This document shows, one piece after another, positions 1 through 64,000 of a stretch of 64,000 bases of DNA. Under the pieces are notes generated by a model. It was not told where the DNA came from. It made no database searches and saw only the letters and a program-made list of their open reading frames with translations. Every line of letters starts with the position of its first letter. Positions within the stretch are counted from its first letter, which is position 1. Both the position numbers and the translations under genes were made by a program. The DNA lies in the sequence record MN159079.1, one strand, 5' to 3'.

Positions 1-765
1 CGGGTTATCAGTAAAGGTCCAGTTCAGTCCTTCTTCAACCAGGTTGTATTCACTACCAGCACTGGCGTTCCCCGAAACACCCCAGAGACTTTCCATACCA
101 CCGGCATCAGCAAGTGCGTTGTTCGGCGTTTTACGAATGTATCCCAGGTTCTTGGCTTTCTTAAAGCTACCATCGAAATGCTTTTCGAATATAGCTTTGC
201 CCCGTTCAAAACCCTCGTTGCCAGAAGTCTCGAGTGACATCTCGTAACCATTTATGAGGTGGTCCAAAACGCTGTGGGACATGTTCAAAAGAGCATAAGA
301 ACCTGATCGGAACATTACGTCTTTAATGATTTGAGCCAGGTCTTTCTCAAAGGGGTATTGTGTTGTGAAATACTTCTTTACTGACGAGATCAAGTTGTCG
401 TGGAGTTCCACGTTCTTCATGTCGGTATTTTCAGTAAGGAAGTTCAATATGTTACGCTGATCCCCATTAGGTTTCAGCAACAGAGTAACCCAGAGATCCT
501 CGGCACGTTTTATCAACTGTGTGACTGAACGAAGATCGGTACTCGCTTGTGTGTTGTTAGAGATGATATCGGAAAGTTTACGTACCTTGCGATAATCTGC
601 CTTGGACTTCTCATCACGATCCCGATTACCACGAATATCGCGATCGGCAACCATGAGAGATTGCATCCCCTTCTCCACCGGAGTGAGGTTTTCCATACGG
701 GCCTTCATCACTGTCTTATCGACAGGAGCAAACCCCTTTGGAACACCCTTCTGTTTAGTGCTCAT
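1..765 (-). CDS. Probable portal protein (phiKZ gp129-like), 5' part only; runs off the window start
   Basis: Missing from the ORF track because there is no stop in the window. Manual translation from ATG 765 (SD GGAGA) is open to base 1: MSTKQKGVPKGFAP...DVMFRSGSYALL...SGNEGF...GGMESLW...WTFTDNP. GSY/TDNP motifs, G-x-E head-protease-type sites and the head-to-head position with a baseplate gene match my recollection of phiKZ-like portals. Confidence 0.55.
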   Translation of the reverse strand, partial: MSTKQKGVPKGFAPVDKTVMKARMENLTPVEKGMQSLMVADRDIRGNRDRDEKSKADYRKVRKLSDIISNNTQASTDLRSVTQLIKRAEDLWVTLLLKPNGDQRNILNFLTENTDMKNVELHDNLISSVKKYFTTQYPFEKDLAQIIKDVMFRSGSYALLNMSHSVLDHLINGYEMSLETSGNEGFERGKAIFEKHFDGSFKKAKNLGYIRKTPNNALADAGGMESLWGVSGNASAGSEYNLVEEGLNWTFTDNP

Positions 766-785
766 ATTTCTCCCTAGGAAAGATT

Positions 786-2918
786 ATGTTGAACAATATT
801 GAATACAACGCTTATTTAATGAAGAATCTGGCATTGGCCAGAACGATCGTCATTAAGTGCGAAGACATCGCATTACTGGATAACCAGGCGATGGAAGATC
901 ACTATGGAATCGAAATAGGTTCGGACCGCACACAATGGCGTTACTATCTCAACCTGAATGGCGAGTATCACCAGACTGACGAAATGATGCGCGTCCAATC
1001 CCTGGATAATGGTGAGATGATTGATTTCACCAAACAGAACCTGGACCTGCACCTCGCCACAAAACGTGCATACCGTGAAGGTAGTTATTACTTCTCTAGA
1101 CTAACCGAAAAATACCAAGGTCAGTCAGAATTGATTAAGGGCATCATAAACCCTATTCCACCGTCAGAATCGATCCCAGCAAAGAATTACCAGATACTCA
1201 GGTATAACACAGACCAGGTTCTTTGGAATGAGTATCAGTTGATCCCGGCGCTGCAACGACACGTCTACAACCTTGTAGAGACATTCTTCAAAACAGAATA
1301 CATCTACACCGATGACCTGATGCTCACCATATTGCTGACACATCTCCATGCGTCCCTCTTCTCGGCTATTCTTCAGATACGCGAAGATGCTGATGGAACA
1401 CGTTATGCGCATGAGTTCCACATTTGGTCCAGACTCACTTCGTTGGGTATGTCCCCGATCTACAAACAAGTGCTCGATCGTAAACAGACCATGTGGTTCT
1501 ACCGTAACCTGGATTACGTGCTTAGGAAACAAGGTCGTCGTCAAACCTTCGATGAACTGACAGACATCATACTGACTCATCGCCGCATTCCGTTGTCCCG
1601 ACACATCACGTTGCAGAACACTGAAAACATGTTGGAGTCGATCACACCGGAACCGATGTTCCAAAGTCAGCCGGTTAACAAGATCACTGGTCTGGGTTCC
1701 AACTTCCAGTTGTGGAGTGTACAGGATGTAATAAGGAAAGAGATTCCCCTGGCACTCGACAACGAAGAGAATAGGGACACCAACCAACTGTTGACAGAAC
1801 ACCGTATCAAGTACGGACTCCACTCTGATATTCCAACCAAGGTTCTGGAATCCACAATGGTGGACGTAACCGATCGAAACCCCAATTCGATAATGCGTGT
1901 TCTGAACAATCAGTGGCTCTATATGGCTAAGAATAATCTCTATGTCATAAACCACGATTTCACTGATCTGAGAACAGGGAAACATTTCCGTCTGAACACC
2001 AAGGAAGCGTATATCCTTTGGGCTTACCTGGTGAACCGTTATACCGGTAACACCACAGAGCGTATTGGTTATTACACCTACTATCGAGCTGCCAAACAGA
2101 CTGTACCTACCTACAAGGAACTTATGCTTTTAGGGTACGATAAGATCCTGTCTGAGAAGCTCTGTAAGGACATTGTGGCGAGTTGCCCTGACATTGTTAA
2201 GGTTATCTCGCCCTCAACGTTTTATAACACATGTCGTGACATCATGGACGCTGATTGGAATCAGTCTAAAATGAGAACTGTCGTCATGAACATGTTCTGG
2301 GAAGCGCAAACCGGCAACGCTATTGAGGCTTGTTACGAGACAGGAACTGTTTCCTTCGCGGATGGTAACAAAACCTATCACCAATGGTTAACCGAACACG
2401 ACCTTTCATTCGAAGATTACTCTCAAGATGAACTGTTGGATCTTGCTTGGGCGGTGTGGCAAAAGGTTACTGGTTGGGATAACGCAGTCATTCTCTCTTT
2501 GGGAGATCAGCAGCGTGCACTCATCAACCTGATGAAAGACCTGACTAGCTACACCGTTCAATACATCGGTTCTACCGAGAATGATCTTGGTTGGGTACGG
2601 CTTGGCTTCCAACCCATGATGGAATCTGATTTCTTCAAACAAGTAGGTCCTGACGATCCCGGTACTGGGTTGGTCAATGAGATGGAACAGATACTCCCTG
2701 GCATTTATAAGGGTGTTCCTGAGATGTCTCTTGAAACCAAGAGTAAACCTATGTCGGTGGAAGGTGACATGATAGAATCTATTTACATGGAGTCTATTGC
2801 TCATGCTTACCTCAAGGATGGTTCCCACCTTAAACCTGTACCTCTAGATGCGAGTCAGTCGGTAAGAGCTAATCTGTTTATGGCTCTCACTCTGAGACCC
2901 GTTCCAATAGAGGGATAG
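786..2918 (+). CDS. Virion structural protein, baseplate-wedge-like (phiKZ gp128-like), 710 aa
   Basis: Long ORF with SD AGGAA. N-terminal W(R/K)YYLNLNGEYH.TD..M...SLD motif typical of phiKZ-like baseplate proteins; structural gene context. Confidence 0.6.
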   Translation: MLNNIEYNAYLMKNLALARTIVIKCEDIALLDNQAMEDHYGIEIGSDRTQWRYYLNLNGEYHQTDEMMRVQSLDNGEMIDFTKQNLDLHLATKRAYREGSYYFSRLTEKYQGQSELIKGIINPIPPSESIPAKNYQILRYNTDQVLWNEYQLIPALQRHVYNLVETFFKTEYIYTDDLMLTILLTHLHASLFSAILQIREDADGTRYAHEFHIWSRLTSLGMSPIYKQVLDRKQTMWFYRNLDYVLRKQGRRQTFDELTDIILTHRRIPLSRHITLQNTENMLESITPEPMFQSQPVNKITGLGSNFQLWSVQDVIRKEIPLALDNEENRDTNQLLTEHRIKYGLHSDIPTKVLESTMVDVTDRNPNSIMRVLNNQWLYMAKNNLYVINHDFTDLRTGKHFRLNTKEAYILWAYLVNRYTGNTTERIGYYTYYRAAKQTVPTYKELMLLGYDKILSEKLCKDIVASCPDIVKVISPSTFYNTCRDIMDADWNQSKMRTVVMNMFWEAQTGNAIEACYETGTVSFADGNKTYHQWLTEHDLSFEDYSQDELLDLAWAVWQKVTGWDNAVILSLGDQQRALINLMKDLTSYTVQYIGSTENDLGWVRLGFQPMMESDFFKQVGPDDPGTGLVNEMEQILPGIYKGVPEMSLETKSKPMSVEGDMIESIYMESIAHAYLKDGSHLKPVPLDASQSVRANLFMALTLRPVPIEG

Positions 2919-2920
2919 AT

Positions 2921-3250
2921 ATGAATCGATTAACACGATACTATCCAGGGGATTGTATAGTTCGTGTAGTTGCGCATGGAGAGTACGTTTTGACTCTCCT
3001 TGTCGACGATAGTCATGTCAAACACGATAAAATCAACCTGGCTTGTCTCAATGCCTACAAGCTTGAAACAAGTTCAAAAACAGAACTCACTGGGAGAATG
3101 ATCAGTCGAATCGTTTTTCCTTATTACGACGATCTCTATGCTGAAGATATTGACCGCATAGAAGATAACGGTGGATTTTACACAATCTACATTCGTAAAG
3201 GAGTTCTTGTTCATTTCGGTCATTTCAACATATATAAGAGGGATAAGTAA
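2921..3250 (+). CDS. Hypothetical protein, 109 aa
   Basis: Tightly packed ORF with SD GAGG, coupled to both neighbours. Confidence 0.6.
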   Translation: MNRLTRYYPGDCIVRVVAHGEYVLTLLVDDSHVKHDKINLACLNAYKLETSSKTELTGRMISRIVFPYYDDLYAEDIDRIEDNGGFYTIYIRKGVLVHFGHFNIYKRDK

Positions 3251-4170
3251 TGGCTCAACAAATCGACAACAACCGTCAGAAGAGTATTCTTCCCAACCAG
3301 CTGGTTTCTCCCACTGGTATCGGTGTCGTTGTCTCCGCCGCAATCAACTGTAACCGCCCTGTGGACATTCCCAAGTACACCACACTGAATGAACACTTCA
3401 ACGTTCTGGCTGATGAGTCCATCGGTAAAAAGAACGGGAAAGATTTCCAACTGGCTTACTTCGGTATCGGTATCGGTGGTTCCCGTTCTATCGGCGAAGA
3501 CAGCTTTGGCCTGGAAGACCGCAAGGTAAACCAGCATAAGGCCACCGACTTCAACGCTTTCCACGGCATTCCGTTTATCGCCCGTGAACTCAGCAATGAC
3601 CTCGACCCGGTTCTGCGGGATCAGTATCGTCTCCGTGTCGTACGGAAGATCGGTGAAAAGATCTACGTTCTCTACTTCCTGAAGCTGATCAACTTCGATA
3701 GCTTTGCGCCGAGCATGAAGGTCGGTACCCGTGATCCGGCCACTGGTAATGAAACCAGTTATCCGTACGAACCCAAGAAAGAAGACCTTCAGCCGACTCC
3801 GTTCCAACTGACAGTGCAGGACTCCATTCCGTTGTCCAATACCTATGTTCACGGGACCGGGACTCTGGATCTCACCCTGAACGTGGACGATCTCCACGAG
3901 ATCCGTAACGCCTGTCGTATCCTCTACGGTAACGCCAACAAAGCAGCGATCAATGAATGGTACGTGTGCCATGGCATTGAGACCCGCAACGACGGTGAAA
4001 TCGGTGAAGGTGGTACAGTGGTTTATAAGGAACTGCAATCCGCAGTTGTCTCCTTTAACATCACTGAAGCTTGGGCGCGTGACGCGAACGCGAATACCAA
4101 GATGCCGTGCTTCTTCGAATACGGTAACTCCCTCCCCCTGTTGGTTGGTAGCGACGAACTGGCTGGTTAA
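3250..4170 (+). CDS. Virion structural protein conserved in phiKZ-like phages, 306 aa
   Basis: YFGIGIGG and H..TD...F..IPFI.R...NDL....R..YRLR motifs recalled from phiKZ-like baseplate-region proteins; TAATG coupling to the upstream gene. Confidence 0.65.
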   Translation: MAQQIDNNRQKSILPNQLVSPTGIGVVVSAAINCNRPVDIPKYTTLNEHFNVLADESIGKKNGKDFQLAYFGIGIGGSRSIGEDSFGLEDRKVNQHKATDFNAFHGIPFIARELSNDLDPVLRDQYRLRVVRKIGEKIYVLYFLKLINFDSFAPSMKVGTRDPATGNETSYPYEPKKEDLQPTPFQLTVQDSIPLSNTYVHGTGTLDLTLNVDDLHEIRNACRILYGNANKAAINEWYVCHGIETRNDGEIGEGGTVVYKELQSAVVSFNITEAWARDANANTKMPCFFEYGNSLPLLVGSDELAG

Positions 4171-4185
4171 TAAAGAGGTTCTGTC

Positions 4186-4806
4186 ATGTCTCAAAAACAA
4201 CAGAACCTGTATCTCTCCCTGAAAGCCGGGGAGAGTGTTCTTTCTCTTATTCCTGCCCTGAACAAACGGTATGGTTTGTCATTGGACCCCAACAAGTATC
4301 ATGACGATACCGTTGAACATGACGAACTTACTCGCTTGTCAGGTGGGTTGGTGAGTAAAGAAACAGGTGAACTGGATTGGATAGTTATTGATTCTTCCGA
4401 TGGCTCAGGTAAGAATACTGTCCTCCCAATGGCTCAATTCAAGAATCCCAAAAAGCTGCTGCAAACAGAGATAAGCCGATATTCGTGCATTCAGATCAAC
4501 ACTTATAAGGAGATCGAATTCCTTGAACAAGTAAGTGTTGGTGTTTCTAACAATATCGGCTTTAACGGTTCCGACGCACCCAGACTTCTTATGGAGTTGA
4601 TGAATCGATACGGTATCGGTTCTGGGTGGAGTTGTAACCATGGTCGTGGAAACACTACCGCAGGTTTCACGCTTCTCCATTTAGGTAAGCCTGAGACCAT
4701 TCCCAGTGAATATCTCGCCAACAGTAATGTGGATTATGTTGCCGTCGTCGAATTGGAAACCTACACTGGGAAAGCGGTATACAGCTTGACAGTGGGTAAA
4801 TTATGA
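4186..4806 (+). CDS. Hypothetical (probable structural) protein, 206 aa
   Basis: ORF with SD GAGG; overlaps the ruvC start. Confidence 0.6.
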   Translation: MSQKQQNLYLSLKAGESVLSLIPALNKRYGLSLDPNKYHDDTVEHDELTRLSGGLVSKETGELDWIVIDSSDGSGKNTVLPMAQFKNPKKLLQTEISRYSCIQINTYKEIEFLEQVSVGVSNNIGFNGSDAPRLLMELMNRYGIGSGWSCNHGRGNTTAGFTLLHLGKPETIPSEYLANSNVDYVAVVELETYTGKAVYSLTVGKL

Positions 4807-5390
4807 CAGTACGTATCTTGGGGATTGACCCTGGCATCTCTAGCCTTGGTTTGAGCTGCATCGAGCTCGATCCCTACGAGAAGAAACCTTTCAAACTCAT
4901 CTATGCTGAAACAGCGAACGGTGAGTACAACGAGTTTGGCATAAGAGCGGATAACCCTCACCAGGTCAGAGCTAAAGGTTTGACCCGGGTTTACTCTTAT
5001 GTTTTTGATAAGTTCGAACCTCACGTGGTTGCTTGCGAAGATAACTTCCTCGGAATCAACCCTGCTTCCTTTAAGCGACTCATCGAAGTAGTCTCCTACT
5101 TCAACATCCACACTGTTACCAATAAGAAAGACGCTGCATTCCGTCTCGTTCTCCCCCGATTGGCTAAACAGATTGTGGATGCTGACTTCCGTGGTGCTAC
5201 CAAAGATGATGTTAAAATCGGGCTGGCTAAGTGTGAGTTCTTGGACTTGAATGGGTTTGATCTCGATCTTTTGACTGAGCACGCTCATGACGCCATCCTC
5301 TTGGCGGTTTATTTGGGTGTCCAGTACTATAAGGACCTCGGATGGGATTTGATCCATGATAAAAAGAGTAAAGCCTCAGCCAAGACCTGA
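4803..5390 (+). CDS. ruvC: Holliday junction resolvase RuvC-like
   Basis: RILGIDPG (catalytic Asp), VACED (catalytic Glu), GATKDDV and C-terminal HAHDAI motifs of the RuvC/RNase H fold. Confidence 0.88.
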   Translation: MTVRILGIDPGISSLGLSCIELDPYEKKPFKLIYAETANGEYNEFGIRADNPHQVRAKGLTRVYSYVFDKFEPHVVACEDNFLGINPASFKRLIEVVSYFNIHTVTNKKDAAFRLVLPRLAKQIVDADFRGATKDDVKIGLAKCEFLDLNGFDLDLLTEHAHDAILLAVYLGVQYYKDLGWDLIHDKKSKASAKT

Positions 5391-6066
5391 TCGCTGGGAT
5401 TGGATACCGCTGACTCTCCGGTCAGTCTCCGGTTTCAACTCGTGCATCACGGTTGCTCTTACATCCGTTATCTTTATGGTCACCATTCGTGACGCTGTGT
5501 TAGCATCTACGATAGGGTGGTTCAATGGGGTCACTATCACCATCATGACGGTGGCTCCTATTGTTATTGCCTGGCATTTTACTAATGCTCGTGGTATGCT
5601 GGAAAAGGTTCTCAAGATGCCTCCATCCGAAGATGGGCTGGTAGAATCGGTTAAATCCGAAGTTCAATCAGCACATAACTCGCTTGGTAATCTCGAGACT
5701 TGTACAACTGAAGAATGTGATCAACACACCATCCCGCAAGGACTTGGTGTAATCACTGAGAGGGACGTCGGTATCGAACGTGAGATCTTTGGTTTCACAA
5801 CGGTACTCCTTAGGGCCATCGCTGGTTTCATCGCCTCCCATGCTATCTGTATGGGGAGTATCATTTATACCTTCACTATTCGTAGTGCTGTTATAACGGG
5901 TAAAGGGATGCCAGGGGATGTGGAAGTCTTTCTTGCAATCATCGGCCCTGTGATTACTAGCTGGAGCTTTATGCGTGCAGCTAATACGATCAGTGCATTG
6001 ATGACCGGGACAACCGCAGTGATTAAGATGCGGAAACGTATAGCGGAGTTAATTTCTCCAAAGTAA
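5356..6066 (+). CDS. Four-TM inner-membrane protein, holin candidate, 236 aa
   Basis: Two pairs of hydrophobic helices around a polar acidic loop, with basic N- and C-termini; convergent with the spanin pair. Holin function is inference. Confidence 0.5.
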   Translation: MIKRVKPQPRPDRWDWIPLTLRSVSGFNSCITVALTSVIFMVTIRDAVLASTIGWFNGVTITIMTVAPIVIAWHFTNARGMLEKVLKMPPSEDGLVESVKSEVQSAHNSLGNLETCTTEECDQHTIPQGLGVITERDVGIEREIFGFTTVLLRAIAGFIASHAICMGSIIYTFTIRSAVITGKGMPGDVEVFLAIIGPVITSWSFMRAANTISALMTGTTAVIKMRKRIAELISPK

Positions 6067-6069
6067 TAA

Positions 6070-6109
6070 AGACCCCCTACCCCGTCCTTTCGGATGGGGT
6101 AGGGGTTTT
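6070..6109. terminator. Bidirectional intrinsic terminator
   Basis: CCCCTACCCCGTCC-TTTC-GGATGGGGTAGGGG stem-loop with A-tract before and T-tract after, between convergent genes. Confidence 0.85.
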
Positions 6110-6119
6110 GTCAGTACAC

Positions 6120-6572
6120 TTATTTTTTCTTGACGTAGTCCTTGTTAAACTCGTCGATGATCTTATTAATGTTAATAATGAGCTGATCAATGGTACTCCT
6201 GAGGGCATTGATCGTTTCTGCGTCATTATCCAACTCTTTGGTTGTGGCAATAAGTATCAGTCGTGTCGAATTGTAACAAGCGTCTTTGGCAACGGTTTTG
6301 GTGCAGTCGTTTTGACTCAAGAATTGACCGAGTTGCTCCATCCTTGCTTGTTTAGGTTTCCATCCAGGGGAGTAAACCTCAGCAGGAATGAGAGTCAGGT
6401 CATCCTTCATTAACTGCAACTGATCTTTATAAAGCTGGAGCTTTGCCAGTTCCGTCTTCATCTCCACGTACGTGCCCGCTGCGGTTACTTTGGGCTGTGA
6501 GGCGCAACTGGTCATTATAAAGATCATCGAGAGGACTATTGCCATCCGACTCACTATATCCGTAAGTTTCAT
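6120..6572 (-). CDS. Outer-membrane lipoprotein, o-spanin (Rz1-like), 150 aa
   Basis: Re-called start at ATG 6572: MKLTDIVSRMAIVLSMIFIMTS-C-ASQP is a lipoprotein signal with a lipobox-like MTSC. The 5' end overlaps the i-spanin by 146 bp in another frame. Confidence 0.7.
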   Translation of the reverse strand: MKLTDIVSRMAIVLSMIFIMTSCASQPKVTAAGTYVEMKTELAKLQLYKDQLQLMKDDLTLIPAEVYSPGWKPKQARMEQLGQFLSQNDCTKTVAKDACYNSTRLILIATTKELDNDAETINALRSTIDQLIININKIIDEFNKDYVKKK

Positions 6573-6864
6573 AGATATCCTTGTATCCACGTTTAAGCAA
6601 CTGATTGTTGACAATGAGTTGACGTTCCAACCCAGCTGCCCACTCACGCTGTGCAACCGCCGCCTTGGCTATTTCATCAGAGACCTTGGCGAAGTTATCG
6701 ACAGCGCTTACCAGTTGATTGACCGTGGCCGTATTCAGTTTATTCGGATCTTCCCGGAAGAATGTGCTGTACATAAATCCGAGTACCAAAATCCAGATAC
6801 CTATCACAGCAAAGAGTTTCGTCTTCGCTCCTTCAGTACCCGGGATAGATGGGAGTCCTAACAT
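6427..6864 (-). CDS. Inner-membrane i-spanin (Rz-like), 145 aa
   Basis: Single N-terminal TM (LFAVIGIWILVLGFMYSTFF) followed by an Ala/Gln-rich coiled coil; overlaps a downstream lipoprotein gene, the classic two-component spanin layout. Confidence 0.7.
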   Translation of the reverse strand: MLGLPSIPGTEGAKTKLFAVIGIWILVLGFMYSTFFREDPNKLNTATVNQLVSAVDNFAKVSDEIAKAAVAQREWAAGLERQLIVNNQLLKRGYKDIYETYGYSESDGNSPLDDLYNDQLRLTAQSNRSGHVRGDEDGTGKAPAL

Positions 6865-6865
6865 C

Positions 6866-8098
6866 TTATTTCACCTTGAAATTGATGCCGTGGATCTTAA
6901 AGAAGAACCCTTTCACCAGAGTGCAGGGATTCCCTTGGTTGACATACATGGAGTTAACCTTATGACCGCCAAGTGTACCCGTCGTCTGGATCGGGTAAAT
7001 CCTGTTGATCCTGAGGTCCACGTTTAAGATACGCTGCTTTATCCCGTAAGAACGCATATACGGAACAGGGAACAGCCCGTTGTCGAGCACAATAGGATGC
7101 TGGAAGCGTTCCTCGGTGTGCATCGCACTGGGGTAGAGGAAAGTGGTCAAAGGGACCAAATCCACTGCCAGTGTTGGGTTATCAATCAGCACGAGGAAGG
7201 AGTTGTGCATAGTCAGTGCTTCTTCCTTATACTGATCAAGTTTCGTCATATCCTTAAGTTCCGGAGTGACGGTATAATTACTGAATACCTGGTGATGACG
7301 CATCGCATCAAAACCATGAAGTCTTACTGAAAGATGATCAGAACTCACTCGGTCCAACATATCCTGGTCAACAAGCAGTTGACCATTCACAACAATCCAA
7401 ACGGTCCTGTTGTCAAGCTTGTTTGCACCGACCTTGATCTTCCAACGTCGTTCACCATTACTAGGTACGGTGGTCAGCATATCCTTGGTGATCGGCAGTG
7501 TGGTGACTTTACCGAGCTTCTCAAAGGACATAGCGCCGATACGAAGATCCTGTTTCTTCTTGATGTAGTCATTCCCGGCACCAAGGAGATAGATCCCATC
7601 TTGACGCCCGATAGACCTGTAGAAGACACCGTTACATGTGAACAAAGCGTGATCAGATTGCTTGTTGTAATTGATCCCTGACTTGTACATGTAGTGCTTT
7701 ACCAGGAGGTCAGGAGCCCCGTCTGACAAGAGGTCTGACTGTCTATCCTTTGTAAGGTTTATATCACCTGGGAAGTGGAAATAGCCGTGAGTGAACAATC
7801 GTTCCAGTTTCACGTACTCGGCTTTATCTTCCGGGATGACATTGCTGGTTTTCAAAATGGTTGTTTTCTGAAGATCCAACCACTCTTGGATGACAAGATC
7901 AGAGTTAGCGATGAAGCTAGCGTGATGGTCTTCCAAAGTGATACAAATCTTCTCTTTGTACATTTCATCATTGACGACTATGTAGAGCATGGAGAACAGT
8001 TTATCCAGGTCACCTAGTCGGTAATTAGAAATGTCTGCAAAGTGGTAACCAGGAATGTATCCCTTATACCGCCCAACCGCATATAAGTATTTGTACAT
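6866..8098 (-). CDS. Conserved phiKZ-like virion structural protein, 410 aa
   Basis: Long ORF with LFTCNG.F, VNGQL and HP..L.NG..P.Y motifs recalled from phiKZ-like structural proteins. Confidence 0.6.
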   Translation of the reverse strand: MYKYLYAVGRYKGYIPGYHFADISNYRLGDLDKLFSMLYIVVNDEMYKEKICITLEDHHASFIANSDLVIQEWLDLQKTTILKTSNVIPEDKAEYVKLERLFTHGYFHFPGDINLTKDRQSDLLSDGAPDLLVKHYMYKSGINYNKQSDHALFTCNGVFYRSIGRQDGIYLLGAGNDYIKKKQDLRIGAMSFEKLGKVTTLPITKDMLTTVPSNGERRWKIKVGANKLDNRTVWIVVNGQLLVDQDMLDRVSSDHLSVRLHGFDAMRHHQVFSNYTVTPELKDMTKLDQYKEEALTMHNSFLVLIDNPTLAVDLVPLTTFLYPSAMHTEERFQHPIVLDNGLFPVPYMRSYGIKQRILNVDLRINRIYPIQTTGTLGGHKVNSMYVNQGNPCTLVKGFFFKIHGINFKVK

Positions 8099-8128
8099 AT
8101 TCTTTCCTAATTGTTTACGAGGTTCTGC

Positions 8129-8884
8129 ATGGCAAACAATTCAATTAAGGGGCTTCCGGTCTACCCCTGGAACCCTTTCAACGACATGACGATTAACGAG
8201 ATCAAAGGTGAAATCGTTAACGTGCAACCGACTCCTGGTGGGTCTATCATCATTCCACGCTGCGCTCCCTTCTTTGCGAGAGGGCTCAAAGTCATACACC
8301 GTGCATCGGGACGGGAATTGGAATTGAAGAAGGGTGAATTCTCACTTCTTTATCCGTTCGGCTCTTTCATTTCCAGGTACAGCCAACTGGTGTATAGTGG
8401 GATACTGATCAACGGTGTCACAGAGCCCACTAACTTTGAGCTTGAGTACAGCACCATAGGCGGTGATTTCGTACTGGATGATGTTGCTTACGCTCAGGCT
8501 GTGGCCAACACACTCACCAGCCCACGACGCGCTGATTGGAGCGAACTTGTTAACCTTCCGCCTGCCTGGCCGGCAGATCCCCACGATCATCCCGCATCGG
8601 ATACCTTTAACTACTCCGATATGATCATCGCCCTCCAAAGTTACATCGACGCCATGACTGGCGGCGGTAACCCGGAATCTATCAAGTCCTTACTGGATGA
8701 TCACTTGAAGGCTGACCTCCAGGACGCTCACAAAGCCACACTGGGCGATCTCGGGATTAAGAATCTCCAAGACTGGGCTATGGCAAAACAAGAAGATATT
8801 GGCGGTAATTCAGAAGAGTTGCTCGTTAATATCAACGTGCTGAAGGCTGCGATCAGGCAACATGCCGCAGGGCAATGGCAATAA
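8129..8884 (+). CDS. Tail fibre/baseplate-associated structural protein, 251 aa
   Basis: Start re-called to ATG 8129 (SD GAGG). IIPRCAPFF, YSTIGG and W..L.N.P..WP...H.HP motifs are shared with the N-termini of the downstream fibre paralogs. Confidence 0.7.
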   Translation: MANNSIKGLPVYPWNPFNDMTINEIKGEIVNVQPTPGGSIIIPRCAPFFARGLKVIHRASGRELELKKGEFSLLYPFGSFISRYSQLVYSGILINGVTEPTNFELEYSTIGGDFVLDDVAYAQAVANTLTSPRRADWSELVNLPPAWPADPHDHPASDTFNYSDMIIALQSYIDAMTGGGNPESIKSLLDDHLKADLQDAHKATLGDLGIKNLQDWAMAKQEDIGGNSEELLVNINVLKAAIRQHAAGQWQ

Positions 8885-8895
8885 CCCTAATACAT

Positions 8896-8926
8896 AAGGA
8901 GGGGGTCTGATGACTCCCTCCTTTTA
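8896..8926 (+). terminator. Intrinsic terminator
   Basis: AAGGAGGGGGTC-TGAT-GACTCCCTCCTT followed by TT. Confidence 0.75.
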
Positions 8927-8943
8927 TTCCGCAGGAAATTAAC

Positions 8944-11900
8944 ATGAATAGAATTGACGTTCCTTTATATTCCTTGGATCTCACAGGAGAATCTCCTTTC
9001 AATAGAGTAATCAGGGAAGAAGGTGTTCGTTCAAGTAACCAGTTGGTTATACCTAACGCAGCACCTTTCTACATTGATTCCGTGACCATAACTCATATGG
9101 ACGGAACACCAATGGACCTCGGAAAGGACTATGACTTCTATGGGATCCTGGCAAATCTCACAGAGTACACGGCAAAGTCGGTCGGGCTTTACATTCGTTT
9201 CCTGAATGATGATATCAAGGAATGGATAGTTAGTTATAACACCGTAGGTAACTTCAACAAGATTACCACGGAAATTCTGAACATGCTCAAAGCGATCACG
9301 GAGGACGATCGACCGGTACACTGGGATAACATAGACAACAAACCACTCTGGTTTGTTCCCGAGCTCCACCAACATGATTACACGTTCCATTTCTTCGGGT
9401 TTAGTGACCTGGCGAGAGAACTGCTCCGTGTTCAGCAATACAGCGCCCTTTTCAATGACGGTGTTCAGACCGATCTGGACATGTTCAACATGCGCCTGGA
9501 GAGCTACATATCCGAATACCAGGGGGTGTTGAATCGGCTTATAACACGCCACGACACCAGTAAGGCCGACCCTCACGGCGTCTGGAAGACGGACATCGGT
9601 CTTGACAACGTGGACAACTTTAAGACCGCAACCCTCCAAGAAACTCTGGAAGGACTTCGTGACGATCTCCACATCACTGTCAACAACGCAGCACAGGCAA
9701 TAGAAGTTAGTAACGAGAGACTTTTCCCTGCCGGGACACTCCCTTTACTCCGTTATGGTAACGATAGTTTCATCCCCCCGAAAATAGACGGTTCATTCGA
9801 GGGAATGGGTGGTTACAACTTTAGACTCGGTGTNNNNNNNNNNNNNNNNNNNNNNNNNNNNNNNNNNNNNNNNNNNNNNNNNNNNNNNNNNNNNNNNNNN
9901 NNNNNNNNNNNNNNNNNNNNNNNNNNNNNAAAGTTAGTAACGAGAGACTTTTCCCTGCCGGGACACTCCCTTTACTCCGTTATGGTAACGATAGTTTCAT
10001 CCCCCCGAAAATAGACGGTTCATTCGAGGGAATGGGTGGTTACAACTTTAGACTCGGTGTCGTACGTGAGAGTAGTGGGGAGATGGTCGCACTCCAACAT
10101 CGCAATGATGGTGTGGTCCGCGGACTCTACTTCCTGAAGTGTGATGACCCTTATGCCAAAAATCCCAACTGGTCGTATACCAGTTATCGGTACATTCACC
10201 CGACGGCTGTTGCCGACGGTGCCAACATTGACTCTGTGATCAATGGTAGTGGCCAGTATGTGTTGGTGATTGGGGACTCGGTTAAAGGAATTTGGTACTG
10301 GTGTGAAACCAACGGGACCCTGGATCCCTCTAAACACGTGCTCAAACGCATCTCTGGTGATTTCATCAATGTCAATCACGGGATGGGTCAATCACTCACC
10401 CTACTGGTTGATAGTGATTACGCTGACCAGTGGTTTATCATGGGCTCCATGACTAATTCCGAAGTTAAGGCAGCTAGACCTGACTATCCCACATCGGTTG
10501 AGACAGGTGGTGGTGACCGTAGTGTAGAGGCAATGAGATTCTTCTCTTGTATTGCGTCATCTACAGCCGTGAATCTCTGTACAGTGGATTTCACGGAGCA
10601 AGACGGTAAAACACCCAAGGATAAAATCTGGATGCCTTACACCAGAACCGTGGTAACTCCTAACACGATCACTGGTTATGAGGCGGAGTACGAAACCCCG
10701 GCAACGACTGTATGGAATTATCGCGGTATCCAGGGTATGTGTAAAAGGACGGCAGTACCGAGAGAGTACGCATTCCGTCTGTACAACTATATCTATCGGA
10801 TAGAGAAGACTACCGGCCTGGCTTCTGGTTCACGTCCTGTCTGGAAGGGGACATTGAAACTCGATCCGGCGACCAACACCGTAAAAGTACTCCCCGGTCC
10901 CGGTGAGAAACGATATCGGATCTCCATTAAACCGAATGACGATACCGGCGTTGAAAATGATCTCTTTGTAAACTGGAAGACGAGTTCTCTAGCCACGATC
11001 ACCGATGATGTTTCAAGAGGATATGCCGAATTCGACCATAACGGTAATGCGATATACGTATCTCCCGTTGTATCCGGATCGTTACCTGGGCAAGTGACCC
11101 TTTATAAAACAGACGCGCCACTAACTCCAGAAAGATTAATTGGTGCCAGGTCTGACTTTGACTATGTTGAGGTCAGCAAAACACCCATGCCGGAGGTTAA
11201 CCCTGCTGGGCTGGCTGTTGGACTCACGGAACCAATGTCAATTCTCGGAGACACCAATCGTCCTGAAACGGCTATTGTTCTCGGTACCCAACTCACTATG
11301 GAAAATGGCGAGATAAAAATAGAATGGATTGGTCGTCCCACCCCATTCATGAATCCTGACTGGACTGGTAACACTTCGTTACTCCAACCCATTACAATAG
11401 GTGGTGTTCAGGTTAAGGGGTACCCTCTGACACCGGAGACGTACACGTGTTCCATGGGGCCGTACAAGTTCTGGTCTTTACACGGTTTCTCAACGATACC
11501 GGAAGTTAGTAGTTCTGTAAGAGAACGCTGGACGAGGAGCTGTGGTGCCGATGGGATGGCGAACATCAATGGAACACCAACCTCCCAAACCGATTTCTTG
11601 TTCCCGAAGATTTGCCGGCACGAGATTGTTGGTAGGGAAGTCAGGATTATTCCCGTTGAAGTTTACAATGTCGAGAGTATGTTGTCCGGCCAGATCAAGA
11701 CTTATTTGGATGGAAAGGGGATAAATACAGAAACCATCAAAATGACTTGGACGATGAGCCCCGTTTACAACCGGAAGGGAGAAGAGCGTGTACTTCTCAT
11801 GGTTTCCAGTCGTAAGCCAGGTGACGGACTTCGCGATGTAGAAGCTATCGTTATGGTGGGTCAATTGAAAGGTGTTGGTAATCCGATTACCAAAGATGGT

Positions 11901-12788
11901 TATAAATACTACGAACACTCTACATTTGACTTTGGTAACAAACACCACATCGGTCCCGCTTTAGTCGCTCCGGCCACAGCACTTGCCCCTGGCGGTCCAA
12001 TCCATGCGTGGCGGGCAGGGTTCTGTGTAGCTGACCTTAATACCGGAACCGCACCCGGGTCCGCAGATCAAACCTGTATTTATCTTCGAACAATACATCG
12101 ATACGCCATTGTCGGAGACACAGTCCCCATAAACCTGGTCATCGAAATGGAGAACGACTTCTCAATTTCCCGCATGGCTCCCAAACCAACTGGTTCGTCA
12201 CCTTACTCGGCCAGTATTTGTGCTTCTCCCGGGAACACAATGGGATACATATCGTCTAACGACGTCAACTTGGCTCGTGGGGCGTGTGTGGTGGCAGGTG
12301 GACTTCGTTGGGGGACCAACCGGTTTGATATCTTGACCTCGGCCGATCCAGGTGCTGGCGTGGAGAAACGGTTGTTGATTAGTAACTTACTCGTTTCAGC
12401 GTTCACTGTTTATTTCCAGGCGGCTGATAACGTCCTGTTGGGTGGTAGAGCGTATGATGTAAAGGCAACCTATATCGATATTCGGGATTTTGATAGCAAC
12501 CCAGCTAACAAAACCTTCTATATTTATCTTAGGTTTGCTGGTGGTCAACCGACCTACCAGATCGAACGAGCACCTACTCCGGAAACAGCAACGAGTGCTT
12601 GCGTTGCCGTTGTAAAGACTGGTGCTACCAGAATAGAGACGGTAGTTCCCTATAATCGGTTCTTGATGAACGGAGTGGAGATCAGTAGTAAACGGCGAGG
12701 GGCGGCAATACTTTCCCCGGCCGGTAGTATCTTCGATAAGGGTTCTTTGGCACCCATCATCAGTGAATCTGATTTCTTGCCAGGGTAA
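8944..12788 (+). CDS. Tail fibre-like protein 1 (phiKZ gp131 family), about 1205 aa after removing an assembly artefact
   Basis: ORF-track entries 8944..10014 and 10032..12788 are one gene. 9704-9833 is duplicated at 9931-10060 across the N-gap; collapsing 227 bp joins them in frame (287+918 aa). Shares NPHGV..IGL.NVDN..TAT, P.I.GSFEG.G and C-terminal F..NG..IS..RRG motifs with the next gene. Confidence 0.8.
9704..10060. other. Scaffold gap (96 N) with 130-bp duplicated flanks; assembly artefact
   Basis: Exact direct repeat 9704-9833 = 9931-10060, offset 227 bp. Confidence 0.92.
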
Positions 12789-12801
12789 TAAATAACAAGA
12801 C

Positions 12802-12834
12802 GAGAGTGCGATCTTTTGATCGCACTCTCTCTTT
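12802..12834 (+). terminator. Intrinsic terminator
   Basis: GAGAGTGCGATC-TTTT-GATCGCACTCTC followed by TCTTT. Confidence 0.85.
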
Positions 12835-12860
12835 ACTCCTATTTGTTCTAAGAGGAAAAC

Positions 12861-15800
12861 ATGAAAGATATCGAGATTGTCAAAATTGACTACTCGGCAG
12901 CGGATCCAGCATACAAGGTAAAAGAGAAGCATGTCATAAAAGACATTTCTGTACCATGGCTGGTACCCGACCAAGGGCCGTATTACACAACGGGGTTGCG
13001 TTTGTACAATGCAGGAACTCCCCTCACTTATGAAAAGGACTACATCTACGACACTCCGGCTACTGAACTCACTGACCGGCTGGGTCGAGATGTTTATCAC
13101 TTCATCATTCTGCGTGATCACATCGTGTCCAGCGCAACAGCAATTGATATTGAATATCAAAAGGTTGGAAACCCCATGTTGGGGAGGAACCAACTGTTAC
13201 AGATGCTGGACGACCTGATCATCTCCGGTAAACCTATTGACATAACAACCAGTGTCATAGGGATGCCGGAAACATTCCCTAGCGCCAAGCACTCCATGGA
13301 TGTTACCAAGCCAGAGGAAGTTGTAGGGTTTGGTAACTTGATGATGTTGTTCAGTATTCTGTCAGGGCGTGTCGCCGGTAATGGCGATTACGTTAAGGAA
13401 TTACTGGATAAGCTCAAAACTGACAACTTCAAGAGACTGGACTACATCCAGAACCTGCAATGGAATGCAATTATCAACCACACCAGTCGGGTAAGAAACC
13501 CCCATGGGGTTAAAGCCGATAATGTCGAGTTGGGTAAACTGGAAAACTACAAAACAGCCACCCCGGCGCAGGAGATAGAAGGGACACGTTCTGATCTCTA
13601 CTCTACTCCACATGGACTGGGAGAGATAATTCGTGAAACAGAACCAGACTCAGAAGAATTCGTTTTCCAGAACGAACTTCCCTTCAGTTATTATGGTTCT
13701 GGTCTTTATCTTCCTCCCCCAATATCTGGGTCTTTCGAAGGTCTGGGAGCCGATATAGAAAACGGTACCTTTGTGCAAGAAGGTAACGGGTGGGTGGTAG
13801 GTCTTTCGCGAATGTTCGATGGACGGTTGCGGAACCTCTATTACATTTATGATCAGGGATTGGACGACATCCCTAACGTCGGAAATTTCAGGAACAGTTA
13901 TGTGCAATACCGACACCCTACCATAGACGCAGCGGGTTGTTCAGCGACCATGACGATGTCTGGGTCCGGTGCCGATGTACTGGTGGTGGGTGACCAGGAG
14001 AAAAACCGGTACTGGATAACAGATCCTAATTCCACTTTGGATCCTACGGCCCACGTGTTCAAGGAAATGGACCTTAGTGTCTATTCTAACCGTAAAGATT
14101 GGCAGTACTGGGTGAACGTATCCTCTAACATTTTCAAAGTTGGTGGGTACTTCTACCTGATGGTCTATACCGACGAAAATATAGAAGGTATCGACAGCAC
14201 CGGATACGTGTTAGCAAATGCGGCGGGTTGGTTGTGTCGTTGTCCCGTGGCGGATCTGACCAACCCGAACAAACCGACGATGGTTTTCCAGGCTGTTAAT
14301 CTTACCTACGACAACTTGCGTAGGGAAAGACGTGTCAACCAGTCCGCATTTAGCATTGATCGTTGGGAGCGCAACGCTAACGGATTTACGTCAGGGCTCG
14401 GATGCCGATTTGGATCCAATACCGTGGAACTGATGTCACACCGTCGACGAGCAATGATTTTCTGTCCCAACCCCAACAATGAAAACGTCATCGCGGTGAA
14501 AATACTCTTCATTGTTAGAACGGTAAGAAGGACACAGTTTGGTAACGTGGCAAAGCAGGTTACAGTGGCGGCGGATTACACATTTGATGCGACGACCAAC
14601 ACACTGGCGCTTAGTCCCAAATGGAAGTACATAACCTTAAATGAAACAAATGAAGTCCCTACCAACCTCGATCAAGAATCTCTTAACCGTCAATGGTTGA
14701 CGGCAGGAATGGTGGCCGGTAACAGCGGTCGAAAGGGGATTTTCACATTTGGCGGGACTCGTATAAATGTTTCGTTTATACCAGGCTATGGTTACGTCGG
14801 TCAATATAGTAGCGCGGATGGTGGTTTGCCGCATGCTATCTGTAAGGCCCTGGTAAACCCGTCCAGGGATCCGTCCAGGGACTGGGAGTATTTCCAGCAA
14901 CCCACAACTTACATCATGCCTAATGGAGAAAGTAACGACGGAACCAACGGTATCAGCTATGAAACACCATTTGGTTTCATGGCGTATCCGGCCTGGAACG
15001 TTGATGTTTTCAACATCAACGGTGTGAATAGTCCCACTCCGGTAGAGTTGTTCATGGGCTTCAGCCATGAAAAAGCCGAAACCTTTTTCTATCGTGAATG
15101 CGAACCAGGTGACGGGACCAAGTACCTCCAACGACCAGAGTTGAAACTTCTGTCCGGTGTTACCCCCTACTCCAGACAAATGAACAGTCGGTACGGGACC
15201 GTAAAGGGGCTACATCCTTACATGGGTAGGGTGAATAATCCTAGATCCAGGGACAAGTATAGTGCTGAATACGGGTGCTTCTCAGTCCACTGGAATGGTA
15301 TCCCTGCAAAACCACCTAGGTTCACTATAGTTCCTGGTCGCAATGGAAACCCCAGTGCCCCTGTCTATGGTCCTGACAGAGGAATCTACATCCCTCTGAT
15401 ATGTGAGCATGAAATAGCCAACGGGGTCATGACGGTTCGCTCTACTCCCGCCGGGTCCGTGTATCTTCCCGCTTATATATGGAGCGAATGGAAAGATCGC
15501 ATCACAAATGGGGAATTATGGCCGTCAATAGACATGTCTGTCGACTTTTACCTCTGCGCCAAAAAGGATGGTGCACCTCTTGGTCGCAGACATTCGTATG
15601 CCGTATTCACGTACCATACGACGGATAACCCCTTGGATATTAAACAGGTGATCTCTAAGTTCACTTGGGACGTTAACGGTCAAATGCCGGACGGGACACC
15701 CATCATGAGGGTCAGTTCCGAACAGTACCCGTTCACTTCCGGTATCACAGGAAATCCCCTTAAGCCCAAGAACTCACTGGCTGAAGGTGAAACCAACATC

Positions 15801-16592
15801 CACATTCCTGCCGTTGGTAATGACGTGACACACCAACCTAATGGTCAGTGGAGCTACATTGATCCTAGTGCACTTTCTAGGATGTCATTGCAGGTCTTGG
15901 AATATCCAGAGTTGGGTCCCGATCAATTCACCATTTGGGGGTATCCGGGATGGAGGTTATCAACCGTTGCGTATTCACGGATCTTCACGTTTAACGACAC
16001 CAACGTTCCGTCACACACACCTAACAATACCAAGGCATATTCACCCTGGACTGGTGCTTATGTTGGGTATGGTGCGTTCCAAATCGCTCATCCCGATTAC
16101 GACATGTGTGCTGGTCTGAACTTTAATGATGTTGGTGGTGGTGCCATGAACTTGGTTGTTGCCAATGGCGGCCGTCAAATACTCATGGGAAGCGTATTCT
16201 CAGTGGGTAACTGGAGTGTGTTCGTAAACAGTGATGTGACGGTGACCTTTAACGGTTACTCCATGACCGCTGTTAAACGTAACTTTGACCTTCGTGATTT
16301 CAGTGAGAAGTACAGGGATAATGTGTTCTACATATACTGTGTCGCTAGAGGGTCTAAAGCCGAGTATGAACTCACCCACATACTGAGACACTCCAGAGGC
16401 GATTGCTTGTTGATATGTAAGATCACAACTGGTTCCCAAGGGATCTCGTTGATTGAACGTTATCAGCCTTTTGCCATCAATGGCTCCCCTATGACACCTG
16501 TGCGGGATGCAGGCATTCCATACACGACCGGTAACATGTTCGAAGATGGTGAATGGAGTCACATCAAGAAATCAGAGTTGTATATCGACTAA
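12861..16592 (+). CDS. Tail fibre-like protein 2 (phiKZ gp131 family paralog), 1243 aa
   Basis: Collinear with the previous gene: NPHGV.A.NVELGKLENYKTAT, LPPPISGSFEGLG, YVQYRHP, TLDPTAHVFK, C-terminal FDLRDF...FYIY...FAING. The central region is divergent. Confidence 0.8.
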   Translation: MKDIEIVKIDYSAADPAYKVKEKHVIKDISVPWLVPDQGPYYTTGLRLYNAGTPLTYEKDYIYDTPATELTDRLGRDVYHFIILRDHIVSSATAIDIEYQKVGNPMLGRNQLLQMLDDLIISGKPIDITTSVIGMPETFPSAKHSMDVTKPEEVVGFGNLMMLFSILSGRVAGNGDYVKELLDKLKTDNFKRLDYIQNLQWNAIINHTSRVRNPHGVKADNVELGKLENYKTATPAQEIEGTRSDLYSTPHGLGEIIRETEPDSEEFVFQNELPFSYYGSGLYLPPPISGSFEGLGADIENGTFVQEGNGWVVGLSRMFDGRLRNLYYIYDQGLDDIPNVGNFRNSYVQYRHPTIDAAGCSATMTMSGSGADVLVVGDQEKNRYWITDPNSTLDPTAHVFKEMDLSVYSNRKDWQYWVNVSSNIFKVGGYFYLMVYTDENIEGIDSTGYVLANAAGWLCRCPVADLTNPNKPTMVFQAVNLTYDNLRRERRVNQSAFSIDRWERNANGFTSGLGCRFGSNTVELMSHRRRAMIFCPNPNNENVIAVKILFIVRTVRRTQFGNVAKQVTVAADYTFDATTNTLALSPKWKYITLNETNEVPTNLDQESLNRQWLTAGMVAGNSGRKGIFTFGGTRINVSFIPGYGYVGQYSSADGGLPHAICKALVNPSRDPSRDWEYFQQPTTYIMPNGESNDGTNGISYETPFGFMAYPAWNVDVFNINGVNSPTPVELFMGFSHEKAETFFYRECEPGDGTKYLQRPELKLLSGVTPYSRQMNSRYGTVKGLHPYMGRVNNPRSRDKYSAEYGCFSVHWNGIPAKPPRFTIVPGRNGNPSAPVYGPDRGIYIPLICEHEIANGVMTVRSTPAGSVYLPAYIWSEWKDRITNGELWPSIDMSVDFYLCAKKDGAPLGRRHSYAVFTYHTTDNPLDIKQVISKFTWDVNGQMPDGTPIMRVSSEQYPFTSGITGNPLKPKNSLAEGETNIHIPAVGNDVTHQPNGQWSYIDPSALSRMSLQVLEYPELGPDQFTIWGYPGWRLSTVAYSRIFTFNDTNVPSHTPNNTKAYSPWTGAYVGYGAFQIAHPDYDMCAGLNFNDVGGGAMNLVVANGGRQILMGSVFSVGNWSVFVNSDVTVTFNGYSMTAVKRNFDLRDFSEKYRDNVFYIYCVARGSKAEYELTHILRHSRGDCLLICKITTGSQGISLIERYQPFAINGSPMTPVRDAGIPYTTGNMFEDGEWSHIKKSELYID

Positions 16593-16597
16593 ACCAC

Positions 16598-16624
16598 GGG
16601 GAGGGAGACCTCCCCCATTTATTT
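16598..16624 (+). terminator. Intrinsic terminator
   Basis: GGGGAGG-GAGA-CCTCCCC followed by CATTTATTT. Confidence 0.7.
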
Positions 16625-16640
16625 ACATGAGAGAGTCTTT

Positions 16641-19600
16641 ATGTATGTAGATAAGGATAAACCCCAACCCCCACTGGACGAACGTACCGATCCGGTAGGG
16701 GTCGTACTTGAAGCGTTCATTGAGAACGATCGTAAAGTACAAGAAGTGACGGGTGATATCGTTGACACGATAAAGGACATCCAGAACGCGCAGACGTCAG
16801 CCACTCAGAAACTTGACAAGTTTGATGCCGACGTTAAGGCAAAACTTAAGACCCACGTTGATAAACGCGGGGCAGTTCACGGGGAGAATAAGCACACAGT
16901 AGGATTGGGGAACAAGGATAACTACCCAATGGCTACAATGCAGGAACATGTGGACGGTAAGGCTCTAGCTTACGCACACCCCTCCGGTCTCCGCGAGTTG
17001 GTGGAATCCAGAGTGAAAAGTGATCCTACCAAGTATATTCCTGCGCGAGTAATACCTCTGGCTTCTGGTGGGATGCTGGGTGAAGTTCCTCAGTACCACA
17101 TGGATTTGAGTATTGGTGAGCTCGACCAATCCAAACAGGACCCCAATCTTCATTTAGGGGAAACCCCTTGGGAATTTAGCACCACCTCAGGTGCTCTGAT
17201 ATTCCCCACAATCAATAACGCACCTCACCATGGGCGATACACCCAAGTCCCCCAAGGAATGAACGTGTTCAGCCATGGCCCCCATGGTGGGACAAAAATC
17301 CGAGTCTACAATAAGACTCTGGATAGCCGAAGAACACGTCCGTCGTTTATTCGTGGTTGGGGTGATGCTTCAGGTGCTCCCGAGCAATTAGGGACCTGTG
17401 TCAAAGCGGGGAGTTCACTCTTCGACAAGACACACGTTATTTACCGTGAAAATAACTGGCTGCTTCGGTCCTTTAACAAAAACGCACTCCCCTCCGATGT
17501 GGTAGAGATATATAAGTACTATTCGAAAGAACCAGAAGGTATCTTCGAGTACGCAGAGGGATTTCTCTTTAACTATTGGGTGACACCCCTCAACGCCATC
17601 GTCCCCGGCGGATCAGTCGCCGAACCACATATCAAGCTGGATATGCGGTGCTTTAAAATGGACGTGGCTGATTACCGTGCCGCCCAAGGAGCGGTCAGCC
17701 TGAATGGGGAACAGCGGTCATCCCTTGGGGATGCAACTCAAACGTTCTCTGCGACGGTACCTGCGCACAACAAAATGGTTTTTGGAAGTCAAGCTGGTTC
17801 CGGGGTAGGTTCTATTTATATCAGGCTGAATCGTCTTTTGACACTCCCTGGCGGGATGGAGAATGCGTTTCTTGCCAATCTGAACCAAGACCTCGTGCGA
17901 CAGTTAACCTTCGCGTGGCGTAATCGCATGAGCTACCACGGTCTGTTCAGGATCCCTGTAGGTTGGTGGAACAAACAAAAAACTAAATACTGGCACGCCT
18001 GGGTCGATTTCGAGATTATCGATCGTCCTTTCTATACTGGACTCAATAACCAACTCCGGGTGTTGACAGCAGATCCGTCTTGGAACACAGTCCAGACTGT
18101 CGACGCTAACTGGAACGTGACCGGGTCAGGAATGTTCAAAGAGTACCGCGCTGACATCAAAGATAACCCGATGCACCCCTTGGCGCTCGGTGGTATCTTC
18201 GAATCCCAAGGCGGCCACATGAAGACCTACACCTTGTATGGAAGACAGTATACTGCCTATCACCAACACGACATGGGTCAATCGCTGGATTTCATCACTA
18301 AGGGTAACGTCCCTCTTCCTCCTCCGACCCAGAGCGAGTACAGTGCCAGGTCCACCTTGAACGGTACCGGTCTTTATGGGGACCACCTCCGACACATTCC
18401 TGTCGATATCGACCAACAGACCGGTTTGGTGACGTACCTTACTCACGTTCGCGATTATCGTGATCGTTATCGGTGGGCCCGTGTGGTCATCGATGGAGAA
18501 CAGGAAGTCGTCCAGGACAGGTTCTACGGGAACTACCTTGGTCCCAAAGTCCAGAAATTGGACTGGCTCCCAGGGATCAAAACACCCAGACCGTTCGTTA
18601 TTTCCAACGATGACTTCCAACCCACGATGAACATCAACGGGTTGGTCTTTACAGCCGAAAACAAGTTTCTTGGCTTTGGTAGTTTCAGAACCAATGAAGC
18701 TAACCAGGATTACCTTGAATACGTTGACGAGATTAGGTTGGATGAACAAGTTATTGCTTGGGTAAAAAGCAATGCAGGTGGCTTCACCAACCCTGATTTA
18801 CTCTTCTTCTATTTCAGAGGGAGTTTGTTCTGGTTCTGTCGTTGTTCCGACCCCGCCGAATATCCGGCTGACGGAAAGGATTGTTACTACGGCGTAATAA
18901 AGGACTGTGGTGTCAAACTCGATGGTGGTGGTGCCCGTGTCATGGGTCCGAATGGTTCTATCGCTGATTCAATCACGATTAACAAATTCAACTTAATGAC
19001 CAAAAATAGTTTACTGGTCGATCAAGCGGAAGTTTACGGGATAGATTCCCTCTCCGGTCGTGATGTTTACATCATGATGACCCAGCACCATAACGATTCA
19101 GGAACCCAAGATCATGACGTAATGGTCAACATGGGTCCTTTCAACAATTTCTATATTGAAATGAAGTTGATACGTTCTGGTGATGGCACCATGACGTTTA
19201 GACCGAAGCCAGAGGCGATCGATCCGGTATTCCCTTACACAGAGAGTAATGGTTTCCAAATAGACTATGACGCACACACTCTGTATGGGACAAAAATTCC
19301 GGAAAGATTCCACGTAAACTACCAGTCCCCCGTGATGTTGAAGAAAGGGATGTGGAGCTACCGTAAAACCCCCAATAACTTTGGGTTCTTTACACGTCGA
19401 CATGGGTTCGTTACGATAACCGGTTGTGTGATGACCAGTTACTATGGGACAGACGTTTATCCCATGGGATCAGTCCTCACGGTTTCCGGGAAGAACACGG
19501 TGGTTAAGAAGCCGGTCCAGTTTAGTCCCGACGACATTGATGGAAGTTCGGAACTGTTCGTCAGAATAGTGGGTGATGAACCTGTACTCTACGGTACGAA

Positions 19601-22600
19601 TTTTAATCCCAATGGTTACGAGGTAGAACCACATAACGGCGCTGCCCCAGCTGGTTGGGGGTCTGGTTCGAACTTCTATTATTACGATCCGGCTAGTTGG
19701 AGAAATACTTTCATGCCGGTGATAGATGGACGGCGGATGAGTTGGTATGGTTACGGTTCGACCGTACCCGTTCTTCTGGGGAAACCTGGGGAAGGACTTC
19801 CTATCAACAGGTATTACTTTGGAACCCAAAGTACCCAGATGACCTGGGACACTGCTAAAGGAAGGGTGGTGAAGTTTGATGCCGAAATAGCCACCACTGT
19901 GGCTGTAAACGGAAACGCAGAAGTGACCGGAAGTGCTACGCAGTATGTTATCCCTGCACAGTACACCGGGGTGGTGACAATCGACCTTTACAACGCCAAT
20001 AAACTCATCTGGGCACCAGGACTGACAAACCTGATCCGGTTGGGGAGCGAAATAATGGAGGTTGACTTCTCTGGTTCAGACCAGTTTACGATTTCGGCTC
20101 CATTACCAAAACGTGTCACCAGTCTGAAACGTGCGTTCTATAAAGCTAAGGGTGCGAGTTATCCTGGGCTTCAAAATTGGAACGTGACGGGCGTCACCGA
20201 CTTCACCGAGTGTTTTGCTGAAACCACCGCATTCAACCAAGATCTTAGCAATTGGACCTTCGTTATGGGGAGGACATTGCGAGGGATGTTCCAGAACGCC
20301 GTGGCATTCAACCAACCTGTTCCCGGAACTTGGTTCCAATACATCCTGGATTGTTCCTACATGTTTGCTGGTTCCGGTGCGTTTAACAAACCTCTAACTG
20401 GAACCGCGTTACAGTGTAAAACAGCCATCGGTATGTTCCAAGGCTCCAAAGCGTTCAACTCCAGTATTGATGGACTCAAGTTCCTGGAAATTGTGGATAT
20501 CTCTGATTTCTTCAGGGAGTCGGTCGTTTTCAACCAATCCATAAACGGATTTGACGTTTCGAAGGTTGAGCGCGCGGAAAGGATGTTCCAAGGTGCGAAA
20601 GGGTTCCTCCAACCCATCACACTCAACATGAAGCAATGTCATTCAGTGTCAGGGATGTTCAAAGATAACCTTGTGTTTAATGCACTTGTGAATATCTCAC
20701 TCCCTATCTGTACTGACTTCAGCCAAATGTTCATGGGGACCAAGCTGTTCAACCAGAAATTGCCTGCATGGTCATTTAGCCCCAGGACAACATTGCGAGA
20801 AATGTTCAGCGGGTCCAAAGCCTACAACCAGTCAATGGACCATTGGATGATGGAACGTGTCGCGTCCATTTCCAGAATGTTCCAGTTCGCCGGTGCTTAC
20901 CAGCAACCTATCAAGACCTGGACCTTCTATAAGTTGGTTGACTGTTCTTACCTGTTCGCTAATTCCTCGTTCAATGCGGATGTCAATGATATAAAGTGGC
21001 CAAGTGATCCAACCCTGGGGATTAACGCCACTGGTATCTTCTATTACAATTTGGTTTATAACCAACCACTGAGTAAATGGAATACCGTTGCATTCAAATT
21101 GTTCAATGGTATCTTTAATCTGGCAAGATCGTTTAACCAAGACATTTCAGCCTGGAATGTCTCCAATGGTGAAAACTTTGAAAACCTCTTTAAAGACGCC
21201 ATCGAATTCGATGGGGATATTTCCAACTGGAATGTAGGTAAATCCAAAACGTTCTCTTACTTCGCAGCGAATGCCGTCAAGTTCAAATCCGACCTTTCCA
21301 AGTGGGACGTGAGTTCTTGTTTCAACTTCGAAGCGATGTTCAGACACTGTTTGGCTTTCGATAGCGATATCTCTGAGTGGGATGTCTCCAACGGTACCAC
21401 TTTCGAGTGGATGTTCGATGGATATTCGTTAACCGAAACCGTCACACCTGAATACTTTATGATCTTCAACCAAGATCTGAGTAAATGGAACGTTGGAAAG
21501 GGTGTCCGCTTTAATGCCATGTTCCGCAAGTGTCAATTGTTCACGTCTGACCTTTCTGGGTGGGATATGACAAACGCGCAAGAAGTCGGTGCGATGTTCC
21601 AACATTGCTACGAGTTCCAGTCGGAACTTGCTTCTTGGAAAGTGGCGAAGTTCACTCATGTTCGTTACATGTTCTTCCACGCCCACAACTTCAACGCTCC
21701 TATCCCTGATTGGGACGTGTCAAGGTGTACTGAGTTCGACCAGATGTTTAGTTACACCTACATGTTCAACCAGGACTTGAGTAACTGGGATATGAGCAAT
21801 GCCAGAAACCTCAATAGGATGTTCGATGTTGCGGTGGCCTTCAATGGCAATGTTTCTACTTGGGATGTTTCCAATGTAGTGACTTTCTGGGGAATGTTTA
21901 GGGATGCCGCAGTGTTCAACGGTGATCTCTCTGGCTGGGTTACATCCAATGCGAATGATTTCAGTGGTATGTTCCAAGACGCGCTCTCGTTTGATCGGGA
22001 TTTGAGTGGATGGGATGTCTCCAAGGGGATCAAGTTCAATGCGATGTTTAGGTCGACCAAGTGCAATTTCGGTATGAACAACTGGAACGTGGGTAACGCC
22101 ACTACCTTTGCCGAAATGTTCAAGGGGAACATTGTCTTTAACCAGAAACTGTCTACTTGGAAAACAGGTAAAGTTACTGATATGGCACATATGTTCTCTG
22201 GGTGCAAGGCACTAACGGATCCGGCGATCGGTAATTGGGATACTGGGCGTGTGGAACTTATGAATCAAATGTTCTTCGATTGCCCTCTTTTCAATTCCGA
22301 CATCTCTGGTTGGAACGTATCCAATGTGACAAACTTCTCCAGGATGTTTATGAGCGCGTTTAAGTTCAACGCTAACTTGTCGACCTGGAATGTTTCCAAT
22401 GGTGTGACTTTCGAAAGAATGTTCCACACAACGGAACTCTTCAACCAACCTCTGAATACCTGGAGGATGGTGAAAGGCGAAGATTTCACAGATATGTTCT
22501 ACGGAGCAAAAGCGTTTAACCAACCCATCAATGACTGGGGTATGGCCAGTGCTAAGACGCTCAGCGGAATGTTCCGTGGTTCCCCTGTGTTCAACCAGCC

Positions 22601-22769
22601 TCTGGATAAATGGAACACTAGTAATGTAATTAATATGGGTTCGACGTTCCGTGACGCCAAACAGTTTAACCAGGATCTGAGTATGTGGGATACCTCCAAG
22701 GTAACCAACCACGATGCCTTCGATACTGGAGCGACTGCTTGGACCAAGCCACGTCCTAACTTCGCTTAA
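16641..22769 (+). CDS. Tail fibre-like protein 3 with C-terminal DUF285/BspA-like repeat solenoid, 2042 aa
   Basis: N-terminal AVHGENKHTVGLGNKDNYPMAT fibre motif. The family C-terminal signature (PVIDGRRMSWYGYGSTVPVLLG) sits internally near 19.7 kb and is followed by about 33 repeats of about 25 aa. Confidence 0.8.
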   Translation: MYVDKDKPQPPLDERTDPVGVVLEAFIENDRKVQEVTGDIVDTIKDIQNAQTSATQKLDKFDADVKAKLKTHVDKRGAVHGENKHTVGLGNKDNYPMATMQEHVDGKALAYAHPSGLRELVESRVKSDPTKYIPARVIPLASGGMLGEVPQYHMDLSIGELDQSKQDPNLHLGETPWEFSTTSGALIFPTINNAPHHGRYTQVPQGMNVFSHGPHGGTKIRVYNKTLDSRRTRPSFIRGWGDASGAPEQLGTCVKAGSSLFDKTHVIYRENNWLLRSFNKNALPSDVVEIYKYYSKEPEGIFEYAEGFLFNYWVTPLNAIVPGGSVAEPHIKLDMRCFKMDVADYRAAQGAVSLNGEQRSSLGDATQTFSATVPAHNKMVFGSQAGSGVGSIYIRLNRLLTLPGGMENAFLANLNQDLVRQLTFAWRNRMSYHGLFRIPVGWWNKQKTKYWHAWVDFEIIDRPFYTGLNNQLRVLTADPSWNTVQTVDANWNVTGSGMFKEYRADIKDNPMHPLALGGIFESQGGHMKTYTLYGRQYTAYHQHDMGQSLDFITKGNVPLPPPTQSEYSARSTLNGTGLYGDHLRHIPVDIDQQTGLVTYLTHVRDYRDRYRWARVVIDGEQEVVQDRFYGNYLGPKVQKLDWLPGIKTPRPFVISNDDFQPTMNINGLVFTAENKFLGFGSFRTNEANQDYLEYVDEIRLDEQVIAWVKSNAGGFTNPDLLFFYFRGSLFWFCRCSDPAEYPADGKDCYYGVIKDCGVKLDGGGARVMGPNGSIADSITINKFNLMTKNSLLVDQAEVYGIDSLSGRDVYIMMTQHHNDSGTQDHDVMVNMGPFNNFYIEMKLIRSGDGTMTFRPKPEAIDPVFPYTESNGFQIDYDAHTLYGTKIPERFHVNYQSPVMLKKGMWSYRKTPNNFGFFTRRHGFVTITGCVMTSYYGTDVYPMGSVLTVSGKNTVVKKPVQFSPDDIDGSSELFVRIVGDEPVLYGTNFNPNGYEVEPHNGAAPAGWGSGSNFYYYDPASWRNTFMPVIDGRRMSWYGYGSTVPVLLGKPGEGLPINRYYFGTQSTQMTWDTAKGRVVKFDAEIATTVAVNGNAEVTGSATQYVIPAQYTGVVTIDLYNANKLIWAPGLTNLIRLGSEIMEVDFSGSDQFTISAPLPKRVTSLKRAFYKAKGASYPGLQNWNVTGVTDFTECFAETTAFNQDLSNWTFVMGRTLRGMFQNAVAFNQPVPGTWFQYILDCSYMFAGSGAFNKPLTGTALQCKTAIGMFQGSKAFNSSIDGLKFLEIVDISDFFRESVVFNQSINGFDVSKVERAERMFQGAKGFLQPITLNMKQCHSVSGMFKDNLVFNALVNISLPICTDFSQMFMGTKLFNQKLPAWSFSPRTTLREMFSGSKAYNQSMDHWMMERVASISRMFQFAGAYQQPIKTWTFYKLVDCSYLFANSSFNADVNDIKWPSDPTLGINATGIFYYNLVYNQPLSKWNTVAFKLFNGIFNLARSFNQDISAWNVSNGENFENLFKDAIEFDGDISNWNVGKSKTFSYFAANAVKFKSDLSKWDVSSCFNFEAMFRHCLAFDSDISEWDVSNGTTFEWMFDGYSLTETVTPEYFMIFNQDLSKWNVGKGVRFNAMFRKCQLFTSDLSGWDMTNAQEVGAMFQHCYEFQSELASWKVAKFTHVRYMFFHAHNFNAPIPDWDVSRCTEFDQMFSYTYMFNQDLSNWDMSNARNLNRMFDVAVAFNGNVSTWDVSNVVTFWGMFRDAAVFNGDLSGWVTSNANDFSGMFQDALSFDRDLSGWDVSKGIKFNAMFRSTKCNFGMNNWNVGNATTFAEMFKGNIVFNQKLSTWKTGKVTDMAHMFSGCKALTDPAIGNWDTGRVELMNQMFFDCPLFNSDISGWNVSNVTNFSRMFMSAFKFNANLSTWNVSNGVTFERMFHTTELFNQPLNTWRMVKGEDFTDMFYGAKAFNQPINDWGMASAKTLSGMFRGSPVFNQPLDKWNTSNVINMGSTFRDAKQFNQDLSMWDTSKVTNHDAFDTGATAWTKPRPNFA
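20160..22766 (+). repeat. About 33 tandem ~25-aa coding repeats, consensus FNQDLSxWDVSNVTxFxxMF (DUF285 / bacterial surface protein 26-residue repeat)
   Basis: Counted by eye from the translation. The first ~12 units are degenerate and the last ~21 are canonical; one unit carries an insertion (YSLTETVTPEYFMI). Confidence 0.9.
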
Positions 22770-22786
22770 CAAACGTAATTAAAGTA

Positions 22787-22822
22787 ACCCTCACCTCCCC
22801 GTCAAGGGAGGTGAGGGTCTTT
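22787..22822. terminator. Bidirectional intrinsic terminator
   Basis: ACCCTCACCTCCC-CGTCAA-GGGAGGTGAGGGT between convergent genes, with A/T tracts on both sides. Confidence 0.85.
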
Positions 22823-22832
22823 ATCTTATTTG

Positions 22833-23801
22833 TTAGGTTTGGGCTACATCAGTAACACCGTTACCATTCTGAACTTTGCCGTGCTTGTGAGAATCGAGAT
22901 CGTTACTACCTGATTTCACACCAGACTGACCAGTAACAGTACCACCAGAAGTAACATTACCAGTATTGGTAAAGTTACCTGTTTGATCCGTGTCACCTTC
23001 ATGTGTTACGTTCCCCTTCACAAAAATGTTGGGTGATCTGAGATTGGTTTGTTTCCCAATGTCAAGGTTCATACTCTCTTCACATTGGATATCCAGCACC
23101 TTCGTTTTGACCGCAATCTTCTCCTTAGCCCTGAGAAGCATTGTATCTTCACAAGTCGCCGTGATATTCTTCTTTTCAATAGCGACAATGGACTTCTCTT
23201 GGTTTTGGAATGCCCACATATGTTCCATGCTATTGAGTACGAAAGCGTTCTCTTCACCATCAACCAATGAGAAACCACCATTACCAGTGTCCAGCGTAAT
23301 CGCATAACTGGTCGGTTCTCCATTACCTTGACCCGTAAGCAGTTGGAACTTTTTGGTATGAGTACTGATCAAGAAGATATAATAGTTGTCAGTATTGAAG
23401 GGAGAATCTTCATTTACCTTGGGAGATGCGGAAATCGCCCAGATGATGGTTTCAAGGCGAAGCGTTCCATCCATACCGAAATACATCCAACGATACGTGT
23501 TGGTACCCTTGAACTTATAAACAACTACTTTACTACCTTTCCGTACATCGGGGGAGGTGATCCGGTTAGTGTTAAATGGGAGCCAGATGCAAGGAGTGCC
23601 ATTCGAGCGTAAAGCTTTACTGGAGTGTGTATCTCCTGTAGGGGATTGAGTTGTTACCTCAACATCTTCTACTGATGCTTGTAACCCGCCATCCGCTTCC
23701 GGGAAAAGTGATGGAATATAAACCAACACCTCATCGGTATTTGTTTGTTTATCTTCCAATACTTCGCCAACACCGAAGCATTCTAAAACGTTATCGATCA
23801 T
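22833..23801 (-). CDS. Baseplate central spike (phiKZ gp164 / P2 gpV / phi92 gp138-like), 322 aa
   Basis: N-terminal OB-type region (W.P.N.NR.T.PDVRKG..V), beta-helix-like V/T/G-rich repeats, and a C-terminal LDSHKHG HxH metal-binding apex. Confidence 0.8.
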   Translation of the reverse strand: MIDNVLECFGVGEVLEDKQTNTDEVLVYIPSLFPEADGGLQASVEDVEVTTQSPTGDTHSSKALRSNGTPCIWLPFNTNRITSPDVRKGSKVVVYKFKGTNTYRWMYFGMDGTLRLETIIWAISASPKVNEDSPFNTDNYYIFLISTHTKKFQLLTGQGNGEPTSYAITLDTGNGGFSLVDGEENAFVLNSMEHMWAFQNQEKSIVAIEKKNITATCEDTMLLRAKEKIAVKTKVLDIQCEESMNLDIGKQTNLRSPNIFVKGNVTHEGDTDQTGNFTNTGNVTSGGTVTGQSGVKSGSNDLDSHKHGKVQNGNGVTDVAQT

Positions 23802-23821
23802 TATAACTCCAAGAGGAAAAT

Positions 23822-26302
23822 ATGATTACTGGTTTGATTATAAAGGATTGCATTCCGCTCGCAAGAAAAGGCATTACCAGTATTGAATTGGATACCAGAG
23901 AGCAGTGGAACATTCTGATAGCCCGAAACGGTTTCGGGAAAACCACACTGCTTCGTTTAATGACCCCGCTTCCTCCCGACAATGCTGACTTTGGACCCAA
24001 TGGTTACAAAGAGTGGCGTTTTGTCGATGACCGCGGGACATTCATTCTCAAAAGCAAAACTGGTAAAAACTCTACTCACGAATTTATTCATAACGGCACC
24101 AACCTCAATGAGGGTAAAACCCTTATGGTGCAACGAGACCTCGTCAAGATACACTTTGGTATCACTCAACAGATTGTTGACGTTTTGACAGGACTTGATA
24201 TTCGTGATCTCTTCACCACTATGTCAGCAGCTCGTCGCAAAGACTTCTTGATGACAGTTAACCCCAACGATACTTCATACGCACTGAAACGCTGGGAGAA
24301 GCTTAAAAGCAATCACAACACATTACGTGGTGGTTTGAAAACCCAACGTCAACGTTTAGTAGTTGAAGAAGGACGTCTCACCCAACTGGCGGCAATGGAT
24401 GCTGATAAGCTCAGGGAAGAAATTGCCAACCTGGACACACAGATAAAAGACGCACTGGTACTCCATGGTAAACTGGCGAATGTCAAGCACAGAGAGATAC
24501 AACCTCTCAAGCAAGAAATCAATGACATCATCTCCAGACTTCTGGGTAATGATCACCGCATCAAACTCACATCCGGTCAGTACGGTCAACAACTGGAAGA
24601 TCTCACCACAAGACTCGATCGATTGAACCTGGCGTCCAGCAGGCTGTCTGGGATCCACGCAGAGCTCGTTCAACAGCTCCAAGGTGTGGATTCAGGGAGT
24701 CAGAATCTCGATGGCTATAAGAAGCGTGTAGAGATGATTGAGCAGACTCTGGAAAGTCTCAAGTCCAACATCGAACTGATCGAATTGTTCTTTACTGATC
24801 ATCAGTTCTTTATGGAAGGTGAGTTCTTTAGGAGCGAAGCGGTAACCACCAACGGGACTGAGTTGATTGAACAACTTCGATTGGTTCATCGAGCCCGCGA
24901 CGAGAACGCAACTAGTGAGAAGTTTAAGTCCGTTCAGGAGAAACTGACCCACAAGAAAAATGAACTGGCAAATATCGAAGCTGATATCACTCAGATCAAT
25001 CACCAACTCCAACATTACCAGAAAGCGGAAACTGTCGAATGCCCTGATTGCACCAAGAAGTTCAAACTGGGGTTTGAAAAGTTCAATCCTCAAGAACTGG
25101 TAAAAATCAGAGACGAGCGAGTTGCCAATAAAGAAGTCATCCAAACCCAAATTCGTAAGTACAGCGATTATGTCGAGGCTAACGAAGATTGGTACGGGAC
25201 CATGGCAAGTTTCATGAGATACGTACGTCGTCTTGAACACTCAGATGAGATTCTCCGCCTGGTGAGTCATTACAACGTAGGTAAAGCTGAAACTATCGTA
25301 CTTCAAGAGTGTCTCCGCCGAGCGGTTCAACTGGACAAGTCTGTAAAGCAATACGCTAGCCTGGAGGAAGAGAAACAAAGTCTGATACGTGACATTAATT
25401 ACCTTGAAAGTTCTGATGTCAATGCACTGTTCCTGAGAGCCGAAGAGGTTGAGCGTGAGATGGCTATCACTCAACGTCAGATAGGACGTGTTCGACAGGA
25501 CATTAAGGACACACAGGAGAAAATCGACATCATTATCGATGATGGTTATCGCCGTGATCGCCTTAGTGAACTGATGGCACAAATCCAAGATGTGCTTGAA
25601 CAGAACGGTCTGTACCGGATCAAGTTACGGGTTAAGGAAGCTATCGATGAACTTTCACCTCAGAAAGAACAGATGATCGGTAACCTTATTCGTGCTGAAT
25701 CTCTGAACTCTGTTATCCAGTCAATCAAGGACGATATTGCCAACCTTGAAAAACGTGAACGTCATACCCAACTTCTGTTGGATGGACTTTCTCCGGTTAA
25801 AGGGTTCATTGGTTATCTCATGAATGATTTCCTCAAATCAGTCATCGGGAATATCAACGTGATCCTTCAAGAGGTGTGGACAACTCGTCTCCGTGTTCTT
25901 AACTGTTCGACCAGTAAAGATGAAGATAGTGTTGACCTCAACTACCAGTTCCCAGCACTAACCAGTTCCGATAACCATCCGAATAAAGATATCTCTCAAT
26001 GTTCAGGTGGTGAACGTGAACTCATCAACTTTGCTTTCCGTCTTGTGGTTCTTCGTTACATGGGTCCAAAATGTGGAATTCCATTGATGATGGATGAAGT
26101 CGGTGTTGCACTGGATGAGCTTCACCGTGGGATGTTCCGTGCTTGGATGTCTGAGCAGAATCGTACAGATGCGTTGCCGAAGGTCTTTATGATCTCTCAC
26201 GACTACGCTCAGTTCGGTGCAACTCACGCCAACTTTATCGGACTGAATACCGAAGGGTTGAAGGTTCCGGCTAATGTCAATGCCAGAAGTGTGATACGTT
26301 AA
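23822..26302 (+). CDS. sbcC: SbcC/Rad50-like SMC-family ATPase (phiKZ gp165-like), 826 aa
   Basis: Walker A ARNGFGKTT, long coiled coils, central CPDC zinc hook, signature CSGGE, Walker B LMMDE, H-loop ISHD. Confidence 0.9.
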   Translation: MITGLIIKDCIPLARKGITSIELDTREQWNILIARNGFGKTTLLRLMTPLPPDNADFGPNGYKEWRFVDDRGTFILKSKTGKNSTHEFIHNGTNLNEGKTLMVQRDLVKIHFGITQQIVDVLTGLDIRDLFTTMSAARRKDFLMTVNPNDTSYALKRWEKLKSNHNTLRGGLKTQRQRLVVEEGRLTQLAAMDADKLREEIANLDTQIKDALVLHGKLANVKHREIQPLKQEINDIISRLLGNDHRIKLTSGQYGQQLEDLTTRLDRLNLASSRLSGIHAELVQQLQGVDSGSQNLDGYKKRVEMIEQTLESLKSNIELIELFFTDHQFFMEGEFFRSEAVTTNGTELIEQLRLVHRARDENATSEKFKSVQEKLTHKKNELANIEADITQINHQLQHYQKAETVECPDCTKKFKLGFEKFNPQELVKIRDERVANKEVIQTQIRKYSDYVEANEDWYGTMASFMRYVRRLEHSDEILRLVSHYNVGKAETIVLQECLRRAVQLDKSVKQYASLEEEKQSLIRDINYLESSDVNALFLRAEEVEREMAITQRQIGRVRQDIKDTQEKIDIIIDDGYRRDRLSELMAQIQDVLEQNGLYRIKLRVKEAIDELSPQKEQMIGNLIRAESLNSVIQSIKDDIANLEKRERHTQLLLDGLSPVKGFIGYLMNDFLKSVIGNINVILQEVWTTRLRVLNCSTSKDEDSVDLNYQFPALTSSDNHPNKDISQCSGGERELINFAFRLVVLRYMGPKCGIPLMMDEVGVALDELHRGMFRAWMSEQNRTDALPKVFMISHDYAQFGATHANFIGLNTEGLKVPANVNARSVIR

Positions 26303-26305
26303 GCT

Positions 26306-26339
26306 AGAACCTCTCAGAAGCAATTCTGAGAGGTTCTTT
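26306..26339 (+). terminator. Intrinsic terminator after sbcC
   Basis: AGAACCTCTCAGAA-GCAA-TTCTGAGAGGTTCT followed by TT. Confidence 0.85.
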
Positions 26340-26437
26340 AACTATGTCTATGGACTTTTACCTATATTGTGCCAAGAGCTGTTATATGTCGTTATGCGAC
26401 GTATAACGACTGAATGGTTTATGTTCCGCTATATCTT

Positions 26438-26461
26438 TTCAGATAGATATTATCCCAATGT
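26438..26461 (+). promoter_or_regulatory. Promoter-like motif copy 1 (probable early/virion-RNAP promoter)
   Basis: TTCAGATAGATATTATCCCAATGT; intergenic, after a terminator, upstream of a plus-strand operon. Confidence 0.7.
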
Positions 26462-26518
26462 ATGCACGTGGAGAAATTTGTGTATTACGCTTGAAGTACA
26501 AACAACTAGGAGTGACCT

Positions 26519-27277
26519 ATGAAGACGTACATTATGCTGATCATCGCTATGCTGTTCAGCACCATGGCTAACGCCTCCGTTGCCACTACGAGTACTAAGT
26601 ACAACGCTTATGCTCAACAAGTAATGCTGGATCGTTTCGACAGCATCAAAGGTGAGCTTTACGAAGCCTCCATCACGACCGGTATCAACATGAACGAGTT
26701 GGTTGCTATCGGTTCCCTCGAGTCTAAACTGAAGAACAATGTTCGACCTAAACGTGGAACAGCTCAAGGTGTACTCCAATACACCAATTCCACCTGGAAG
26801 AACAAACGTAAACAATACGCAGAAGAACTCGGTGTTCCAGCCAATGCCCACCAAACCAATCTCAAGGCCAACTTGACTATTGGTGGGAAGGATTTACAGG
26901 ACACCAAAGCAAGTCTCATCGCTCGCACGCATCTCACTGAAGAAACACTCACCTTAGGTGATGTTTATATGTCCCATTTCCTGGGAGAAGATGGTGCAGT
27001 TAAAGTGATCAATTCGTACAGTCACAAACCACTCAATCAAATTGTGACTTTGCATGCAGGAAACACTTACTATTACAAACCTAACGGTCAGGTCCGGACT
27101 GCGCGAGAAATGCGGCAGTACATGGATAAACTCGTTAAGGAAGAGTCACGGGTATATGAAGAAGCAATCATGCATTACCAAGTAAAGCGGATCTTCTCTC
27201 CTGTACACCAGCTGCTCACTGTCCTCCAGTCCAATCCCGTCAAAGACGTATTGGCTCGAGCGATAGTTCAAAGTTAA
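26519..27277 (+). CDS. Lytic transglycosylase (phiKZ gp144 catalytic-domain-like) with an N-terminal signal peptide, 252 aa
   Basis: SLES (catalytic Glu), A.GVLQY...TW and VYMSHFLG motifs of the gp144/SLT family. The N-terminus MKTYIMLIIAMLFSTMANA-S is a Sec signal with an AxA site; no peptidoglycan-binding domain is evident. Confidence 0.85.
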   Translation: MKTYIMLIIAMLFSTMANASVATTSTKYNAYAQQVMLDRFDSIKGELYEASITTGINMNELVAIGSLESKLKNNVRPKRGTAQGVLQYTNSTWKNKRKQYAEELGVPANAHQTNLKANLTIGGKDLQDTKASLIARTHLTEETLTLGDVYMSHFLGEDGAVKVINSYSHKPLNQIVTLHAGNTYYYKPNGQVRTAREMRQYMDKLVKEESRVYEEAIMHYQVKRIFSPVHQLLTVLQSNPVKDVLARAIVQS

Positions 27278-27336
27278 ATGGTAACGGGGTTCATGATGAT
27301 ATGGCGAGAACAATCTTTTATCTAAAGGCATTCATC

Positions 27337-27600
27337 ATGACCATTTCTGCTCTGGAATTTCAATGTCAGGTTCATCCTGACGGTTCATTGGAACCTGTAA
27401 ATCATTTCACCGGCAACATCATCACTGTCACTACCAACACCGACGTTAACGGTCAAAAGACCGGTTCCGTTGCTGTGCTGAACAGTGTGATTGCTTATCT
27501 GAGTTATGACTTCTCCGGTAACCGTGTTGTGGGGTACACGCCCACTTACGATAACCCGACGGTCATGAAAACCATGGAGCGTCTCTTCCCGCTTCTTTAA
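27337..27600 (+). CDS. Hypothetical protein, 87 aa
   Basis: ORF; start re-called to ATG 27337 (SD AAGG). Confidence 0.55.
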   Translation: MTISALEFQCQVHPDGSLEPVNHFTGNIITVTTNTDVNGQKTGSVAVLNSVIAYLSYDFSGNRVVGYTPTYDNPTVMKTMERLFPLL

Positions 27601-27627
27601 TTGGAAGAACACTGTAATGAACATACT

Positions 27628-27666
27628 CCTGGGATGGCCGTTTGGCCATCCCAGGTTATGTTTCTT
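27628..27666 (+). terminator. Intrinsic terminator
   Basis: CCTGGGATGGCC-GTTT-GGCCATCCCAGG followed by TTATGTTTCTTT. Confidence 0.75.
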
Positions 27667-27680
27667 TAGAGGAACTTGAA

Positions 27681-27848
27681 ATGAAAGTTGAACACGAGGT
27701 AACCGAGGTTATTCTGAACTATCACGAATTTACTATTGTGACAGTGAAGACTCCTAAAGGTTCTTTCCAAATGTCCGTAACTGGTCACAACCAACCCAAG
27801 GCCAAGACCAGCCGTATGGCAGAATCCATTCTCAAATCAATCAAGTAA
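27681..27848 (+). CDS. Small hypothetical protein, 55 aa
   Basis: SD GAGGA upstream of ATG 27681. The longer ORF-track start lies inside the terminator. Confidence 0.55.
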   Translation: MKVEHEVTEVILNYHEFTIVTVKTPKGSFQMSVTGHNQPKAKTSRMAESILKSIK

Positions 27849-27857
27849 GGAAGTGTT

Positions 27858-28607
27858 ATGCAAATCACTAAAGCGATGAGTCAAAATGTTTGTCTTCATA
27901 AATCAGAAAACGGTTCAATCCAACTGATCTATCGTCGTTCACGGGACCTGGGATTGCGGGCCTACATCAATCTCACTACCAAGACCGAAGATGCAATGGA
28001 CATCGTCCCAGGCATCTGTGGTAAGACCCGATATTCTCATCGGATCATCATCGACTGGCTGACCAGCGAACACAAGAAAGAAAACTACCCGGTGGAGTTA
28101 TTCACACTGGTAGCCGAATATCTTTCCCTGTTCAGATCAGACCCTGCTGTCCGTAAGGCAATGAGTCAATCATTGTACAAAATGTGCGGAGCTCTGGAGC
28201 GTGATTTCGAGAGATCCCGCATGTTCGGTAAGTCCAAGGGGAACCTTTTCTACAAACTGTGGGAACAGGAAGTCATCTCTCTGGATGACACCCCGAACGA
28301 AATGGAGTTCTTCAGACTCACTTTCGTCAAAACAGACACCAGCTACAATCTTGGGCTAGACTATCGTGTCCTCAAGGGAGACAAACCTGGCTGTTATGCG
28401 GGCCGCGTCGATCTGTCCAGGAACCCACCCATGGGGATTGATCAAATTTACGCACTGATCTGTAACGGGGTAAAGACCGTAGAACAGTGGAAACACATTT
28501 CCGGTGAACGAGCTGAAACCATCTTGGAAACCGCTGAGTACAACATGCACACCGACCTCGCTATGTTGGAAGAAGTGAGCTACCGTCACCAATGTAAACT
28601 CATCTAG
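27858..28607 (+). CDS. Hypothetical protein, 249 aa
   Basis: SD AAGGA; tight packing. Confidence 0.65.
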   Translation: MQITKAMSQNVCLHKSENGSIQLIYRRSRDLGLRAYINLTTKTEDAMDIVPGICGKTRYSHRIIIDWLTSEHKKENYPVELFTLVAEYLSLFRSDPAVRKAMSQSLYKMCGALERDFERSRMFGKSKGNLFYKLWEQEVISLDDTPNEMEFFRLTFVKTDTSYNLGLDYRVLKGDKPGCYAGRVDLSRNPPMGIDQIYALICNGVKTVEQWKHISGERAETILETAEYNMHTDLAMLEEVSYRHQCKLI

Positions 28608-28615
28608 GAGTTTAA

Positions 28616-30595
28616 ATGGAAGTTATGCAAGAACTGACCAAATTGGAGGCGTTGATCGCATACCACGATCACATGTTCTTCGAAGAGGATCGACCCATCA
28701 TCTCTGATAGTTCGTACGACTTGTTAGTAGCTCGTCGTAAAGAGTTGATGGAAAAGGTACCCGATTATAAACCAGGTCACGTACCTGGTTTTGTTCAATC
28801 CACCAGTCTCCTTCAGACCGTTAAGTTCCATGAACCGATGCTGTCTGTCGATAAACACAAAACAGGAGAGAGTATCAAGGCTTGGGCTGCTAAACAGTTA
28901 GCACCACTTGGGTTCAGTGATGAAGAGAAGTTGGATGGAGTGGCACTCAGGGCTATCTATGAATATGGAGTCATAACCGATCTCCATCTTCGTGGTGATG
29001 GTGAGGGCACTTCCGTTATCCACCGTCTCCCGATCATGACTGATATCCAAACGGTGATATCGGAGTTCATGACGGAACCCAGGGTAGAGGTGACTGGTGA
29101 AGCATACGTTACCTTTAAAGATCTGAATGAATACGCCGATCAATGGAATATTGAAAGCGCCGAGTCCAGGTCAACTGTTAACGGCATGTTGAAGCGTTTG
29201 GTACCTGAAGAATCTGATACCCTCCCGATCAGGTTCAAAGCGTTCCATGCTAGTGAAAACATCCGGTCCAAGTTCAAAAGTTATCTTGAACTTAGGGAGT
29301 ATCTCAAGTCGGTTGGATTCGACGTTCCTGTTCTCATCTCGGAAGAGGAAATAGAGTCCATGTTTGACATGACTCGTAAACCGGTCGGTGAGTATGCCAT
29401 TGACGGGATCGTTCGTAAGAACAATGACCTCTCCCAGTGGAATGACCGTCACATGTCTGGTTACTGGACGTATGCCGCTTGTTACAAGTACCCCACCAAC
29501 ATTTCACAGACGACTCTGTTGGACGTGATTTGGAGTATCAACACAAAAGGGTACCTGGAGGGAACGGTGTTGTACGAACCGGTCAAGTATGATGGTTCTA
29601 TCATCCAACGTGCTCGTTTCAATTACCCTGAACAGTACATCGCTGCTGGTCTGGCTAAAGGGTCCATTATCGAAGTAACCAAGGCCAACGAGATCATTCC
29701 TTATATGGTGGGGATGTTGAATGCTGGCGATGGAGAAAAGATCAAGTATCCAGAACACTGTCCGATCTGTGAAGACCTGGTGGAACGTGAAGCACCGGCA
29801 ATGTACCGTTGCGTAAACGAGAACTGCCCTGGGGCGTTCCTGACCAGAGCTGAGCGGTTGGTATCTCCCAAGGGTCTGAACGTCGCCAGTTTAGGTCCCA
29901 AGCGACTCCTGAGATTGATCGACAGTGGTTACTTCAATGAACCCGCTGATCTTTTCAATCTGAAACATCATCATTTCGATAATCTCCAGTTTGATAATGG
30001 GGTTGCCGATAAGGTGATACGTAGTCTGGAGAAGGCTAAAGGGATCGGTCTGAACAACTGGCTCTATGCAGCCTGCATACCGGAACTTGGTTTCACCAGG
30101 GCGACAGAACTGGCTAACCAGTTTGGCAAGCGTTATACCAAACTCGACAACTTCATGGAGACCATGCAGAACGGTGAATATCTCCGTTCGCTGTTCAACA
30201 GTAAAGATGGTTTGGTTATGGCTGCTTGGGTCGAAAAGAACCATGATGAACTTTACAACTTCCTGGACAAGTATGACTGGGACTCCTGTAAGGTTCAAGA
30301 CGGTGACTTGGTACCTATTGGGATCACCGGCTCGTGGAACTACACTCGTGATGAGATGAAGGCTCTGTTGGCCGAGGAAGGTTTCTTCCTGGATTCCATT
30401 TCCAAGGGTGTCAAGGCAGTCCTCGTGGGTGAGAAACCATCACCTTCAAAAGTAAAGAAAGTTGAAAAGTGGAATATCCCACTTATCAAACTCGACAAAC
30501 TCATGACCTTCGATATGTTGATCGCAATCCTCAAAGGCGAAGGAAACGTCACATCCTGGTCACCATCCTCAAAAGTAAAAGGAAACACTATATGA
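28616..30595 (+). CDS. ligA: NAD+-dependent DNA ligase
   Basis: Domain Ia (YHDHMFF..D.PIISD..YD), EEKLDG adenylation motif, RGDG.G, IDGIV, KYP, OB domain (KANEIIP), Zn finger CPIC...CVNENC, HhH motifs (LGPK, IPELGFTRA) and C-terminal BRCT. Confidence 0.95.
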   Translation: MEVMQELTKLEALIAYHDHMFFEEDRPIISDSSYDLLVARRKELMEKVPDYKPGHVPGFVQSTSLLQTVKFHEPMLSVDKHKTGESIKAWAAKQLAPLGFSDEEKLDGVALRAIYEYGVITDLHLRGDGEGTSVIHRLPIMTDIQTVISEFMTEPRVEVTGEAYVTFKDLNEYADQWNIESAESRSTVNGMLKRLVPEESDTLPIRFKAFHASENIRSKFKSYLELREYLKSVGFDVPVLISEEEIESMFDMTRKPVGEYAIDGIVRKNNDLSQWNDRHMSGYWTYAACYKYPTNISQTTLLDVIWSINTKGYLEGTVLYEPVKYDGSIIQRARFNYPEQYIAAGLAKGSIIEVTKANEIIPYMVGMLNAGDGEKIKYPEHCPICEDLVEREAPAMYRCVNENCPGAFLTRAERLVSPKGLNVASLGPKRLLRLIDSGYFNEPADLFNLKHHHFDNLQFDNGVADKVIRSLEKAKGIGLNNWLYAACIPELGFTRATELANQFGKRYTKLDNFMETMQNGEYLRSLFNSKDGLVMAAWVEKNHDELYNFLDKYDWDSCKVQDGDLVPIGITGSWNYTRDEMKALLAEEGFFLDSISKGVKAVLVGEKPSPSKVKKVEKWNIPLIKLDKLMTFDMLIAILKGEGNVTSWSPSSKVKGNTI

Positions 30596-30906
30596 ACACT
30601 GCAATCAAACTGGTCATCTCCCTGTCCACCCGTAACAAAGACGTCTGCGACAAGATCGCAGACCTTCTCACTCTGGAAGGCGTCATGCACGCAGAAGTGG
30701 TGACTAGCCGTTCCGTGCAGTTCGTCACCTTCCAACCCGGCGCCACTGTGAACACCGGTCACATCGATTCCCGACTCGCGGAGATCGACGTATCCGTCCT
30801 CGGTACCATGCGCGATCAACAAGGCGACTTCCACGTACTCTGCAAAGTCGGGAAAGGATCTATCGATCTCTCCCAACAGAGCAAACTCGCGAAGGGTCTC
30901 TTCTAA
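30592..30906 (+). CDS. Hypothetical protein, 104 aa
   Basis: Start re-called to ATG 30592 (ATGA overlap with the ligA stop; SD AAGGA). Confidence 0.65.
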   Translation: MNTAIKLVISLSTRNKDVCDKIADLLTLEGVMHAEVVTSRSVQFVTFQPGATVNTGHIDSRLAEIDVSVLGTMRDQQGDFHVLCKVGKGSIDLSQQSKLAKGLF

Positions 30907-30915
30907 GGAGTTAAG

Positions 30916-31191
30916 ATGTTTGAAGGTCGTGCTATTAATGTCATTATCTCGTTTGCAAGCCAGGGTGCTTACACTGAGAAGATGATTGAAATGGCCGCCG
31001 GTAAGTTGGTAGTGCCAGGTGAGGTTCATCTGGCACATGCCGACAAGATGGGTGTACGCTATCTCTGTGTATCCCAGCGCCGTGCGGAACGTTTCGCAAA
31101 AGAGATTGGTAAGGATTGTGGTTTCGCCAAAATCATCACCCGTACCACCGATAAACAAGAAAACATCATCCTGATGGGAGTCCCCTCATGA
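30916..31191 (+). CDS. Hypothetical protein, 91 aa
   Basis: SD AAGGAG; tight packing. Confidence 0.65.
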   Translation: MFEGRAINVIISFASQGAYTEKMIEMAAGKLVVPGEVHLAHADKMGVRYLCVSQRRAERFAKEIGKDCGFAKIITRTTDKQENIILMGVPS

Positions 31192-31532
31192 AGAATCCGT
31201 TTGACGTGTCAACTCCTGAATATCACATCCTGGGTCGTCACCATGTGGCCACCATTTCTCAAACCTACAGTTGTGCACCGAAAGTCCTGGGTGTTGAGCT
31301 CGGTGAAAACCGTGGTGTGAAGGAATGCAAGGAACTCTGGGCTCAAGGTAAACTCCAAGAGTTTATCGGGGAAACTACCGGAGATATCATGAGATATCGT
31401 GAAATACTCCGCACCGGAGCGAAGCGGGATGACCTCTTCAAATTCCTCGATACAGGGAACGAGAAACCACTCCCGGTCGGTTCACTCGGTCTTGCTGGCT
31501 GGGAAAACTTCGTAAGTCAAGAAATCCATTAA
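31188..31532 (+). CDS. Hypothetical protein, 114 aa
   Basis: ATGA overlap with the upstream gene; SD GGGAG. Confidence 0.65.
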   Translation: MKNPFDVSTPEYHILGRHHVATISQTYSCAPKVLGVELGENRGVKECKELWAQGKLQEFIGETTGDIMRYREILRTGAKRDDLFKFLDTGNEKPLPVGSLGLAGWENFVSQEIH

Positions 31533-31537
31533 TACAA

Positions 31538-31570
31538 GAGTTAGCAGGGTCGTCCTGCTAACTCCTCTTT
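31538..31570 (+). terminator. Intrinsic terminator
   Basis: GAGTTAGCAGG-GTCGT-CCTGCTAACTC followed by CTCTTT. Confidence 0.75.
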
Positions 31571-31588
31571 ACTATATAAGGAAACGAT

Positions 31589-32290
31589 ATGAACGCCATT
31601 GTAATGAAAACTAACTCCTTGGACGGCAACAAAGTGGTTACTCTCCCGGCTATGTCCGACTACCTCACTATCGCCCGTCATCTCTATCCCAACGCAGAGA
31701 TGTTCAATCTGTACCACTGTGTGCATATCGAACTCAAAGAAGCACTCAACGCACTTTTTGACCTGGGGATGGCTTCAGTGATCATTAACGACCACTTCAT
31801 CACCGCTACCATGGATGACCGCGGGGTGGTTCGTTGGTCAATTGACAACATCACCTATGTTACCGGCGATCTCTTCCCCGAAGAAGATGATTACAAGAAC
31901 CTGGAGAACAACGCATCCCAGGCTTGGAGTCGTGTGTTCACGGCCTGGATGTGCGAAGAACATGCCGAAAAAGACTTCGTGGAGTTGATCTCTCATTTTG
32001 GTGGTGTCAAGATGGAGAATTATGTTCCGGATGTTAACCTGAACACACTGTACAGTGAAGTACTCTTTGCAGTGATACGTTCCGAGAAGTCTGGTGCTAC
32101 TGAGCTGTCTCTTCCTGTCCGACTCCACAATGCAGAAATCCTTGCAGAGTTGTCCAATATCGACAACACCGGGTTTGTCTTCAAGGTCTCTCATCCGATG
32201 ATGGGGTTCCGGACAATTGTCAATATGGGTGGGATGTTCCCGTCCATCGAGAACATGAACGCATACTGTAAATCCAGCGAAACCTTTTAA
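31589..32290 (+). CDS. Hypothetical protein, 233 aa
   Basis: SD AAGGA; full ORF. Confidence 0.65.
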   Translation: MNAIVMKTNSLDGNKVVTLPAMSDYLTIARHLYPNAEMFNLYHCVHIELKEALNALFDLGMASVIINDHFITATMDDRGVVRWSIDNITYVTGDLFPEEDDYKNLENNASQAWSRVFTAWMCEEHAEKDFVELISHFGGVKMENYVPDVNLNTLYSEVLFAVIRSEKSGATELSLPVRLHNAEILAELSNIDNTGFVFKVSHPMMGFRTIVNMGGMFPSIENMNAYCKSSETF

Positions 32291-32300
32291 GGAGAATAAC

Positions 32301-32915
32301 ATGAACTTCAACATTACTGACAAGTGCTTCAAAACAGACACCTCTGAAGTCCGTCATATCGTTCTGGAAGCTGACACTGAGGTCCTGGTTATCGACATGG
32401 TCAAGCCTGTCGATAAACGCCGCCATCCGTCCCATATCCCCGTCGATGTCACCGTAAGCGACCATTACGGAAAGGTACTGATGTCCTATCCCAGCCGGCT
32501 TCAGCTCGACTCAGCTCTTATCCAGATCTACACCGAGCTGGAGCTGAAAGTCAAACTCAAGTCCTGCAAAATAGAAGATCACGGAACCGTTCTGTTTTCA
32601 CTCTCGGAAATAGCGATGTGTTTCGGGACCACGCTTACCCCACATCTTCTCGATATGGAGCATGAGTGTGTTCTCCCCAACGGTCTGTATCTCGGTGAAA
32701 GTGAGGATCATCCGTATCGGATCACTGTCACCAGGAAACACTCTGCTGGTTATGCCGGTGACGTTATGACCACAATCAAGTCGGAATACACCGGGCTCGC
32801 TAACCAAGGAACTACGGTCCGGTCCTACACTCATGTGACCATTCCTACTGAAACCCCACTGACTACCGATGAGAAGTATTTCTCGAAACTCCTCGAGTAC
32901 ATCGGAATGAACTAA
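32301..32915 (+). CDS. Hypothetical protein, 204 aa
   Basis: SD AAGGAG. Confidence 0.65.
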   Translation: MNFNITDKCFKTDTSEVRHIVLEADTEVLVIDMVKPVDKRRHPSHIPVDVTVSDHYGKVLMSYPSRLQLDSALIQIYTELELKVKLKSCKIEDHGTVLFSLSEIAMCFGTTLTPHLLDMEHECVLPNGLYLGESEDHPYRITVTRKHSAGYAGDVMTTIKSEYTGLANQGTTVRSYTHVTIPTETPLTTDEKYFSKLLEYIGMN

Positions 32916-32972
32916 CACTACAGGGTGAATTACTTGTTAGGTAATTCACCTATCACCTTTCAGGAGATAGTA

Positions 32973-33368
32973 ATGATTGAACGCAAAGACCTCATGTTGG
33001 AAGCAGCAGATGAAATCATTGACCGCGGTTTGAGTGCGCCAGCGAATGTCAAGAAGTTTCGTGCGGGTCCTGAATGGAACCTCCACCTTCTGAATCATAA
33101 ACAGTCGCGATCCTTCGTCAAGATGTCAAAACGTCGTCGAAAGATCTTTCTGGCGACTCTGACCCACTTCAATCCGGCGACGGGTGAAATCGGCACGACT
33201 CGTTTCGGCAAGAAGAATGGTTGGGAGTGGATCCCTGTCACTCACACGTGTACCGATAAGCACGGGAAAGCTCTTGACAATCTTCTCCAGAAATGGGCCG
33301 ATCTGACATGTCAGGATGATCCTAAGCGTGTCTCCACGGGGATGTACAATGTTCCAGTTGCTAAGTGA
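32973..33368 (+). CDS. Hypothetical basic protein, 131 aa
   Basis: Start re-called to ATG 32973 (SD AGGAG); preceded by a hairpin at 32924-32950. Confidence 0.6.
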   Translation: MIERKDLMLEAADEIIDRGLSAPANVKKFRAGPEWNLHLLNHKQSRSFVKMSKRRRKIFLATLTHFNPATGEIGTTRFGKKNGWEWIPVTHTCTDKHGKALDNLLQKWADLTCQDDPKRVSTGMYNVPVAK

Positions 33369-33585
33369 CGAAGAAGTGAAAGGCAATCCCGGTCTGGATA
33401 TATTTCTGACCAGGGCCGATATCAACCCTGAACTCAGGAGAAACTTGGAGAAACGTATGGCGAAGCTCCAGTCGGTGAGTACTTACAATCCGAGTTTCTC
33501 TATCAGGGCTCCGCAACAACCCAATACCTTGTCAGATGGCGCGGAAATCGAGTTCACTGATCTACTCAAAACCATTAAGGAGTAA
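33349..33585 (+). CDS. Hypothetical protein, 78 aa
   Basis: Probable ATG 33349 overlapping the upstream stop; fills the gap between neighbours. Confidence 0.5.
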   Translation: MFQLLSDEEVKGNPGLDIFLTRADINPELRRNLEKRMAKLQSVSTYNPSFSIRAPQQPNTLSDGAEIEFTDLLKTIKE

Positions 33586-33592
33586 ACCGATT

Positions 33593-34228
33593 ATGTTTAA
33601 TTTTGCACAGAAACACGATATCGAAAAAGATACACTCGAGTTATTGGGTGACATCGATAATGGCAGCATGGTCGTACGTGTTAGCGACGCTGGTAAAGGT
33701 ACCTACGCCAGAACTATTACCATGGAGCTCACCAATCAGGGACAAACCTCTGAGGGGATGATCGAGAATCTTCAGCTGTTTCAGAACGACCTGGAAACCA
33801 TCCCGTTGATCCGCCGTCTCCATCACGGGATCAGTCTGGGTGTTTACTGGATCGGTGACGCTGAACTGCGTCAGGATATAATCCATGCTCTATCCGAGTG
33901 GTACCACAAACTCAATGGCGATCTGATCGTTGATGAGTACATTGAGGACAGCTGGGGTGAATACACTCCTCAGATTGAAATGGAATTGGAGTTCAACCGT
34001 TCCATTACCTTCCAGTTGGGCAACTTCGACGTAAGCGTAAAGCGTACTGGTGAAGAAGGTTTCATTAAGGATGTGGTCAAGGTCTCCATGACGAATGGCC
34101 AGGCCAGCATCTGTACTTCGATCGTCAAGGACTGGGGGAAAAACCCGGAAATTCCTTGTAAAGAACTCTATGTCTCCATAATTGAAGAACATTTCGGAGC
34201 TTTTAAAGTAGAACCTAAAGGAGAGTAA
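33593..34228 (+). CDS. Hypothetical protein, 211 aa
   Basis: SD AAGGAG before ATG 33593. Confidence 0.65.
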   Translation: MFNFAQKHDIEKDTLELLGDIDNGSMVVRVSDAGKGTYARTITMELTNQGQTSEGMIENLQLFQNDLETIPLIRRLHHGISLGVYWIGDAELRQDIIHALSEWYHKLNGDLIVDEYIEDSWGEYTPQIEMELEFNRSITFQLGNFDVSVKRTGEEGFIKDVVKVSMTNGQASICTSIVKDWGKNPEIPCKELYVSIIEEHFGAFKVEPKGE

Positions 34229-34231
34229 TTT

Positions 34232-34777
34232 TTGTCACCTGAACATCCCGAAGGCGACTACGCTTATACCGATGGATCATCTTTGGAGAACGCCAATCCA
34301 AATGGTGGTCCTGGTGGTGTTGGTGTACACGCCAGAATAAACGGGGAAATCAAAGAGTGGGGTATTGGCTACCACAAGACGACCAATAACCGTATGGAGA
34401 TACGGGCCGTTATCTTTATCCTCGAGCAATTTGAGGAACCTACAAAGATCACTGTGTTCACAGACTCCCAGTACACCATCGATGCAATCACGAAATGGAT
34501 TCATGGATGGAAACGGAACAACTGGATCACTGGCGCAGGTCTCCCTGTTAAGAACAAAGATCTCTTTGAGAAACTCGATGCACTCATGAAGCTCCATGAT
34601 GTGACGTTGTCCAAGGTAAAGGGTCACTCCGGTATTCCCGGTAATGAGGCGGCGGATAAACTCGCTGGTGATGCGGCCCGGGCACCTACTATGGATGACG
34701 AGGGTTTCATCCCTCCTAGCCAACAACCCAAACCACCTCCCGGTTACACACCCTGGTGGAAACAACGCAAAAAGTAA
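34232..34777 (+). CDS. rnhA: Ribonuclease HI
   Basis: YTDGS, TTNNRME, TDSQY, WI.GWK.N.W, VKNKDL and KVKGHSG..GNE.AD.LA: all RNase HI motifs. TTG start is probable. Confidence 0.95.
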   Translation: MSPEHPEGDYAYTDGSSLENANPNGGPGGVGVHARINGEIKEWGIGYHKTTNNRMEIRAVIFILEQFEEPTKITVFTDSQYTIDAITKWIHGWKRNNWITGAGLPVKNKDLFEKLDALMKLHDVTLSKVKGHSGIPGNEAADKLAGDAARAPTMDDEGFIPPSQQPKPPPGYTPWWKQRKK

Positions 34778-34868
34778 TTGGGAACTGGCTGACTGGACCG
34801 TTTGGTTCAGTCAGTCTTTCCTTATTTCTATTATTTTTTGTACGACTAACCGAACTAGAGGTAAATCT

Positions 34869-36434
34869 ATGTCAGTTTTGTTCTCTGCCTTCCCGGGTAC
34901 GGGGAAGAGCACGCTGTGCAAAGCAGCGGAAAATCATGGTCTCATTCGGTGTCATGTCACCAAGGATGAAACCGGTTCTATCATCGTCGACATTCCCAGT
35001 GTGGAATCCCCGGACACCAGTGTCTACCTTTACGATAGCGACAGTTCCAACTTCCCCAAAGACGGGTTTCCTGGTAACTACATCGAACACATCAAAGAAA
35101 CCCTGGGTCGTCACAAGCATGTGATCATGCTGCTGTCATCCCACGAGGAAGTGCGCTCAGCGCTCCGTGACAACGATCTGAACTACCAACTGGTATATCC
35201 GGGCCTGGATCTCAAGGAAGAGTACCTGGAGCGTTACAGAGAGCGTGGATCGCCTGAAGGGTTTATCAACCTGATGGAAACCCGTTGGGAAGAGTTTGTG
35301 GAGTCCTGCGGTGATAAGGACCCTTCCCCTGAACTGCGTAAACATCAGCTCTCTGCCGGACAAGGTCTCATCGATGTAGCCCAGCCGTTCATCGATACTG
35401 AACTCGCGAGTGTCGAGAAACCGACTCCCGCTACACCGGTTACCCTCCCGTCCAAACTGGAGTTGAAAGAACTCTTCGCTGCTGCTACCGCAGACTTGAT
35501 CGCTATCACCGAAAACAAAGATAGGTTGGTGCAAGAACAAGTCGATGGTCAGGAAGCCGCCGGTGACACTTTTGATGTCATCGCAGCGTATGCACGCGAT
35601 CAATACGGTGTGGAGATCACTCCGGATATCGCCGGTGTGGAATCCTTCATGGATCAGTTGAAGACTGTACTGAAGAAGGCTGGTGAATTCCTGAAGGGTC
35701 AACCTGATAAGCGCGATCTCGTTCAGATCAAGAAGTACATCAGTGAAGCCCAGAAAGCCATCAAGGTCTATAGCAGTTCTAGCTGGCTGGATAAGCAGGT
35801 GTTCAAGACAGAAATGATCTCGGTCCCTTCTATGCCTGGTGCGCTCAAAGTCATCACCAAACTGGAAGATGTCGATCAGATCGTTTCCCCTGTGATGTCA
35901 CAGATCGAAAAGGATTTCAACGTACAGAAGAAGTTCAGTGTCCAACAGCTCCCTGCTGGCCTGAAAGTCTTCCGCAAGTACGAAAATAAATCCCTCACCG
36001 AAGCTACACAAGCCGAAGCCGTGAAAGACATCGAAGCGATGTTCAAAGAACGTCCGGCCGGGCCAGATCTGGTTAAACTGGTGGCGCCTTTGATGGGTGA
36101 CCGAGTGGAAGGACGTACGCACCTTCATCCTCTCGATAAAGCTGGTGTCAAGAAAGCAGTGGGGTTCATTGAAACCTACTCTGGTTTCTGTTACCGTCTG
36201 GAAATGGAAGAACTGGAAGTCGCTGAGTCCGGGGTGTCGTTTGACGACTTGTGGGATTCGATATTCTGGTCTGACATTCACGACGAGGAACTGAACGCGG
36301 TTCGGAAACTCCTGAAGACCATCGAATGGGAAAACATCACTGACTCCATGGGAGCCATTAATGGCTCTTACGAGAAAGCGATACTTCCGATTCTCCAATT
36401 CCTCGAGAATTGGATTCTCTACTCTGTGGAGTAA
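34869..36434 (+). CDS. Fusion protein: N-terminal P-loop NTPase/kinase-like domain + C-terminal phiKZ-type internal head protein-like region, 521 aa
   Basis: Start re-called to ATG 34869 (SD GAGG). Contains SAFPGTGKS Walker A and DSDSS..F..NYIEHIK..SSHEEVR, then a Pro/Thr linker, G-x-E sites (GQE229, AGVE258-SF) and a helical body. Confidence 0.7.
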   Translation: MSVLFSAFPGTGKSTLCKAAENHGLIRCHVTKDETGSIIVDIPSVESPDTSVYLYDSDSSNFPKDGFPGNYIEHIKETLGRHKHVIMLLSSHEEVRSALRDNDLNYQLVYPGLDLKEEYLERYRERGSPEGFINLMETRWEEFVESCGDKDPSPELRKHQLSAGQGLIDVAQPFIDTELASVEKPTPATPVTLPSKLELKELFAAATADLIAITENKDRLVQEQVDGQEAAGDTFDVIAAYARDQYGVEITPDIAGVESFMDQLKTVLKKAGEFLKGQPDKRDLVQIKKYISEAQKAIKVYSSSSWLDKQVFKTEMISVPSMPGALKVITKLEDVDQIVSPVMSQIEKDFNVQKKFSVQQLPAGLKVFRKYENKSLTEATQAEAVKDIEAMFKERPAGPDLVKLVAPLMGDRVEGRTHLHPLDKAGVKKAVGFIETYSGFCYRLEMEELEVAESGVSFDDLWDSIFWSDIHDEELNAVRKLLKTIEWENITDSMGAINGSYEKAILPILQFLENWILYSVE

Positions 36435-36445
36435 AAAGATACGAC

Positions 36446-36488
36446 AAAAGGGATGGCTTGGGTAGACCCCAAGTCATCTCTTATTTTT
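36446..36488 (+). terminator. Intrinsic terminator
   Basis: AAGGGATGGCTTGGG-TAGA-CCCCAAGTCATCTCTT followed by ATTTTT. Confidence 0.7.
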
Positions 36489-36498
36489 GGGTTGTCAT

Positions 36499-36882
36499 AT
36501 GAAAACTGAAAACAAAGATGAACTGCTGATAAAACAGTTCATGGCTCGGAAGGCATTTAGCCCAACCGACATCATCGCCGATATACTCGGTCCTGCAAGC
36601 GTTTACTATCGGAAAATCACAAAACGGTTCGCTGAAGAAGTGGAAGCACTCAAGAAGGACCTGAAGCATGGTATCGTTCATGCCGATTTCCCCAAAGAGT
36701 TCTGTCCTGTCACGGGTGCACATGTGGAATACGTCTACATCGATCCCAGTGACGATCATGTTTATTTCTCACTGGCTAGCAATCGCCCTGCCTTTGAGAA
36801 TAAACTTCAGCACTTGCGTTTTTCTTACACCTACCTCCCTACACTCGCTAAGATTGAATTGGGTGTAAAACTCGCAGTGTGA
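36499..36882 (+). CDS. Hypothetical protein, 127 aa
   Basis: ORF from ATG 36499; weak SD. Confidence 0.5.
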   Translation: MKTENKDELLIKQFMARKAFSPTDIIADILGPASVYYRKITKRFAEEVEALKKDLKHGIVHADFPKEFCPVTGAHVEYVYIDPSDDHVYFSLASNRPAFENKLQHLRFSYTYLPTLAKIELGVKLAV

Positions 36883-36902
36883 TTTTAGACACGCTATAAA
36901 TG

Positions 36903-36926
36903 TTTGGATAGATATTATCATAGTGT
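36903..36926 (+). promoter_or_regulatory. Promoter-like motif copy 2
   Basis: TTTGGATAGATATTATCATAGTGT, intergenic. Confidence 0.7.
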
Positions 36927-36953
36927 CCAGACCAGATAAGTATGGGAGGATGT

Positions 36954-37121
36954 ATGATAAAATTTAGGATCTTTTGCGGTACATTATGGGAGTTAATCGT
37001 GAAAGAAACTAAGAACCATAAGCGTGGCGTTACAGCGGCAATCATCATCCTTCTTACCTGGGTTGGTGCTTACGCGACTGTGAAGTACCTGTTTAAAGCA
37101 GGTGAGCTTATGTTACCCTAG
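36954..37121 (+). CDS. Small single-TM protein, 55 aa (below the ORF-track cutoff)
   Basis: MIKFRIFCGTLWELIVKETKNHKRGVTAAIIILLTWVGAYATVKYLFKAGELMLP; SD GGAGGA; an alternative GTG start has its own GGAG. Confidence 0.6.
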   Translation: MIKFRIFCGTLWELIVKETKNHKRGVTAAIIILLTWVGAYATVKYLFKAGELMLP

Positions 37122-37176
37122 CCATCGGTAGTCTCACCGTTTGGTGAGACTACTACCTTTATGTTTGGAGTTTCTT

Positions 37177-38325
37177 ATGTCCGGCAAGAAAGATAAGGTT
37201 GTTAAAGTAGAAGAACAAACTCTCCTCGAACCCACACCCGTGGAAATCAAACCCAATAACGACGTCTTCGATTCGATGGCGATAGAAATGATGCCTTATG
37301 CCAAATCCAACGGTATTCCTGAACTGTTGATCGGGAAGACCAAATTGGAAATGATTCCGTGTGAAGATCCGCCAGCACGCCATTACTATACTGGTGGAGT
37401 CGGTATGTCGTTCCACAGGGGCAAGAACAAGCCAACAACTGTCTGGTCCGGTGACATCCCTGAAGCACCAAAATGGTACCAGGCGCATTACCGCGGGTTG
37501 GAGATCTATGCATCTGGTGACAGCACCATCGAACTGGGTGAGTATGTATCAGGTCGTTCCGATCGCAAATCGGTACTCGTTGTTGTGGATTCCACTGTCA
37601 AGGTACAACACGGTGAAATATCGGCCACCTTGGTGATCGGGGAATCAATCCTGGAAACTGATCGCATCCACGTATGGGGTTCCGACACCAATATTTCCAA
37701 ATCAACCCTTACATGTCTGGGTGGAAACATCACTCTGGAAGATAGCGATGTCAGAGACGTCCGCGTCAATTCTGGCTGCGATATCCGACTCGATCGCTCG
37801 AGTATCGATAACATCACCCTGGCTCCGATTCTCAGCCTGGCATTGGAGAGCTGCTCCATCACTTCCCATGATGCAACCTACGCATATGTCGACACCAACG
37901 CCAACACGACACTGCACATCAGTCGGTGCAGGGATGTAAAACTCCCGGTGGTGGAACTCCAAGATAGGAAAATCGAGATCTATCACCGCGCTCACTTTGG
38001 GATGCTTCAGGGTGTGGGTGGTGCTGGGTTCGCCAGGTCTACCGATAACGGTATGGTCATCAGCGGTAAGGAATATGATATCATCACCATCTCTACCTTC
38101 ATGAAGATGGTAGAAGAAGGTGCTAGCTATCAAGAACTGGTTAGTTACAGTGACAAGTTCGAGCCACTCTACAATGCGTTCTTTGGCGATCGTTCTTACG
38201 TACGTCCCGAAAAGAATTCTGAGTTCGGGGCTTACGAAGAAATGTTCATCAACTATCTGGGTGTCATTCTGGCCAGGTTGGAACTGTTCAAAATCATCGA
38301 GAGTGTAAAACGAGGTGAGAAATGA
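37177..38325 (+). CDS. Beta-helix/pentapeptide-like repeat protein, paralog A, 382 aa
   Basis: Start re-called to ATG 37177 (SD GGAG). S-x-(I/L)-x-x periodicity; shares KWY and HRAHFG motifs with the next gene. Confidence 0.65.
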   Translation: MSGKKDKVVKVEEQTLLEPTPVEIKPNNDVFDSMAIEMMPYAKSNGIPELLIGKTKLEMIPCEDPPARHYYTGGVGMSFHRGKNKPTTVWSGDIPEAPKWYQAHYRGLEIYASGDSTIELGEYVSGRSDRKSVLVVVDSTVKVQHGEISATLVIGESILETDRIHVWGSDTNISKSTLTCLGGNITLEDSDVRDVRVNSGCDIRLDRSSIDNITLAPILSLALESCSITSHDATYAYVDTNANTTLHISRCRDVKLPVVELQDRKIEIYHRAHFGMLQGVGGAGFARSTDNGMVISGKEYDIITISTFMKMVEEGASYQELVSYSDKFEPLYNAFFGDRSYVRPEKNSEFGAYEEMFINYLGVILARLELFKIIESVKRGEK

Positions 38326-39431
38326 AGGGAGTAAAGATAAAGGAGTCTTCAGAAAAGATTTCCGGGGAGTTGATGGAGGTAGGTCTGGAACTCGCTAAAG
38401 AGTGCGGCATGTTCAACCACGACCCTGTGATCAGGATCAATGGTGTCCAGTTAGTCGGTGAACTGGTGGAAAATCCGGGAAGGATTCGAGCTCCAGGAAT
38501 TCGACGTAAGGACGGTAGGGAGAACACCTGGGTTGATGAAAATCATCCGGTGATGTACAAGCGGATGGCAGATGTCAAGTGGTACAAGTTCTATGTGGAG
38601 AAGGACAAAGTACTTTATGCCACCGAAGGGACCAATATCCAGCTTGCCCACAATTTCACCTTCCGTAATTGTGGTGACACGCCGATTGGTGAACGCTCGA
38701 TCTTTATGATCGGTTGTGATATCGTCTCCGACTATCTCCACATCGACGCCGGGTCGCTCCTGGATCGTGTCCGGTACAAGGGTGCGTCGCTGACAGTGAA
38801 ATCCAGTCAGTTGTCGAATGTCTCCATATCCATCGCTCGGGTCAAGATAGAGAAATCCATCTTTAAGGATATCAACGCTGACTGTTACGACAAGTTGAAT
38901 GTGGACAACTCCCACATCTCTGGTTGTTACATAGATGGCTGGAAAGAGGTAACAATCTCTGACAGTACCATCGTGCGGTATGGACAGTGGTACAGCATCC
39001 GTGCCGATAACTTTGAAGGTCCGGTTGGTGATTCCACACTCACCTTGAAGAACTTCAAGGCGGTAAGTGATGGACGGCTTTGGGTCAACGAAGCCGCTAA
39101 CGTCGAGTCTCTCCATCGCGCCCACTTTGGGACATTTAATGGACTGACAGACATTGAGTTCATTCGACTGAAGAATAACCATATACTGCTCGGGAGTTCC
39201 TACTCTTTCTCTCTTGAGAAATTGGAGGCTGCCAGGGAAAAGGTTGTTCAGGGTTGCAGCGAAGATAAGGACGTGTCTACACTGTTCAAGTTGTACACTG
39301 GCTCTATCTTCAAGCCGGGTAATGAGAACTATGCAATCGTTAAGAAACGTTTCATTAACTTCATCACCTCGATCATCGAGAAGGTAAAACTGTTCCAACT
39401 GATCGACATCCTCAACTCGTCCCGTAATTAA
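38322..39431 (+). CDS. Beta-helix/pentapeptide-like repeat protein, paralog B, 369 aa
   Basis: ATGA overlap; collinear with paralog A (VKWYKFY, LHRAHFG, C-terminal helix FINFITSII.KVKLF). Confidence 0.65.
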   Translation: MKGVKIKESSEKISGELMEVGLELAKECGMFNHDPVIRINGVQLVGELVENPGRIRAPGIRRKDGRENTWVDENHPVMYKRMADVKWYKFYVEKDKVLYATEGTNIQLAHNFTFRNCGDTPIGERSIFMIGCDIVSDYLHIDAGSLLDRVRYKGASLTVKSSQLSNVSISIARVKIEKSIFKDINADCYDKLNVDNSHISGCYIDGWKEVTISDSTIVRYGQWYSIRADNFEGPVGDSTLTLKNFKAVSDGRLWVNEAANVESLHRAHFGTFNGLTDIEFIRLKNNHILLGSSYSFSLEKLEAAREKVVQGCSEDKDVSTLFKLYTGSIFKPGNENYAIVKKRFINFITSIIEKVKLFQLIDILNSSRN

Positions 39432-39438
39432 CAATCAT

Positions 39439-39472
39439 TCCCTACCTCTCCTTATTGGAGAGGTAGGGTTTA
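39439..39472 (+). terminator. Intrinsic terminator
   Basis: CCCTACCTCTCC-TTATT-GGAGAGGTAGGG followed by TTTATTCTTTCTTTT. Confidence 0.85.
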
Positions 39473-39501
39473 TTCTTTCTTTTATTTTGTCCCCATAAAG
39501 T

Positions 39502-39525
39502 TTCAGATAGATATTATCAGAGTGT
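39502..39525 (+). promoter_or_regulatory. Promoter-like motif copy 3
   Basis: TTCAGATAGATATTATCAGAGTGT; just downstream of a terminator. Confidence 0.75.
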
Positions 39526-39557
39526 ATGTCCTAGCTGTATTTATTAAAGAGGTAACA

Positions 39558-40265
39558 ATGGCAAACAAAAACACTTCCCGCAAGAACAAAAAGTACAACC
39601 CCAATAAAGCAAGAGGTCAAGGAGTCATCACCAAACTTTTTGAGAACTCGTCCCACGTGTACAAGGTGAAGAACATCACCAAGTATCTCAATCAAGCTCT
39701 GGGGGCGTTCTACGTCGTTGGAGACCTGTACCACGACCCTATGACCTTTGGTATGGATGTCCTCACCAAGAATCTCTCTGGTGATATGTTGAAAACCGCA
39801 CAGGGTCAAATGCTGGAGTTCTTATTTAAAGAGCACCGGACTTGGCATATTGAGGTATTCCATTTCTTTGACTTCGATGGTATCGTGGAATGTGTTCCTG
39901 TTAAAGGCGCGTTCCCCGAAATGTCATTGGGGTTAATAGCCGACCTTACTACAGCCTTCATAGAAGAGTCCAGAACTGTTCTCTTTGAACTTCCAGAGTA
40001 TGAAGGGATGGAGGGTCATTACAAACATTTCGGTTACTATCTCAACTATGGGGATGACATTGACTTTGATCACATGGATCCCCTGATCACCGAAGCTTTC
40101 TTTAAAGTTTCCCGTGATCTCACTGTTAACAAAGCACCTGCGTCAATCAGTGGGAAACACTTGATCGATTGCATGACCAAAACTCCCGATCAAATTGCCG
40201 GTAGTGAGGGTGTTGAACTCACCACCGACATGATCGATATCGAAACTCTGAAGGGAGTTAAGTGA
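39558..40265 (+). CDS. Hypothetical protein with a basic N-terminal tail, 235 aa
   Basis: SD GAGG before ATG 39558; MANKNTSRKNKKYNPNKARG. Confidence 0.65.
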   Translation: MANKNTSRKNKKYNPNKARGQGVITKLFENSSHVYKVKNITKYLNQALGAFYVVGDLYHDPMTFGMDVLTKNLSGDMLKTAQGQMLEFLFKEHRTWHIEVFHFFDFDGIVECVPVKGAFPEMSLGLIADLTTAFIEESRTVLFELPEYEGMEGHYKHFGYYLNYGDDIDFDHMDPLITEAFFKVSRDLTVNKAPASISGKHLIDCMTKTPDQIAGSEGVELTTDMIDIETLKGVK

Positions 40266-40879
40266 TGTCTATACTCATTGAATCGGCAAAATACACTTAC
40301 GACCCGGAGGAGATTGCCCGTGTCCGCAAACTCTGGGAAGATAAGTTGAAACCCCAACCTGAAGAAGAACCCACCCCCACTGTAAAGGAGAAACCTATGA
40401 AAGCTACCAACCTGCCGTTTGAAGACTGCAACACCCTGGAGAAATCTTTCCGTGAACTGGTCAAAGACAAGCCGGCCGGAATGAACCCGTCCCAGTACAT
40501 CAAGGTACTGAAAGATATCACCGCCCAAAGCTTCAACGGGAAGAACATGTTCCGGTCCTGCATCTTCACTCAGCAAGAACGTGTGAAGTACCTGGTGGAA
40601 GAAGTGCGTTGTCATTACGACAGCATTTCCTGGCACAAGCGTTTCGGAGGTCGAGGGATGTATATTCCTCGTTTGTCAGGGATCGCCATTCCGGTGAACC
40701 TCAGCTACAACGATCTCTTCCACAAGGCTCGTCTGGTCATCGCAACTCACCGGCACCTCGAGTATGTCCAGATCTCTCTTCAGTTCCTCATGACTGACGA
40801 CAGCATCTGGGTTGATGTTCCCTGCCGGACCAACAACGTCAAAGAAGTTATCGAGCAACTGCTCATTCAAGAAGCATAA
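40265..40879 (+). CDS. Hypothetical protein, 204 aa
   Basis: TGATG coupling; SD GGAG. Confidence 0.65.
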   Translation: MSILIESAKYTYDPEEIARVRKLWEDKLKPQPEEEPTPTVKEKPMKATNLPFEDCNTLEKSFRELVKDKPAGMNPSQYIKVLKDITAQSFNGKNMFRSCIFTQQERVKYLVEEVRCHYDSISWHKRFGGRGMYIPRLSGIAIPVNLSYNDLFHKARLVIATHRHLEYVQISLQFLMTDDSIWVDVPCRTNNVKEVIEQLLIQEA

Positions 40880-40888
40880 GGACAAAGT

Positions 40889-41365
40889 ATGAAAAACTAT
40901 CGTCTGAAAATTAAGGACCTGTTCAAGGGTCGTATCGTGTACCTGGCAGAACCTGGATGCACTCCTATCAAGGTAAAGGTAGTTGGACACATCAACTCCT
41001 ACATTTCCTTCCTGACCATCGCTATCGACACTTCCGGTCGTCCTGAGTCGGAAATCCTGAAGCAACATAACGGACGGTACAACATCGCAGACCCGGCCAT
41101 GGTAATGAAGATTGCCGCATCCCGAGGCAAAGAAAGTCCACTCGGGAACGGTTCTGTTGGGTTGGTGGAACGTCACATCTCACCCATCAAGTATGTTCAG
41201 CTTCTGGATGAAAACAACACCCGGCACGATATCCAGGATTTTTATTTTGATCCGTCGGAATCCAAGCTCAAAGTGTTCTCTAACCTGAAACAAGCCGAGC
41301 GTTATGCCGATTTCCCGGAAACGTTTGGCGAAGGTTTGGAATCCATCTTTACCGTAGAAGAGTAA
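40889..41365 (+). CDS. Hypothetical protein, 158 aa
   Basis: SD AAGGA. Confidence 0.65.
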   Translation: MKNYRLKIKDLFKGRIVYLAEPGCTPIKVKVVGHINSYISFLTIAIDTSGRPESEILKQHNGRYNIADPAMVMKIAASRGKESPLGNGSVGLVERHISPIKYVQLLDENNTRHDIQDFYFDPSESKLKVFSNLKQAERYADFPETFGEGLESIFTVEE

Positions 41366-41415
41366 CCCTGGCGAGGGGTTTAAGACACCCCTCATCAACA
41401 TAAGGAATAAGTGTA

Positions 41416-41781
41416 ATGCGCGAAGATCTCCTGAACAAACTGTGTTCCCTGATGACCGATACCAAGTCCGAACATCGTAATGGTCACGAATCCGGTGAGT
41501 GTCGGGTTGCCGGCTCTACCTTCGAACTGGGTACCTTTGAAATCCTGGTCACTTTCGATGGTGACGAAGTACACACCAGCGGGCACTGTGGTCTCCAGTA
41601 CCTCACCATCAGTAAGACCGACCGTGAACTGACCATCAAGGTTGTTCGTCGGAAAGGTGCGTTCATCAAGAACGACGTCAAACTGATGGCTCACGATACC
41701 GGTGGTTTGATCGAGTGGTACAACGCCTGGTTCGCCGAGGTCATGGCCGAGAACAAACGTCCCACCCCTATGAACTATTAA
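41416..41781 (+). CDS. Hypothetical protein, 121 aa
   Basis: SD AAGGA. Confidence 0.65.
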   Translation: MREDLLNKLCSLMTDTKSEHRNGHESGECRVAGSTFELGTFEILVTFDGDEVHTSGHCGLQYLTISKTDRELTIKVVRRKGAFIKNDVKLMAHDTGGLIEWYNAWFAEVMAENKRPTPMNY

Positions 41782-41787
41782 GGAAGT

Positions 41788-42111
41788 GTGATGTCTAAAC
41801 GGTTAGATTCGTTATGGGCAAGTGCCGAACGAGAGGTGGAGATCTTCACCTCTCAGAAACAAGGTACGCTTCTCGATCGGTTCAAATCCTTGGTGGCGTA
41901 CAAGAACGGTGATCGTTCAATCAACGTTACTTCAGAGATGTTCCAAGTTCGGTCGTATTTGGCTCCAGTGGTCAAGGGAGTACCGATTTATAAAGTCTGG
42001 GAGAATATGTATTCAGTCTCCCACCGGTTGCTGAAAGGTCGGAGCGTAGATTACTATCTCTGTCAATTCATCAAATCCATGCGTGAACTCAACAAGAGTA
42101 TAAAGCAATGA
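41788..42111 (+). CDS. Hypothetical protein, 107 aa
   Basis: SD AAGGA; GTG/ATG start. Confidence 0.6.
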   Translation: MMSKRLDSLWASAEREVEIFTSQKQGTLLDRFKSLVAYKNGDRSINVTSEMFQVRSYLAPVVKGVPIYKVWENMYSVSHRLLKGRSVDYYLCQFIKSMRELNKSIKQ

Positions 42112-42494
42112 AAACTTCTATCATCCTGAAAGAACTCATGAACATCGTCTTCCAAGGCGGCATTCGTGAGAACAACAAAGATGCGTTTGGACCGGAACTC
42201 CATCAAGTCCTGACTCATCTGGGTAAAGTCTCCCCGGTATTCGTGGAGGAGGAAAGTGGAATTGCCACCCACATCCGACGTGATAACCACTCCTTGGTTA
42301 TCGCTTACGACCTGGACCTCACTGTCTGGACCTGTATCTATACAGAACTGGACGATGAAGAACGAGTTGTACGCGAACTCTCTTCTGCCGTAGAACTCCG
42401 TGGCATTGAACACGAGGATTGGTTTGTTGAGGAGAACTTCCGGTACGTCCAGACTGCGTTCTCTCCGATCGTCGGGTGCTTCGTTCCGGCTTGA
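42108..42494 (+). CDS. Hypothetical protein, 128 aa
   Basis: ATGA overlap with the upstream gene. Confidence 0.6.
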   Translation: MKTSIILKELMNIVFQGGIRENNKDAFGPELHQVLTHLGKVSPVFVEEESGIATHIRRDNHSLVIAYDLDLTVWTCIYTELDDEERVVRELSSAVELRGIEHEDWFVEENFRYVQTAFSPIVGCFVPA

Positions 42495-42526
42495 ATCCTT
42501 TGCTAATAACAGAAGAGGATATCTCC

Positions 42527-42880
42527 GTGTCTGAAAGTAAAGATGAATCGGTACCAACCGGACCCGTTCCCGGTGTATTGTCACCGATCACCTGGCTCAT
42601 GTACTACGCTAAAAGCGACGTAGCCAGTTTCGAGGGTGAGTTTGACGGCGTGATGTACAAGCTGTCTCTTTCCCGTTCTACTATCACCCGTGAAGTAACT
42701 GGTTACATTGGTCGGGGTCGGATCAACGCTACCGACATCACCATCCGTGGGACTCAGTATACTTGGTTGACCAGTGATCTGGATACAGACACTAACAAGT
42801 ATCCTGACGAACTGGGTGAAGGTAAAATCAACAAGCTCGGTCTCGAAGTCCATGAGTTTGTGAAGTCTCTGAACGAATAA
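42527..42880 (+). CDS. Hypothetical protein, 117 aa
   Basis: GTG start at 42527 after SD GAGGA. Confidence 0.55.
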   Translation: MSESKDESVPTGPVPGVLSPITWLMYYAKSDVASFEGEFDGVMYKLSLSRSTITREVTGYIGRGRINATDITIRGTQYTWLTSDLDTDTNKYPDELGEGKINKLGLEVHEFVKSLNE

Positions 42881-42895
42881 TCATTCAACATAATA

Positions 42896-42932
42896 AACCC
42901 TACACCGGCGTTATGCTGGTGTAGGGTATTTA
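42896..42932 (+). terminator. Intrinsic terminator
   Basis: ACCCTACACCGGC-GTTAT-GCTGGTGTAGGGT followed by ATTT. Confidence 0.8.
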
Positions 42933-42950
42933 CTATTTAAGGGAAATAAC

Positions 42951-43631
42951 ATGAACAACGTATTTGCTATTAAAGACATTCTTTCCATGAAGCCTGTTTT
43001 CAACGCTCAACTGGTTCCCTTTCTTTCTCAAGGCCCGATGATCATCGGTAACGGTCCGTGTCGACCTGTAGTGGGTGTGAGCCGCCTCTACGAGACCACT
43101 ACTGACATGGGTGCCAATGTGGCGTACCGTGTTCGTCTGGGTGTCCACAATGAAGATTGTAGCGACGTGGTTGCTGAACGGATTGGCATGACGATCGTAC
43201 TGATCCCCAAGCTGGCCACTGAAGAAGAATTCGCAGAGCTACTCTGGACCGGCGTGATGCGTGTTATCGGTCAACTTTACCGCCGTTACATCCGGGAAGA
43301 GAATGGCATCTCTCTGGGTAAATCCCTGACGGTTGAAGAGTACGTTCGAGGACTCATCTCTGTGGGAACATTTACCGATAAAGAAGTGGTGCTTGTTCCC
43401 AAGGGTCACGACATCGTTCTGGAGCGTGAAGGTGTGGTGTACTTCCAGGACGCATGTATCCAAACCGACTATGCTTCTCTCTGCTGTGTACGCAATGAAG
43501 AGGAACAAGTGATCGGTACAGGCGCACCGCGTTCCATGAAAGTGTCTCGACTGGTCAATGCTATCGACGCGGCCATCGAGGCAAAAGTCGAACACTGCTC
43601 CGAATTCGCTGAGAAAGTAATCGCTATCTAA
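42951..43631 (+). CDS. Hypothetical protein, 226 aa
   Basis: SD AAGGG. Confidence 0.65.
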   Translation: MNNVFAIKDILSMKPVFNAQLVPFLSQGPMIIGNGPCRPVVGVSRLYETTTDMGANVAYRVRLGVHNEDCSDVVAERIGMTIVLIPKLATEEEFAELLWTGVMRVIGQLYRRYIREENGISLGKSLTVEEYVRGLISVGTFTDKEVVLVPKGHDIVLEREGVVYFQDACIQTDYASLCCVRNEEEQVIGTGAPRSMKVSRLVNAIDAAIEAKVEHCSEFAEKVIAI

Positions 43632-43641
43632 GGAGATAGAA

Positions 43642-44376
43642 ATGCAAGCAGAAACAAAACTCACAATGAACCCACTGCTCCGTCTGATGTGTGTCGGTCC
43701 ATCCAGGAATCTTCCTCCTGTAGAAAAGATGACTGCCACCAAGGGTAAGTGCCGGTACGACGCAGAACTGGTAAACCGGACAGCAAAAGACTGTGTGTAC
43801 AAGATCAAGATCACGTTCCCTGGCGGTGTCTACACCCATATCTGGTTGATTCAGAACCATGTCGTTCAAGTTGTCCGGGTGTCATTCAACGAACTGCTTT
43901 CACCGACCAGTGTCAGTTTCACCTATGAAGGTGCGGCTGATCTCTTGGAGGGTTGGTTGAATGAGTTACTTCATGGGATCTACGTTCGAAACTATGATCC
44001 CGACTTTCATGAACTCCCGGTGAAGGAAGTCGTTTACAAAGAACTCCCGCCAGTGTTGTTTGAAGAGATAGATGTTAACGTCCGTAACGCCTGCTCGATT
44101 AACGAGGTGGGTTATGAGATCAGTTTCATCATCGCTTCCATTGTGGTACACGATAAGAGTGACAATCGAAAGCTTGCCATTCTGCAACGTTGGGGATTCA
44201 CCGACGTGGCTATTGATCGTGAAAACGACATCTTGACCTTTAACCATTTCGGTCGAAAGGTCGTCCAGGATAACAAGAAAGCCACTTGCATTCGCGGCGG
44301 AGTGTATCTTGGTCACAGCATGAACCTTCGTCAAGTTGTGGCCGCCTGTATTGTAATCGGTGATAAGGATCGATAA
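43642..44376 (+). CDS. Hypothetical protein, 244 aa
   Basis: SD AAGGAG. Confidence 0.65.
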   Translation: MQAETKLTMNPLLRLMCVGPSRNLPPVEKMTATKGKCRYDAELVNRTAKDCVYKIKITFPGGVYTHIWLIQNHVVQVVRVSFNELLSPTSVSFTYEGAADLLEGWLNELLHGIYVRNYDPDFHELPVKEVVYKELPPVLFEEIDVNVRNACSINEVGYEISFIIASIVVHDKSDNRKLAILQRWGFTDVAIDRENDILTFNHFGRKVVQDNKKATCIRGGVYLGHSMNLRQVVAACIVIGDKDR

Positions 44377-44778
44377 ATGAAAAAGTTTATGGCTGTGGTA
44401 ACGATGTTGTTGATCGCATTCGGTATGTACTTCGTTTACAAAGTAGCTGAAGTCTACCAGGAACCTGTCGAGGCCCGCGGTAAACTTATCGAATGTTACA
44501 TTGATGGTGAGGTGACTGTAAACCCCGCTTACAAATGTGACTACAATGTAGGTGATGGTAAACATTACACCATCGAGATCTCTCGTCAGGATTGGAGAAA
44601 GGAATACTTCCGGGTTGGCCATGAGCGCGATCTTCGTATCTATAACGATAACGTAGATGCGGTGATTATCATAGCCGCCATTTTGGAACTGTTCCTTTTC
44701 CTGTTCTTCCTTGCGATGTTTTGGACCTTGACCAGGTCTGAACCCAAAGAGGTAACTGCACGATGGAGAGAAGGATAA
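44377..44778 (+). CDS. Two-TM membrane protein with a small extracytoplasmic beta domain, 133 aa
   Basis: Hydrophobic N-terminal (FMAVVTMLLIAFGMYFVY) and C-terminal (VIIIAAILELFLFLFFLAMFW) helices. Confidence 0.65.
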   Translation: MKKFMAVVTMLLIAFGMYFVYKVAEVYQEPVEARGKLIECYIDGEVTVNPAYKCDYNVGDGKHYTIEISRQDWRKEYFRVGHERDLRIYNDNVDAVIIIAAILELFLFLFFLAMFWTLTRSEPKEVTARWREG

Positions 44779-44939
44779 TGCTCATTGCTGGGGTGATCTC
44801 GATCATGATCGCCTTGGCTTTCTTTATCGATATCGTCGGGCTGATCAAGTCAGGTAACATCGGTAGCGAATTAGGCTGGCTCATACTTGGAGGTTTCTCC
44901 ATGGGGCTAATTGGTATTAAACTGTTAGACGAGGTATAA
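44778..44939 (+). CDS. Small two-TM protein, 53 aa (below the ORF-track cutoff)
   Basis: MLIAGVISIMIALAFFIDIVGLIKSGNIGSELGWLILGGFSMGLIGIKLLDEV; TAATG coupling upstream and fills the gap exactly. Confidence 0.65.
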   Translation: MLIAGVISIMIALAFFIDIVGLIKSGNIGSELGWLILGGFSMGLIGIKLLDEV

Positions 44940-45302
44940 ATGAAGACCGAAGAAATCGTTAATGTACTGGGTTTGTTGGACAACGAACAGGACATCGAGG
45001 AAATTACCAAGGCTGGTATCAAGTCGGTACGTTGCGAGTCCCCTGAACCGCACTGGATCATCGGGACTGATAACGTTGCTCTTCGAGTCCGTTTCATAAC
45101 GAGTATCGAGACTGCCAACTTCTTCTCGATCAGTGTTGGATTTGTCGAGGACACTGAAGATCCTGAAGGGACTTTCAAGATAGTCGCCAAGTCTGACCGC
45201 GAGTGGGTGGATCAAGAATACGAAACGTTGAAACAGATGATCTGTGCAACTGTTCGTGAACTGGTCTCCCCATGGAGTCCCGCCAACCCTGATCCGTTTT
45301 AA
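44940..45302 (+). CDS. Hypothetical acidic protein, 120 aa
   Basis: SD GAGG. Confidence 0.65.
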   Translation: MKTEEIVNVLGLLDNEQDIEEITKAGIKSVRCESPEPHWIIGTDNVALRVRFITSIETANFFSISVGFVEDTEDPEGTFKIVAKSDREWVDQEYETLKQMICATVRELVSPWSPANPDPF

Positions 45303-45311
45303 GGGGAAGTA

Positions 45312-45464
45312 ATGAACCTTGATAAAGGTGGCTCTATCGGACGTGCTATCCAGGAGTATGTCGAGTTTCAACTCTGGATGTCTGACCAAGAGCAAAACAA
45401 AAACTGTCTTCGAAATCAACCTAAGGGAGAACTCCGTATTCTCCCCAAGCAAAAGAAGGATTAG
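45312..45464 (+). CDS. Small hypothetical protein, 50 aa (below the ORF-track cutoff)
   Basis: MNLDKGGSIGRAIQEYVEFQLWMSDQEQNKNCLRNQPKGELRILPKQKKD; SD AAGGGG; fills the gap. Confidence 0.55.
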   Translation: MNLDKGGSIGRAIQEYVEFQLWMSDQEQNKNCLRNQPKGELRILPKQKKD

Positions 45465-45467
45465 ACA

Positions 45468-45986
45468 ATGAACAACATTACAGTTGCCCAACTGAAAGCT
45501 CACCTCAAGTCAGCAGTGGTGAGATTCCTGGAAACCGACATGATCTCTCACGGTGACGAGATCATTTCCAAGATGACCGTCAAGAACCCTCCCAAGGGCG
45601 TGATGTCATACGGGTCGATCGTATTCGACTTAACCGAGAAAGCTATACCCTACGCCCCATCCCGGACCATCACGGCGAGCTTCGATAGCGCTGACATGTA
45701 TGGCGACATGGATAAAGCCGTAGAAGATGCTGTCTTCCAATACCTCAACAACGTTGGTGCGGAATCCATCGCTCTGATTCCTGGTCACGAAGTGGTCAAG
45801 AGTGGGGTCGGGTTTGAAGTGACGGTGAGGGATGGTGACATCATCCTGTACAACGCCTCCATGAAAGTTCCGGCTAACATGAAGGAAGGGTTGGACGCTG
45901 CCTTTGATCAAGCCGTTGATCTGGCCATGGTGGTCAAATACAAACGGATGGTTTCCGATCGTAGTTTCGACAGCGTGGTAATCTGA
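45468..45986 (+). CDS. Hypothetical protein, 172 aa
   Basis: SD AAGGA. Confidence 0.65.
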   Translation: MNNITVAQLKAHLKSAVVRFLETDMISHGDEIISKMTVKNPPKGVMSYGSIVFDLTEKAIPYAPSRTITASFDSADMYGDMDKAVEDAVFQYLNNVGAESIALIPGHEVVKSGVGFEVTVRDGDIILYNASMKVPANMKEGLDAAFDQAVDLAMVVKYKRMVSDRSFDSVVI

Positions 45987-45995
45987 CAATAATAC

Positions 45996-46030
45996 AAACC
46001 CCCTTACTCCCTCTTGGGAGTAAGGGGTTG
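45996..46030. terminator. Bidirectional intrinsic terminator
   Basis: AACCCCCTTACTCCC-TCTT-GGGAGTAAGGGGTT between convergent genes. Confidence 0.85.
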
Positions 46031-46039
46031 TCACTAACT

Positions 46040-46393
46040 TTATTTCTTTCCTTTATAATGGCTTTCGCCACCAACCCTAACAGCTACATACATGAGCTGG
46101 TAATAACGCCACGACAGTTTGAGTCGAACCTCCATGTTGTATTTAAACAACTTGTCCGCTTCTTCACGACTCCACATCCCGGTTGCGTACATATAGTCAT
46201 GCACTAGGGCTGCTGGGAGGTACGTGTGAAATGAGGGATAGAAGGATTGTAACGCTCTTCCTGTGCTGGCGCCATTACTCCTGAATCCCTTAGGGACTGT
46301 GCATTCTGGCGTGACATAGTCTTCTAATAAGACCATTGTACCGTTGGTATAGTCGAACTCTACCTTAGGTTTGGCAAATACGAACTCTGACAT
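46040..46393 (-). CDS. DUF1353-family protein, 117 aa
   Basis: VPKGF.SNGAS, AALVHDYMY, SREEADKLF and MYVAVRVGG match the DUF1353 pattern. Confidence 0.75.
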   Translation of the reverse strand: MSEFVFAKPKVEFDYTNGTMVLLEDYVTPECTVPKGFRSNGASTGRALQSFYPSFHTYLPAALVHDYMYATGMWSREEADKLFKYNMEVRLKLSWRYYQLMYVAVRVGGESHYKGKK

Positions 46394-46421
46394 AATGACC
46401 TCTATTTAATGTGCAAATGAT

Positions 46422-46445
46422 TTCAGAGGTATATTATCTTAGTGG
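46422..46445 (+). promoter_or_regulatory. Promoter-like motif copy 4
   Basis: TTCAGAGGTATATTATCTTAGTGG, 32 bp upstream of the ATG at 46478. Confidence 0.7.
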
Positions 46446-46477
46446 ATAAACTAATTTAATTTTTGTGAGGACTTATT

Positions 46478-47488
46478 ATGTTACCCATTATTGTTGGTGG
46501 TATCGCTCTGGCTGCAATCTTCGGTGGTAAGAAAGCATATACCGGACACAGGAAGAATGAAAGTGCTGAGGAATTGTTCACACTATCAGAGACTTGCCGA
46601 GTAGAGAGTGAAGAGAGTATTAAGCGCTCATCTGAATCACTGGATGAACTCATCAACAACTATACGTTGTTCTGTTCTGAATTTGGGAAGGAGATTAATT
46701 CCTTTACTATATTGGCTAAAGAAGTAACCGGCGTTCCTGTCACTGAGCTTAACCTGAACATTAAGTATGATGACCTGGTTATTGCAACCAACTACGGTGA
46801 AGTTGCTAAGGGTATCGCGACAACAATTTCAGGTGGTGTGCTCACTGGCGCACTGATGGGGTTCGGTGGTTGGGGGAGTATGTTGTCTCTAGGTGTCGCT
46901 AGTACAGGCACACCCATTTCCGCGTTAGCTGGTGCGTCAGCTACCAACGCAGCCCTGGCTGCATTTGGTGGTGGTAGTCTGGCTACTGGCGGGTTGGGTA
47001 TCGCCGGCGGTGTAGCCAGTCTGTCTGGAATCACTGTTGTTCCCGCTCTGGCAGCAATGGGTTGGAAATATGACCGTGACGCCACCGCTAAATTAGATAG
47101 CGCACTTAATGTGGCCGAGGCCGCTTTAGAATTGCGCGAGAATGCCAAGAAGCTCGATACGTTCGTTACCGAATTAGAAGAGTACATCGGTTTGGTAATG
47201 ACTGCGTTAACCAGAATCCGCGAAATCTTTGGTGAATACCACGAAGCACTGCGTAATCTCGATATTCTTATAAAAGAACGTCGGGTAAACGAAATCGTGG
47301 AAGACGAAGAAAAGCGCATCATTTCGAACGCAATGAACCTGGGCCAGATCGCAGCCAAGATCATGACCACACCTCTGCTGGTCACTGAAACTGTAGACAA
47401 CGAGCTTGTCATCAAGAAGAATGATGACGATCTCCCTGAAATAAATTGTGATGGTTTCATGGCTATAATGGAAAATACCAATCCCTAA
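46478..47488 (+). CDS. Membrane protein with an ASTGT...GGGSLA.GG Gly/Ala hydrophobic hairpin flanked by coiled coils, 336 aa
   Basis: N-terminal hydrophobic segment, coiled coil, motif A141-STGTPISALAGASATNAALAAFGGGSLATGGLGIAGG, second coiled coil. I recall this motif from widespread uncharacterised bacterial proteins. Confidence 0.75.
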   Translation: MLPIIVGGIALAAIFGGKKAYTGHRKNESAEELFTLSETCRVESEESIKRSSESLDELINNYTLFCSEFGKEINSFTILAKEVTGVPVTELNLNIKYDDLVIATNYGEVAKGIATTISGGVLTGALMGFGGWGSMLSLGVASTGTPISALAGASATNAALAAFGGGSLATGGLGIAGGVASLSGITVVPALAAMGWKYDRDATAKLDSALNVAEAALELRENAKKLDTFVTELEEYIGLVMTALTRIREIFGEYHEALRNLDILIKERRVNEIVEDEEKRIISNAMNLGQIAAKIMTTPLLVTETVDNELVIKKNDDDLPEINCDGFMAIMENTNP

Positions 47489-47499
47489 TAGGAGCAAAT

Positions 47500-49074
47500 A
47501 TGCAAACTCAAACTTATGATTGGACTGGTGAGTTCAACAAAATGATGGTAAACAGTCTGATCACAACGTTTGGGTTAGACCCAATGTTGTTTGATGACAA
47601 ACGAGGTGGTAACGTCACCACTCTCCACAATGTTCGTTCTGAAGGTCTTGTGGCTGGAGAACATCATCGTGAACTGATAGCGAATAAGCCAGAGTATGAC
47701 GCGCACGCCGCTCATAACGTTAAGGAATTCCTTGACGCTAAAGCCGAACTCAAGGTATTGCGTAAAAGCGGGGTAGAGATCCAAGATGCTTACTCGGATC
47801 AAATCCTTAACAATTCCAGAACTGACCTGGATCACATCGTCTCTGCTAAGGCGATTGATGCAGATCCGGCAAGAATCATTTCTGGATTGAACGTGGGTGA
47901 ACTTGCCGCTATAGAGGAAAACCTCACTCCTACCTCTGCGAGCATTAACCGTTCTAAAGGTGCTGATTCCGCTGATGAGTTCGAGAAGCGTATTAAACGT
48001 GATCAGAAAGTCAGGGATAAGTTCAGAGCGAGTATCGCTGGGAGAACAGATCTCTCCAAGGAAGAACAGCAAACCCTTAATCTTTACGATCAACAAGAGA
48101 TGATCGATTTCGATAAGATGCGGGAGCTTGAAGCAAAGGCCAATAACGCTCGTCAACGTAAAGAGGACGATGCTTATTATGCGAGTGTTGACTTTGCCAA
48201 GCACACAATCAAGGACGCCGGTATCAGCGGTGTAAAGAACGGGACCAAGTTGGTACTCGGCACTTTGTTCACTGAACTCTGGTTTGAACTTAAAGCAGGT
48301 ATCCCCGAGATCTATAAGAAACATTCCGGACATTTCGTTCTCGTTAACTTTATGTCTGATGTTCGTGATCTCCTGGATAAATGCTGGGAACGGATCATGG
48401 TTAAGATAGCTGAGGTTCCGGCGTTGTTTATGAACGGCTTGTTCTCTGGTGTAATTACCAGTGTAACAACCACCGTAGTTAACAAGGCCACCACTACCGT
48501 TAAGCTCTTTGGTCGTTTCTTCAGAACGATCTTTGACGCCATTATCGCCAGTATCAAAATGATTGTCTTCCCGCCAGCAGGTATGAAGGTTAGCGAACGC
48601 GCACAAGGTGTTGTGAACATCCTGTCAGTAGCAATCGCTGGGTGCGTAGGGATCGCCGTTAATGGTGCTGTAAATGCCAGTTACACAGGTCCCTTCGCAG
48701 AAGAGGTCGGCCTCTTCCTGGGCATGCTGGCCACTGGTATTGTAACTATTACTTGTGGCTATTTCATTAACCATTCACCAACAGTTCAAAAGTTCTGGAA
48801 TTTCTTCAACCACTTCAAATCAACAGAGGTGCAAACTCTCGAACATACTAACATGCTTAATGAGAAGCTAAATAAGTTGTTCGAGGATATCGCTGAAGTT
48901 GAAATGGGGCTGGATGCAGAAGAACTTTCACAGTTTGTTTCATCCTTGCGTGGAAGCAGTACTGAATCTGATCGCACTCAAGTACTGAAAGTACAGATCG
49001 AGAAGATGGGTATTGACTCACCATTCATCCCAGGAGATATCGAATCCATCGATTCCTGGTTAGCAACACTTTAA
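47500..49074 (+). CDS. HNH-like nuclease motif + multi-TM C-terminal domain protein, 524 aa
   Basis: DLDH112IVS...EN141LTPTSASIN150RSKG is an H-N-N (beta-beta-alpha-metal) pattern. The C-terminal half has 3-4 hydrophobic helices. SD AGGAG, 11 bp after the upstream stop. Confidence 0.65.
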   Translation: MQTQTYDWTGEFNKMMVNSLITTFGLDPMLFDDKRGGNVTTLHNVRSEGLVAGEHHRELIANKPEYDAHAAHNVKEFLDAKAELKVLRKSGVEIQDAYSDQILNNSRTDLDHIVSAKAIDADPARIISGLNVGELAAIEENLTPTSASINRSKGADSADEFEKRIKRDQKVRDKFRASIAGRTDLSKEEQQTLNLYDQQEMIDFDKMRELEAKANNARQRKEDDAYYASVDFAKHTIKDAGISGVKNGTKLVLGTLFTELWFELKAGIPEIYKKHSGHFVLVNFMSDVRDLLDKCWERIMVKIAEVPALFMNGLFSGVITSVTTTVVNKATTTVKLFGRFFRTIFDAIIASIKMIVFPPAGMKVSERAQGVVNILSVAIAGCVGIAVNGAVNASYTGPFAEEVGLFLGMLATGIVTITCGYFINHSPTVQKFWNFFNHFKSTEVQTLEHTNMLNEKLNKLFEDIAEVEMGLDAEELSQFVSSLRGSSTESDRTQVLKVQIEKMGIDSPFIPGDIESIDSWLATL

Positions 49075-49093
49075 ACCAATTGAGGTAACTACC

Positions 49094-49552
49094 ATGAAAA
49101 AGATTATTATCGCTAGCGCTTTTGTATTTGGTTCATTTGCAGTTCAAGCCGCTGACGTAGCCGTGTTGGGTGGTGGGATGTCCTATCACTTCAAACATGA
49201 AGGTCAGAACCAGGTACATCCCAGCATCGGGGTACAGATCGATAACTTCTCCGTTCTGTACACCACCAAGAATTCCATTGAACTCCCGTCCCTCCAGGTA
49301 GCTTATGGCGACAACTTCTTTGAATCCAAAGTTGTTGACTTCGGATATCGGGTTGGGCTTGCCACTGGGTATCGTAAAGGACACAAGTACAGTAACGGTG
49401 AATACTACTACGATGGGCACGAAATCGGAAACACTGGACTTCTCCCTCTGGTGACCATCACCACCACCATCCACACCCCAATCCCCAAACTTGACTTGGT
49501 CGCTGATACAGCACCTAACGTAGTAATGTTTGGTTTTAAATACAACCTGTAA
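49094..49552 (+). CDS. Small outer-membrane beta-barrel, PagP-like family, 152 aa
   Basis: Sec signal MKKIIIASAFVFGSFAVQA; SYH32F, N60S61, GLATGY and LP motifs, amphipathic strands and a C-terminal FGFKYNL beta-signal-like end. Confidence 0.65.
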   Translation: MKKIIIASAFVFGSFAVQAADVAVLGGGMSYHFKHEGQNQVHPSIGVQIDNFSVLYTTKNSIELPSLQVAYGDNFFESKVVDFGYRVGLATGYRKGHKYSNGEYYYDGHEIGNTGLLPLVTITTTIHTPIPKLDLVADTAPNVVMFGFKYNL

Positions 49553-49562
49553 GGAGTTAACT

Positions 49563-49793
49563 ATGTCTATTCTGGAAATGATCGCACTGGCTTGCAGCCT
49601 GTTTGTCATCGCTGTGTCGTTCATCGCGATATACCATATCAACAGAATGAAGAACCTCTGCTACAACGATTACGTTGTTCGTGGCGAGATCTGGAGGGTC
49701 AGACTGGTGGCTTGGTCCATCAATGCGTTCCTTCTGATCAGTGTTCTCAGACTGGTCATGTCGATTTGGATCTATTTCAGCAAAATGTTCTGA
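49563..49793 (+). CDS. Small two-TM membrane protein, 76 aa
   Basis: SD AAGGAG before ATG 49563; two hydrophobic helices. Confidence 0.65.
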   Translation: MSILEMIALACSLFVIAVSFIAIYHINRMKNLCYNDYVVRGEIWRVRLVAWSINAFLLISVLRLVMSIWIYFSKMF

Positions 49794-49869
49794 TCTATAT
49801 TTTCTTACCTAGACATCATTGTTATGTCAATGAGTAGAAGTATCCATCCATAAACAAAGGAATAATACC

Positions 49870-50691
49870 ATGAAAACTCTGCCTAATGAATTCCTGAAAG
49901 TAAACCCGATCGCAAGCCAAGTCATCCCGCTCTACTTTGAAGATGCGTGGAACATGAACTCCCAGGGTTCTTGGAAGATCAATGGACGTCATGACGATGT
50001 CGGTTACGACGTCGAGATCGTTCACGCCCTGGGCTCTGTAATCGTCCGTGGGACGTTTGGACACAATGTTGGTGTCATCACCATGCCCCGGAACAACATG
50101 GCTAAAATGGCCATTGGAGAGACTATGGTGCAGGCAGTTGTCAATCTCGACAACTCACGTCTCTGTACCGAAGCCAACCCCCAGTCCAAAGATAAGATCC
50201 TGGCTCTGTTCGACGCCGCGTTCTCCCGGGCCAAGCGCGAGGTCAACTACTTCAAAGCAAGTAACGCCGGCTACAAGGGTGCTGATCTGATGCGTCAAGC
50301 CGAGTTCATCGGCTTGGGTGCGATTCTGACCCGACTGATTGCGAACCGGAAGATCTCCATGGGTGACTTCGAAGTACTCACCATGAGTGGTTGGGAGATT
50401 GATTTCGATCGCATGACCGAAATCAACGAAGGCAAAGTTGGTCTCTTCGATGCCCCGGCTATCATCCTTCGTTCGACCGCGAAGGTGGATATCCACGTCA
50501 CTCTCAAGGCGACAGGTACTATTATAGTCTCCTTGATAGAACAGGCTGAAGGTGAGGTCATTCACCGGACAACTCTCCCCATGGGAGTATGTGATCAGAT
50601 CACCGGTACTCATTCCTCGTTGAATGAGAACTGCACCAGCATGTTCGTGGAACTCTCCAAGTATATTTTAGGGGGTAAGAACAGGAGTTAA
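49870..50691 (+). CDS. Hypothetical protein, 273 aa
   Basis: SD AAGGA. Confidence 0.65.
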   Translation: MKTLPNEFLKVNPIASQVIPLYFEDAWNMNSQGSWKINGRHDDVGYDVEIVHALGSVIVRGTFGHNVGVITMPRNNMAKMAIGETMVQAVVNLDNSRLCTEANPQSKDKILALFDAAFSRAKREVNYFKASNAGYKGADLMRQAEFIGLGAILTRLIANRKISMGDFEVLTMSGWEIDFDRMTEINEGKVGLFDAPAIILRSTAKVDIHVTLKATGTIIVSLIEQAEGEVIHRTTLPMGVCDQITGTHSSLNENCTSMFVELSKYILGGKNRS

Positions 50692-50693
50692 CC

Positions 50694-51062
50694 GTGAAAC
50701 CCATCAGGATCAATCCGAGAGCTCAAGCGATTAACGTGGACTACCTGCCCACGCCAAAGCAATTGGAAGAATGGCACGATGAAGATGCGGTCATTAATCA
50801 TCTAGCCAAGAAAGTATTAACAAAGTGGTATCAAGTACCTGCCAATAAGGTAGAGAAAGATAAAGCATTGTTATTCCTTCCGCAGGGTAAGTTGTACGAC
50901 ACACTTATTCCGAAGATGGGAATCAACAAGAGGGATGCGTTTAACCATATGGTGATCGTCCATGGGATGACAGAACCTGGTTCTCTGCAACTTCACTTGA
51001 TGATGTACTTTCTTTGTAAGTGGTTCACCAAGAGTTCTCTAAGAACTTATTCTGAAGCCTAA
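50694..51062 (+). CDS. Hypothetical protein, 122 aa
   Basis: GTG start, SD AGGAG. Confidence 0.6.
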   Translation: MKPIRINPRAQAINVDYLPTPKQLEEWHDEDAVINHLAKKVLTKWYQVPANKVEKDKALLFLPQGKLYDTLIPKMGINKRDAFNHMVIVHGMTEPGSLQLHLMMYFLCKWFTKSSLRTYSEA

Positions 51063-51063
51063 T

Positions 51064-51097
51064 AACTCTCTGTCACCCAATGGGTGACAGAGAGTTT
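51064..51097. terminator. Bidirectional intrinsic terminator
   Basis: AACTCTCTGTCACCC-AAT-GGGTGACAGAGAGTT between convergent genes. Confidence 0.85.
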
Positions 51098-51098
51098 A

Positions 51099-51380
51099 CT
51101 ATTTATTATTTCTTTTGGTCATCGGAATGACAACAGGGCGTTTATAGTTGTCATCACTACGATAGATCTGGAGATAAATTAATTCATCATCCCCAGTGGG
51201 TTCAGCGGCGACCCTAAAGGGGTAAAAGGTCAAACTGTCTTTGCCTTGGGTAAGGTTAGTGTAATAACCATCTATTGTCCCAGCCAGGTATGTCTTAGCT
51301 AAACCAGTGGAAATGTCCGTATATGGGATGGGACGTTCCTTTCTATTTATGTGTAGCCCGAAATTAGGCATGGGATTCAA
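51099..51380 (-). CDS. Hypothetical protein, 93 aa
   Basis: The only ORF filling the gap; ends at the bidirectional terminator. Confidence 0.55.
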   Translation of the reverse strand: MNPMPNFGLHINRKERPIPYTDISTGLAKTYLAGTIDGYYTNLTQGKDSLTFYPFRVAAEPTGDDELIYLQIYRSDDNYKRPVVIPMTKRNNK

Positions 51381-51405
51381 CGTTAAAAATTAATATGGAA
51401 ATGAA

Positions 51406-51429
51406 TTCAGACATATATAATTACAGTGT
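51406..51429 (+). promoter_or_regulatory. Promoter-like motif copy 5
   Basis: TTCAGACATATATAATTACAGTGT aligns position-for-position with copies 1-4. Confidence 0.65.
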
Positions 51430-51505
51430 AAGCACATAAGGTGTTTATTCACTGATTAATTAATTATGTGGTCGCTAATGACCAACCTTTAACAGAGGAA
51501 TAAAT

Positions 51506-54500
51506 ATGAAACTGTCTAACATCGCAATGATTATCGGGGCCGCTTTCGCCTCAGTGTCCTTCACCGCTTCGGCGGTAAAAGACCCGAACAAATACGGTCA
51601 AGATAACCACTACATCATGCTGGACATTATGCAAGTGGAAAGCGAGGTTAACTCCCTCGAATGGAAAATGGACAACCAAAAGGTTGACCTGTCCAATCTG
51701 ACTGGTCGTGTCGATACCAATGAAGCGGATATCGCTGAACTCAAGCAAACCGCTGATCAGGTTGATGGTGTGATCAATTATGTCACCAACAACCGTGAAG
51801 AGATCCAGGCCAAGTTCCAAAAGGAAGTTAACAACAGTGTGAATAACTACGTTGTTAACAACCAGGCTGGTTTCGATGCTCACATTCAGAAGGTTGTAGA
51901 AGGAACCATGGCCGACAACCCCGCTGTCGATCTGGATCCGATCAATCAACAACTCGCTCAGAACTCCAAGGACATCGAACGTCAGGAAAAACTCATCCGT
52001 GATGAGAAATCCAAGATGGATGGCGTATCCACCATCATGTTCGGTGGTAAAGCCACCACCAATGAAAACGGTACGTTCGTTGGATTCCAGCGTGAAGAAA
52101 GTGGCCAGCTGGTAGTCGGTCCTAACGGTGAACTCTACGGTTACAAAGAGAACGCTGGTCTGTACGGTCGCTACCGTCTCTTCGAAGACGCCACTAATGC
52201 AGAGTTGGGTCGCCTGGATAAGGTGAAAGCCAATAAGGACGATCTCATCGCTCTGGATAGCCGGGTTGAAGTTGTTGAAGGTGATGTTGCTGTGATCAAT
52301 GGCAAGATCGAAAAGGTTGAACGTGTTGGAGGTAAAATTGCTGCCAATGTTGACGTTATCGTTGACAAGGGTAACAGTGTTATCGAAGGTGCTAAGACCA
52401 GCATCAACAACAGCATCGACAACAAGATCGAAATCGCCAAGGGTGAAGTTAATACCCAGATCGACAACTCCATCACTAACATTGTGAACGGTGGTAACAC
52501 CGAGATCAATGCCAAGTGGGAAGGTGCCAAGGCCACCGCTAACGATTTCGACGAGCGGATCACCGCTAACAAGAATCGTATCGATGACCAAGCCGGTCGT
52601 ATTGGTAAGGTTGAAGATCTCAGTGCTCAGAACGCCAAAGATGTCAAAGCAGCTAACAAAGAACTTGTCCGTCTGGACAATGTCAAAGCTGACAAGACTG
52701 ACCTGGACGCTCTGGGTGGTCGTGTTGACGTAATCGAAGGTGACGTAGCCACCATCAATGGTAAGATCGAGAAGGTTGAAGGTAACAAAGACCTGATCAT
52801 CTCCAAGGTTGGCGATGCGTACACCAATGTACGTACCGACATCACCAACGAGATCAACAGCACTGTAACCGGTGCAATTGATGTTGCGATTGACAATGCC
52901 AAAACCACTGTGAACAACAAGTGGGAAGAAAACAAAGGTGATATCGTTGCCAATGTTAACGGCAAAGTCGAGAACATCCAAAATGACATCACCAACAACG
53001 TGATGAACCAAATTGGTGACATCGTAATTGATGGTAACAGCGAAACCGTTATCAACATCAAGAACGACATTACCAAGGATGTAACCAACCAACTCAAACT
53101 CGATGGCAAGGGCGTTGCTCTGAACATCAAGAAAGAGATTCAGGAAGGTAACAACGACATCTACAACAACATCTCCGGTAAGATCGAAGGTAAGTTCGAT
53201 GATCAGTACGCTACCCTGGTAGCTATGGGTCAGGCTGAATCCGATCGTCTGGAAGCTAAGAAGGCTGACAAAGCAGATCTCGATGCCGCTGTACAAGCTG
53301 GTAAAGATGAAGCTGCCAACATCAATGCTTCTATTGGTGCAATGGGTGACCGTGTAACCAATGTTGAAGGTGACGTGTCCAACATCAAGCAGGATGTAAC
53401 TAACATCCAAGGTGATATCACCACTATCCAAGGTGACGTTGCTAACATCAACGGCAAAATCTCTTACGTCGAAAACAACAGCCAGGAAATCATCAACAAG
53501 GCTGGTGCTGCTGTAGACGCCAAGATCGATGTTGCTTACGAAGGTGCCAAGACCGAAGTGACCAATCTGTACGACAATGCTCGTACCGAAATCACTAACG
53601 AAATTGACAACGCCGTAAACGTTGCTGTGGAAGGTGCTCGTACTGAAGTTAACAACAAGTACGAAACCATCAAGAACGAAGTCGTTAACGGTGATAACAA
53701 CACCTACAATTCCATCAAGGCTGACATCAGCAAAGATGTGAAGAACGAAATCGTCAACAACATCACTGAAGGTAACAATACCGTTGTAAACGAAATCAAA
53801 GATGGTCTGGTTGAAGAAATCCGCGAAGAAGGTAAAACTGTCGTAGTGGATCTCCAAGACCAAATCGATGCGGCTAACGCACGTATCGATGTACAGACCG
53901 GTCGTGGTGAGCAGGCTTGGGCTTCCTATCAAGAAGACCGTGCGTATGCCACCCAGCAGTATACCCAGGATCGTCAAGTTGCCGTAACCACTTACAACAA
54001 CGCCCGCGTTGAAGCTGAAAGTGCTTATGTTACTATGGATGATAAGAAAGCCGACAAGTCCGATCTGGATGTATTGAATGACAAAATCGATGGTGTCGCT
54101 GCCAACGGTAAAACCGACGAAGAAATCAAGGCTATCGCAGACCAAGCTGCTGCTGACGCTGTAAACAATGCCAAGAAAGAAGTCGTCGTGGCTGTTAAAG
54201 ACAAAGCTCCTGTAGTTAACGAAGCTGTAACCGCTGCTAAGACCGAAGCTAAGAAGCAGGTACAAGCTAGCATTGATGCGTCCATCTCCAAAGCGAAAGC
54301 CGCCGCTAAAGACCAAGCTGGTCAGGCTGTTGCTGCTGCTAAAGAGAAAGCACGTGCTGAGCTGGCCGCTGCCATGCCTGAGCTGAAAGGTAAAGCAGAA
54401 GTTGTTCGTACCGAAGCTGTTGAAACCCGCAAGCGTGCTGACCTGGCCCTGAAAGCCACCCAGGACAACCACACTGCAATTCAACAAGAGCGTGCTGATC

Positions 54501-54823
54501 GTATCCAAGGTCAGCGTGAGACTCTGCAATCTGCCAACAACTACACTGATCAGAAAGTTGAACAACTGCGTGGTGAAGTCGAGCATAACCGTCGTAAGGC
54601 TGCCGCTGGTATCGCTGGCGTGGCTGCAATGACCAACATCCCGACTATCTCCCAAGGTAAGAACTTCGCGATTGGTGCTGGTATGGGTTACTACGATGGC
54701 GAGCAATCCCTGGCTATCGGTTCCCAAGGTCGTTTCAACGAGAACCTCACTGGTAAAGCAACTATCTCCACCGACTTCCACGGCAACACTGTAATTGGTG
54801 CTGGCGTAGGTTTCGAGTGGTAA
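51506..54823 (+). CDS. Trimeric autotransporter adhesin (YadA/Eib-like), 1105 aa
   Basis: Sec signal (…SFTASA), Asn/Ile-rich coiled-coil stalk with internal repeats (LD.VKA.K.DL.AL..RV.V.EGDV..INGKIEKVE twice, more degenerate copies later), ANNYTDQK, and a YadA anchor AAAGIAGVAAM...GAGMGYYDGEQSLAIG...GAGVGFEW. Confidence 0.92.
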   Translation: MKLSNIAMIIGAAFASVSFTASAVKDPNKYGQDNHYIMLDIMQVESEVNSLEWKMDNQKVDLSNLTGRVDTNEADIAELKQTADQVDGVINYVTNNREEIQAKFQKEVNNSVNNYVVNNQAGFDAHIQKVVEGTMADNPAVDLDPINQQLAQNSKDIERQEKLIRDEKSKMDGVSTIMFGGKATTNENGTFVGFQREESGQLVVGPNGELYGYKENAGLYGRYRLFEDATNAELGRLDKVKANKDDLIALDSRVEVVEGDVAVINGKIEKVERVGGKIAANVDVIVDKGNSVIEGAKTSINNSIDNKIEIAKGEVNTQIDNSITNIVNGGNTEINAKWEGAKATANDFDERITANKNRIDDQAGRIGKVEDLSAQNAKDVKAANKELVRLDNVKADKTDLDALGGRVDVIEGDVATINGKIEKVEGNKDLIISKVGDAYTNVRTDITNEINSTVTGAIDVAIDNAKTTVNNKWEENKGDIVANVNGKVENIQNDITNNVMNQIGDIVIDGNSETVINIKNDITKDVTNQLKLDGKGVALNIKKEIQEGNNDIYNNISGKIEGKFDDQYATLVAMGQAESDRLEAKKADKADLDAAVQAGKDEAANINASIGAMGDRVTNVEGDVSNIKQDVTNIQGDITTIQGDVANINGKISYVENNSQEIINKAGAAVDAKIDVAYEGAKTEVTNLYDNARTEITNEIDNAVNVAVEGARTEVNNKYETIKNEVVNGDNNTYNSIKADISKDVKNEIVNNITEGNNTVVNEIKDGLVEEIREEGKTVVVDLQDQIDAANARIDVQTGRGEQAWASYQEDRAYATQQYTQDRQVAVTTYNNARVEAESAYVTMDDKKADKSDLDVLNDKIDGVAANGKTDEEIKAIADQAAADAVNNAKKEVVVAVKDKAPVVNEAVTAAKTEAKKQVQASIDASISKAKAAAKDQAGQAVAAAKEKARAELAAAMPELKGKAEVVRTEAVETRKRADLALKATQDNHTAIQQERADRIQGQRETLQSANNYTDQKVEQLRGEVEHNRRKAAAGIAGVAAMTNIPTISQGKNFAIGAGMGYYDGEQSLAIGSQGRFNENLTGKATISTDFHGNTVIGAGVGFEW

Positions 54824-54837
54824 CGTAATAAAGTGAT

Positions 54838-54876
54838 AAACTCCTACCTCCCTTAACGGGGAGGTAGGAGTTCTTT
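54838..54876. terminator. Bidirectional intrinsic terminator
   Basis: AACTCCTACCTCCC-TTAACG-GGGAGGTAGGAGTT, extended by AAGTGATA/TATCACTT arms. Confidence 0.85.
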
Positions 54877-54895
54877 ATATCACTTATTTTTTTTG

Positions 54896-57800
54896 TTACT
54901 TGACCATTTTGATCGGAACAGTTACACGCCAATCCTTGGTTCTGAGAGCTGTTTCTTGATCAGTGAATGTGAAAGACACGTCTCCTGTACCAGCCTCACC
55001 TGTGGATGTGACCGTCATGGTTGTGTACCCGGAAGGATCCGGCTCACCAGTGATCTGTCCGACACTCTGGAAGAATCGATCATTCTTGACGACATCCTTA
55101 GTGATGCTACCCTTCATAACCTTGAATTGTCCAGACCAGCGATCCTGTCTCAGTACAAACTTAACCGTGGACGTTGCGTTATTAACCGCAGTGCCCTCTG
55201 ACACGTTGAGTACGTCAACAGGTTGTTCAGGACAGACATACGTTCCTTCACACCTGACGCTAAACTGTCGTTTGGCGATGGTCACGACAAGTTCCGGCCA
55301 GAACTCTCCACCAAGATGTGTGGTGCTAATCGAGAGATAATAAACACCAGGATCCAGTGCCGGATCGTGGATGAGCATGTTAGAATAACCCTGGGTCGCA
55401 GGGAGTCCCGGATCTTTATTCTTGATGCTCAACGTGTAGAACGTAGCACCCTGTAGTGGTTCACCATCTACCTCAATACGACACTTCATCCGTTGCATCT
55501 TGATAGGAACTATTCCTTCGCTGTCAGGATACAGGACCAGATCAGTGATGGGTGGTCGTGCCATAGCGATGTTACCAACAACACTGTGCGTCGTTACTTT
55601 ACCATCTGGCGCGGTGTAGGTTGCATGAATGGTAAACGGTATGTCGTCGGTGCTGAAGTAGGCGTCACGGTTAGTGAAGAACAGAAGTCCATTCGCATCA
55701 GTGCCGCGTTTCTCCATTGCGGTCTGATTAACAACCCCTTCCCAAGACTTGTCAAAAGTAACTTCGATTTGGACATTGGGATCGTCAATAGCTACTGGCT
55801 TATCGTCGTAAGAAAGTGTCATAGGCATACTTTCTACTTCGAACGGCTGCCAGTTCAACAACGCTTGGTGGGTGATAAGGATATTCTCATCAGCTTTCAC
55901 TGTAGAGTCTATTGTTACCTTAGCCACCTGTGCTTCTGTAGGTGTTGTGATATCGTTCCTTGTAAACGCCACTACGTTCTTGTGGGATCCAGGCGCGATC
56001 ATCTTCCAAGGAAGATCAAGGCTCTTCCCAGTGACATTTTCGGGAATACCAATCTGTACACCGCCGGTGGTCGTAGTGAAAGCGGGAACTGTCTTGTGGT
56101 TATCCGTGAAACGGGTCTCATCATTCCACAATGCAAATGACACCACACCCTTATCATCACGTTTACCGTCAAGAGTGAACTGATTAGGCATCGCCAGGAA
56201 ATCAGGACCGTCGTAAGGCTTGAGAGTGAACTTCTTGGTGTACGAGAAACGACGCCAGCCATTATCGACACCAATAGCCATATCAAACTTTACATCTACC
56301 ACCTTTTCCTCGGTTACTTTCTTGATGTAGAGCCAAGCTGTTTTATCCCAGGTATAAGGATCGATATGCTTCACGACTTCTTTACCAGGCGTGGTAACAA
56401 AGTCAATCAAGACATCTCTTGTCCGTTCTTCGCCGTTCACCAATACCTTAACTGGGAGGCCACCACCATCATAACCNNNNNNNNNNNNNNNNNNNNNNNN
56501 NNNNNNNNNNNNNNNNNNNNNNNNNNNNNNNNNNNNNNNNNNNNNNNNNNNNNNNNNNNNNNNNNNNNNNNNNNNCAGGTATAAGGATCGATATGCTTCA
56601 CGACTTCTTTACCAGGCGTGGTAACAAAGTCAATCAAGACATCTCTTGTCCGTTCTTCGCCGTTCACCAATACCTTAACTGGGAGGCCACCACCATCATA
56701 ACGATTTGCAATAATGTTTTCGCCGGACAGAGGGACAACAGAGATAACGGAATCTTTAACGATGTTGGGATAGACGTAAAGTTGGTCCCACCAAATCGTT
56801 CCCTGAGGAGATACATAGTGGCTCTTGAATCCAACTGTGTCGGTCACCATCACACCAGGCTGACCAGAGTCTCTGATCACTTCATAGAACAACCGGTTAG
56901 GTTCGGCGCGAGTTAACTGGATGAGCTTCTTGGGTCCCAATTCTTCACCAACTGGGAAATCCATGTCCTCAGTAGGAATGTTCTTCCCACCAATCGCAGC
57001 GATATAGTTGGTGTAAAGTGTTTCCCCTTTCTTACCTGTTAGTCCGTTAGGATCCAACTTAACTTGGGTGAGTCTTCCGTAACCAGGAATAGCCTTGGTG
57101 ATTTCCAGATCAATGAAACACTTGGCCGTGTAAACCTCGGTGAGGACTGTATGACGGAACGTCCCTATCAACAGGTCTAACAACACCCCGTCTGTGACAG
57201 CGTTGGTAATCGGTCCTGTATAGAGGACACCGCCCTTGTACTCTCCCTTGGACCGAACACTTACGCCGTGGAGCATGGATGTCATGTATTCCGGGATAGT
57301 TGCCAGTTTAATGGGCTCGCCTTTAAACTTCGCCTTCACCACGATGCCTAGTTCGGCACCGGTTGGTGCGTTAATAAGCAACGGATATCCGTAGAGCGTT
57401 AAATCAGAAGGAGTGTCTTTCTGGATTTTCACGGTCATCTTTGCGGTGGTGTCGTAGTCGAATCCACCAGAGCTATGAATCATGTTTACTTGGATTTCCT
57501 CAATGAAATCTTCAGTAGCTGATCCACGGAATGCCTTGATCACCATTTCCAGTTTGTTATCAGTGCGCTCGATGACCAATCGGTCAGACGGACTAAACGT
57601 CATGTCTACAAGAGTGGTAACGTCCACGTCACCAATGGTGAGCTTGAGATTATGCCTGACCTCTTGTCCACGCTGGATGTTGACGTTCTTGGGGATGTTG
57701 TGTTGTATGTCATTTAGACCCAACTCTTCCCGGATTAGTTCACTTACGTAGATGATGACATTCTCGCTCCCGATCGCTTCGTCTGTTACCTTTACGGTTC

Positions 57801-58332
57801 CAGAGGTAAACGTGTTGGGATCGATGTCAGTGGCGTTCTTCCTCGATAACTCCATCGATTTAAAGAAGATATCTCCAAAGAGATCATTAATCGCTTGGAG
57901 ATCATTCAGTTGGCGATTGGGTAAACACACCCCGATTGAATTACGCCAGGCCAAGAACAGCACTTTACCCTGGACGGTACCGCGTTTAAAACCTTCAATG
58001 AAATCTTCGAAGGTCATAACCACTTCTACCGCGACACCAAAGTCCGTGAGAACGTCTCTGAGCGATACTTGTTCCAGCTCCAGGTCAACCCTCGCAAAGT
58101 TACGAGAACGTCGTGTAAGGCACACACGTTTGACATTATCAGGTCCTGTATGGACTCGTTCAATGATAAAGTCTTCTGCTTTCATTCCACTGTAACGAAC
58201 ATCGGCAAGTTGACGGTCAACTATGTCACCCTGTTCTGTTACGAGTTCATGTCGTTTCCGGAGGAAACGTTTAACAGGTGAATACAATGGGTCTTTTACC
58301 CATCGTGGAAACACCTTGCTTTCTTCTGCCAT
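54896..58332 (-). CDS. Large beta-sandwich (Ig-like) repeat virion protein, about 1069 aa after removing an assembly artefact
   Basis: ORF-track entries 56437..58356 and 54896..56443 are one gene. 56349-56475 is duplicated at 56576-56702 across the N-gap; collapsing 227 bp restores one frame. Start ATG 58332 with SD AAGGGG. Beta-rich ~100-aa modules; the virion location is inference. Confidence 0.7.
56349..56702. other. Scaffold gap (99 N) with 127-bp duplicated flanks; assembly artefact
   Basis: Exact direct repeat, offset 227 bp (same as the 9.8-kb gap). Confidence 0.92.
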
Positions 58333-58380
58333 AACTATACCCCTTATTGTCGTCATAGCATTTGAGAATAAACAAAATAA

Positions 58381-58410
58381 AGAGAACCCTACCTTTCGGT
58401 AGGGTTCTCT
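58381..58410 (-). terminator. Intrinsic terminator
   Basis: AGAGAACCCTACC-TTTC-GGTAGGGTTCTCT; the A-tract on the left gives a U-tail for the minus strand. Confidence 0.85.
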
Positions 58411-58423
58411 AATGACTTATTGT

Positions 58424-61400
58424 TTACTTGTTGTGGATACCACCACTGAACGCACGATTATCCAGCGCACGGTTCACAACGGCATCCAAGGTTTCGTTGT
58501 TCGGGTACTTGTAAGTACCAGTCAACTGGAAGTCCGAAGGTGTTGCATTCGGACCCGCACCAGGGAATGTCGCTGTCAAGATACCGGTTGCAGGATCGTA
58601 AGTTTCGTTGGCTACGCCAGCACCATCGGTACGACCTGGGGTGTACACGCGAGTAACTGTCGGACCCAACTTAACAGACGGACTGAACGAACCATCGGCT
58701 TCTTTACACATCATGGAGAAGTTGACATTACCACCACCCCAAGAGATGTCATACAACTCAACGTTACGCGCACCCTTCACAGGGATGGACGTTGCTGAGA
58801 AACTGATAGTGAACGGAACGTACACTTCTGCGTTCTCCGCATTACCGTCTACCTTGATCCAGCCATTACCGTTGTAGTTGGTACCGGCGGCGTCAGGAGC
58901 TGCAACAGCGTAGGTTGTTACATACGCACTCTCGTTGTTCAGGTGCTCACAAACGTAACGATTAGTGCCAGGAATGAGACCTGTCATGTTACCGAATACG
59001 TAAGTGGCTTGTCTCGGCATGACCGAGTTAGCACCCGGAACCAGGTTGTGAGACATTTTCAGGTTGTTACCAATCCAGGTGTAGCCTGTGGTGTTTGCGC
59101 TGTAGTACCAAGCGCGACGAGAACCAGAAATCTGGGTCTTGGCCGCTGCTTCGGTTGTCACCATTGCAGTACAACCAACGAGCATGCTCAGGTCAACAGG
59201 AATCGGTTCGATGTCGAACTGAACTGTGAGAACACCAGTTGCTGGGTCGTAAGCACTGCTCTTCACATCCAGGGAACCACCCTTAGAACCTTGTGCTGAA
59301 TCCAGCTTGGTCACGGTAGCTTCAGTCGGAAGATCGTTAGTGTTATTCTTCAGCGTGTACTTCATTGTGGCCACGTTATCCTTGACGGAAACAGAATCCA
59401 GCGTTGAGACGTACGGTCCTTTAGGGAGGACATTGGTGTAATCCAGAACCCAAGGAAGTCTTACCTCCAGGTTATCCGGTTGTTTGAGCGACAGGTATCC
59501 ATTACCGGTGTAATGGGTGTCCTCTGTGGTACTCGGAGCAGCTACGTTGTAGTCAATGATCCAAGATACTTCACCCTGGGTGTGAATGGTACCAACTGCA
59601 CCAGTCGTTGCGGACGGGTTAACCGCCAGCGCCACGAATGCGCCGTCACCCTGGAAGTTGTAACCACCGTTAAGCGTTACATAGTAGTTACGCTGCAAGC
59701 GGCCATTCTTCCATTCGATACCGAGGTCACGCATGTCGAAGACGTTCTGTACGAAGTCGACTTTGTACTTAGCGATCTGGCCATCATTGGTGGTGATTTC
59801 CATATCCGCTTCGAACTTATCGGCCCAAGAACCAGTGAGGATCTTGGTCTTCGCAGACCAGCTCAGGACACCAGTCGCAGGATCGTAGGACTGTGTGAGT
59901 TGGTTAGAGACGTTATCGAGGAAACCCTTCACCGGAGTGAACTTGGTAATCCGAGCGCTAGTTGGGATTGCTCCGGTCAGATCCATTTTCAGTTTCTGAG
60001 AGAACAAATCAACTTGGTGGTACTGACTAACAGGACCTGCGGAAGGAACAATCGGTTCACTATAGTCCACAGTGAACGGAATGATTACCTTAACCTTGTT
60101 ACCCTTGTCGACGCTGTAGTTACCAGTCCCCGTGGTCTTGTACGGACGGATGTCAGTACGACGTGGGAGATTCAGTTTCCACACCTTATCACCGGCGGTG
60201 TGATCCAGCAAGCTAGCAGTGCCAGCATTGTTGGTGTATTCAACACCATTCAGTACGAGGTTGTCGATAGCCACGGTACCCGCTGTTACTTCATGGTCAA
60301 GGACCAGAGCGTTAGCGCCCAGCGTTGCGTTCACACTCTTAACGAGATGTTCCACATGCTGGTAGGTCACGTGAGGTTTGAAGGTACTACCGTCTTCGTT
60401 ACCAGAGTCAATGGTACCCTCGAGGATAACTTCAACTGGTGTTGCGCCGCTAGGAGCGTCACAGTCATAAGTCACCACAAAGAGACCAGTTGTCTTGTCA
60501 TAGACAGGAGGTTTGGTCGAAGAGATGGTCGCGCCAGTTGCCACAGGTTCACCGACAAACTTAACATCAGGCGGGAATGCACCGTCGTTATTGGCAAACT
60601 TGTAGGTCTCTACCAGTTCATTGTTAGTGATAACAGTGCTGACCTTGGTAGGAGTGTAAATAACCGGAGCAGGAGGTACCACAGCCTTGGTAACTTCCAT
60701 CTTACTATCCAACGCCGGTTTGGTGATGTTATCGCCATAAGCCGGGAAGTTCACACGACTGTTGAAGGTCGCCTGACCACCGTTCTTAGCGAACGCATCA
60801 GTCATCTCGAACACAAATGTCAAGATACCAGTTACTGGATCGTAGCTTTCACTCTTAGGTGTCTTGGTTCCGTTCAGGGTATTCAGAACGTAGTCGAACG
60901 GCTTATTGGTATAAGCTGTGCCTTTCGGAACACCGCCTTGGGCAAAAGCGTTGTTAACTGTCACTGTCAACAGGTTGCCTTCCAGCTCCATGTCTTTCAG
61001 CCAGGTGTTAACGTAACCGTTGTTAGTCAAGAACTGCTTGAAGGTACAAGTCCACGGGAGTGCGTAGAACAACTTACCACCTGCGTTGGCCATGAACTTA
61101 CCGCTGACCTTGTAGACAGTAACGTCATCAGTCTTCGGAGGAGTTGTCGGGACATAGCACAGATAGAAGATGTTCGGGGTAGCGCTACCGGTCTTCTCGG
61201 TACGGATGGGCCCGGTTGCTTCGGGATCGGCCGAAGTCACCACGTGGTAACCTTCAGTGATATCCACATCACCAGCATTGCGCTTCACCTTGTGGGTAAT
61301 GCGGAACGCCTTCTCGTAGTCCTGCCATCCAGCGTTGGTCTGGGTGACACTATGGACATACAGGGTGTGAGTGAGAGGAGCGGTCAGCTCTTTGACACCA

Positions 61401-64000
61401 GCCTTGAACACAGGGTTGATAACGACAGGGAGTGCGGCCGTACCGGTCGGTTTGGTAATCCCAACCTTGAAGCTGAAACGACCTGTTTGGTCATCATAGA
61501 CTTCCTCAGTTGCCACACCGTCGATGTTGGAAGGAGAAGAGAACGCCTTAACCATCATCTCTGTCGGAATGCTGCCGTCACCATTGGTGATGTCATAGAC
61601 AATCGCCATAGTTGCGTCGTCAACAGTACTGGAGACGTGAGTAGCGATCAGAATCCGATCCGGGTTAACAATAGCCTCGAACAGCGTGTCCTTACCAATA
61701 CCACCGTCGTCGGCCCAGATATCAGTTACGAACTTGACCTTCTCGCCATCAAGCAGCGGGTTCATCTCAAATACAAACGAACCTTCACCAGTTGCAGGAT
61801 CGTACTTATACAGTTTACCATCAACACTCACCGGAGTACGGTTTCCGCCAACAGTTTTCTCTGCTGAAGTAAACGGAGTCTTCAGGCGGAGATTGAACGG
61901 ATAGGCATCACCTTCCGGAGTGACCTTGAAGGAGACGGTCAACTGGTTGGTATCTACGTCGTACTTCCCACCAAGGGTGGTGGTAGTAAAGGTCTTCGGT
62001 TTCGGCAGTACGTAAGAACCGCCAGTCACACGTGGGGTGATGAAACCGCACGGGTTCTTCAGTTTCGCGGTACCCGTAGCAGAGATGGACTTCTGAGCGG
62101 TCGCATTACCGTAGTAATGAACCACCAGAGTGATCACACCAGTCGCAGGGTCGAAGGACTGAGATTGGATCTTACCGTTATCAGCGGTGCCTGAGCCAGC
62201 GATCGCGCCAGTGAAGTAACCGTCCAGAGGGATGTTACCATCTTTGGTCAATGTATCAACCAACCAAGTCACTTCGATCACCGGAGAAGTACCTACCGGA
62301 GCGTTGATCTGTTTGTGTGCAGGGTTGCTACGGAAGATCGCAGTACCTTCACTCACATCAGGGAGGAGATGGTAATCAGAACGAGATGCTGTTACAGTCA
62401 TGTTCTCGAACGGATAGTTGAACTCCAGTGTCCAGTCCCAACGTTGGTTGGTGTTCTCGTGCATCGGAACAGCGACGGTACCGACCCAGACGTTACGATC
62501 TTCACCTTCTGTGGCTTTACGTTTCCAGACAAGCTCAGCTTCGAAGCCAGGATGGTTCCCGCCGTTACTAATCTTGAAGTTGGTCAGTTTGGCGGCTACA
62601 TCTACGGAACTAACACCCTTGGTATCGCGGAACGAATACTCAAACTTGAGTTCTTGGTTGCAATAGGACTTGTTCAGCAGATAGATGGTCAACGGCTCCA
62701 CCGTCTCGGTCACACGGAACGGAACTTCGGTATCTTCAACCAGTACAACACCTTCGTAATCGTACATTACGGGAACAGTGGTCACTTCTTTAGCTGTTAC
62801 GCTATAGGTGATGGTCATGGTCCCGGCATTGTAATTCTGGGAAACCGGGTTAACCCCTTCCAGACCAGTCCCACCATTGATGGGTTGAACCACAACAGTT
62901 GTCGGTGCAGGAGAGCCATCGTTAGCCACGACTTTACCGGAGTGAGTGATCAACTTGGTGGTCATCACCGGCTTTTCCCAGACAATGGAGTACGCGCTCT
63001 TAGCTGTCGTTTCCACAGTGTAGGACTCAGAGGCATTCGGGTATTCGTCGGCGTAGACACGACCTTCAACCAGGTAGTTGGTACCCTCACCACTCGGATT
63101 CTCCAGAGCGATATCAGCGTACACAGTTCCTGTATTGACATCGTAACGACGATTGGTCAATTCCTTGGTACCGTTCTTGGTGTTCACCGCACGGGTAACC
63201 GGAGTCACCAGTGTAGCACCTTCAGGGATGGTGTCATCGGACAGACGAACTTGCATACTGACAGTACCGACGGTCCCGTTAACAGTCAGTTTGGCTTCAG
63301 TCACCTTGATCGGGGTGCGAACAACTTTGACGACCACGTCATCGATGAACTGAAGTTCCGGCTTACCAACATACGGAGTCAGAATTACTGACCCAACGAA
63401 TGCGTACGTCATATCCTTGGAAGGATCGAGTGTGACAGTCGCTTCGAACTTGGCGAGACCAGTCACGGGATCGTAACTCGTGTCTTCCTTGGTGATCGGA
63501 GTCGCAACGTTGGTTGCAGTAGCAAACGGAATCTTGAAGTCAGCAGCTACCGGGTAGGACCCGTCTGCAAGCCGAACCTTGTAAATGCCAATTGCTTTAT
63601 CACCGACAACTTCCAGAGACTGGAGAGTGATACTCGGATCGGTGTTTCCAGTGCCATCATCCGGGAGAGTCCAGGAATCAGGTTTCACTGTACCAGTTGT
63701 TTCGGCTACAGCGTAGCTGGTACCAGAAGGAACAGTTGCACTTACGGTGAGTGCATACTTCTCGATGGTGTCGTTCGGTGCAACGATGTCCGCACTAACT
63801 TCCCACAAGCCCTTGCTCTTATCAATCTCCTTGAAGGAGAACTTGGGATCAGCAGCGATGTTCTCACCAGAAACATAGGCAAGTGTGGCGTCGCCGGTGT
63901 AGGTGGCATCACCAAGGTACAGCCCTACCTTCCTGACGATACGGAGACCATTGAGCGTGGTTTCAACATCGGTTGCAGTGAGATCGAGTACCAGGTCCTT
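58424..64000 (-). CDS. Giant Ig-like/beta-sandwich repeat protein (at least 1858 aa), 5'-truncated by the window end
   Basis: The frame stays open for 64 more codons beyond the TTG at 63808, to base 64000. At least 11 ~100-110-aa modules carry a YDPxTG(V/I)L(T/S) motif; Thr/Val/Gly/Pro-rich. Confidence 0.8.
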   Translation of the reverse strand, partial: KDLVLDLTATDVETTLNGLRIVRKVGLYLGDATYTGDATLAYVSGENIAADPKFSFKEIDKSKGLWEVSADIVAPNDTIEKYALTVSATVPSGTSYAVAETTGTVKPDSWTLPDDGTGNTDPSITLQSLEVVGDKAIGIYKVRLADGSYPVAADFKIPFATATNVATPITKEDTSYDPVTGLAKFEATVTLDPSKDMTYAFVGSVILTPYVGKPELQFIDDVVVKVVRTPIKVTEAKLTVNGTVGTVSMQVRLSDDTIPEGATLVTPVTRAVNTKNGTKELTNRRYDVNTGTVYADIALENPSGEGTNYLVEGRVYADEYPNASESYTVETTAKSAYSIVWEKPVMTTKLITHSGKVVANDGSPAPTTVVVQPINGGTGLEGVNPVSQNYNAGTMTITYSVTAKEVTTVPVMYDYEGVVLVEDTEVPFRVTETVEPLTIYLLNKSYCNQELKFEYSFRDTKGVSSVDVAAKLTNFKISNGGNHPGFEAELVWKRKATEGEDRNVWVGTVAVPMHENTNQRWDWTLEFNYPFENMTVTASRSDYHLLPDVSEGTAIFRSNPAHKQINAPVGTSPVIEVTWLVDTLTKDGNIPLDGYFTGAIAGSGTADNGKIQSQSFDPATGVITLVVHYYGNATAQKSISATGTAKLKNPCGFITPRVTGGSYVLPKPKTFTTTTLGGKYDVDTNQLTVSFKVTPEGDAYPFNLRLKTPFTSAEKTVGGNRTPVSVDGKLYKYDPATGEGSFVFEMNPLLDGEKVKFVTDIWADDGGIGKDTLFEAIVNPDRILIATHVSSTVDDATMAIVYDITNGDGSIPTEMMVKAFSSPSNIDGVATEEVYDDQTGRFSFKVGITKPTGTAALPVVINPVFKAGVKELTAPLTHTLYVHSVTQTNAGWQDYEKAFRITHKVKRNAGDVDITEGYHVVTSADPEATGPIRTEKTGSATPNIFYLCYVPTTPPKTDDVTVYKVSGKFMANAGGKLFYALPWTCTFKQFLTNNGYVNTWLKDMELEGNLLTVTVNNAFAQGGVPKGTAYTNKPFDYVLNTLNGTKTPKSESYDPVTGILTFVFEMTDAFAKNGGQATFNSRVNFPAYGDNITKPALDSKMEVTKAVVPPAPVIYTPTKVSTVITNNELVETYKFANNDGAFPPDVKFVGEPVATGATISSTKPPVYDKTTGLFVVTYDCDAPSGATPVEVILEGTIDSGNEDGSTFKPHVTYQHVEHLVKSVNATLGANALVLDHEVTAGTVAIDNLVLNGVEYTNNAGTASLLDHTAGDKVWKLNLPRRTDIRPYKTTGTGNYSVDKGNKVKVIIPFTVDYSEPIVPSAGPVSQYHQVDLFSQKLKMDLTGAIPTSARITKFTPVKGFLDNVSNQLTQSYDPATGVLSWSAKTKILTGSWADKFEADMEITTNDGQIAKYKVDFVQNVFDMRDLGIEWKNGRLQRNYYVTLNGGYNFQGDGAFVALAVNPSATTGAVGTIHTQGEVSWIIDYNVAAPSTTEDTHYTGNGYLSLKQPDNLEVRLPWVLDYTNVLPKGPYVSTLDSVSVKDNVATMKYTLKNNTNDLPTEATVTKLDSAQGSKGGSLDVKSSAYDPATGVLTVQFDIEPIPVDLSMLVGCTAMVTTEAAAKTQISGSRRAWYYSANTTGYTWIGNNLKMSHNLVPGANSVMPRQATYVFGNMTGLIPGTNRYVCEHLNNESAYVTTYAVAAPDAAGTNYNGNGWIKVDGNAENAEVYVPFTISFSATSIPVKGARNVELYDISWGGGNVNFSMMCKEADGSFSPSVKLGPTVTRVYTPGRTDGAGVANETYDPATGILTATFPGAGPNATPSDFQLTGTYKYPNNETLDAVVNRALDNRAFSGGIHNK

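What the first reader, a model, noticed from the sequence alone, without database searches (positions are those of the whole stretch)
19800..22769. Tail-fibre paralog extended by a ~33-unit DUF285/BspA-like solenoid after the family's normal C-terminus
Seen: fibres 1 and 2 end shortly after F..NG..IS..RRG..I...G / FAINGSPMTPVRDAGIPYTTG. Fibre 3 has the equivalent segment (PVIDGRRMSWYGYGSTVPVLLG, ~19.72 kb) internally and continues for ~1000 aa, mostly 25-aa repeats with a fixed scaffold and highly variable intervening positions. Known: DUF285 repeats are LRR-like surface-protein repeats of Mycoplasma, Listeria and Bacteroidetes, not the usual trimeric beta-helix receptor-binding domain. Inference: a long monomeric solenoid receptor-binding or adhesion arm acquired by domain accretion. 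The gradient from degenerate to canonical repeats suggests recent expansion at the distal end.
Basis: partly seen in the sequence, partly recalled or inferred. Interest (0 to 1): 0.66.

Follow-up and report, generated by a model that had tools for sequence, protein, structure and literature searches.

The report
Jumbo-phage tail protein with LRR-like arm
A giant Aeromonas phage encodes a 2042-residue tail-module protein whose last ~1000 residues are about 34 DUF285 repeats predicted to form a leucine-rich-repeat-type solenoid. Related jumbo phages carry the same arm with 0 to 61 repeats, so it is an old, length-variable, probably host-binding appendage and not a recent add-on.

Summary
The window is Aeromonas jumbo phage D9. 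ORF 16641-22769 (+) encodes 2042 aa: a ~1060-aa body, a small beta-sandwich, then ~34 units of 25 aa (Pfam DUF285 E 1e-204; PARCEL TIGR02167). AlphaFold gives a continuous solenoid (pLDDT 85), and all 50 best PDB matches are LRR proteins (Z up to 18).

- A "normal C-terminus" is real. PS1-type orthologues at the same syntenic slot end at D9 residue ~1060.
- Kinship with the two upstream "fibres" shows only in a ~100-aa N-terminal module and at fold level.
- The arm is not a recent accretion. 39 of 50 family clusters (OBP, N1M2, Kc263 and others) carry it.
- D9's units are only ~47% identical in DNA, with no internal DNA repeat.
- dN/dS is 0.05-0.2, which indicates purifying selection.

What does change among relatives is the number of units: 0, 2-3, ~20, 34, 45 and 61. 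The changes are whole-unit indels and recombination inside the array. LAh10 is D9-like up to about aa 1400 and D3-like beyond.

The function is inferred, not shown: a host-adhesion or receptor-binding arm on a baseplate-associated protein. Sister-phage records already label the gene "BspA family LRR surface protein". Interest is moderate.

The parts
16641..22769 (+). Whole gene (2042 aa plus stop) = D9_0218, orthologue of LAh10_51, D3_0120, D6_0119, OBP_145 and N1M2_118
16641..17090 (+). N-terminal module, aa 1-150: long helices plus a conserved H-G-E-x-K-x-T-V-G-L-G-N-K motif. It is shared with fibre 2 (aa 173-275) and with PHROG tail/virion families. Probably an attachment or oligomerisation module.
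   Evidence: Model pLDDT is low here.
17148..18359 (+). First beta-propeller-like domain of the body, aa ~170-573
   Evidence: PDB matches are weak (Z <= 6.9: WD40 proteins, propeller lectins).
18360..19445 (+). Second beta-propeller-like domain, aa ~574-935
   Evidence: Z <= 5.7
19446..19820 (+). Last beta-rich stretch of the body, aa 936-1060. It contains the segment at which PS1-type orthologues terminate (the family's short-form C-terminus).
19830..20075 (+). Predicted beta-sandwich linker domain, aa ~1064-1145. It is conserved in CF8-type orthologues.
20076..21089 (+). N-cap and ~13 proximal, degenerate DUF285 units, aa 1146-1483. This part is 96-100% identical between D9 and LAh10.
21090..22697 (+). 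~22 distal, mostly canonical 25-aa DUF285 units, aa 1484-2019. This is the part that differs among close relatives.
22698..22766 (+). C-terminal cap, aa 2020-2042 (motif ...A-W-T-K-P-R-P...). The same cap closes the 2-3-unit CF8 orthologue.
22787..22818 (.). GC-rich hairpin of 13-15 bp, terminator-like on both strands, between this gene and the convergent baseplate gene
12861..16592 (+). "Fibre 2" (1243 aa). It shares the N-terminal module by sequence and the body at fold level.
10032..12788 (+). "Fibre 1" fragment (918 aa). It shares its C-terminus and a middle block with fibre 2. Its 5' part is cut off by an N-run in the record.
22833..23801 (-). Baseplate assembly protein (phrog_3216). It is the conserved convergent neighbour in all relatives examined.

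Best explanation
D9_0218 is a conserved late structural protein of the tail/baseplate module of a clade of phiKZ-like (nucleus-forming) jumbo phages.

Its first ~150 residues are a helical module with a tail-fibre-type motif. That module is shared with the neighbouring large virion proteins and most likely anchors the protein to the baseplate. Residues ~170-1060 form a body rich in beta-propeller-like domains. The same body fold is seen in the two upstream paralogues.

Behind a small beta-sandwich, the chain continues as a single LRR-type solenoid of ~34 DUF285/PARCEL turns. At ~0.48 nm per turn, a textbook value and not measured here, the arm would be roughly 16 nm long.

I propose that the variable, solvent-facing positions of this solenoid form an extended adhesion or receptor-binding surface for the Aeromonas envelope. 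I also propose that specificity and reach are retuned in evolution by whole-unit indels and by recombination inside the array.

Shown here: the architecture, family membership, predicted fold, synteny, the orthologue length series, the mosaicism and purifying selection. Inferred: presence in the virion, attachment through the N-terminus and binding to the host.
For: Family and fold:
- DUF285 and PARCEL HMMs score far above their cut-offs.
- The AlphaFold model of aa 1050-2042 has pLDDT 84.8 and forms a continuous solenoid.
- All 50 top VIA matches are LRR proteins. Examples are LIC11098 (Z 18.3, 380 residues aligned at 4.8 A), internalins, TpLRR and Bacteroides BspA-like surface proteins.

Tail context:
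- Four consecutive + strand genes share a phrog_2163 / tail-fibre N-module.
- The baseplate assembly gene is the fixed convergent neighbour in D9, D6, LAh10, D3, OBP, PS1 and CF8.
- RefSeq calls the PS1 and pAEv1810 orthologues "tail protein".
- The N-part model matches, at fold level, OBP G9IA35 (1246 aa, the size of OBP_143, annotated "putative virion structural protein"), PS1 A0A514TV38 ("virion structural protein", 862 aa, the size of PS1_0136) and Joad/CBB/SEGD1 virion structural proteins. E-values run from 1e-9 to 1e-21.

Functional constraint and modularity:
- dN/dS is 0.05-0.2 along the array.
- LAh10 is 96-100% D9-like up to aa ~1400 and 97-98% D3-like afterwards.
- LAh10 and D3 differ by a 1092-nt block whose junction matches two different D3 units.
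- Sister proteins differ by indels of 25, 50, ~125 and ~325 aa.
- The orthologue series has 0, 2-3, ~20, 34, 45 and 61 units.

Precedent: two DUF285 proteins are found in purified AaV virions (PMC7507832).
Against: - There is no virion proteomics for this protein or any orthologue in the papers I could reach.
- In the OBP record the two upstream genes are called "putative virion structural protein", but OBP_145 is only "hypothetical". A 1713-aa virion protein would normally be easy to detect.
- EM of N1M2 showed no visible tail fibres (PMC7058600).
- PS1-type phages lack the arm and CF8-type phages have only 2-3 units, so the arm is dispensable for the basic particle.
- There is no sign of positive selection on the variable positions.
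- No binding partner is known for any DUF285 array.
- The fold evidence is predicted, not solved.
Confidence: 0.6

Rival explanations
1. The solenoid is mainly a passive shaft or spacer that sets the reach of the protein. The actual binding or enzymatic site lies in the beta-propeller-like body or in the conserved C-terminal cap.
For: - The same C-cap closes arrays of 2-3 units and of 34 units.
- Array length varies 0-61 units while the body is always present.
- The body's weak structural matches include propeller lectins and glycoside-active propellers, at Z 5-6.3.
- dN/dS is low even at the 'variable' positions.
Against: - The fold matches for the body are below the level that means more than a common fold (Z < 8).
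- Pfam finds no lectin or glycosidase domain.
- LRR solenoids are typically binding scaffolds, from general knowledge.
- Whole distal array blocks are exchanged between lineages. That is the pattern expected of a specificity module rather than a neutral spacer.
Confidence: 0.17
2. The protein is not a virion component. It is made during infection and acts elsewhere, for example as an LRR-type protein-binding factor, or as a surface or secreted factor released at lysis.
For: - OBP_145 is annotated only "hypothetical" next to two genes annotated "putative virion structural protein".
- No tail fibres were seen on N1M2.
- DUF285 arrays occur in 113 phage records in very different contexts.
Against: - The N-terminal module matches tail and virion PHROGs and is shared with the neighbouring structural proteins.
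- The position between the fibre-like genes and the baseplate gene is strictly conserved.
- The sequence shows no signal peptide or lipobox, and the Mbov_0838 lipoprotein model scores below its cut-off.
- The body is a fold-level paralogue of proteins annotated as virion structural.
Confidence: 0.13
3. One reading: a recent domain accretion in this phage, with ongoing expansion of canonical repeats at the distal end.
For: - The gradient from degenerate to canonical units is real.
- Short-form orthologues exist.
- Length changes among relatives cluster in the distal half.
- D3's extra block contains short near-exact internal DNA repeats, including one exact 40-nt match.
Against: - The fusion is present in 39 of 50 family clusters spanning many host genera.
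- D9 and LAh10 have no internal DNA similarity at E < 1e-5.
- TRF finds nothing in the array.
- Units are ~47% identical in DNA.
- D6 has an array of identical length.
- CF8-type short forms are nested among long forms.
Confidence: 0.05

Closest known systems
[quoted passage not shown]
   Same: The repeat is the same ~25-aa unit, and both HMMs score far above their cut-offs. The pattern of a fixed hydrophobic scaffold and variable hydrophilic positions matches the description by Roske et al. 2010 (PMC2996958). One antisense frame is nearly open, as expected of 'palindromic' coding.
   Different: The array is fused behind a ~1060-aa phage tail-module body instead of a lipoprotein or secretion signal. 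The Mbov_0838 lipoprotein model scores below its cut-off (389 < 500). The best non-phage relatives, from Bacteroidota and prasinophyte algae, are only ~25-30% identical over comparable coverage.
Orthologues in other phiKZ-like jumbo phages: LAh10_51, D3_0120, D6_0119, OBP_145, N1M2_118, Kc263, Yubaba 'outer surface protein', pEt-SU, AH04 gp144, CF8_0134, PS1_0137 (phrog_17273)
   Same: The N-part, the syntenic slot and, in most of them, the DUF285 arm and C-cap are the same.
   Different: The unit number differs: 0 in PS1, 2-3 in CF8, ~20 in OBP, ~29 in N1M2, 45 in LAh10 and 61 in D3, against 34 here. The distal array is of different ancestry in LAh10 and D3.
Classical LRR binding proteins (Listeria internalins, Leptospira LIC11098, Treponema TpLRR, plant LRR receptor kinases)
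   Same: The predicted solenoid fold is the same. Z is 12.9-18.3 for LIC11098, the internalins and the plant receptor kinases over 317-527 aligned residues, and 10.8 over 191 residues for TpLRR.
   Different: Sequence identity is 5-13% and there is no sequence-level match to any solved chain. The repeat motif is different. Ligand binding is proven for those proteins and untested here.
Modular phage tail fibres and receptor-binding proteins with a conserved N-terminal anchor and exchangeable C-terminal specificity modules
   Same: The N-terminal module is conserved and shared among neighbouring genes, and the distal part is mosaic and recombining. The same logic was noted for other Aeromonas jumbo-phage RBPs in PMC10673249.
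   Different: The distal module is a single-chain LRR-like repeat array of variable length. It is not a trimeric beta-helix, a knob or a depolymerase.
Other viral DUF285 proteins: a 19-kb PARCEL ORF of Vibrio phage pir03, Lak megaphages, cyanophage ACG-2014f, Campylobacter CP21/CPt10, and Aureococcus virus AaV_052/AaV_382
   Same: The repeat family is the same. The AaV proteins are packaged in virions.
   Different: The N-terminal contexts are unrelated, and none has a demonstrated function.

Membership tests
DUF285 (Pfam PF03382) | Whole-protein score above the gathering threshold of 25 bits | tested here: met
   667.7 bits, E 1.2e-204, 11 stretches
PARCEL repeat (NCBIfam TIGR02167) | The 26-residue repeat HMM scores above its cut-off of 30 bits, in tandem copies | tested here: met
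   73.8 bits. There are 34 tandem units, most of them spaced 25 aa apart.
PARCEL (Roske et al. 2010) | 'Palindromic' coding: the antisense strand is also open and encodes a repeat | tested here: inconclusive
   One antisense frame has 12 stops in 890 codons, against 22 and 80 in the other two. I did not test whether the antisense product fits the motif.
Mbov_0838 PARCEL surface lipoprotein (NF045896) | Score at or above the 500-bit cut-off, and a lipoprotein signal | tested here: not met
   389.3 bits, below 500. The N-terminus is a tail-fibre-type module with no lipobox.
LRR solenoid fold | A continuous right-handed solenoid of short strand-plus-loop turns that superposes on solved LRR proteins | tested here: met
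   This holds for the predicted model only. pLDDT is 84.8. All top 50 VIA matches are LRR proteins, with best Z 18.3. Foldseek E-values are weak, at or above 1.6e-3.
BspA of Tannerella forsythia (the protein behind NCBI's product name) | Homology to BspA itself, and its adhesin activity | not tested
   The name comes only from database product lines of relatives.
phrog_17273 (OBP_145-like jumbo-phage proteins) | A full-length match of the N-part | tested here: met
   1406.5 bits; protein aa 1-1276 align to profile positions 1-1279. There are 50 clusters in the word search.
Phage tail fibre / receptor-binding protein | An N-terminal module shared with known tail proteins, and a location in the tail/baseplate gene block | tested here: met
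   phrog_2163, 3285 and 11029 match aa 26-115. hhalign to fibre 2 gives 93% probability.
Phage tail fibre / receptor-binding protein | Presence in the virion and binding to a host receptor | not testable with these tools
   No proteomics was found for any orthologue.
Phage tail fibre / receptor-binding protein | Homotrimeric assembly | not tested
Paralogue of 'fibres' 1 and 2 (P0002, P0003) | Sequence homology beyond the N-terminal module | tested here: not met
   BLASTP and hhalign align only aa 38-144 to fibre 2, and nothing to fibre 1.
Paralogue of 'fibres' 1 and 2 (P0002, P0003) | The same body fold | tested here: met
   Foldseek against BFVD gives a 1243-aa entry (E 2.6e-20), OBP G9IA35 of 1246 aa (2.2e-16), a 918-aa entry (3.3e-14) and PS1 A0A514TV38 of 862 aa (7.7e-9). 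I assigned these entries to the upstream genes from matching lengths and organisms, which is an inference.

The most novel reading that the evidence does not exclude
In a whole clade of nucleus-forming jumbo phages, the host-recognition device is a single-chain LRR-type (DUF285) solenoid rather than a trimeric fibre tip. Its length, 0-61 turns or roughly 0-30 nm, would act as an evolvable ruler. Unequal crossover between units and exchange of array blocks between phages would retune both reach (through capsule, O-antigen or S-layer) and specificity. LAh10 would then be a natural chimera that acquired the D3-type specificity on a D9-type body.
Probability: 0.25. Interest if true: 0.65.

Novelty: new variant of a known kind. 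Interest (0 to 1): 0.45.

Why it matters
Receptor-binding proteins of phiKZ-like (Chimalliviridae-type) jumbo phages are poorly defined, and no DUF285/PARCEL array has a known ligand in any organism.

This family offers a tractable test case. The gene has a fixed position and a conserved anchor and body. A natural series of arm lengths exists (0, 2-3, ~20, 34, 45 and 61 units). A natural chimera, LAh10, recombines the D9-type and D3-type arrays.

If the arm is the host-binding element, two things follow. It would give DUF285 repeats a first assigned function. It would also add an LRR-type, length-tunable module to the known repertoire of phage receptor-binding architectures, which is useful for predicting the host range of Aeromonas phages proposed for aquaculture.

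If it is not in the virion, the finding is only a large, already-annotated repeat protein.

Tried and rejected
Tools that gave no result:
- Search of the phage's own genome for further DUF285 genes: no genome is held. tblastn of the full-length protein found one place in D9, against 3 in LAh10 and 5 in D3.

Literature:
- The OBP genome and proteome paper is not held under the DOI or the PMC id I recalled, so I could not check whether OBP gp145 was seen by MS.
- A search for 'LAh10' returned only superconductor papers.
- The N1M2, ZPAH34, AerS_266, Joad/RisingSun and jumbo-phage review papers say nothing about this protein.

Structure searches:
- Sequence searches of the PDB with the arm and with the N-part profile found nothing.
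- Foldseek against the PDB with the arm gave only weak LRR hits.
- VIA-align with the N-part gave only Z < 7, so I assign no function to the body.

Ideas rejected:
- Recent tandem duplication, rejected.
- Positive selection on the array, rejected.
- A 'putative chitinase', as noted in the D6 and D3 records. Searches found no family supporting this (Pfam: DUF285 only; no glycosidase or chitinase model in NCBIfam or PHROGs).
- Recent capture from the Aeromonas host. The best cellular relatives are Bacteroidota and algae at ~25-30% identity over comparable coverage.

Full report
**Identity of the window and the gene**

The window is Aeromonas phage D9 (MN159079.1, genus Ludhianavirus, a 260-kb jumbo phage). 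The gene at 16641-22769 is 100% identical to record positions 202641-208769. It is annotated there as D9_0218, 'hypothetical protein'. The ORF is intact and encodes 2042 aa.

**The observation**

Pfam DUF285 (PF03382) matches at 667.7 bits in 11 stretches. NCBIfam finds the PARCEL repeat TIGR02167 above its cut-off. It also finds the Mycoplasma lipoprotein model Mbov_0838, but below that model's cut-off.

A unit HMM lays out 34 units of about 25 aa between aa ~1185 and 2019. The scaffold is fixed at F5, M8, F9, A12, F15, N16, D/P18, L/I19, S20, W22, V24 and S25, and the other positions vary.

I checked it with an HMM built only from bacterial and algal units, to avoid circularity. The 13 proximal units average 4.7 bits and the 22 distal units average 18.2 bits.

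**Structure**

AlphaFold2 on aa 1050-2042, with six phage orthologues in the alignment, gave mean pLDDT 84.8. The model has a beta-sandwich at aa ~1065-1142 followed by an uninterrupted solenoid.

No solved chain matches by sequence, and Foldseek gives only weak LRR and TLR hits. An exhaustive structural alignment against 48,161 PDB representatives returned LRR proteins in all 50 top rows. The best is Leptospira LIC11098, with Z 18.3 and 380 residues aligned at 4.8 A. Others are internalins, TpLRR and BspA-like Bacteroides surface proteins. 'LRR-like solenoid' is therefore supported at the level of a confident prediction.

The N-part (aa 1-1060, 30-sequence alignment) has pLDDT 77.9. It consists of low-confidence N-terminal helices and then two beta-propeller-like domains, at aa ~170-573 and ~574-935. 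The PDB matches for these are too weak (Z < 7) to infer a function.

**Is it a paralogue of 'fibres' 1 and 2?**

By sequence, only partly. BLASTP and profile comparison align just aa 38-144 to fibre 2 aa 173-279 (E 3e-4; hhalign 93%). Nothing aligns to fibre 1. Fibres 1 and 2 do share a middle block and their C-termini with each other.

At fold level, the N-part model matches several entries after its own family:
- a 1243-aa entry (E 2.6e-20);
- OBP G9IA35, 1246 aa, the size of OBP_143;
- a 918-aa entry;
- PS1 'virion structural protein' A0A514TV38, 862 aa, the size of PS1_0136;
- virion structural proteins of phages Joad, CBB and SEGD1.

Sequence identity in these matches is about 10%. I read the three genes as ancient paralogues that share an anchor module and a body fold.

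The specific claim that PVIDGRRMSW... equals the C-terminal motif of fibres 1 and 2 is not supported.

**The 'normal C-terminus' and the orthologue series**

The gene occupies one syntenic slot: after two or three large fibre-like genes, and convergent with a baseplate assembly gene (phrog_3216). This holds in D9, D6, LAh10, D3, OBP, PS1 and CF8.

| Phage | Protein length (aa) | DUF285 units |
|---|---|---|
| PS1 | 1174 | 0 |
| CF8 | 1306 | 2-3 |
| OBP | 1713 | ~20 |
| D9 and D6 | 2042 | 34 |
| LAh10 | 2311 | 45 |
| D3 | 2676 | 61 |

The PS1 protein ends opposite D9 aa ~1059. The CF8 protein is collinear with D9 through the linker, the N-cap and two units, and then joins directly to the same C-cap.

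**Age of the fusion**

A word-index search with aa 1-1100 found 50 clusters, all from jumbo-phage-sized or metagenomic contigs. Of these, 39 carry PF03382 and ten are ~1172-aa short forms.

On a maximum-likelihood tree of the N-part, the short forms make one long-branch clade. The CF8/ZPAH34 pair is sister to proteins with 16-17 units (SH-aLRT 92). The other half of the tree has 18-29 units throughout, and the Ludhianavirus-like clade has 33-61.

The tree is only midpoint-rooted, so a single ancient gain cannot be told from a loss in the PS1 clade. Either way the fusion predates the divergence of phages infecting Aeromonas, Pseudomonas, Klebsiella, Kosakonia, Serratia, Erwinia, Edwardsiella and Shewanella. 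It is not a recent accretion.

**No recent expansion in D9**

- Canonical units are on average 35% identical in protein and 47% in DNA, with a maximum of 63%. Adjacent units are no more alike than distant ones.
- TRF finds no tandem repeat in the array.
- Self-blastn of the D9 and LAh10 genes finds nothing at E < 1e-5.
- D6 has exactly the same length.

**How the array does evolve**

- Recombination inside the array. LAh10 is 96-100% identical to D9 up to aa ~1400, then 97-98% identical to D3. Megablast identity to D9 stops at nt 4243.
- Unequal crossover. LAh10 nt 6164-6233 matches both D3 6167-6236 and D3 7259-7328. That accounts for a 1092-nt block (~15 units) present only in D3. This block holds the only short near-exact internal DNA repeats seen.
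- Whole-unit indels between sister proteins. P0139 and P0141 differ by exactly 50 aa. P0006 and P0009 differ by ~125 aa. P0123 and P0124 differ by ~325 aa just before the cap. Most changes lie in the distal half.
- Purifying selection. dN/dS is 0.05 in the body and 0.09-0.20 in the array. Of the 32 D9/D6 replacements in the canonical units, 27 fall outside the eight core scaffold positions.
- Mosaic ancestry. dS between D9 and D6 jumps from 0.04 (aa 1061-1483) to 0.54 (aa 1970-2042). This points to mosaic ancestry of the tip rather than faster protein evolution.

**Function**

Nothing here shows binding or virion location. The inference rests on five points:
- the tail-type N-module;
- the fixed place in the baseplate block;
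- fold-level kinship to proteins annotated as virion structural;
- the modular, recombining distal part that is typical of specificity determinants;
- the general role of LRR solenoids as binding scaffolds.

Three points count against it:
- OBP_145 is annotated only 'hypothetical' beside two 'putative virion structural' neighbours.
- N1M2 showed no visible fibres.
- Some relatives do without the arm.

**Prior knowledge**

[quoted passage not shown] DUF285 arrays occur in 113 phage records.

No paper in the searchable library discusses this protein family, its length series or its mosaicism. The closest statements are a table entry for a 19-kb PARCEL ORF in Vibrio phage pir03 and two DUF285 proteins detected in AaV virions.

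**Limits**

- Read-level checks, the oligomer prediction and the OBP proteome paper were unavailable.
- The assignment of BFVD entries to the upstream genes rests on matching lengths and organisms.
- The solenoid length in nanometres uses a textbook rise per LRR turn, not coordinates from the model.

**Verdict**

The evolutionary reading needs correcting: the arm is old, conserved and variable in length, not recently accreted or expanding in D9. The function is a reasonable but untested inference. The scan's index shows the same stretch was also noted once from an overlapping window (s1-415824).

Noticed in passing
window 9834-9929 and 56477-56575: There are two runs of N, 96 and 99 bases long. 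The first cuts 'fibre 1' into two ORFs (8944-10014 and 10032-12788). D6, LAh10 and D3 have one 1208-aa gene there. The D9 record is labelled 'partial genome', so the 918-aa 'fibre 1' is an assembly artefact and not a shorter paralogue.
   Followed up: yes
window 20100-22772, minus strand: One antisense frame of the repeat array has only 12 stops in 890 codons, against 22 and 80 in the other two. This produces the long spurious minus-strand ORFs listed, for example 22212-22772 and 21720-22190. It fits the 'palindromic' coding property that gave PARCEL its name.
   Followed up: partly
window 22787-22818: A 13-15-bp GC-rich hairpin with T-rich tails on both strands lies in the 63-nt gap between this gene and the convergent baseplate gene. 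It looks like a bidirectional terminator. A smaller hairpin sits at 16598-16615, just upstream of the gene.
   Followed up: no
window 23822-26302 (+); L003 15989-18469: The 826-aa neighbour is SbcC/SMC-like (phrog_77 E 8e-60, weak SMC_N). [quoted passage not shown]
   Followed up: partly
window 8129-8884 (+): A 251-aa protein consists of little more than the N-terminal tail/virion module (phrog_2163 E 1e-53; phrog_23008 'tail fiber') that also heads fibre 2 and, more weakly, D9_0218. So four consecutive genes carry the module.
   Followed up: partly
L004 (phage D3) gene nt 6124-6163 vs 6739-6778, 6513-6552 vs 6663-6702: Inside the ~1.1-kb block that D3 has and LAh10 lacks there are short exact or near-exact internal DNA repeats (40/40 and 37/40). 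This is the only trace of comparatively recent intra-array duplication or conversion in the group.
   Followed up: partly
Searches gave nothing to support it: Pfam matched only DUF285, and no glycosidase or chitinase family appeared in NCBIfam or PHROGs.
   Followed up: yes
NC_048170.1 (Escherichia phage Goslar) 146286-146519: The model nucleus-forming phage Goslar has a short DUF285 match annotated 'BspA family LRR surface protein'. It may be a few-unit orthologue like CF8's. If so, the family could be studied in a well-developed system.
   Followed up: no

Follow-up and report, generated by a model that had tools for sequence, protein, structure and literature searches.

A membrane protein pair of proteobacterial affinity with a predicted HNH-type nuclease domain in the nucleus-forming Aeromonas phage D9

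Four co-oriented genes whose products all have membrane or envelope features follow a promoter-like motif in Aeromonas phage D9 (MN159079.1; a stretch of 64,000 nt, here called the window), which raises the questions of whether they form a single system, where that system came from and what it might do for the phage. An earlier note on this DNA had proposed a captured bacterial nuclease/membrane module of four genes in a phage whose own genome is shielded. Phage D9 belongs to Ludhianavirus within the Chimalliviridae, so the assumption of a nucleus-forming phage is sound.

Cassette layout and promoter-like motif

The four open reading frames between 46478 and 49793, all on the plus strand, correspond to the annotated coding sequences D9_0255 to D9_0258 (genes i to iv). 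Their intergenic spacers (i/ii, ii/iii and iii/iv) measure 11, 19 and 10 bp, with the ATG of gene iv at 49563, which is essentially the 11-19 bp claimed before, and their Shine-Dalgarno sites are GAGGA, AGGAG, GAGGT and AAGGAG, respectively. Checks of reading frames, motif and hydropathy showed that the frames, the tight spacing, the ribosome-binding sites, the upstream motif and the membrane features are all real. Phages D3, D6 and LAh10 keep all four genes, with dN/dS values of 0.05-0.17 between D9 and LAh10. The surroundings of the cassette hold many small membrane-protein morons.

The motif upstream of gene i, TTCAGAGGTATATTATCTTAGTG (46422..46444, plus strand), has the core TATATTAT-(6N)-G. 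The pattern TTCAGATAGATATTATCnnAGTG is present in four copies in the window against 0 expected by chance, all of them intergenic, on the plus strand and upstream of plus-strand genes, and the core KATATTAT-N6-G recovers the same four sites against 0.58 expected; the copy at 46422 is the most diverged of the four and is identical in LAh10. Its core agrees with the 3' half of the mapped early virion-RNA-polymerase promoter of AR9, AAATATATATTAT-(6N)-G+1 (PMC5312081), and the motif fits the early virion-RNA-polymerase promoter type of phiKZ-related phages. No sigma-70-like site was detected in the spacer upstream of gene i. Recurrence and the AR9/phiKZ-type early core both support the view that this is the phage's own promoter; it places the expected transcription start at G46444, 33 nt ahead of the gene i ATG, and by analogy with that other phage genes i and ii would be expressed early.

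A predicted HNH-type protein and its helical partner

Gene ii (D9_0256, 524 aa; 47500..49074, plus strand) is predicted to carry its HNH-type (His-Me finger) nuclease domain at the N-terminus, connected through long helices to a hydrophobic helical membrane anchor. The HNH-type domain (aa 88-172; 47761..48015, plus strand) is delimited by invariant residues and a predicted beta-beta-alpha element. The H112-N141-N150 pattern noticed earlier is intact, residues D111, H112, N141, N150, S152 and K153 are invariant across the family, and the catalytic-type residues are invariant in 82/82 bacterial homologues as well as in the phage. A beta-beta-alpha fold, the absence of which from a structure model had been named beforehand as a refutation of the nuclease reading, is predicted in the AF2 model at a pLDDT of about 90 (mean of the whole model, 76), with D111-H112 ending strand 108-112, N141 preceding strand 142-146 and N150, S152 and K153 in helix 147-153.

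Searches of gene ii against HNH families gave no curated model at threshold, and the full-length fold search gave no significant match; below cut-off, Pfam HNH_4 matches 9/25 family members and, together with GH-E and GmrSD_C, makes up the only recurrent Pfam families, while phrog_1035 (endonuclease VII) was matched at 0.0069 and local Foldseek matches were to Cas9 HNH, Gme HNH and viral HNH/GmrSD_C proteins. Gene ii has the D-H...N...N pattern and its predicted beta-beta-alpha in common with HNH/His-Me finger nucleases such as Cas9-type HNH_4 and GmrSD_C (BrxU), but differs from them in a 29-residue helical insert between the His and the first Asn, an additional upstream invariant motif (GGNVTT-x-HN) and the fusion to a membrane anchor. 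Nuclease activity would be expected of such a protein. The membrane region (aa 306-425; 48415..48774, plus strand), evident from hydropathy and as helices in the AF2 model, contains two strong transmembrane helices (369-387 and 405-423) flanking an acidic loop, with two weaker hydrophobic helices (309-327 and 344-362) ahead of them, and residues N328, P359, G413 and Y421 are conserved in it; the charge distribution suggests that the HNH domain and the C-terminus are both cytoplasmic. At E<=1e-30 the family numbers 690 clusters, and 264 GTDB species stretches contain a member.

Gene i (D9_0255, 336 aa; 46478..47488, plus strand) combines a short N-terminal hydrophobic helix with a Gly/Ala-rich hydrophobic "glycine-zipper" region (aa 109-193; 46802..47056, plus strand; hydropathy segments 109-127, 158-176 and 175-193). 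This region is the best-conserved part of a family of 386 homologues, mostly bacterial and of about 366 aa, and carries the invariant core ASTGT...GGGSLA.GG.G.A. The AF2 monomer model has helices at 4-84 and 187-268, with the hydrophobic region at pLDDT < 50. Regarding the likeness to alpha-pore-forming proteins suggested earlier, matches to ClyA/AhlB/SmhB/MakA folds and to XaxA/NheB/NheC models recur, but all are weak and sub-threshold; no such family was matched above its curated threshold and the full-length fold search gave no significant match. Gene i looks like a helical membrane-inserting protein of ClyA-type likeness, with a long helical hairpin. It shares with the ClyA superfamily (ClyA, XaxA/YaxA, NheB/C, AhlB/SmhB, MakA) a long antiparallel helical tail and a hydrophobic, potentially membrane-inserting head, whereas its hydrophobic region, at about 85 aa, is much longer and has an invariant glycine-zipper motif, it seems to stay in the cytoplasm and to target the inner membrane of the cell that makes it, and its partner is a predicted nuclease rather than a second toxin subunit.

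Bacterial relatives, defence context and origin

The earlier note had described genes i and ii as an uncharacterised, mis-annotated neighbouring pair in bacteria, and this description holds: their homologues are adjacent in 52/54 bacterial loci, under the annotations "chemotaxis protein" and "cobalamin adenosyltransferase", and no paper on the phage genes or on the bacterial module was found in the literature. A small CxxCxxCC (YkgJ) protein accompanies them in 47/54 loci and a WYL(+WCX) HTH regulator, directly upstream, in 35/54, so that, as read from these loci, the full bacterial module consists of a WYL regulator, a gene-i-type membrane protein, a gene-ii-type HNH protein and CxxCxxCC/YkgJ. 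This arrangement resembles WYL-regulated defence operons of the BrxR/CapW type, from which the phage copy differs in having the phage promoter motif and no WYL gene in the window.

The bacterial modules are located in integrative islands and on plasmids (57 plasmids), and the neighbourhood check proposed earlier revealed defence genes beside them: Hachiman, Kiwa, McrBC, type I R-M and GmrSD are among the neighbours, the E. coli module lies in a tRNA-Phe island with a KwaB-like gene and HamA/helicase, another module is in a CP4-like island with an integrase, AlpA and antirestriction genes, and 148 flanking genes include REase_I, GmrSD, SspE, MkoC, MADS and HEC-06. These neighbours, which were read without a background control set, suggest a mobile defence-island module.

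The earlier statement that no named defence system could be matched has to be narrowed, since both proteins match candidate models. Gene ii matches the PADLOC model PDC-M40B at 9.7e-31 over aa 14-419 and gene i matches two PDC-M09A models at 1.3e-16 and 1.9e-12, and the bacterial homologues match at similar strength; these scores indicate families related to, and not identical with, PDC-M09A and PDC-M40B. Both are unpublished phage-defence candidates, and a literature search found no validation of PDC-M09 or PDC-M40. No protein here matched a PDC-M40A model, and PADLOC offers none for the CxxCxxCC partner. The phage version differs from PDC-M40/PDC-M09 in being a remnant of only two genes, carried by a lytic phage.

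Among 50,697 phage genomes the i/ii pair was detected only in the four Ludhianavirus phages, which places it outside the phiKZ core set, as the earlier note had stated; it is also present in one IMG/VR fragment. A bacterial origin, likewise proposed there, is supported by the trees, in which the phage copies of both families lie on the proteobacterial side, gene ii within the Gamma/Betaproteobacterial set (SH-aLRT 99), and the order i then ii is the proteobacterial one. The phage copies sit on very long branches, of 1.7 and 3.8 where the medians are about 0.2, and are no more than about 33% identical to any bacterial homologue. They are compositionally ameliorated; they keep 50/67 and 32/41 family-conserved positions and are under strong purifying selection (dN/dS between D9 and LAh10, 0.063 for gene i and 0.046 for gene ii). 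The branch lengths allow for neofunctionalisation. WYL and CxxCxxCC genes are both absent from the 64-kb window, and since CxxCxxCC is near-universal in the bacterial modules, the phage pair must work differently if that protein is required for activity.

Possible roles of the pair in the phage

We tentatively favour a captured proteobacterial effector pair, placed under an early phage promoter, in which a membrane-tethered nuclease acts against unshielded DNA while the phage's own genome is compartmentalised. A Ludhianavirus ancestor would have captured the proteobacterial form, in the order i then ii, which would then have lost WYL and CxxCxxCC, both of them putative regulatory parts, and come to lie behind the early virion-RNA-polymerase-type promoter. 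Both proteins would be made soon after injection and inserted in the host inner membrane, with the HNH domain of gene ii facing the cytoplasm and gene i beside it as a membrane-inserting partner that may gate or activate gene ii or itself perturb the membrane. The tethered nuclease would cut DNA exposed at or near the membrane, mainly phage genomes entering by superinfection or co-infection and perhaps also the host nucleoid. The phage's own DNA would be spared, since the injection vesicle and later the chimallin nucleus enclose it. Attack on unshielded DNA, or superinfection exclusion, is a plausible putative role for the pair.

Known systems offer parallels. Zorya and Kiwa are membrane-linked anti-phage systems in which inner-membrane parts are coupled to DNA-targeting near the entry site; the i/ii pair shares this outline, but neither the phage genes nor their bacterial homologues have a sequence relationship to ZorA-D or KwaAB, and in gene ii the predicted nuclease is itself membrane-anchored. 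Phages also exclude or compete with one another, by T4 Imm/Sp or by the intron-encoded HNH endonuclease of a phiKZ-like phage, the latter an example of an HNH nuclease deployed in competition among jumbo phages. The i/ii pair is likewise phage-encoded, of early type and potentially directed against competing phage genomes, but belongs to another protein family with an origin in a bacterial defence module, and gene ii is predicted to be membrane-tethered rather than site-specific or homing.

An unlikely alternative is host takeover, in which the tethered nuclease together with gene i would degrade or nick the host chromosome, or collapse the membrane potential, early in infection, shutting down the host and freeing nucleotides, with exclusion of competitors incidental. 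The intact HNH-type motif, the membrane anchoring, the early-type promoter and the shielded phage genome would all suit this, and some chimalliviruses do degrade host DNA; however, the pair is genus-specific and not a family-wide takeover function, its bacterial relatives occur in anti-phage contexts that suggest incoming DNA as the target, and membrane tethering would be odd for digesting a whole nucleoid.

Somewhat less probable again is a reversal of roles, with gene i as the real effector, a ClyA-like intracellular pore-former that permeabilises the inner membrane, and the gene ii HNH domain binding DNA as its sensor or trigger; the outcome would be abortive infection in bacteria and, in the phage, depolarisation that blocks further injections, or lysis timing. 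Across variant systems with changing partners (among them TerB-like proteins and a non-HNH 510-aa membrane protein), gene i is the one component that stays, which could mean that it, and not the nuclease, is the effector; its recurrent XaxA, NheB and NheC matches, its ClyA/AhlB/SmhB fold matches and the Gly-zipper core as its most conserved feature point the same way. The invariance of the gene ii catalytic-type residues argues instead for catalysis and not binding alone, the alpha-pore-forming matches stay sub-threshold and the cassette contains no endolysin or spanin.

That all four genes form one envelope-spanning machine, an inner-membrane pair joined to an outer-membrane barrel by a two-helix adaptor, is improbable, despite tight spacing, co-orientation, envelope-directed products and joint retention in four phages. 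Gene iii (D9_0257, 152 aa; 49094..49552, plus strand), which has a signal peptide, is probably a small secreted outer-membrane protein. Its earlier designation as PagP-like rests solely on the label of phrog_3600 (3e-29), as Pfam, NCBIfam and PDB sequences gave no support, and its homologues occur in 47 records of unrelated Aeromonas, Vibrio and Stenotrophomonas phages, all without genes i and ii, which marks it as an independent phage moron outside the captured module. Gene iv (D9_0258, 76 aa; 49563..49793, plus strand; dN/dS 0.17 between D9 and LAh10) does have the two transmembrane helices described for it, by hydropathy, but is found only in Ludhianavirus phages and matched no family or PADLOC model. 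Homologues of gene iii or iv were never found in bacterial modules carrying i/ii relatives, and small membrane-protein morons are common around the cassette anyway. The four-gene system originally proposed therefore reduces to a captured effector unit of two genes.

Very improbable is an anti-defence decoy, in which the phage copies imitate a module encoded by the host and disrupt its assembly dominant-negatively: an Aeromonas species does carry the bacterial module (locus L034) and the phage copies lack the regulatory parts, but a decoy would have no need to keep its catalytic-type residues and entire conserved core under strong purifying selection, and the low identity to bacterial homologues is poor for co-assembly.

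Under the favoured reading of a captured pair, genes iii and iv would be separate envelope morons on a shared transcript. Two further co-oriented genes of 273 aa and 122 aa (49870..51062, plus strand), neither with a significant family match, may belong to the same transcription unit, since the interval from 49793 to 51062 contains neither a plus-strand terminator-like site nor a motif copy.

Gene order, conservation and transcription of the locus

Aeromonas phage D9, a jumbo phage with a genome of 260 kb, belongs to the genus Ludhianavirus, which was placed by the ICTV in the nucleus-forming Chimalliviridae in 2025. Its genome contains on the + strand four successive genes annotated as encoding hypothetical proteins: gene i (D9_0255, 46478-47488, 336 aa), gene ii (D9_0256, 47500-49074, 524 aa), gene iii (D9_0257, 49094-49552, 152 aa) and gene iv (D9_0258, 49563-49793, 76 aa), with position 46400 of the window corresponding to 232400 of MN159079. 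The genes share one orientation, are separated by spacers of 11, 19 and 10 bp and are each preceded by a Shine-Dalgarno-like GAGG/AGGAG, and the ORF calls and spacer check agree with the four closely spaced, co-oriented ORFs described in the earlier note; the membrane features ascribed there to all four products were borne out by hydropathy. The block is 97-99% identical in the related phages D3, D6 and LAh10. Comparison of D9 with LAh10 gave dN/dS values of 0.063, 0.046, 0.063 and 0.17 for genes i, ii, iii and iv, respectively, and stop codons were absent, indicating that all four genes are kept by selection.

Regarding transcription, alignment of the regions upstream of the window's genes revealed the motif TTCAGATAGATATTATCnnAGTG, which is present in four copies (at 26438, 36903, 39502 and 46422; 0 expected by chance in the window), all of them intergenic, on the + strand and 5' of genes. 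The core of this motif, KATATTAT-(6N)-G, with (G/T)ATATTAT as its AT-rich part, occurs at exactly those four sites against 0.58 expected, and it agrees with the 3' half of AAATATATATTAT-(6N)-G(+1), the early promoter mapped experimentally in the phiKZ-related phage AR9 (PMC5312081). Because the core recurs four times and matches the mapped AR9 promoter, the stretch 46422-46444 is by analogy a probable early promoter with its start at G46444; a recurring AT-rich element with a predicted start 6 nt downstream, as in the early (virion-RNAP) promoters of phiKZ-related phages, is present. The copy at 46422 is the most diverged of the four, yet it is identical in LAh10. A sigma-70 promoter scan of the 84-bp spacer 5' of gene i gave no site, a stricter 16-mer motif search returned the query copy alone, and exact repeats were absent from the k-mer counts. 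The other copies of the motif (26438-26460, 36903-36925 and 39502-39524) each head another gene group, the gene following the first of them being transglycosylase/tail-fibre-like (phrog_4067). A terminator-like site on the + strand was not found after gene iv, and the transcription unit may therefore continue through two further genes and end at 51062.

The gene i-gene ii pair and the bacterial module

Of 50,697 phage genomes, only those of the four Ludhianavirus phages were found to contain genes i and ii, in line with the earlier suggestion that the pair does not belong to the phiKZ core set. A scan of IMG/VR yielded a single relative of gene ii, located at 5644-6418 where a short contig of 61% GC ends, with no homologue of gene i upstream; this uninformative fragment may be prophage-end cargo.

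The relatives of the pair are mostly bacterial. Gene i has 386 detectable homologues, the majority being bacterial proteins of ~366 aa that are often named 'chemotaxis protein'. Gene ii gave few matches by word search, and profile searching across 1.84 billion representatives returned 690 clusters (50% identity clusters) at E<=1e-30. Scanning of GTDB species genomes located 264 loci in Gamma- and Betaproteobacteria, Clostridia, Bacteroidota, Campylobacterota, Spirochaetota and others. What is defined here is a widespread and mobile bacterial module that spans several phyla and at least 264 species and is carried by chromosomal islands as well as by plasmids, 57 of which have it. The first contexts examined all had the order WYL-domain regulator, gene i, gene ii and a gene encoding a 94-97-aa PF03692 CxxCxxCC protein (cxx). 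An HMM survey of the fetched loci confirmed this WYL-i-ii-cxx layout for Proteobacteria and revealed the layout (WYL)-ii-cxx-i in Clostridia, Bacteroidota and Treponema. In 54 loci gene ii is flanked on either side by 1.5 kb or more of sequence; of these, 52 have gene i next to gene ii, 47 have cxx and 35 have WYL. The cxx proteins of bacterial loci score above the Pfam cut-off, and in E. coli loci seemingly lacking cxx the gene is encoded and merely unannotated: it lies 3' of the gene ii homologue (~11713-12000 in L092 and L093, two of three fetched E. coli stretches) with HMM E-values of 1e-39 to 1e-42. In RefSeq these E. coli gene ii homologues are named 'cobalamin adenosyltransferase', and neither this name nor 'chemotaxis protein' has a significant domain behind it, the sole trace of the latter being an MCPsignal match (E 0.01) in one of 30 gene i homologues; both names, and 'PagP' for gene iii, are misleading and are hereby corrected.

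The system is modular, with gene i as its more constant part. Distant homologues of gene i have TerB-like proteins and a non-HNH membrane protein (510 aa) as partners, and one gene ii homologue is paired with a Gly-zipper and TerB protein in place of gene i. Variant modules of both kinds, with either a shorter Gly-zipper+TerB-like protein replacing gene i beside some gene ii homologues or the TerB-like and non-HNH partners beside some gene i homologues, were detected in several fetched stretches (L004, 5760-6410; L064/L081; L095, 3347-5999; L100, 1953-6005), which suggests that they are part of a larger modular family linked to TerB. In Snodgrassella alvi (L063, 5859-8579) each of the two module genes is broken into two ORFs and this copy is probably pseudogenised, while a further stretch (L054, 8746-10844) has two tandem gene i paralogues. 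PAAR-motif genes are located directly 3' of the module in several Morganellaceae loci (~11300-11740 in the Providencia/Enterobacterales stretches L008-L010), an adjacency that may be coincidental or may reflect a link to T6SS/Rhs cargo regions.

Regarding genomic context, the bacterial module has McrBC and type I restriction-modification systems among its neighbours. Within a tRNA-Phe island of E. coli it lies near a KwaB-like gene, HamA and a helicase, and a CP4-like element carrying it also has integrase, AlpA and antirestriction genes. At 41 loci, 148 genes directly flank the module, and besides housekeeping genes they comprise type I REase, GmrSD, SspE, MkoC, MADS and HEC-06. PADLOC matched gene i to the PDC-M09A models PDLC04407 (1.3e-16) and PDLC04406 (1.9e-12), corresponding to protein A of the candidate PDC-M09, and matched gene ii to the PDC-M40B model PDLC04630 (9.7e-31; aa 14-419 aligned to positions 22-429 of the model, which has 547), with bacterial proteins matching as well as the phage ones. 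The candidate PDC-M40 differs in that its protein A partner is missing here, neither the phage proteins nor those of the bacterial module having matched a PDC-M40A model. Both PDC-M09 and PDC-M40 are unpublished PADLOC candidates for which no validation was found, and a literature search gave no description of the module, its accession numbers, PDC-M09/M40 or such membrane-anchored nucleases. The association of the module with defence is circumstantially strong, and the pair carried by the phage derives from a candidate defence family.

In the trees, gene ii falls inside the Gamma- and Betaproteobacterial set (SH-aLRT 99) and gene i is nearest to Gammaproteobacteria, which agrees with the phage order of i followed by ii, adjacent, co-oriented and 11 bp apart. 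The terminal branches of the phage genes are very long (1.7 and 3.8, against medians of ~0.2), their identity to any homologue is at most 33%, and the GC content of the pair equals the phage background. These features rule out a recent transfer from the host: either the capture is old or the genes diverged fast after it. Of the positions conserved to at least 90% in bacteria, the phage has kept 50 of 67 in gene ii and 32 of 41 in gene i, including every HNH-motif residue and the ASTGT...GGG core. In contrast to the bacterial module, the phage copy has neither cxx nor WYL within the 64-kb window, where HMM searches for PF03692 (ORFs of at least 40 aa, six frames) and for WYL gave no match. In short, the phage kept the two membrane/enzymatic components, lost the two whose role is likely regulatory and put a probable promoter of its own in their place, and its copy is a natural experiment on which pair of parts can do without the remaining two.

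Predicted features of the two proteins

For gene ii, the H112-N141-N150 pattern that had been described as intact-looking is invariant in the family alignments, as are D111, S152, K153, D96 and an upstream GGNVTT-x-HN motif, the invariance of D111-H112 having been checked in alignments of 12, 25 and 82 sequences. In the AlphaFold model (mean pLDDT 76; ~90 over aa 70-230) the residues DH end a strand (108-112), N141 precedes a second strand (142-146) and N150 lies in the following helix (147-153), and aa 88-172 are modelled as a beta-beta-alpha arrangement with a helical insert. The features of HNH enzymes are recognisable in this model, namely a general-base His ending the first strand and preceded by Asp (D111-H112), an Asn after the hairpin (N141) and a metal-ligand Asn/His in the next helix (N150; pLDDT ~90). 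Profile matches are below threshold: HNH_4 was found in nine of 25 family members (best E 0.0019, 16 bits against a 22-bit cut-off) and GH-E and GmrSD_C in two each, also below cut-off, with no families other than these three recurring, and endonuclease VII phrog_1035 matches gene ii at 0.0069. Foldseek searches gave local matches to the HNH domains of Cas9 and Gme and to viral HNH/GmrSD_C proteins (probabilities up to 0.99, E >0.2). PDB profile searches with the HNH-domain alignment and with the full gene ii and gene i alignments returned coiled-coil or ATP-synthase-b noise only, and in full-length Foldseek searches of PDB and BFVD the LAh10 orthologue was the sole significant match. Taken together, gene ii likely carries a nuclease domain of the HNH type.

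Hydropathy indicates two strong and two weaker hydrophobic helices in aa 306-425 of gene ii, and the charge distribution around the two strong transmembrane helices would place both the nuclease domain and the C-terminus in the cytoplasm. The possibility that the C-terminal helical module is a gene i paralogue was ruled out (hhalign probability 3.8%); genes i and ii are mutually unrelated.

Gene i has a Gly/Ala-rich hydrophobic region (aa 109-193), which in the model is flanked by the two helices (4-84 and 187-268) of a long helical hairpin and is of low confidence. Regarding its likeness to alpha-pore-forming toxins, the architecture was recovered, model and hydropathy together showing an elongated bundle of antiparallel helices that bears a hydrophobic head or hairpin as in the ClyA superfamily, but a significant sequence or fold match was not. 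NheC matched gene i at E 0.006 (15.9 bits against a cut-off of 420), XaxA-family matches occurred in 10 of 30 family members (best E 0.0025) and NheB matches in two of 30 (best E 6.3e-7), all below threshold. A Pfam search with the gene i family gave no match for ClyA-type toxins, and the non-significant Foldseek matches include ClyA, AhlB and SmhB (E 0.07-0.3, TM ~0.2) and MakA pores. A ClyA-like reading of gene i is reasonable as an architectural analogy, not as membership. The predicted architecture of the module is unusual in combining an HNH nuclease anchored in the membrane with a glycine-zipper protein that resembles pore toxins and with a Cys-cluster protein, under the control of a WYL regulator.

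Proposed role and the remaining genes of the locus

The best-supported reading, which is put forward tentatively and falls short of being probable, is that of a captured and deregulated membrane nuclease directed with its partner against unshielded DNA. Gene ii would be an early-expressed HNH nuclease anchored in the inner membrane and acting with gene i as a membrane-inserting partner, both derived from a bacterial defence-island module whose regulators have been stripped away. The pair would attack unshielded DNA, the most plausible target being the genomes of competitors as they enter and a possible one the host nucleoid, while the DNA of the phage itself would stay enclosed. The phage copy ties the module to the genome shielding of nucleus-forming phages, in which a nuclease acting without regulation in the cytoplasm could be tolerated. 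If this role is true, it offers a testable route to how chimalliviruses exclude competitors and to the bacterial role of the defence family, and it would be a practical point for the design of phage cocktails against Aeromonas.

A further, more doubtful extension joins this reading to the bacterial function as 'gate-keeper' immunity, in which the inner-membrane HNH nuclease of the module and its ClyA-like glycine-zipper partner would destroy foreign DNA at entry; a nucleus-forming phage would have stolen both effector genes and placed them under an early promoter, and could afford their unregulated use only because its own genome never meets the cytoplasm. If true, this would be the first compartment-forming phage to weaponise a host defence nuclease for superinfection exclusion.

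Degradation of the host DNA, or host shut-off, as the actual function is unlikely. That gene i is the pore effector and gene ii a sensor is a still less likely division of labour, to be set beside the toxin-like architecture of gene i on the one hand and the invariant HNH-motif residues of gene ii on the other.

The four-gene system proposed in the earlier note was not upheld. Gene iii has a signal peptide and gene iv two transmembrane helices, as expected for an envelope machine of four parts; gene iii homologues, however, occur in 47 phage records, in unrelated Aeromonas, Vibrio and Stenotrophomonas phages without genes i and ii, gene iv is restricted to Ludhianavirus, and the HMM survey of bacterial loci revealed no counterpart of either in the modules. 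The 'cassette' is therefore really a captured pair that probably shares its transcript with two membrane genes unrelated to it, gene iii being an independent envelope moron, and a genuine four-gene envelope machine is very improbable. The PagP-like identity of gene iii was likewise not supported: the only match is to phrog_3600, which is labelled PagP (3e-29), with no Pfam or NCBIfam match at E<=1 and no PagP chain in a PDB sequence search at E<=10, leaving curated PagP models and the solved PagP sequence unmatched. The observation of the locus in the earlier note stands, and its interpretation is supported in part, the four-gene framing and PagP being excepted. Least probable of all, and hardly to be entertained for the pair, is an anti-defence decoy.

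The 7.5 kb around the pair are genus-specific, the one gene with a recognisable DNA-level counterpart in AerS_266 and ZPAH34 being the divergent gene upstream (46040-46393, - strand), which encodes a DUF1353 protein (PF07087, 6e-16) with the PHROG label 'tail assembly chaperone'. A lysis cassette was ruled out, as the locus contains neither endolysin nor spanin. Many small genus-specific genes for membrane proteins are located at 44-51 kb, including, just upstream, two for small predicted membrane proteins with hydrophobic helices (133 aa and 58 aa; 44377-44939, + strand). A strong, GC-rich hairpin at 46000-46027 (12-bp stem, 8 GC pairs), between the DUF1353 gene and the convergent gene 45468-45986 (+ strand), is probably a terminator. 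Further downstream, 51506-54823 (+ strand) encodes an 1105-aa trimeric-autotransporter-like protein that starts with a signal peptide, contains long stretches of repetitive coiled coil and has a YadA membrane anchor (PF03895, 2.9e-14) at its C-terminus, and the LAh10 orthologue of which is annotated as YadA-like; an outer-membrane adhesin-type protein of this kind is unusual for a lytic jumbo phage.
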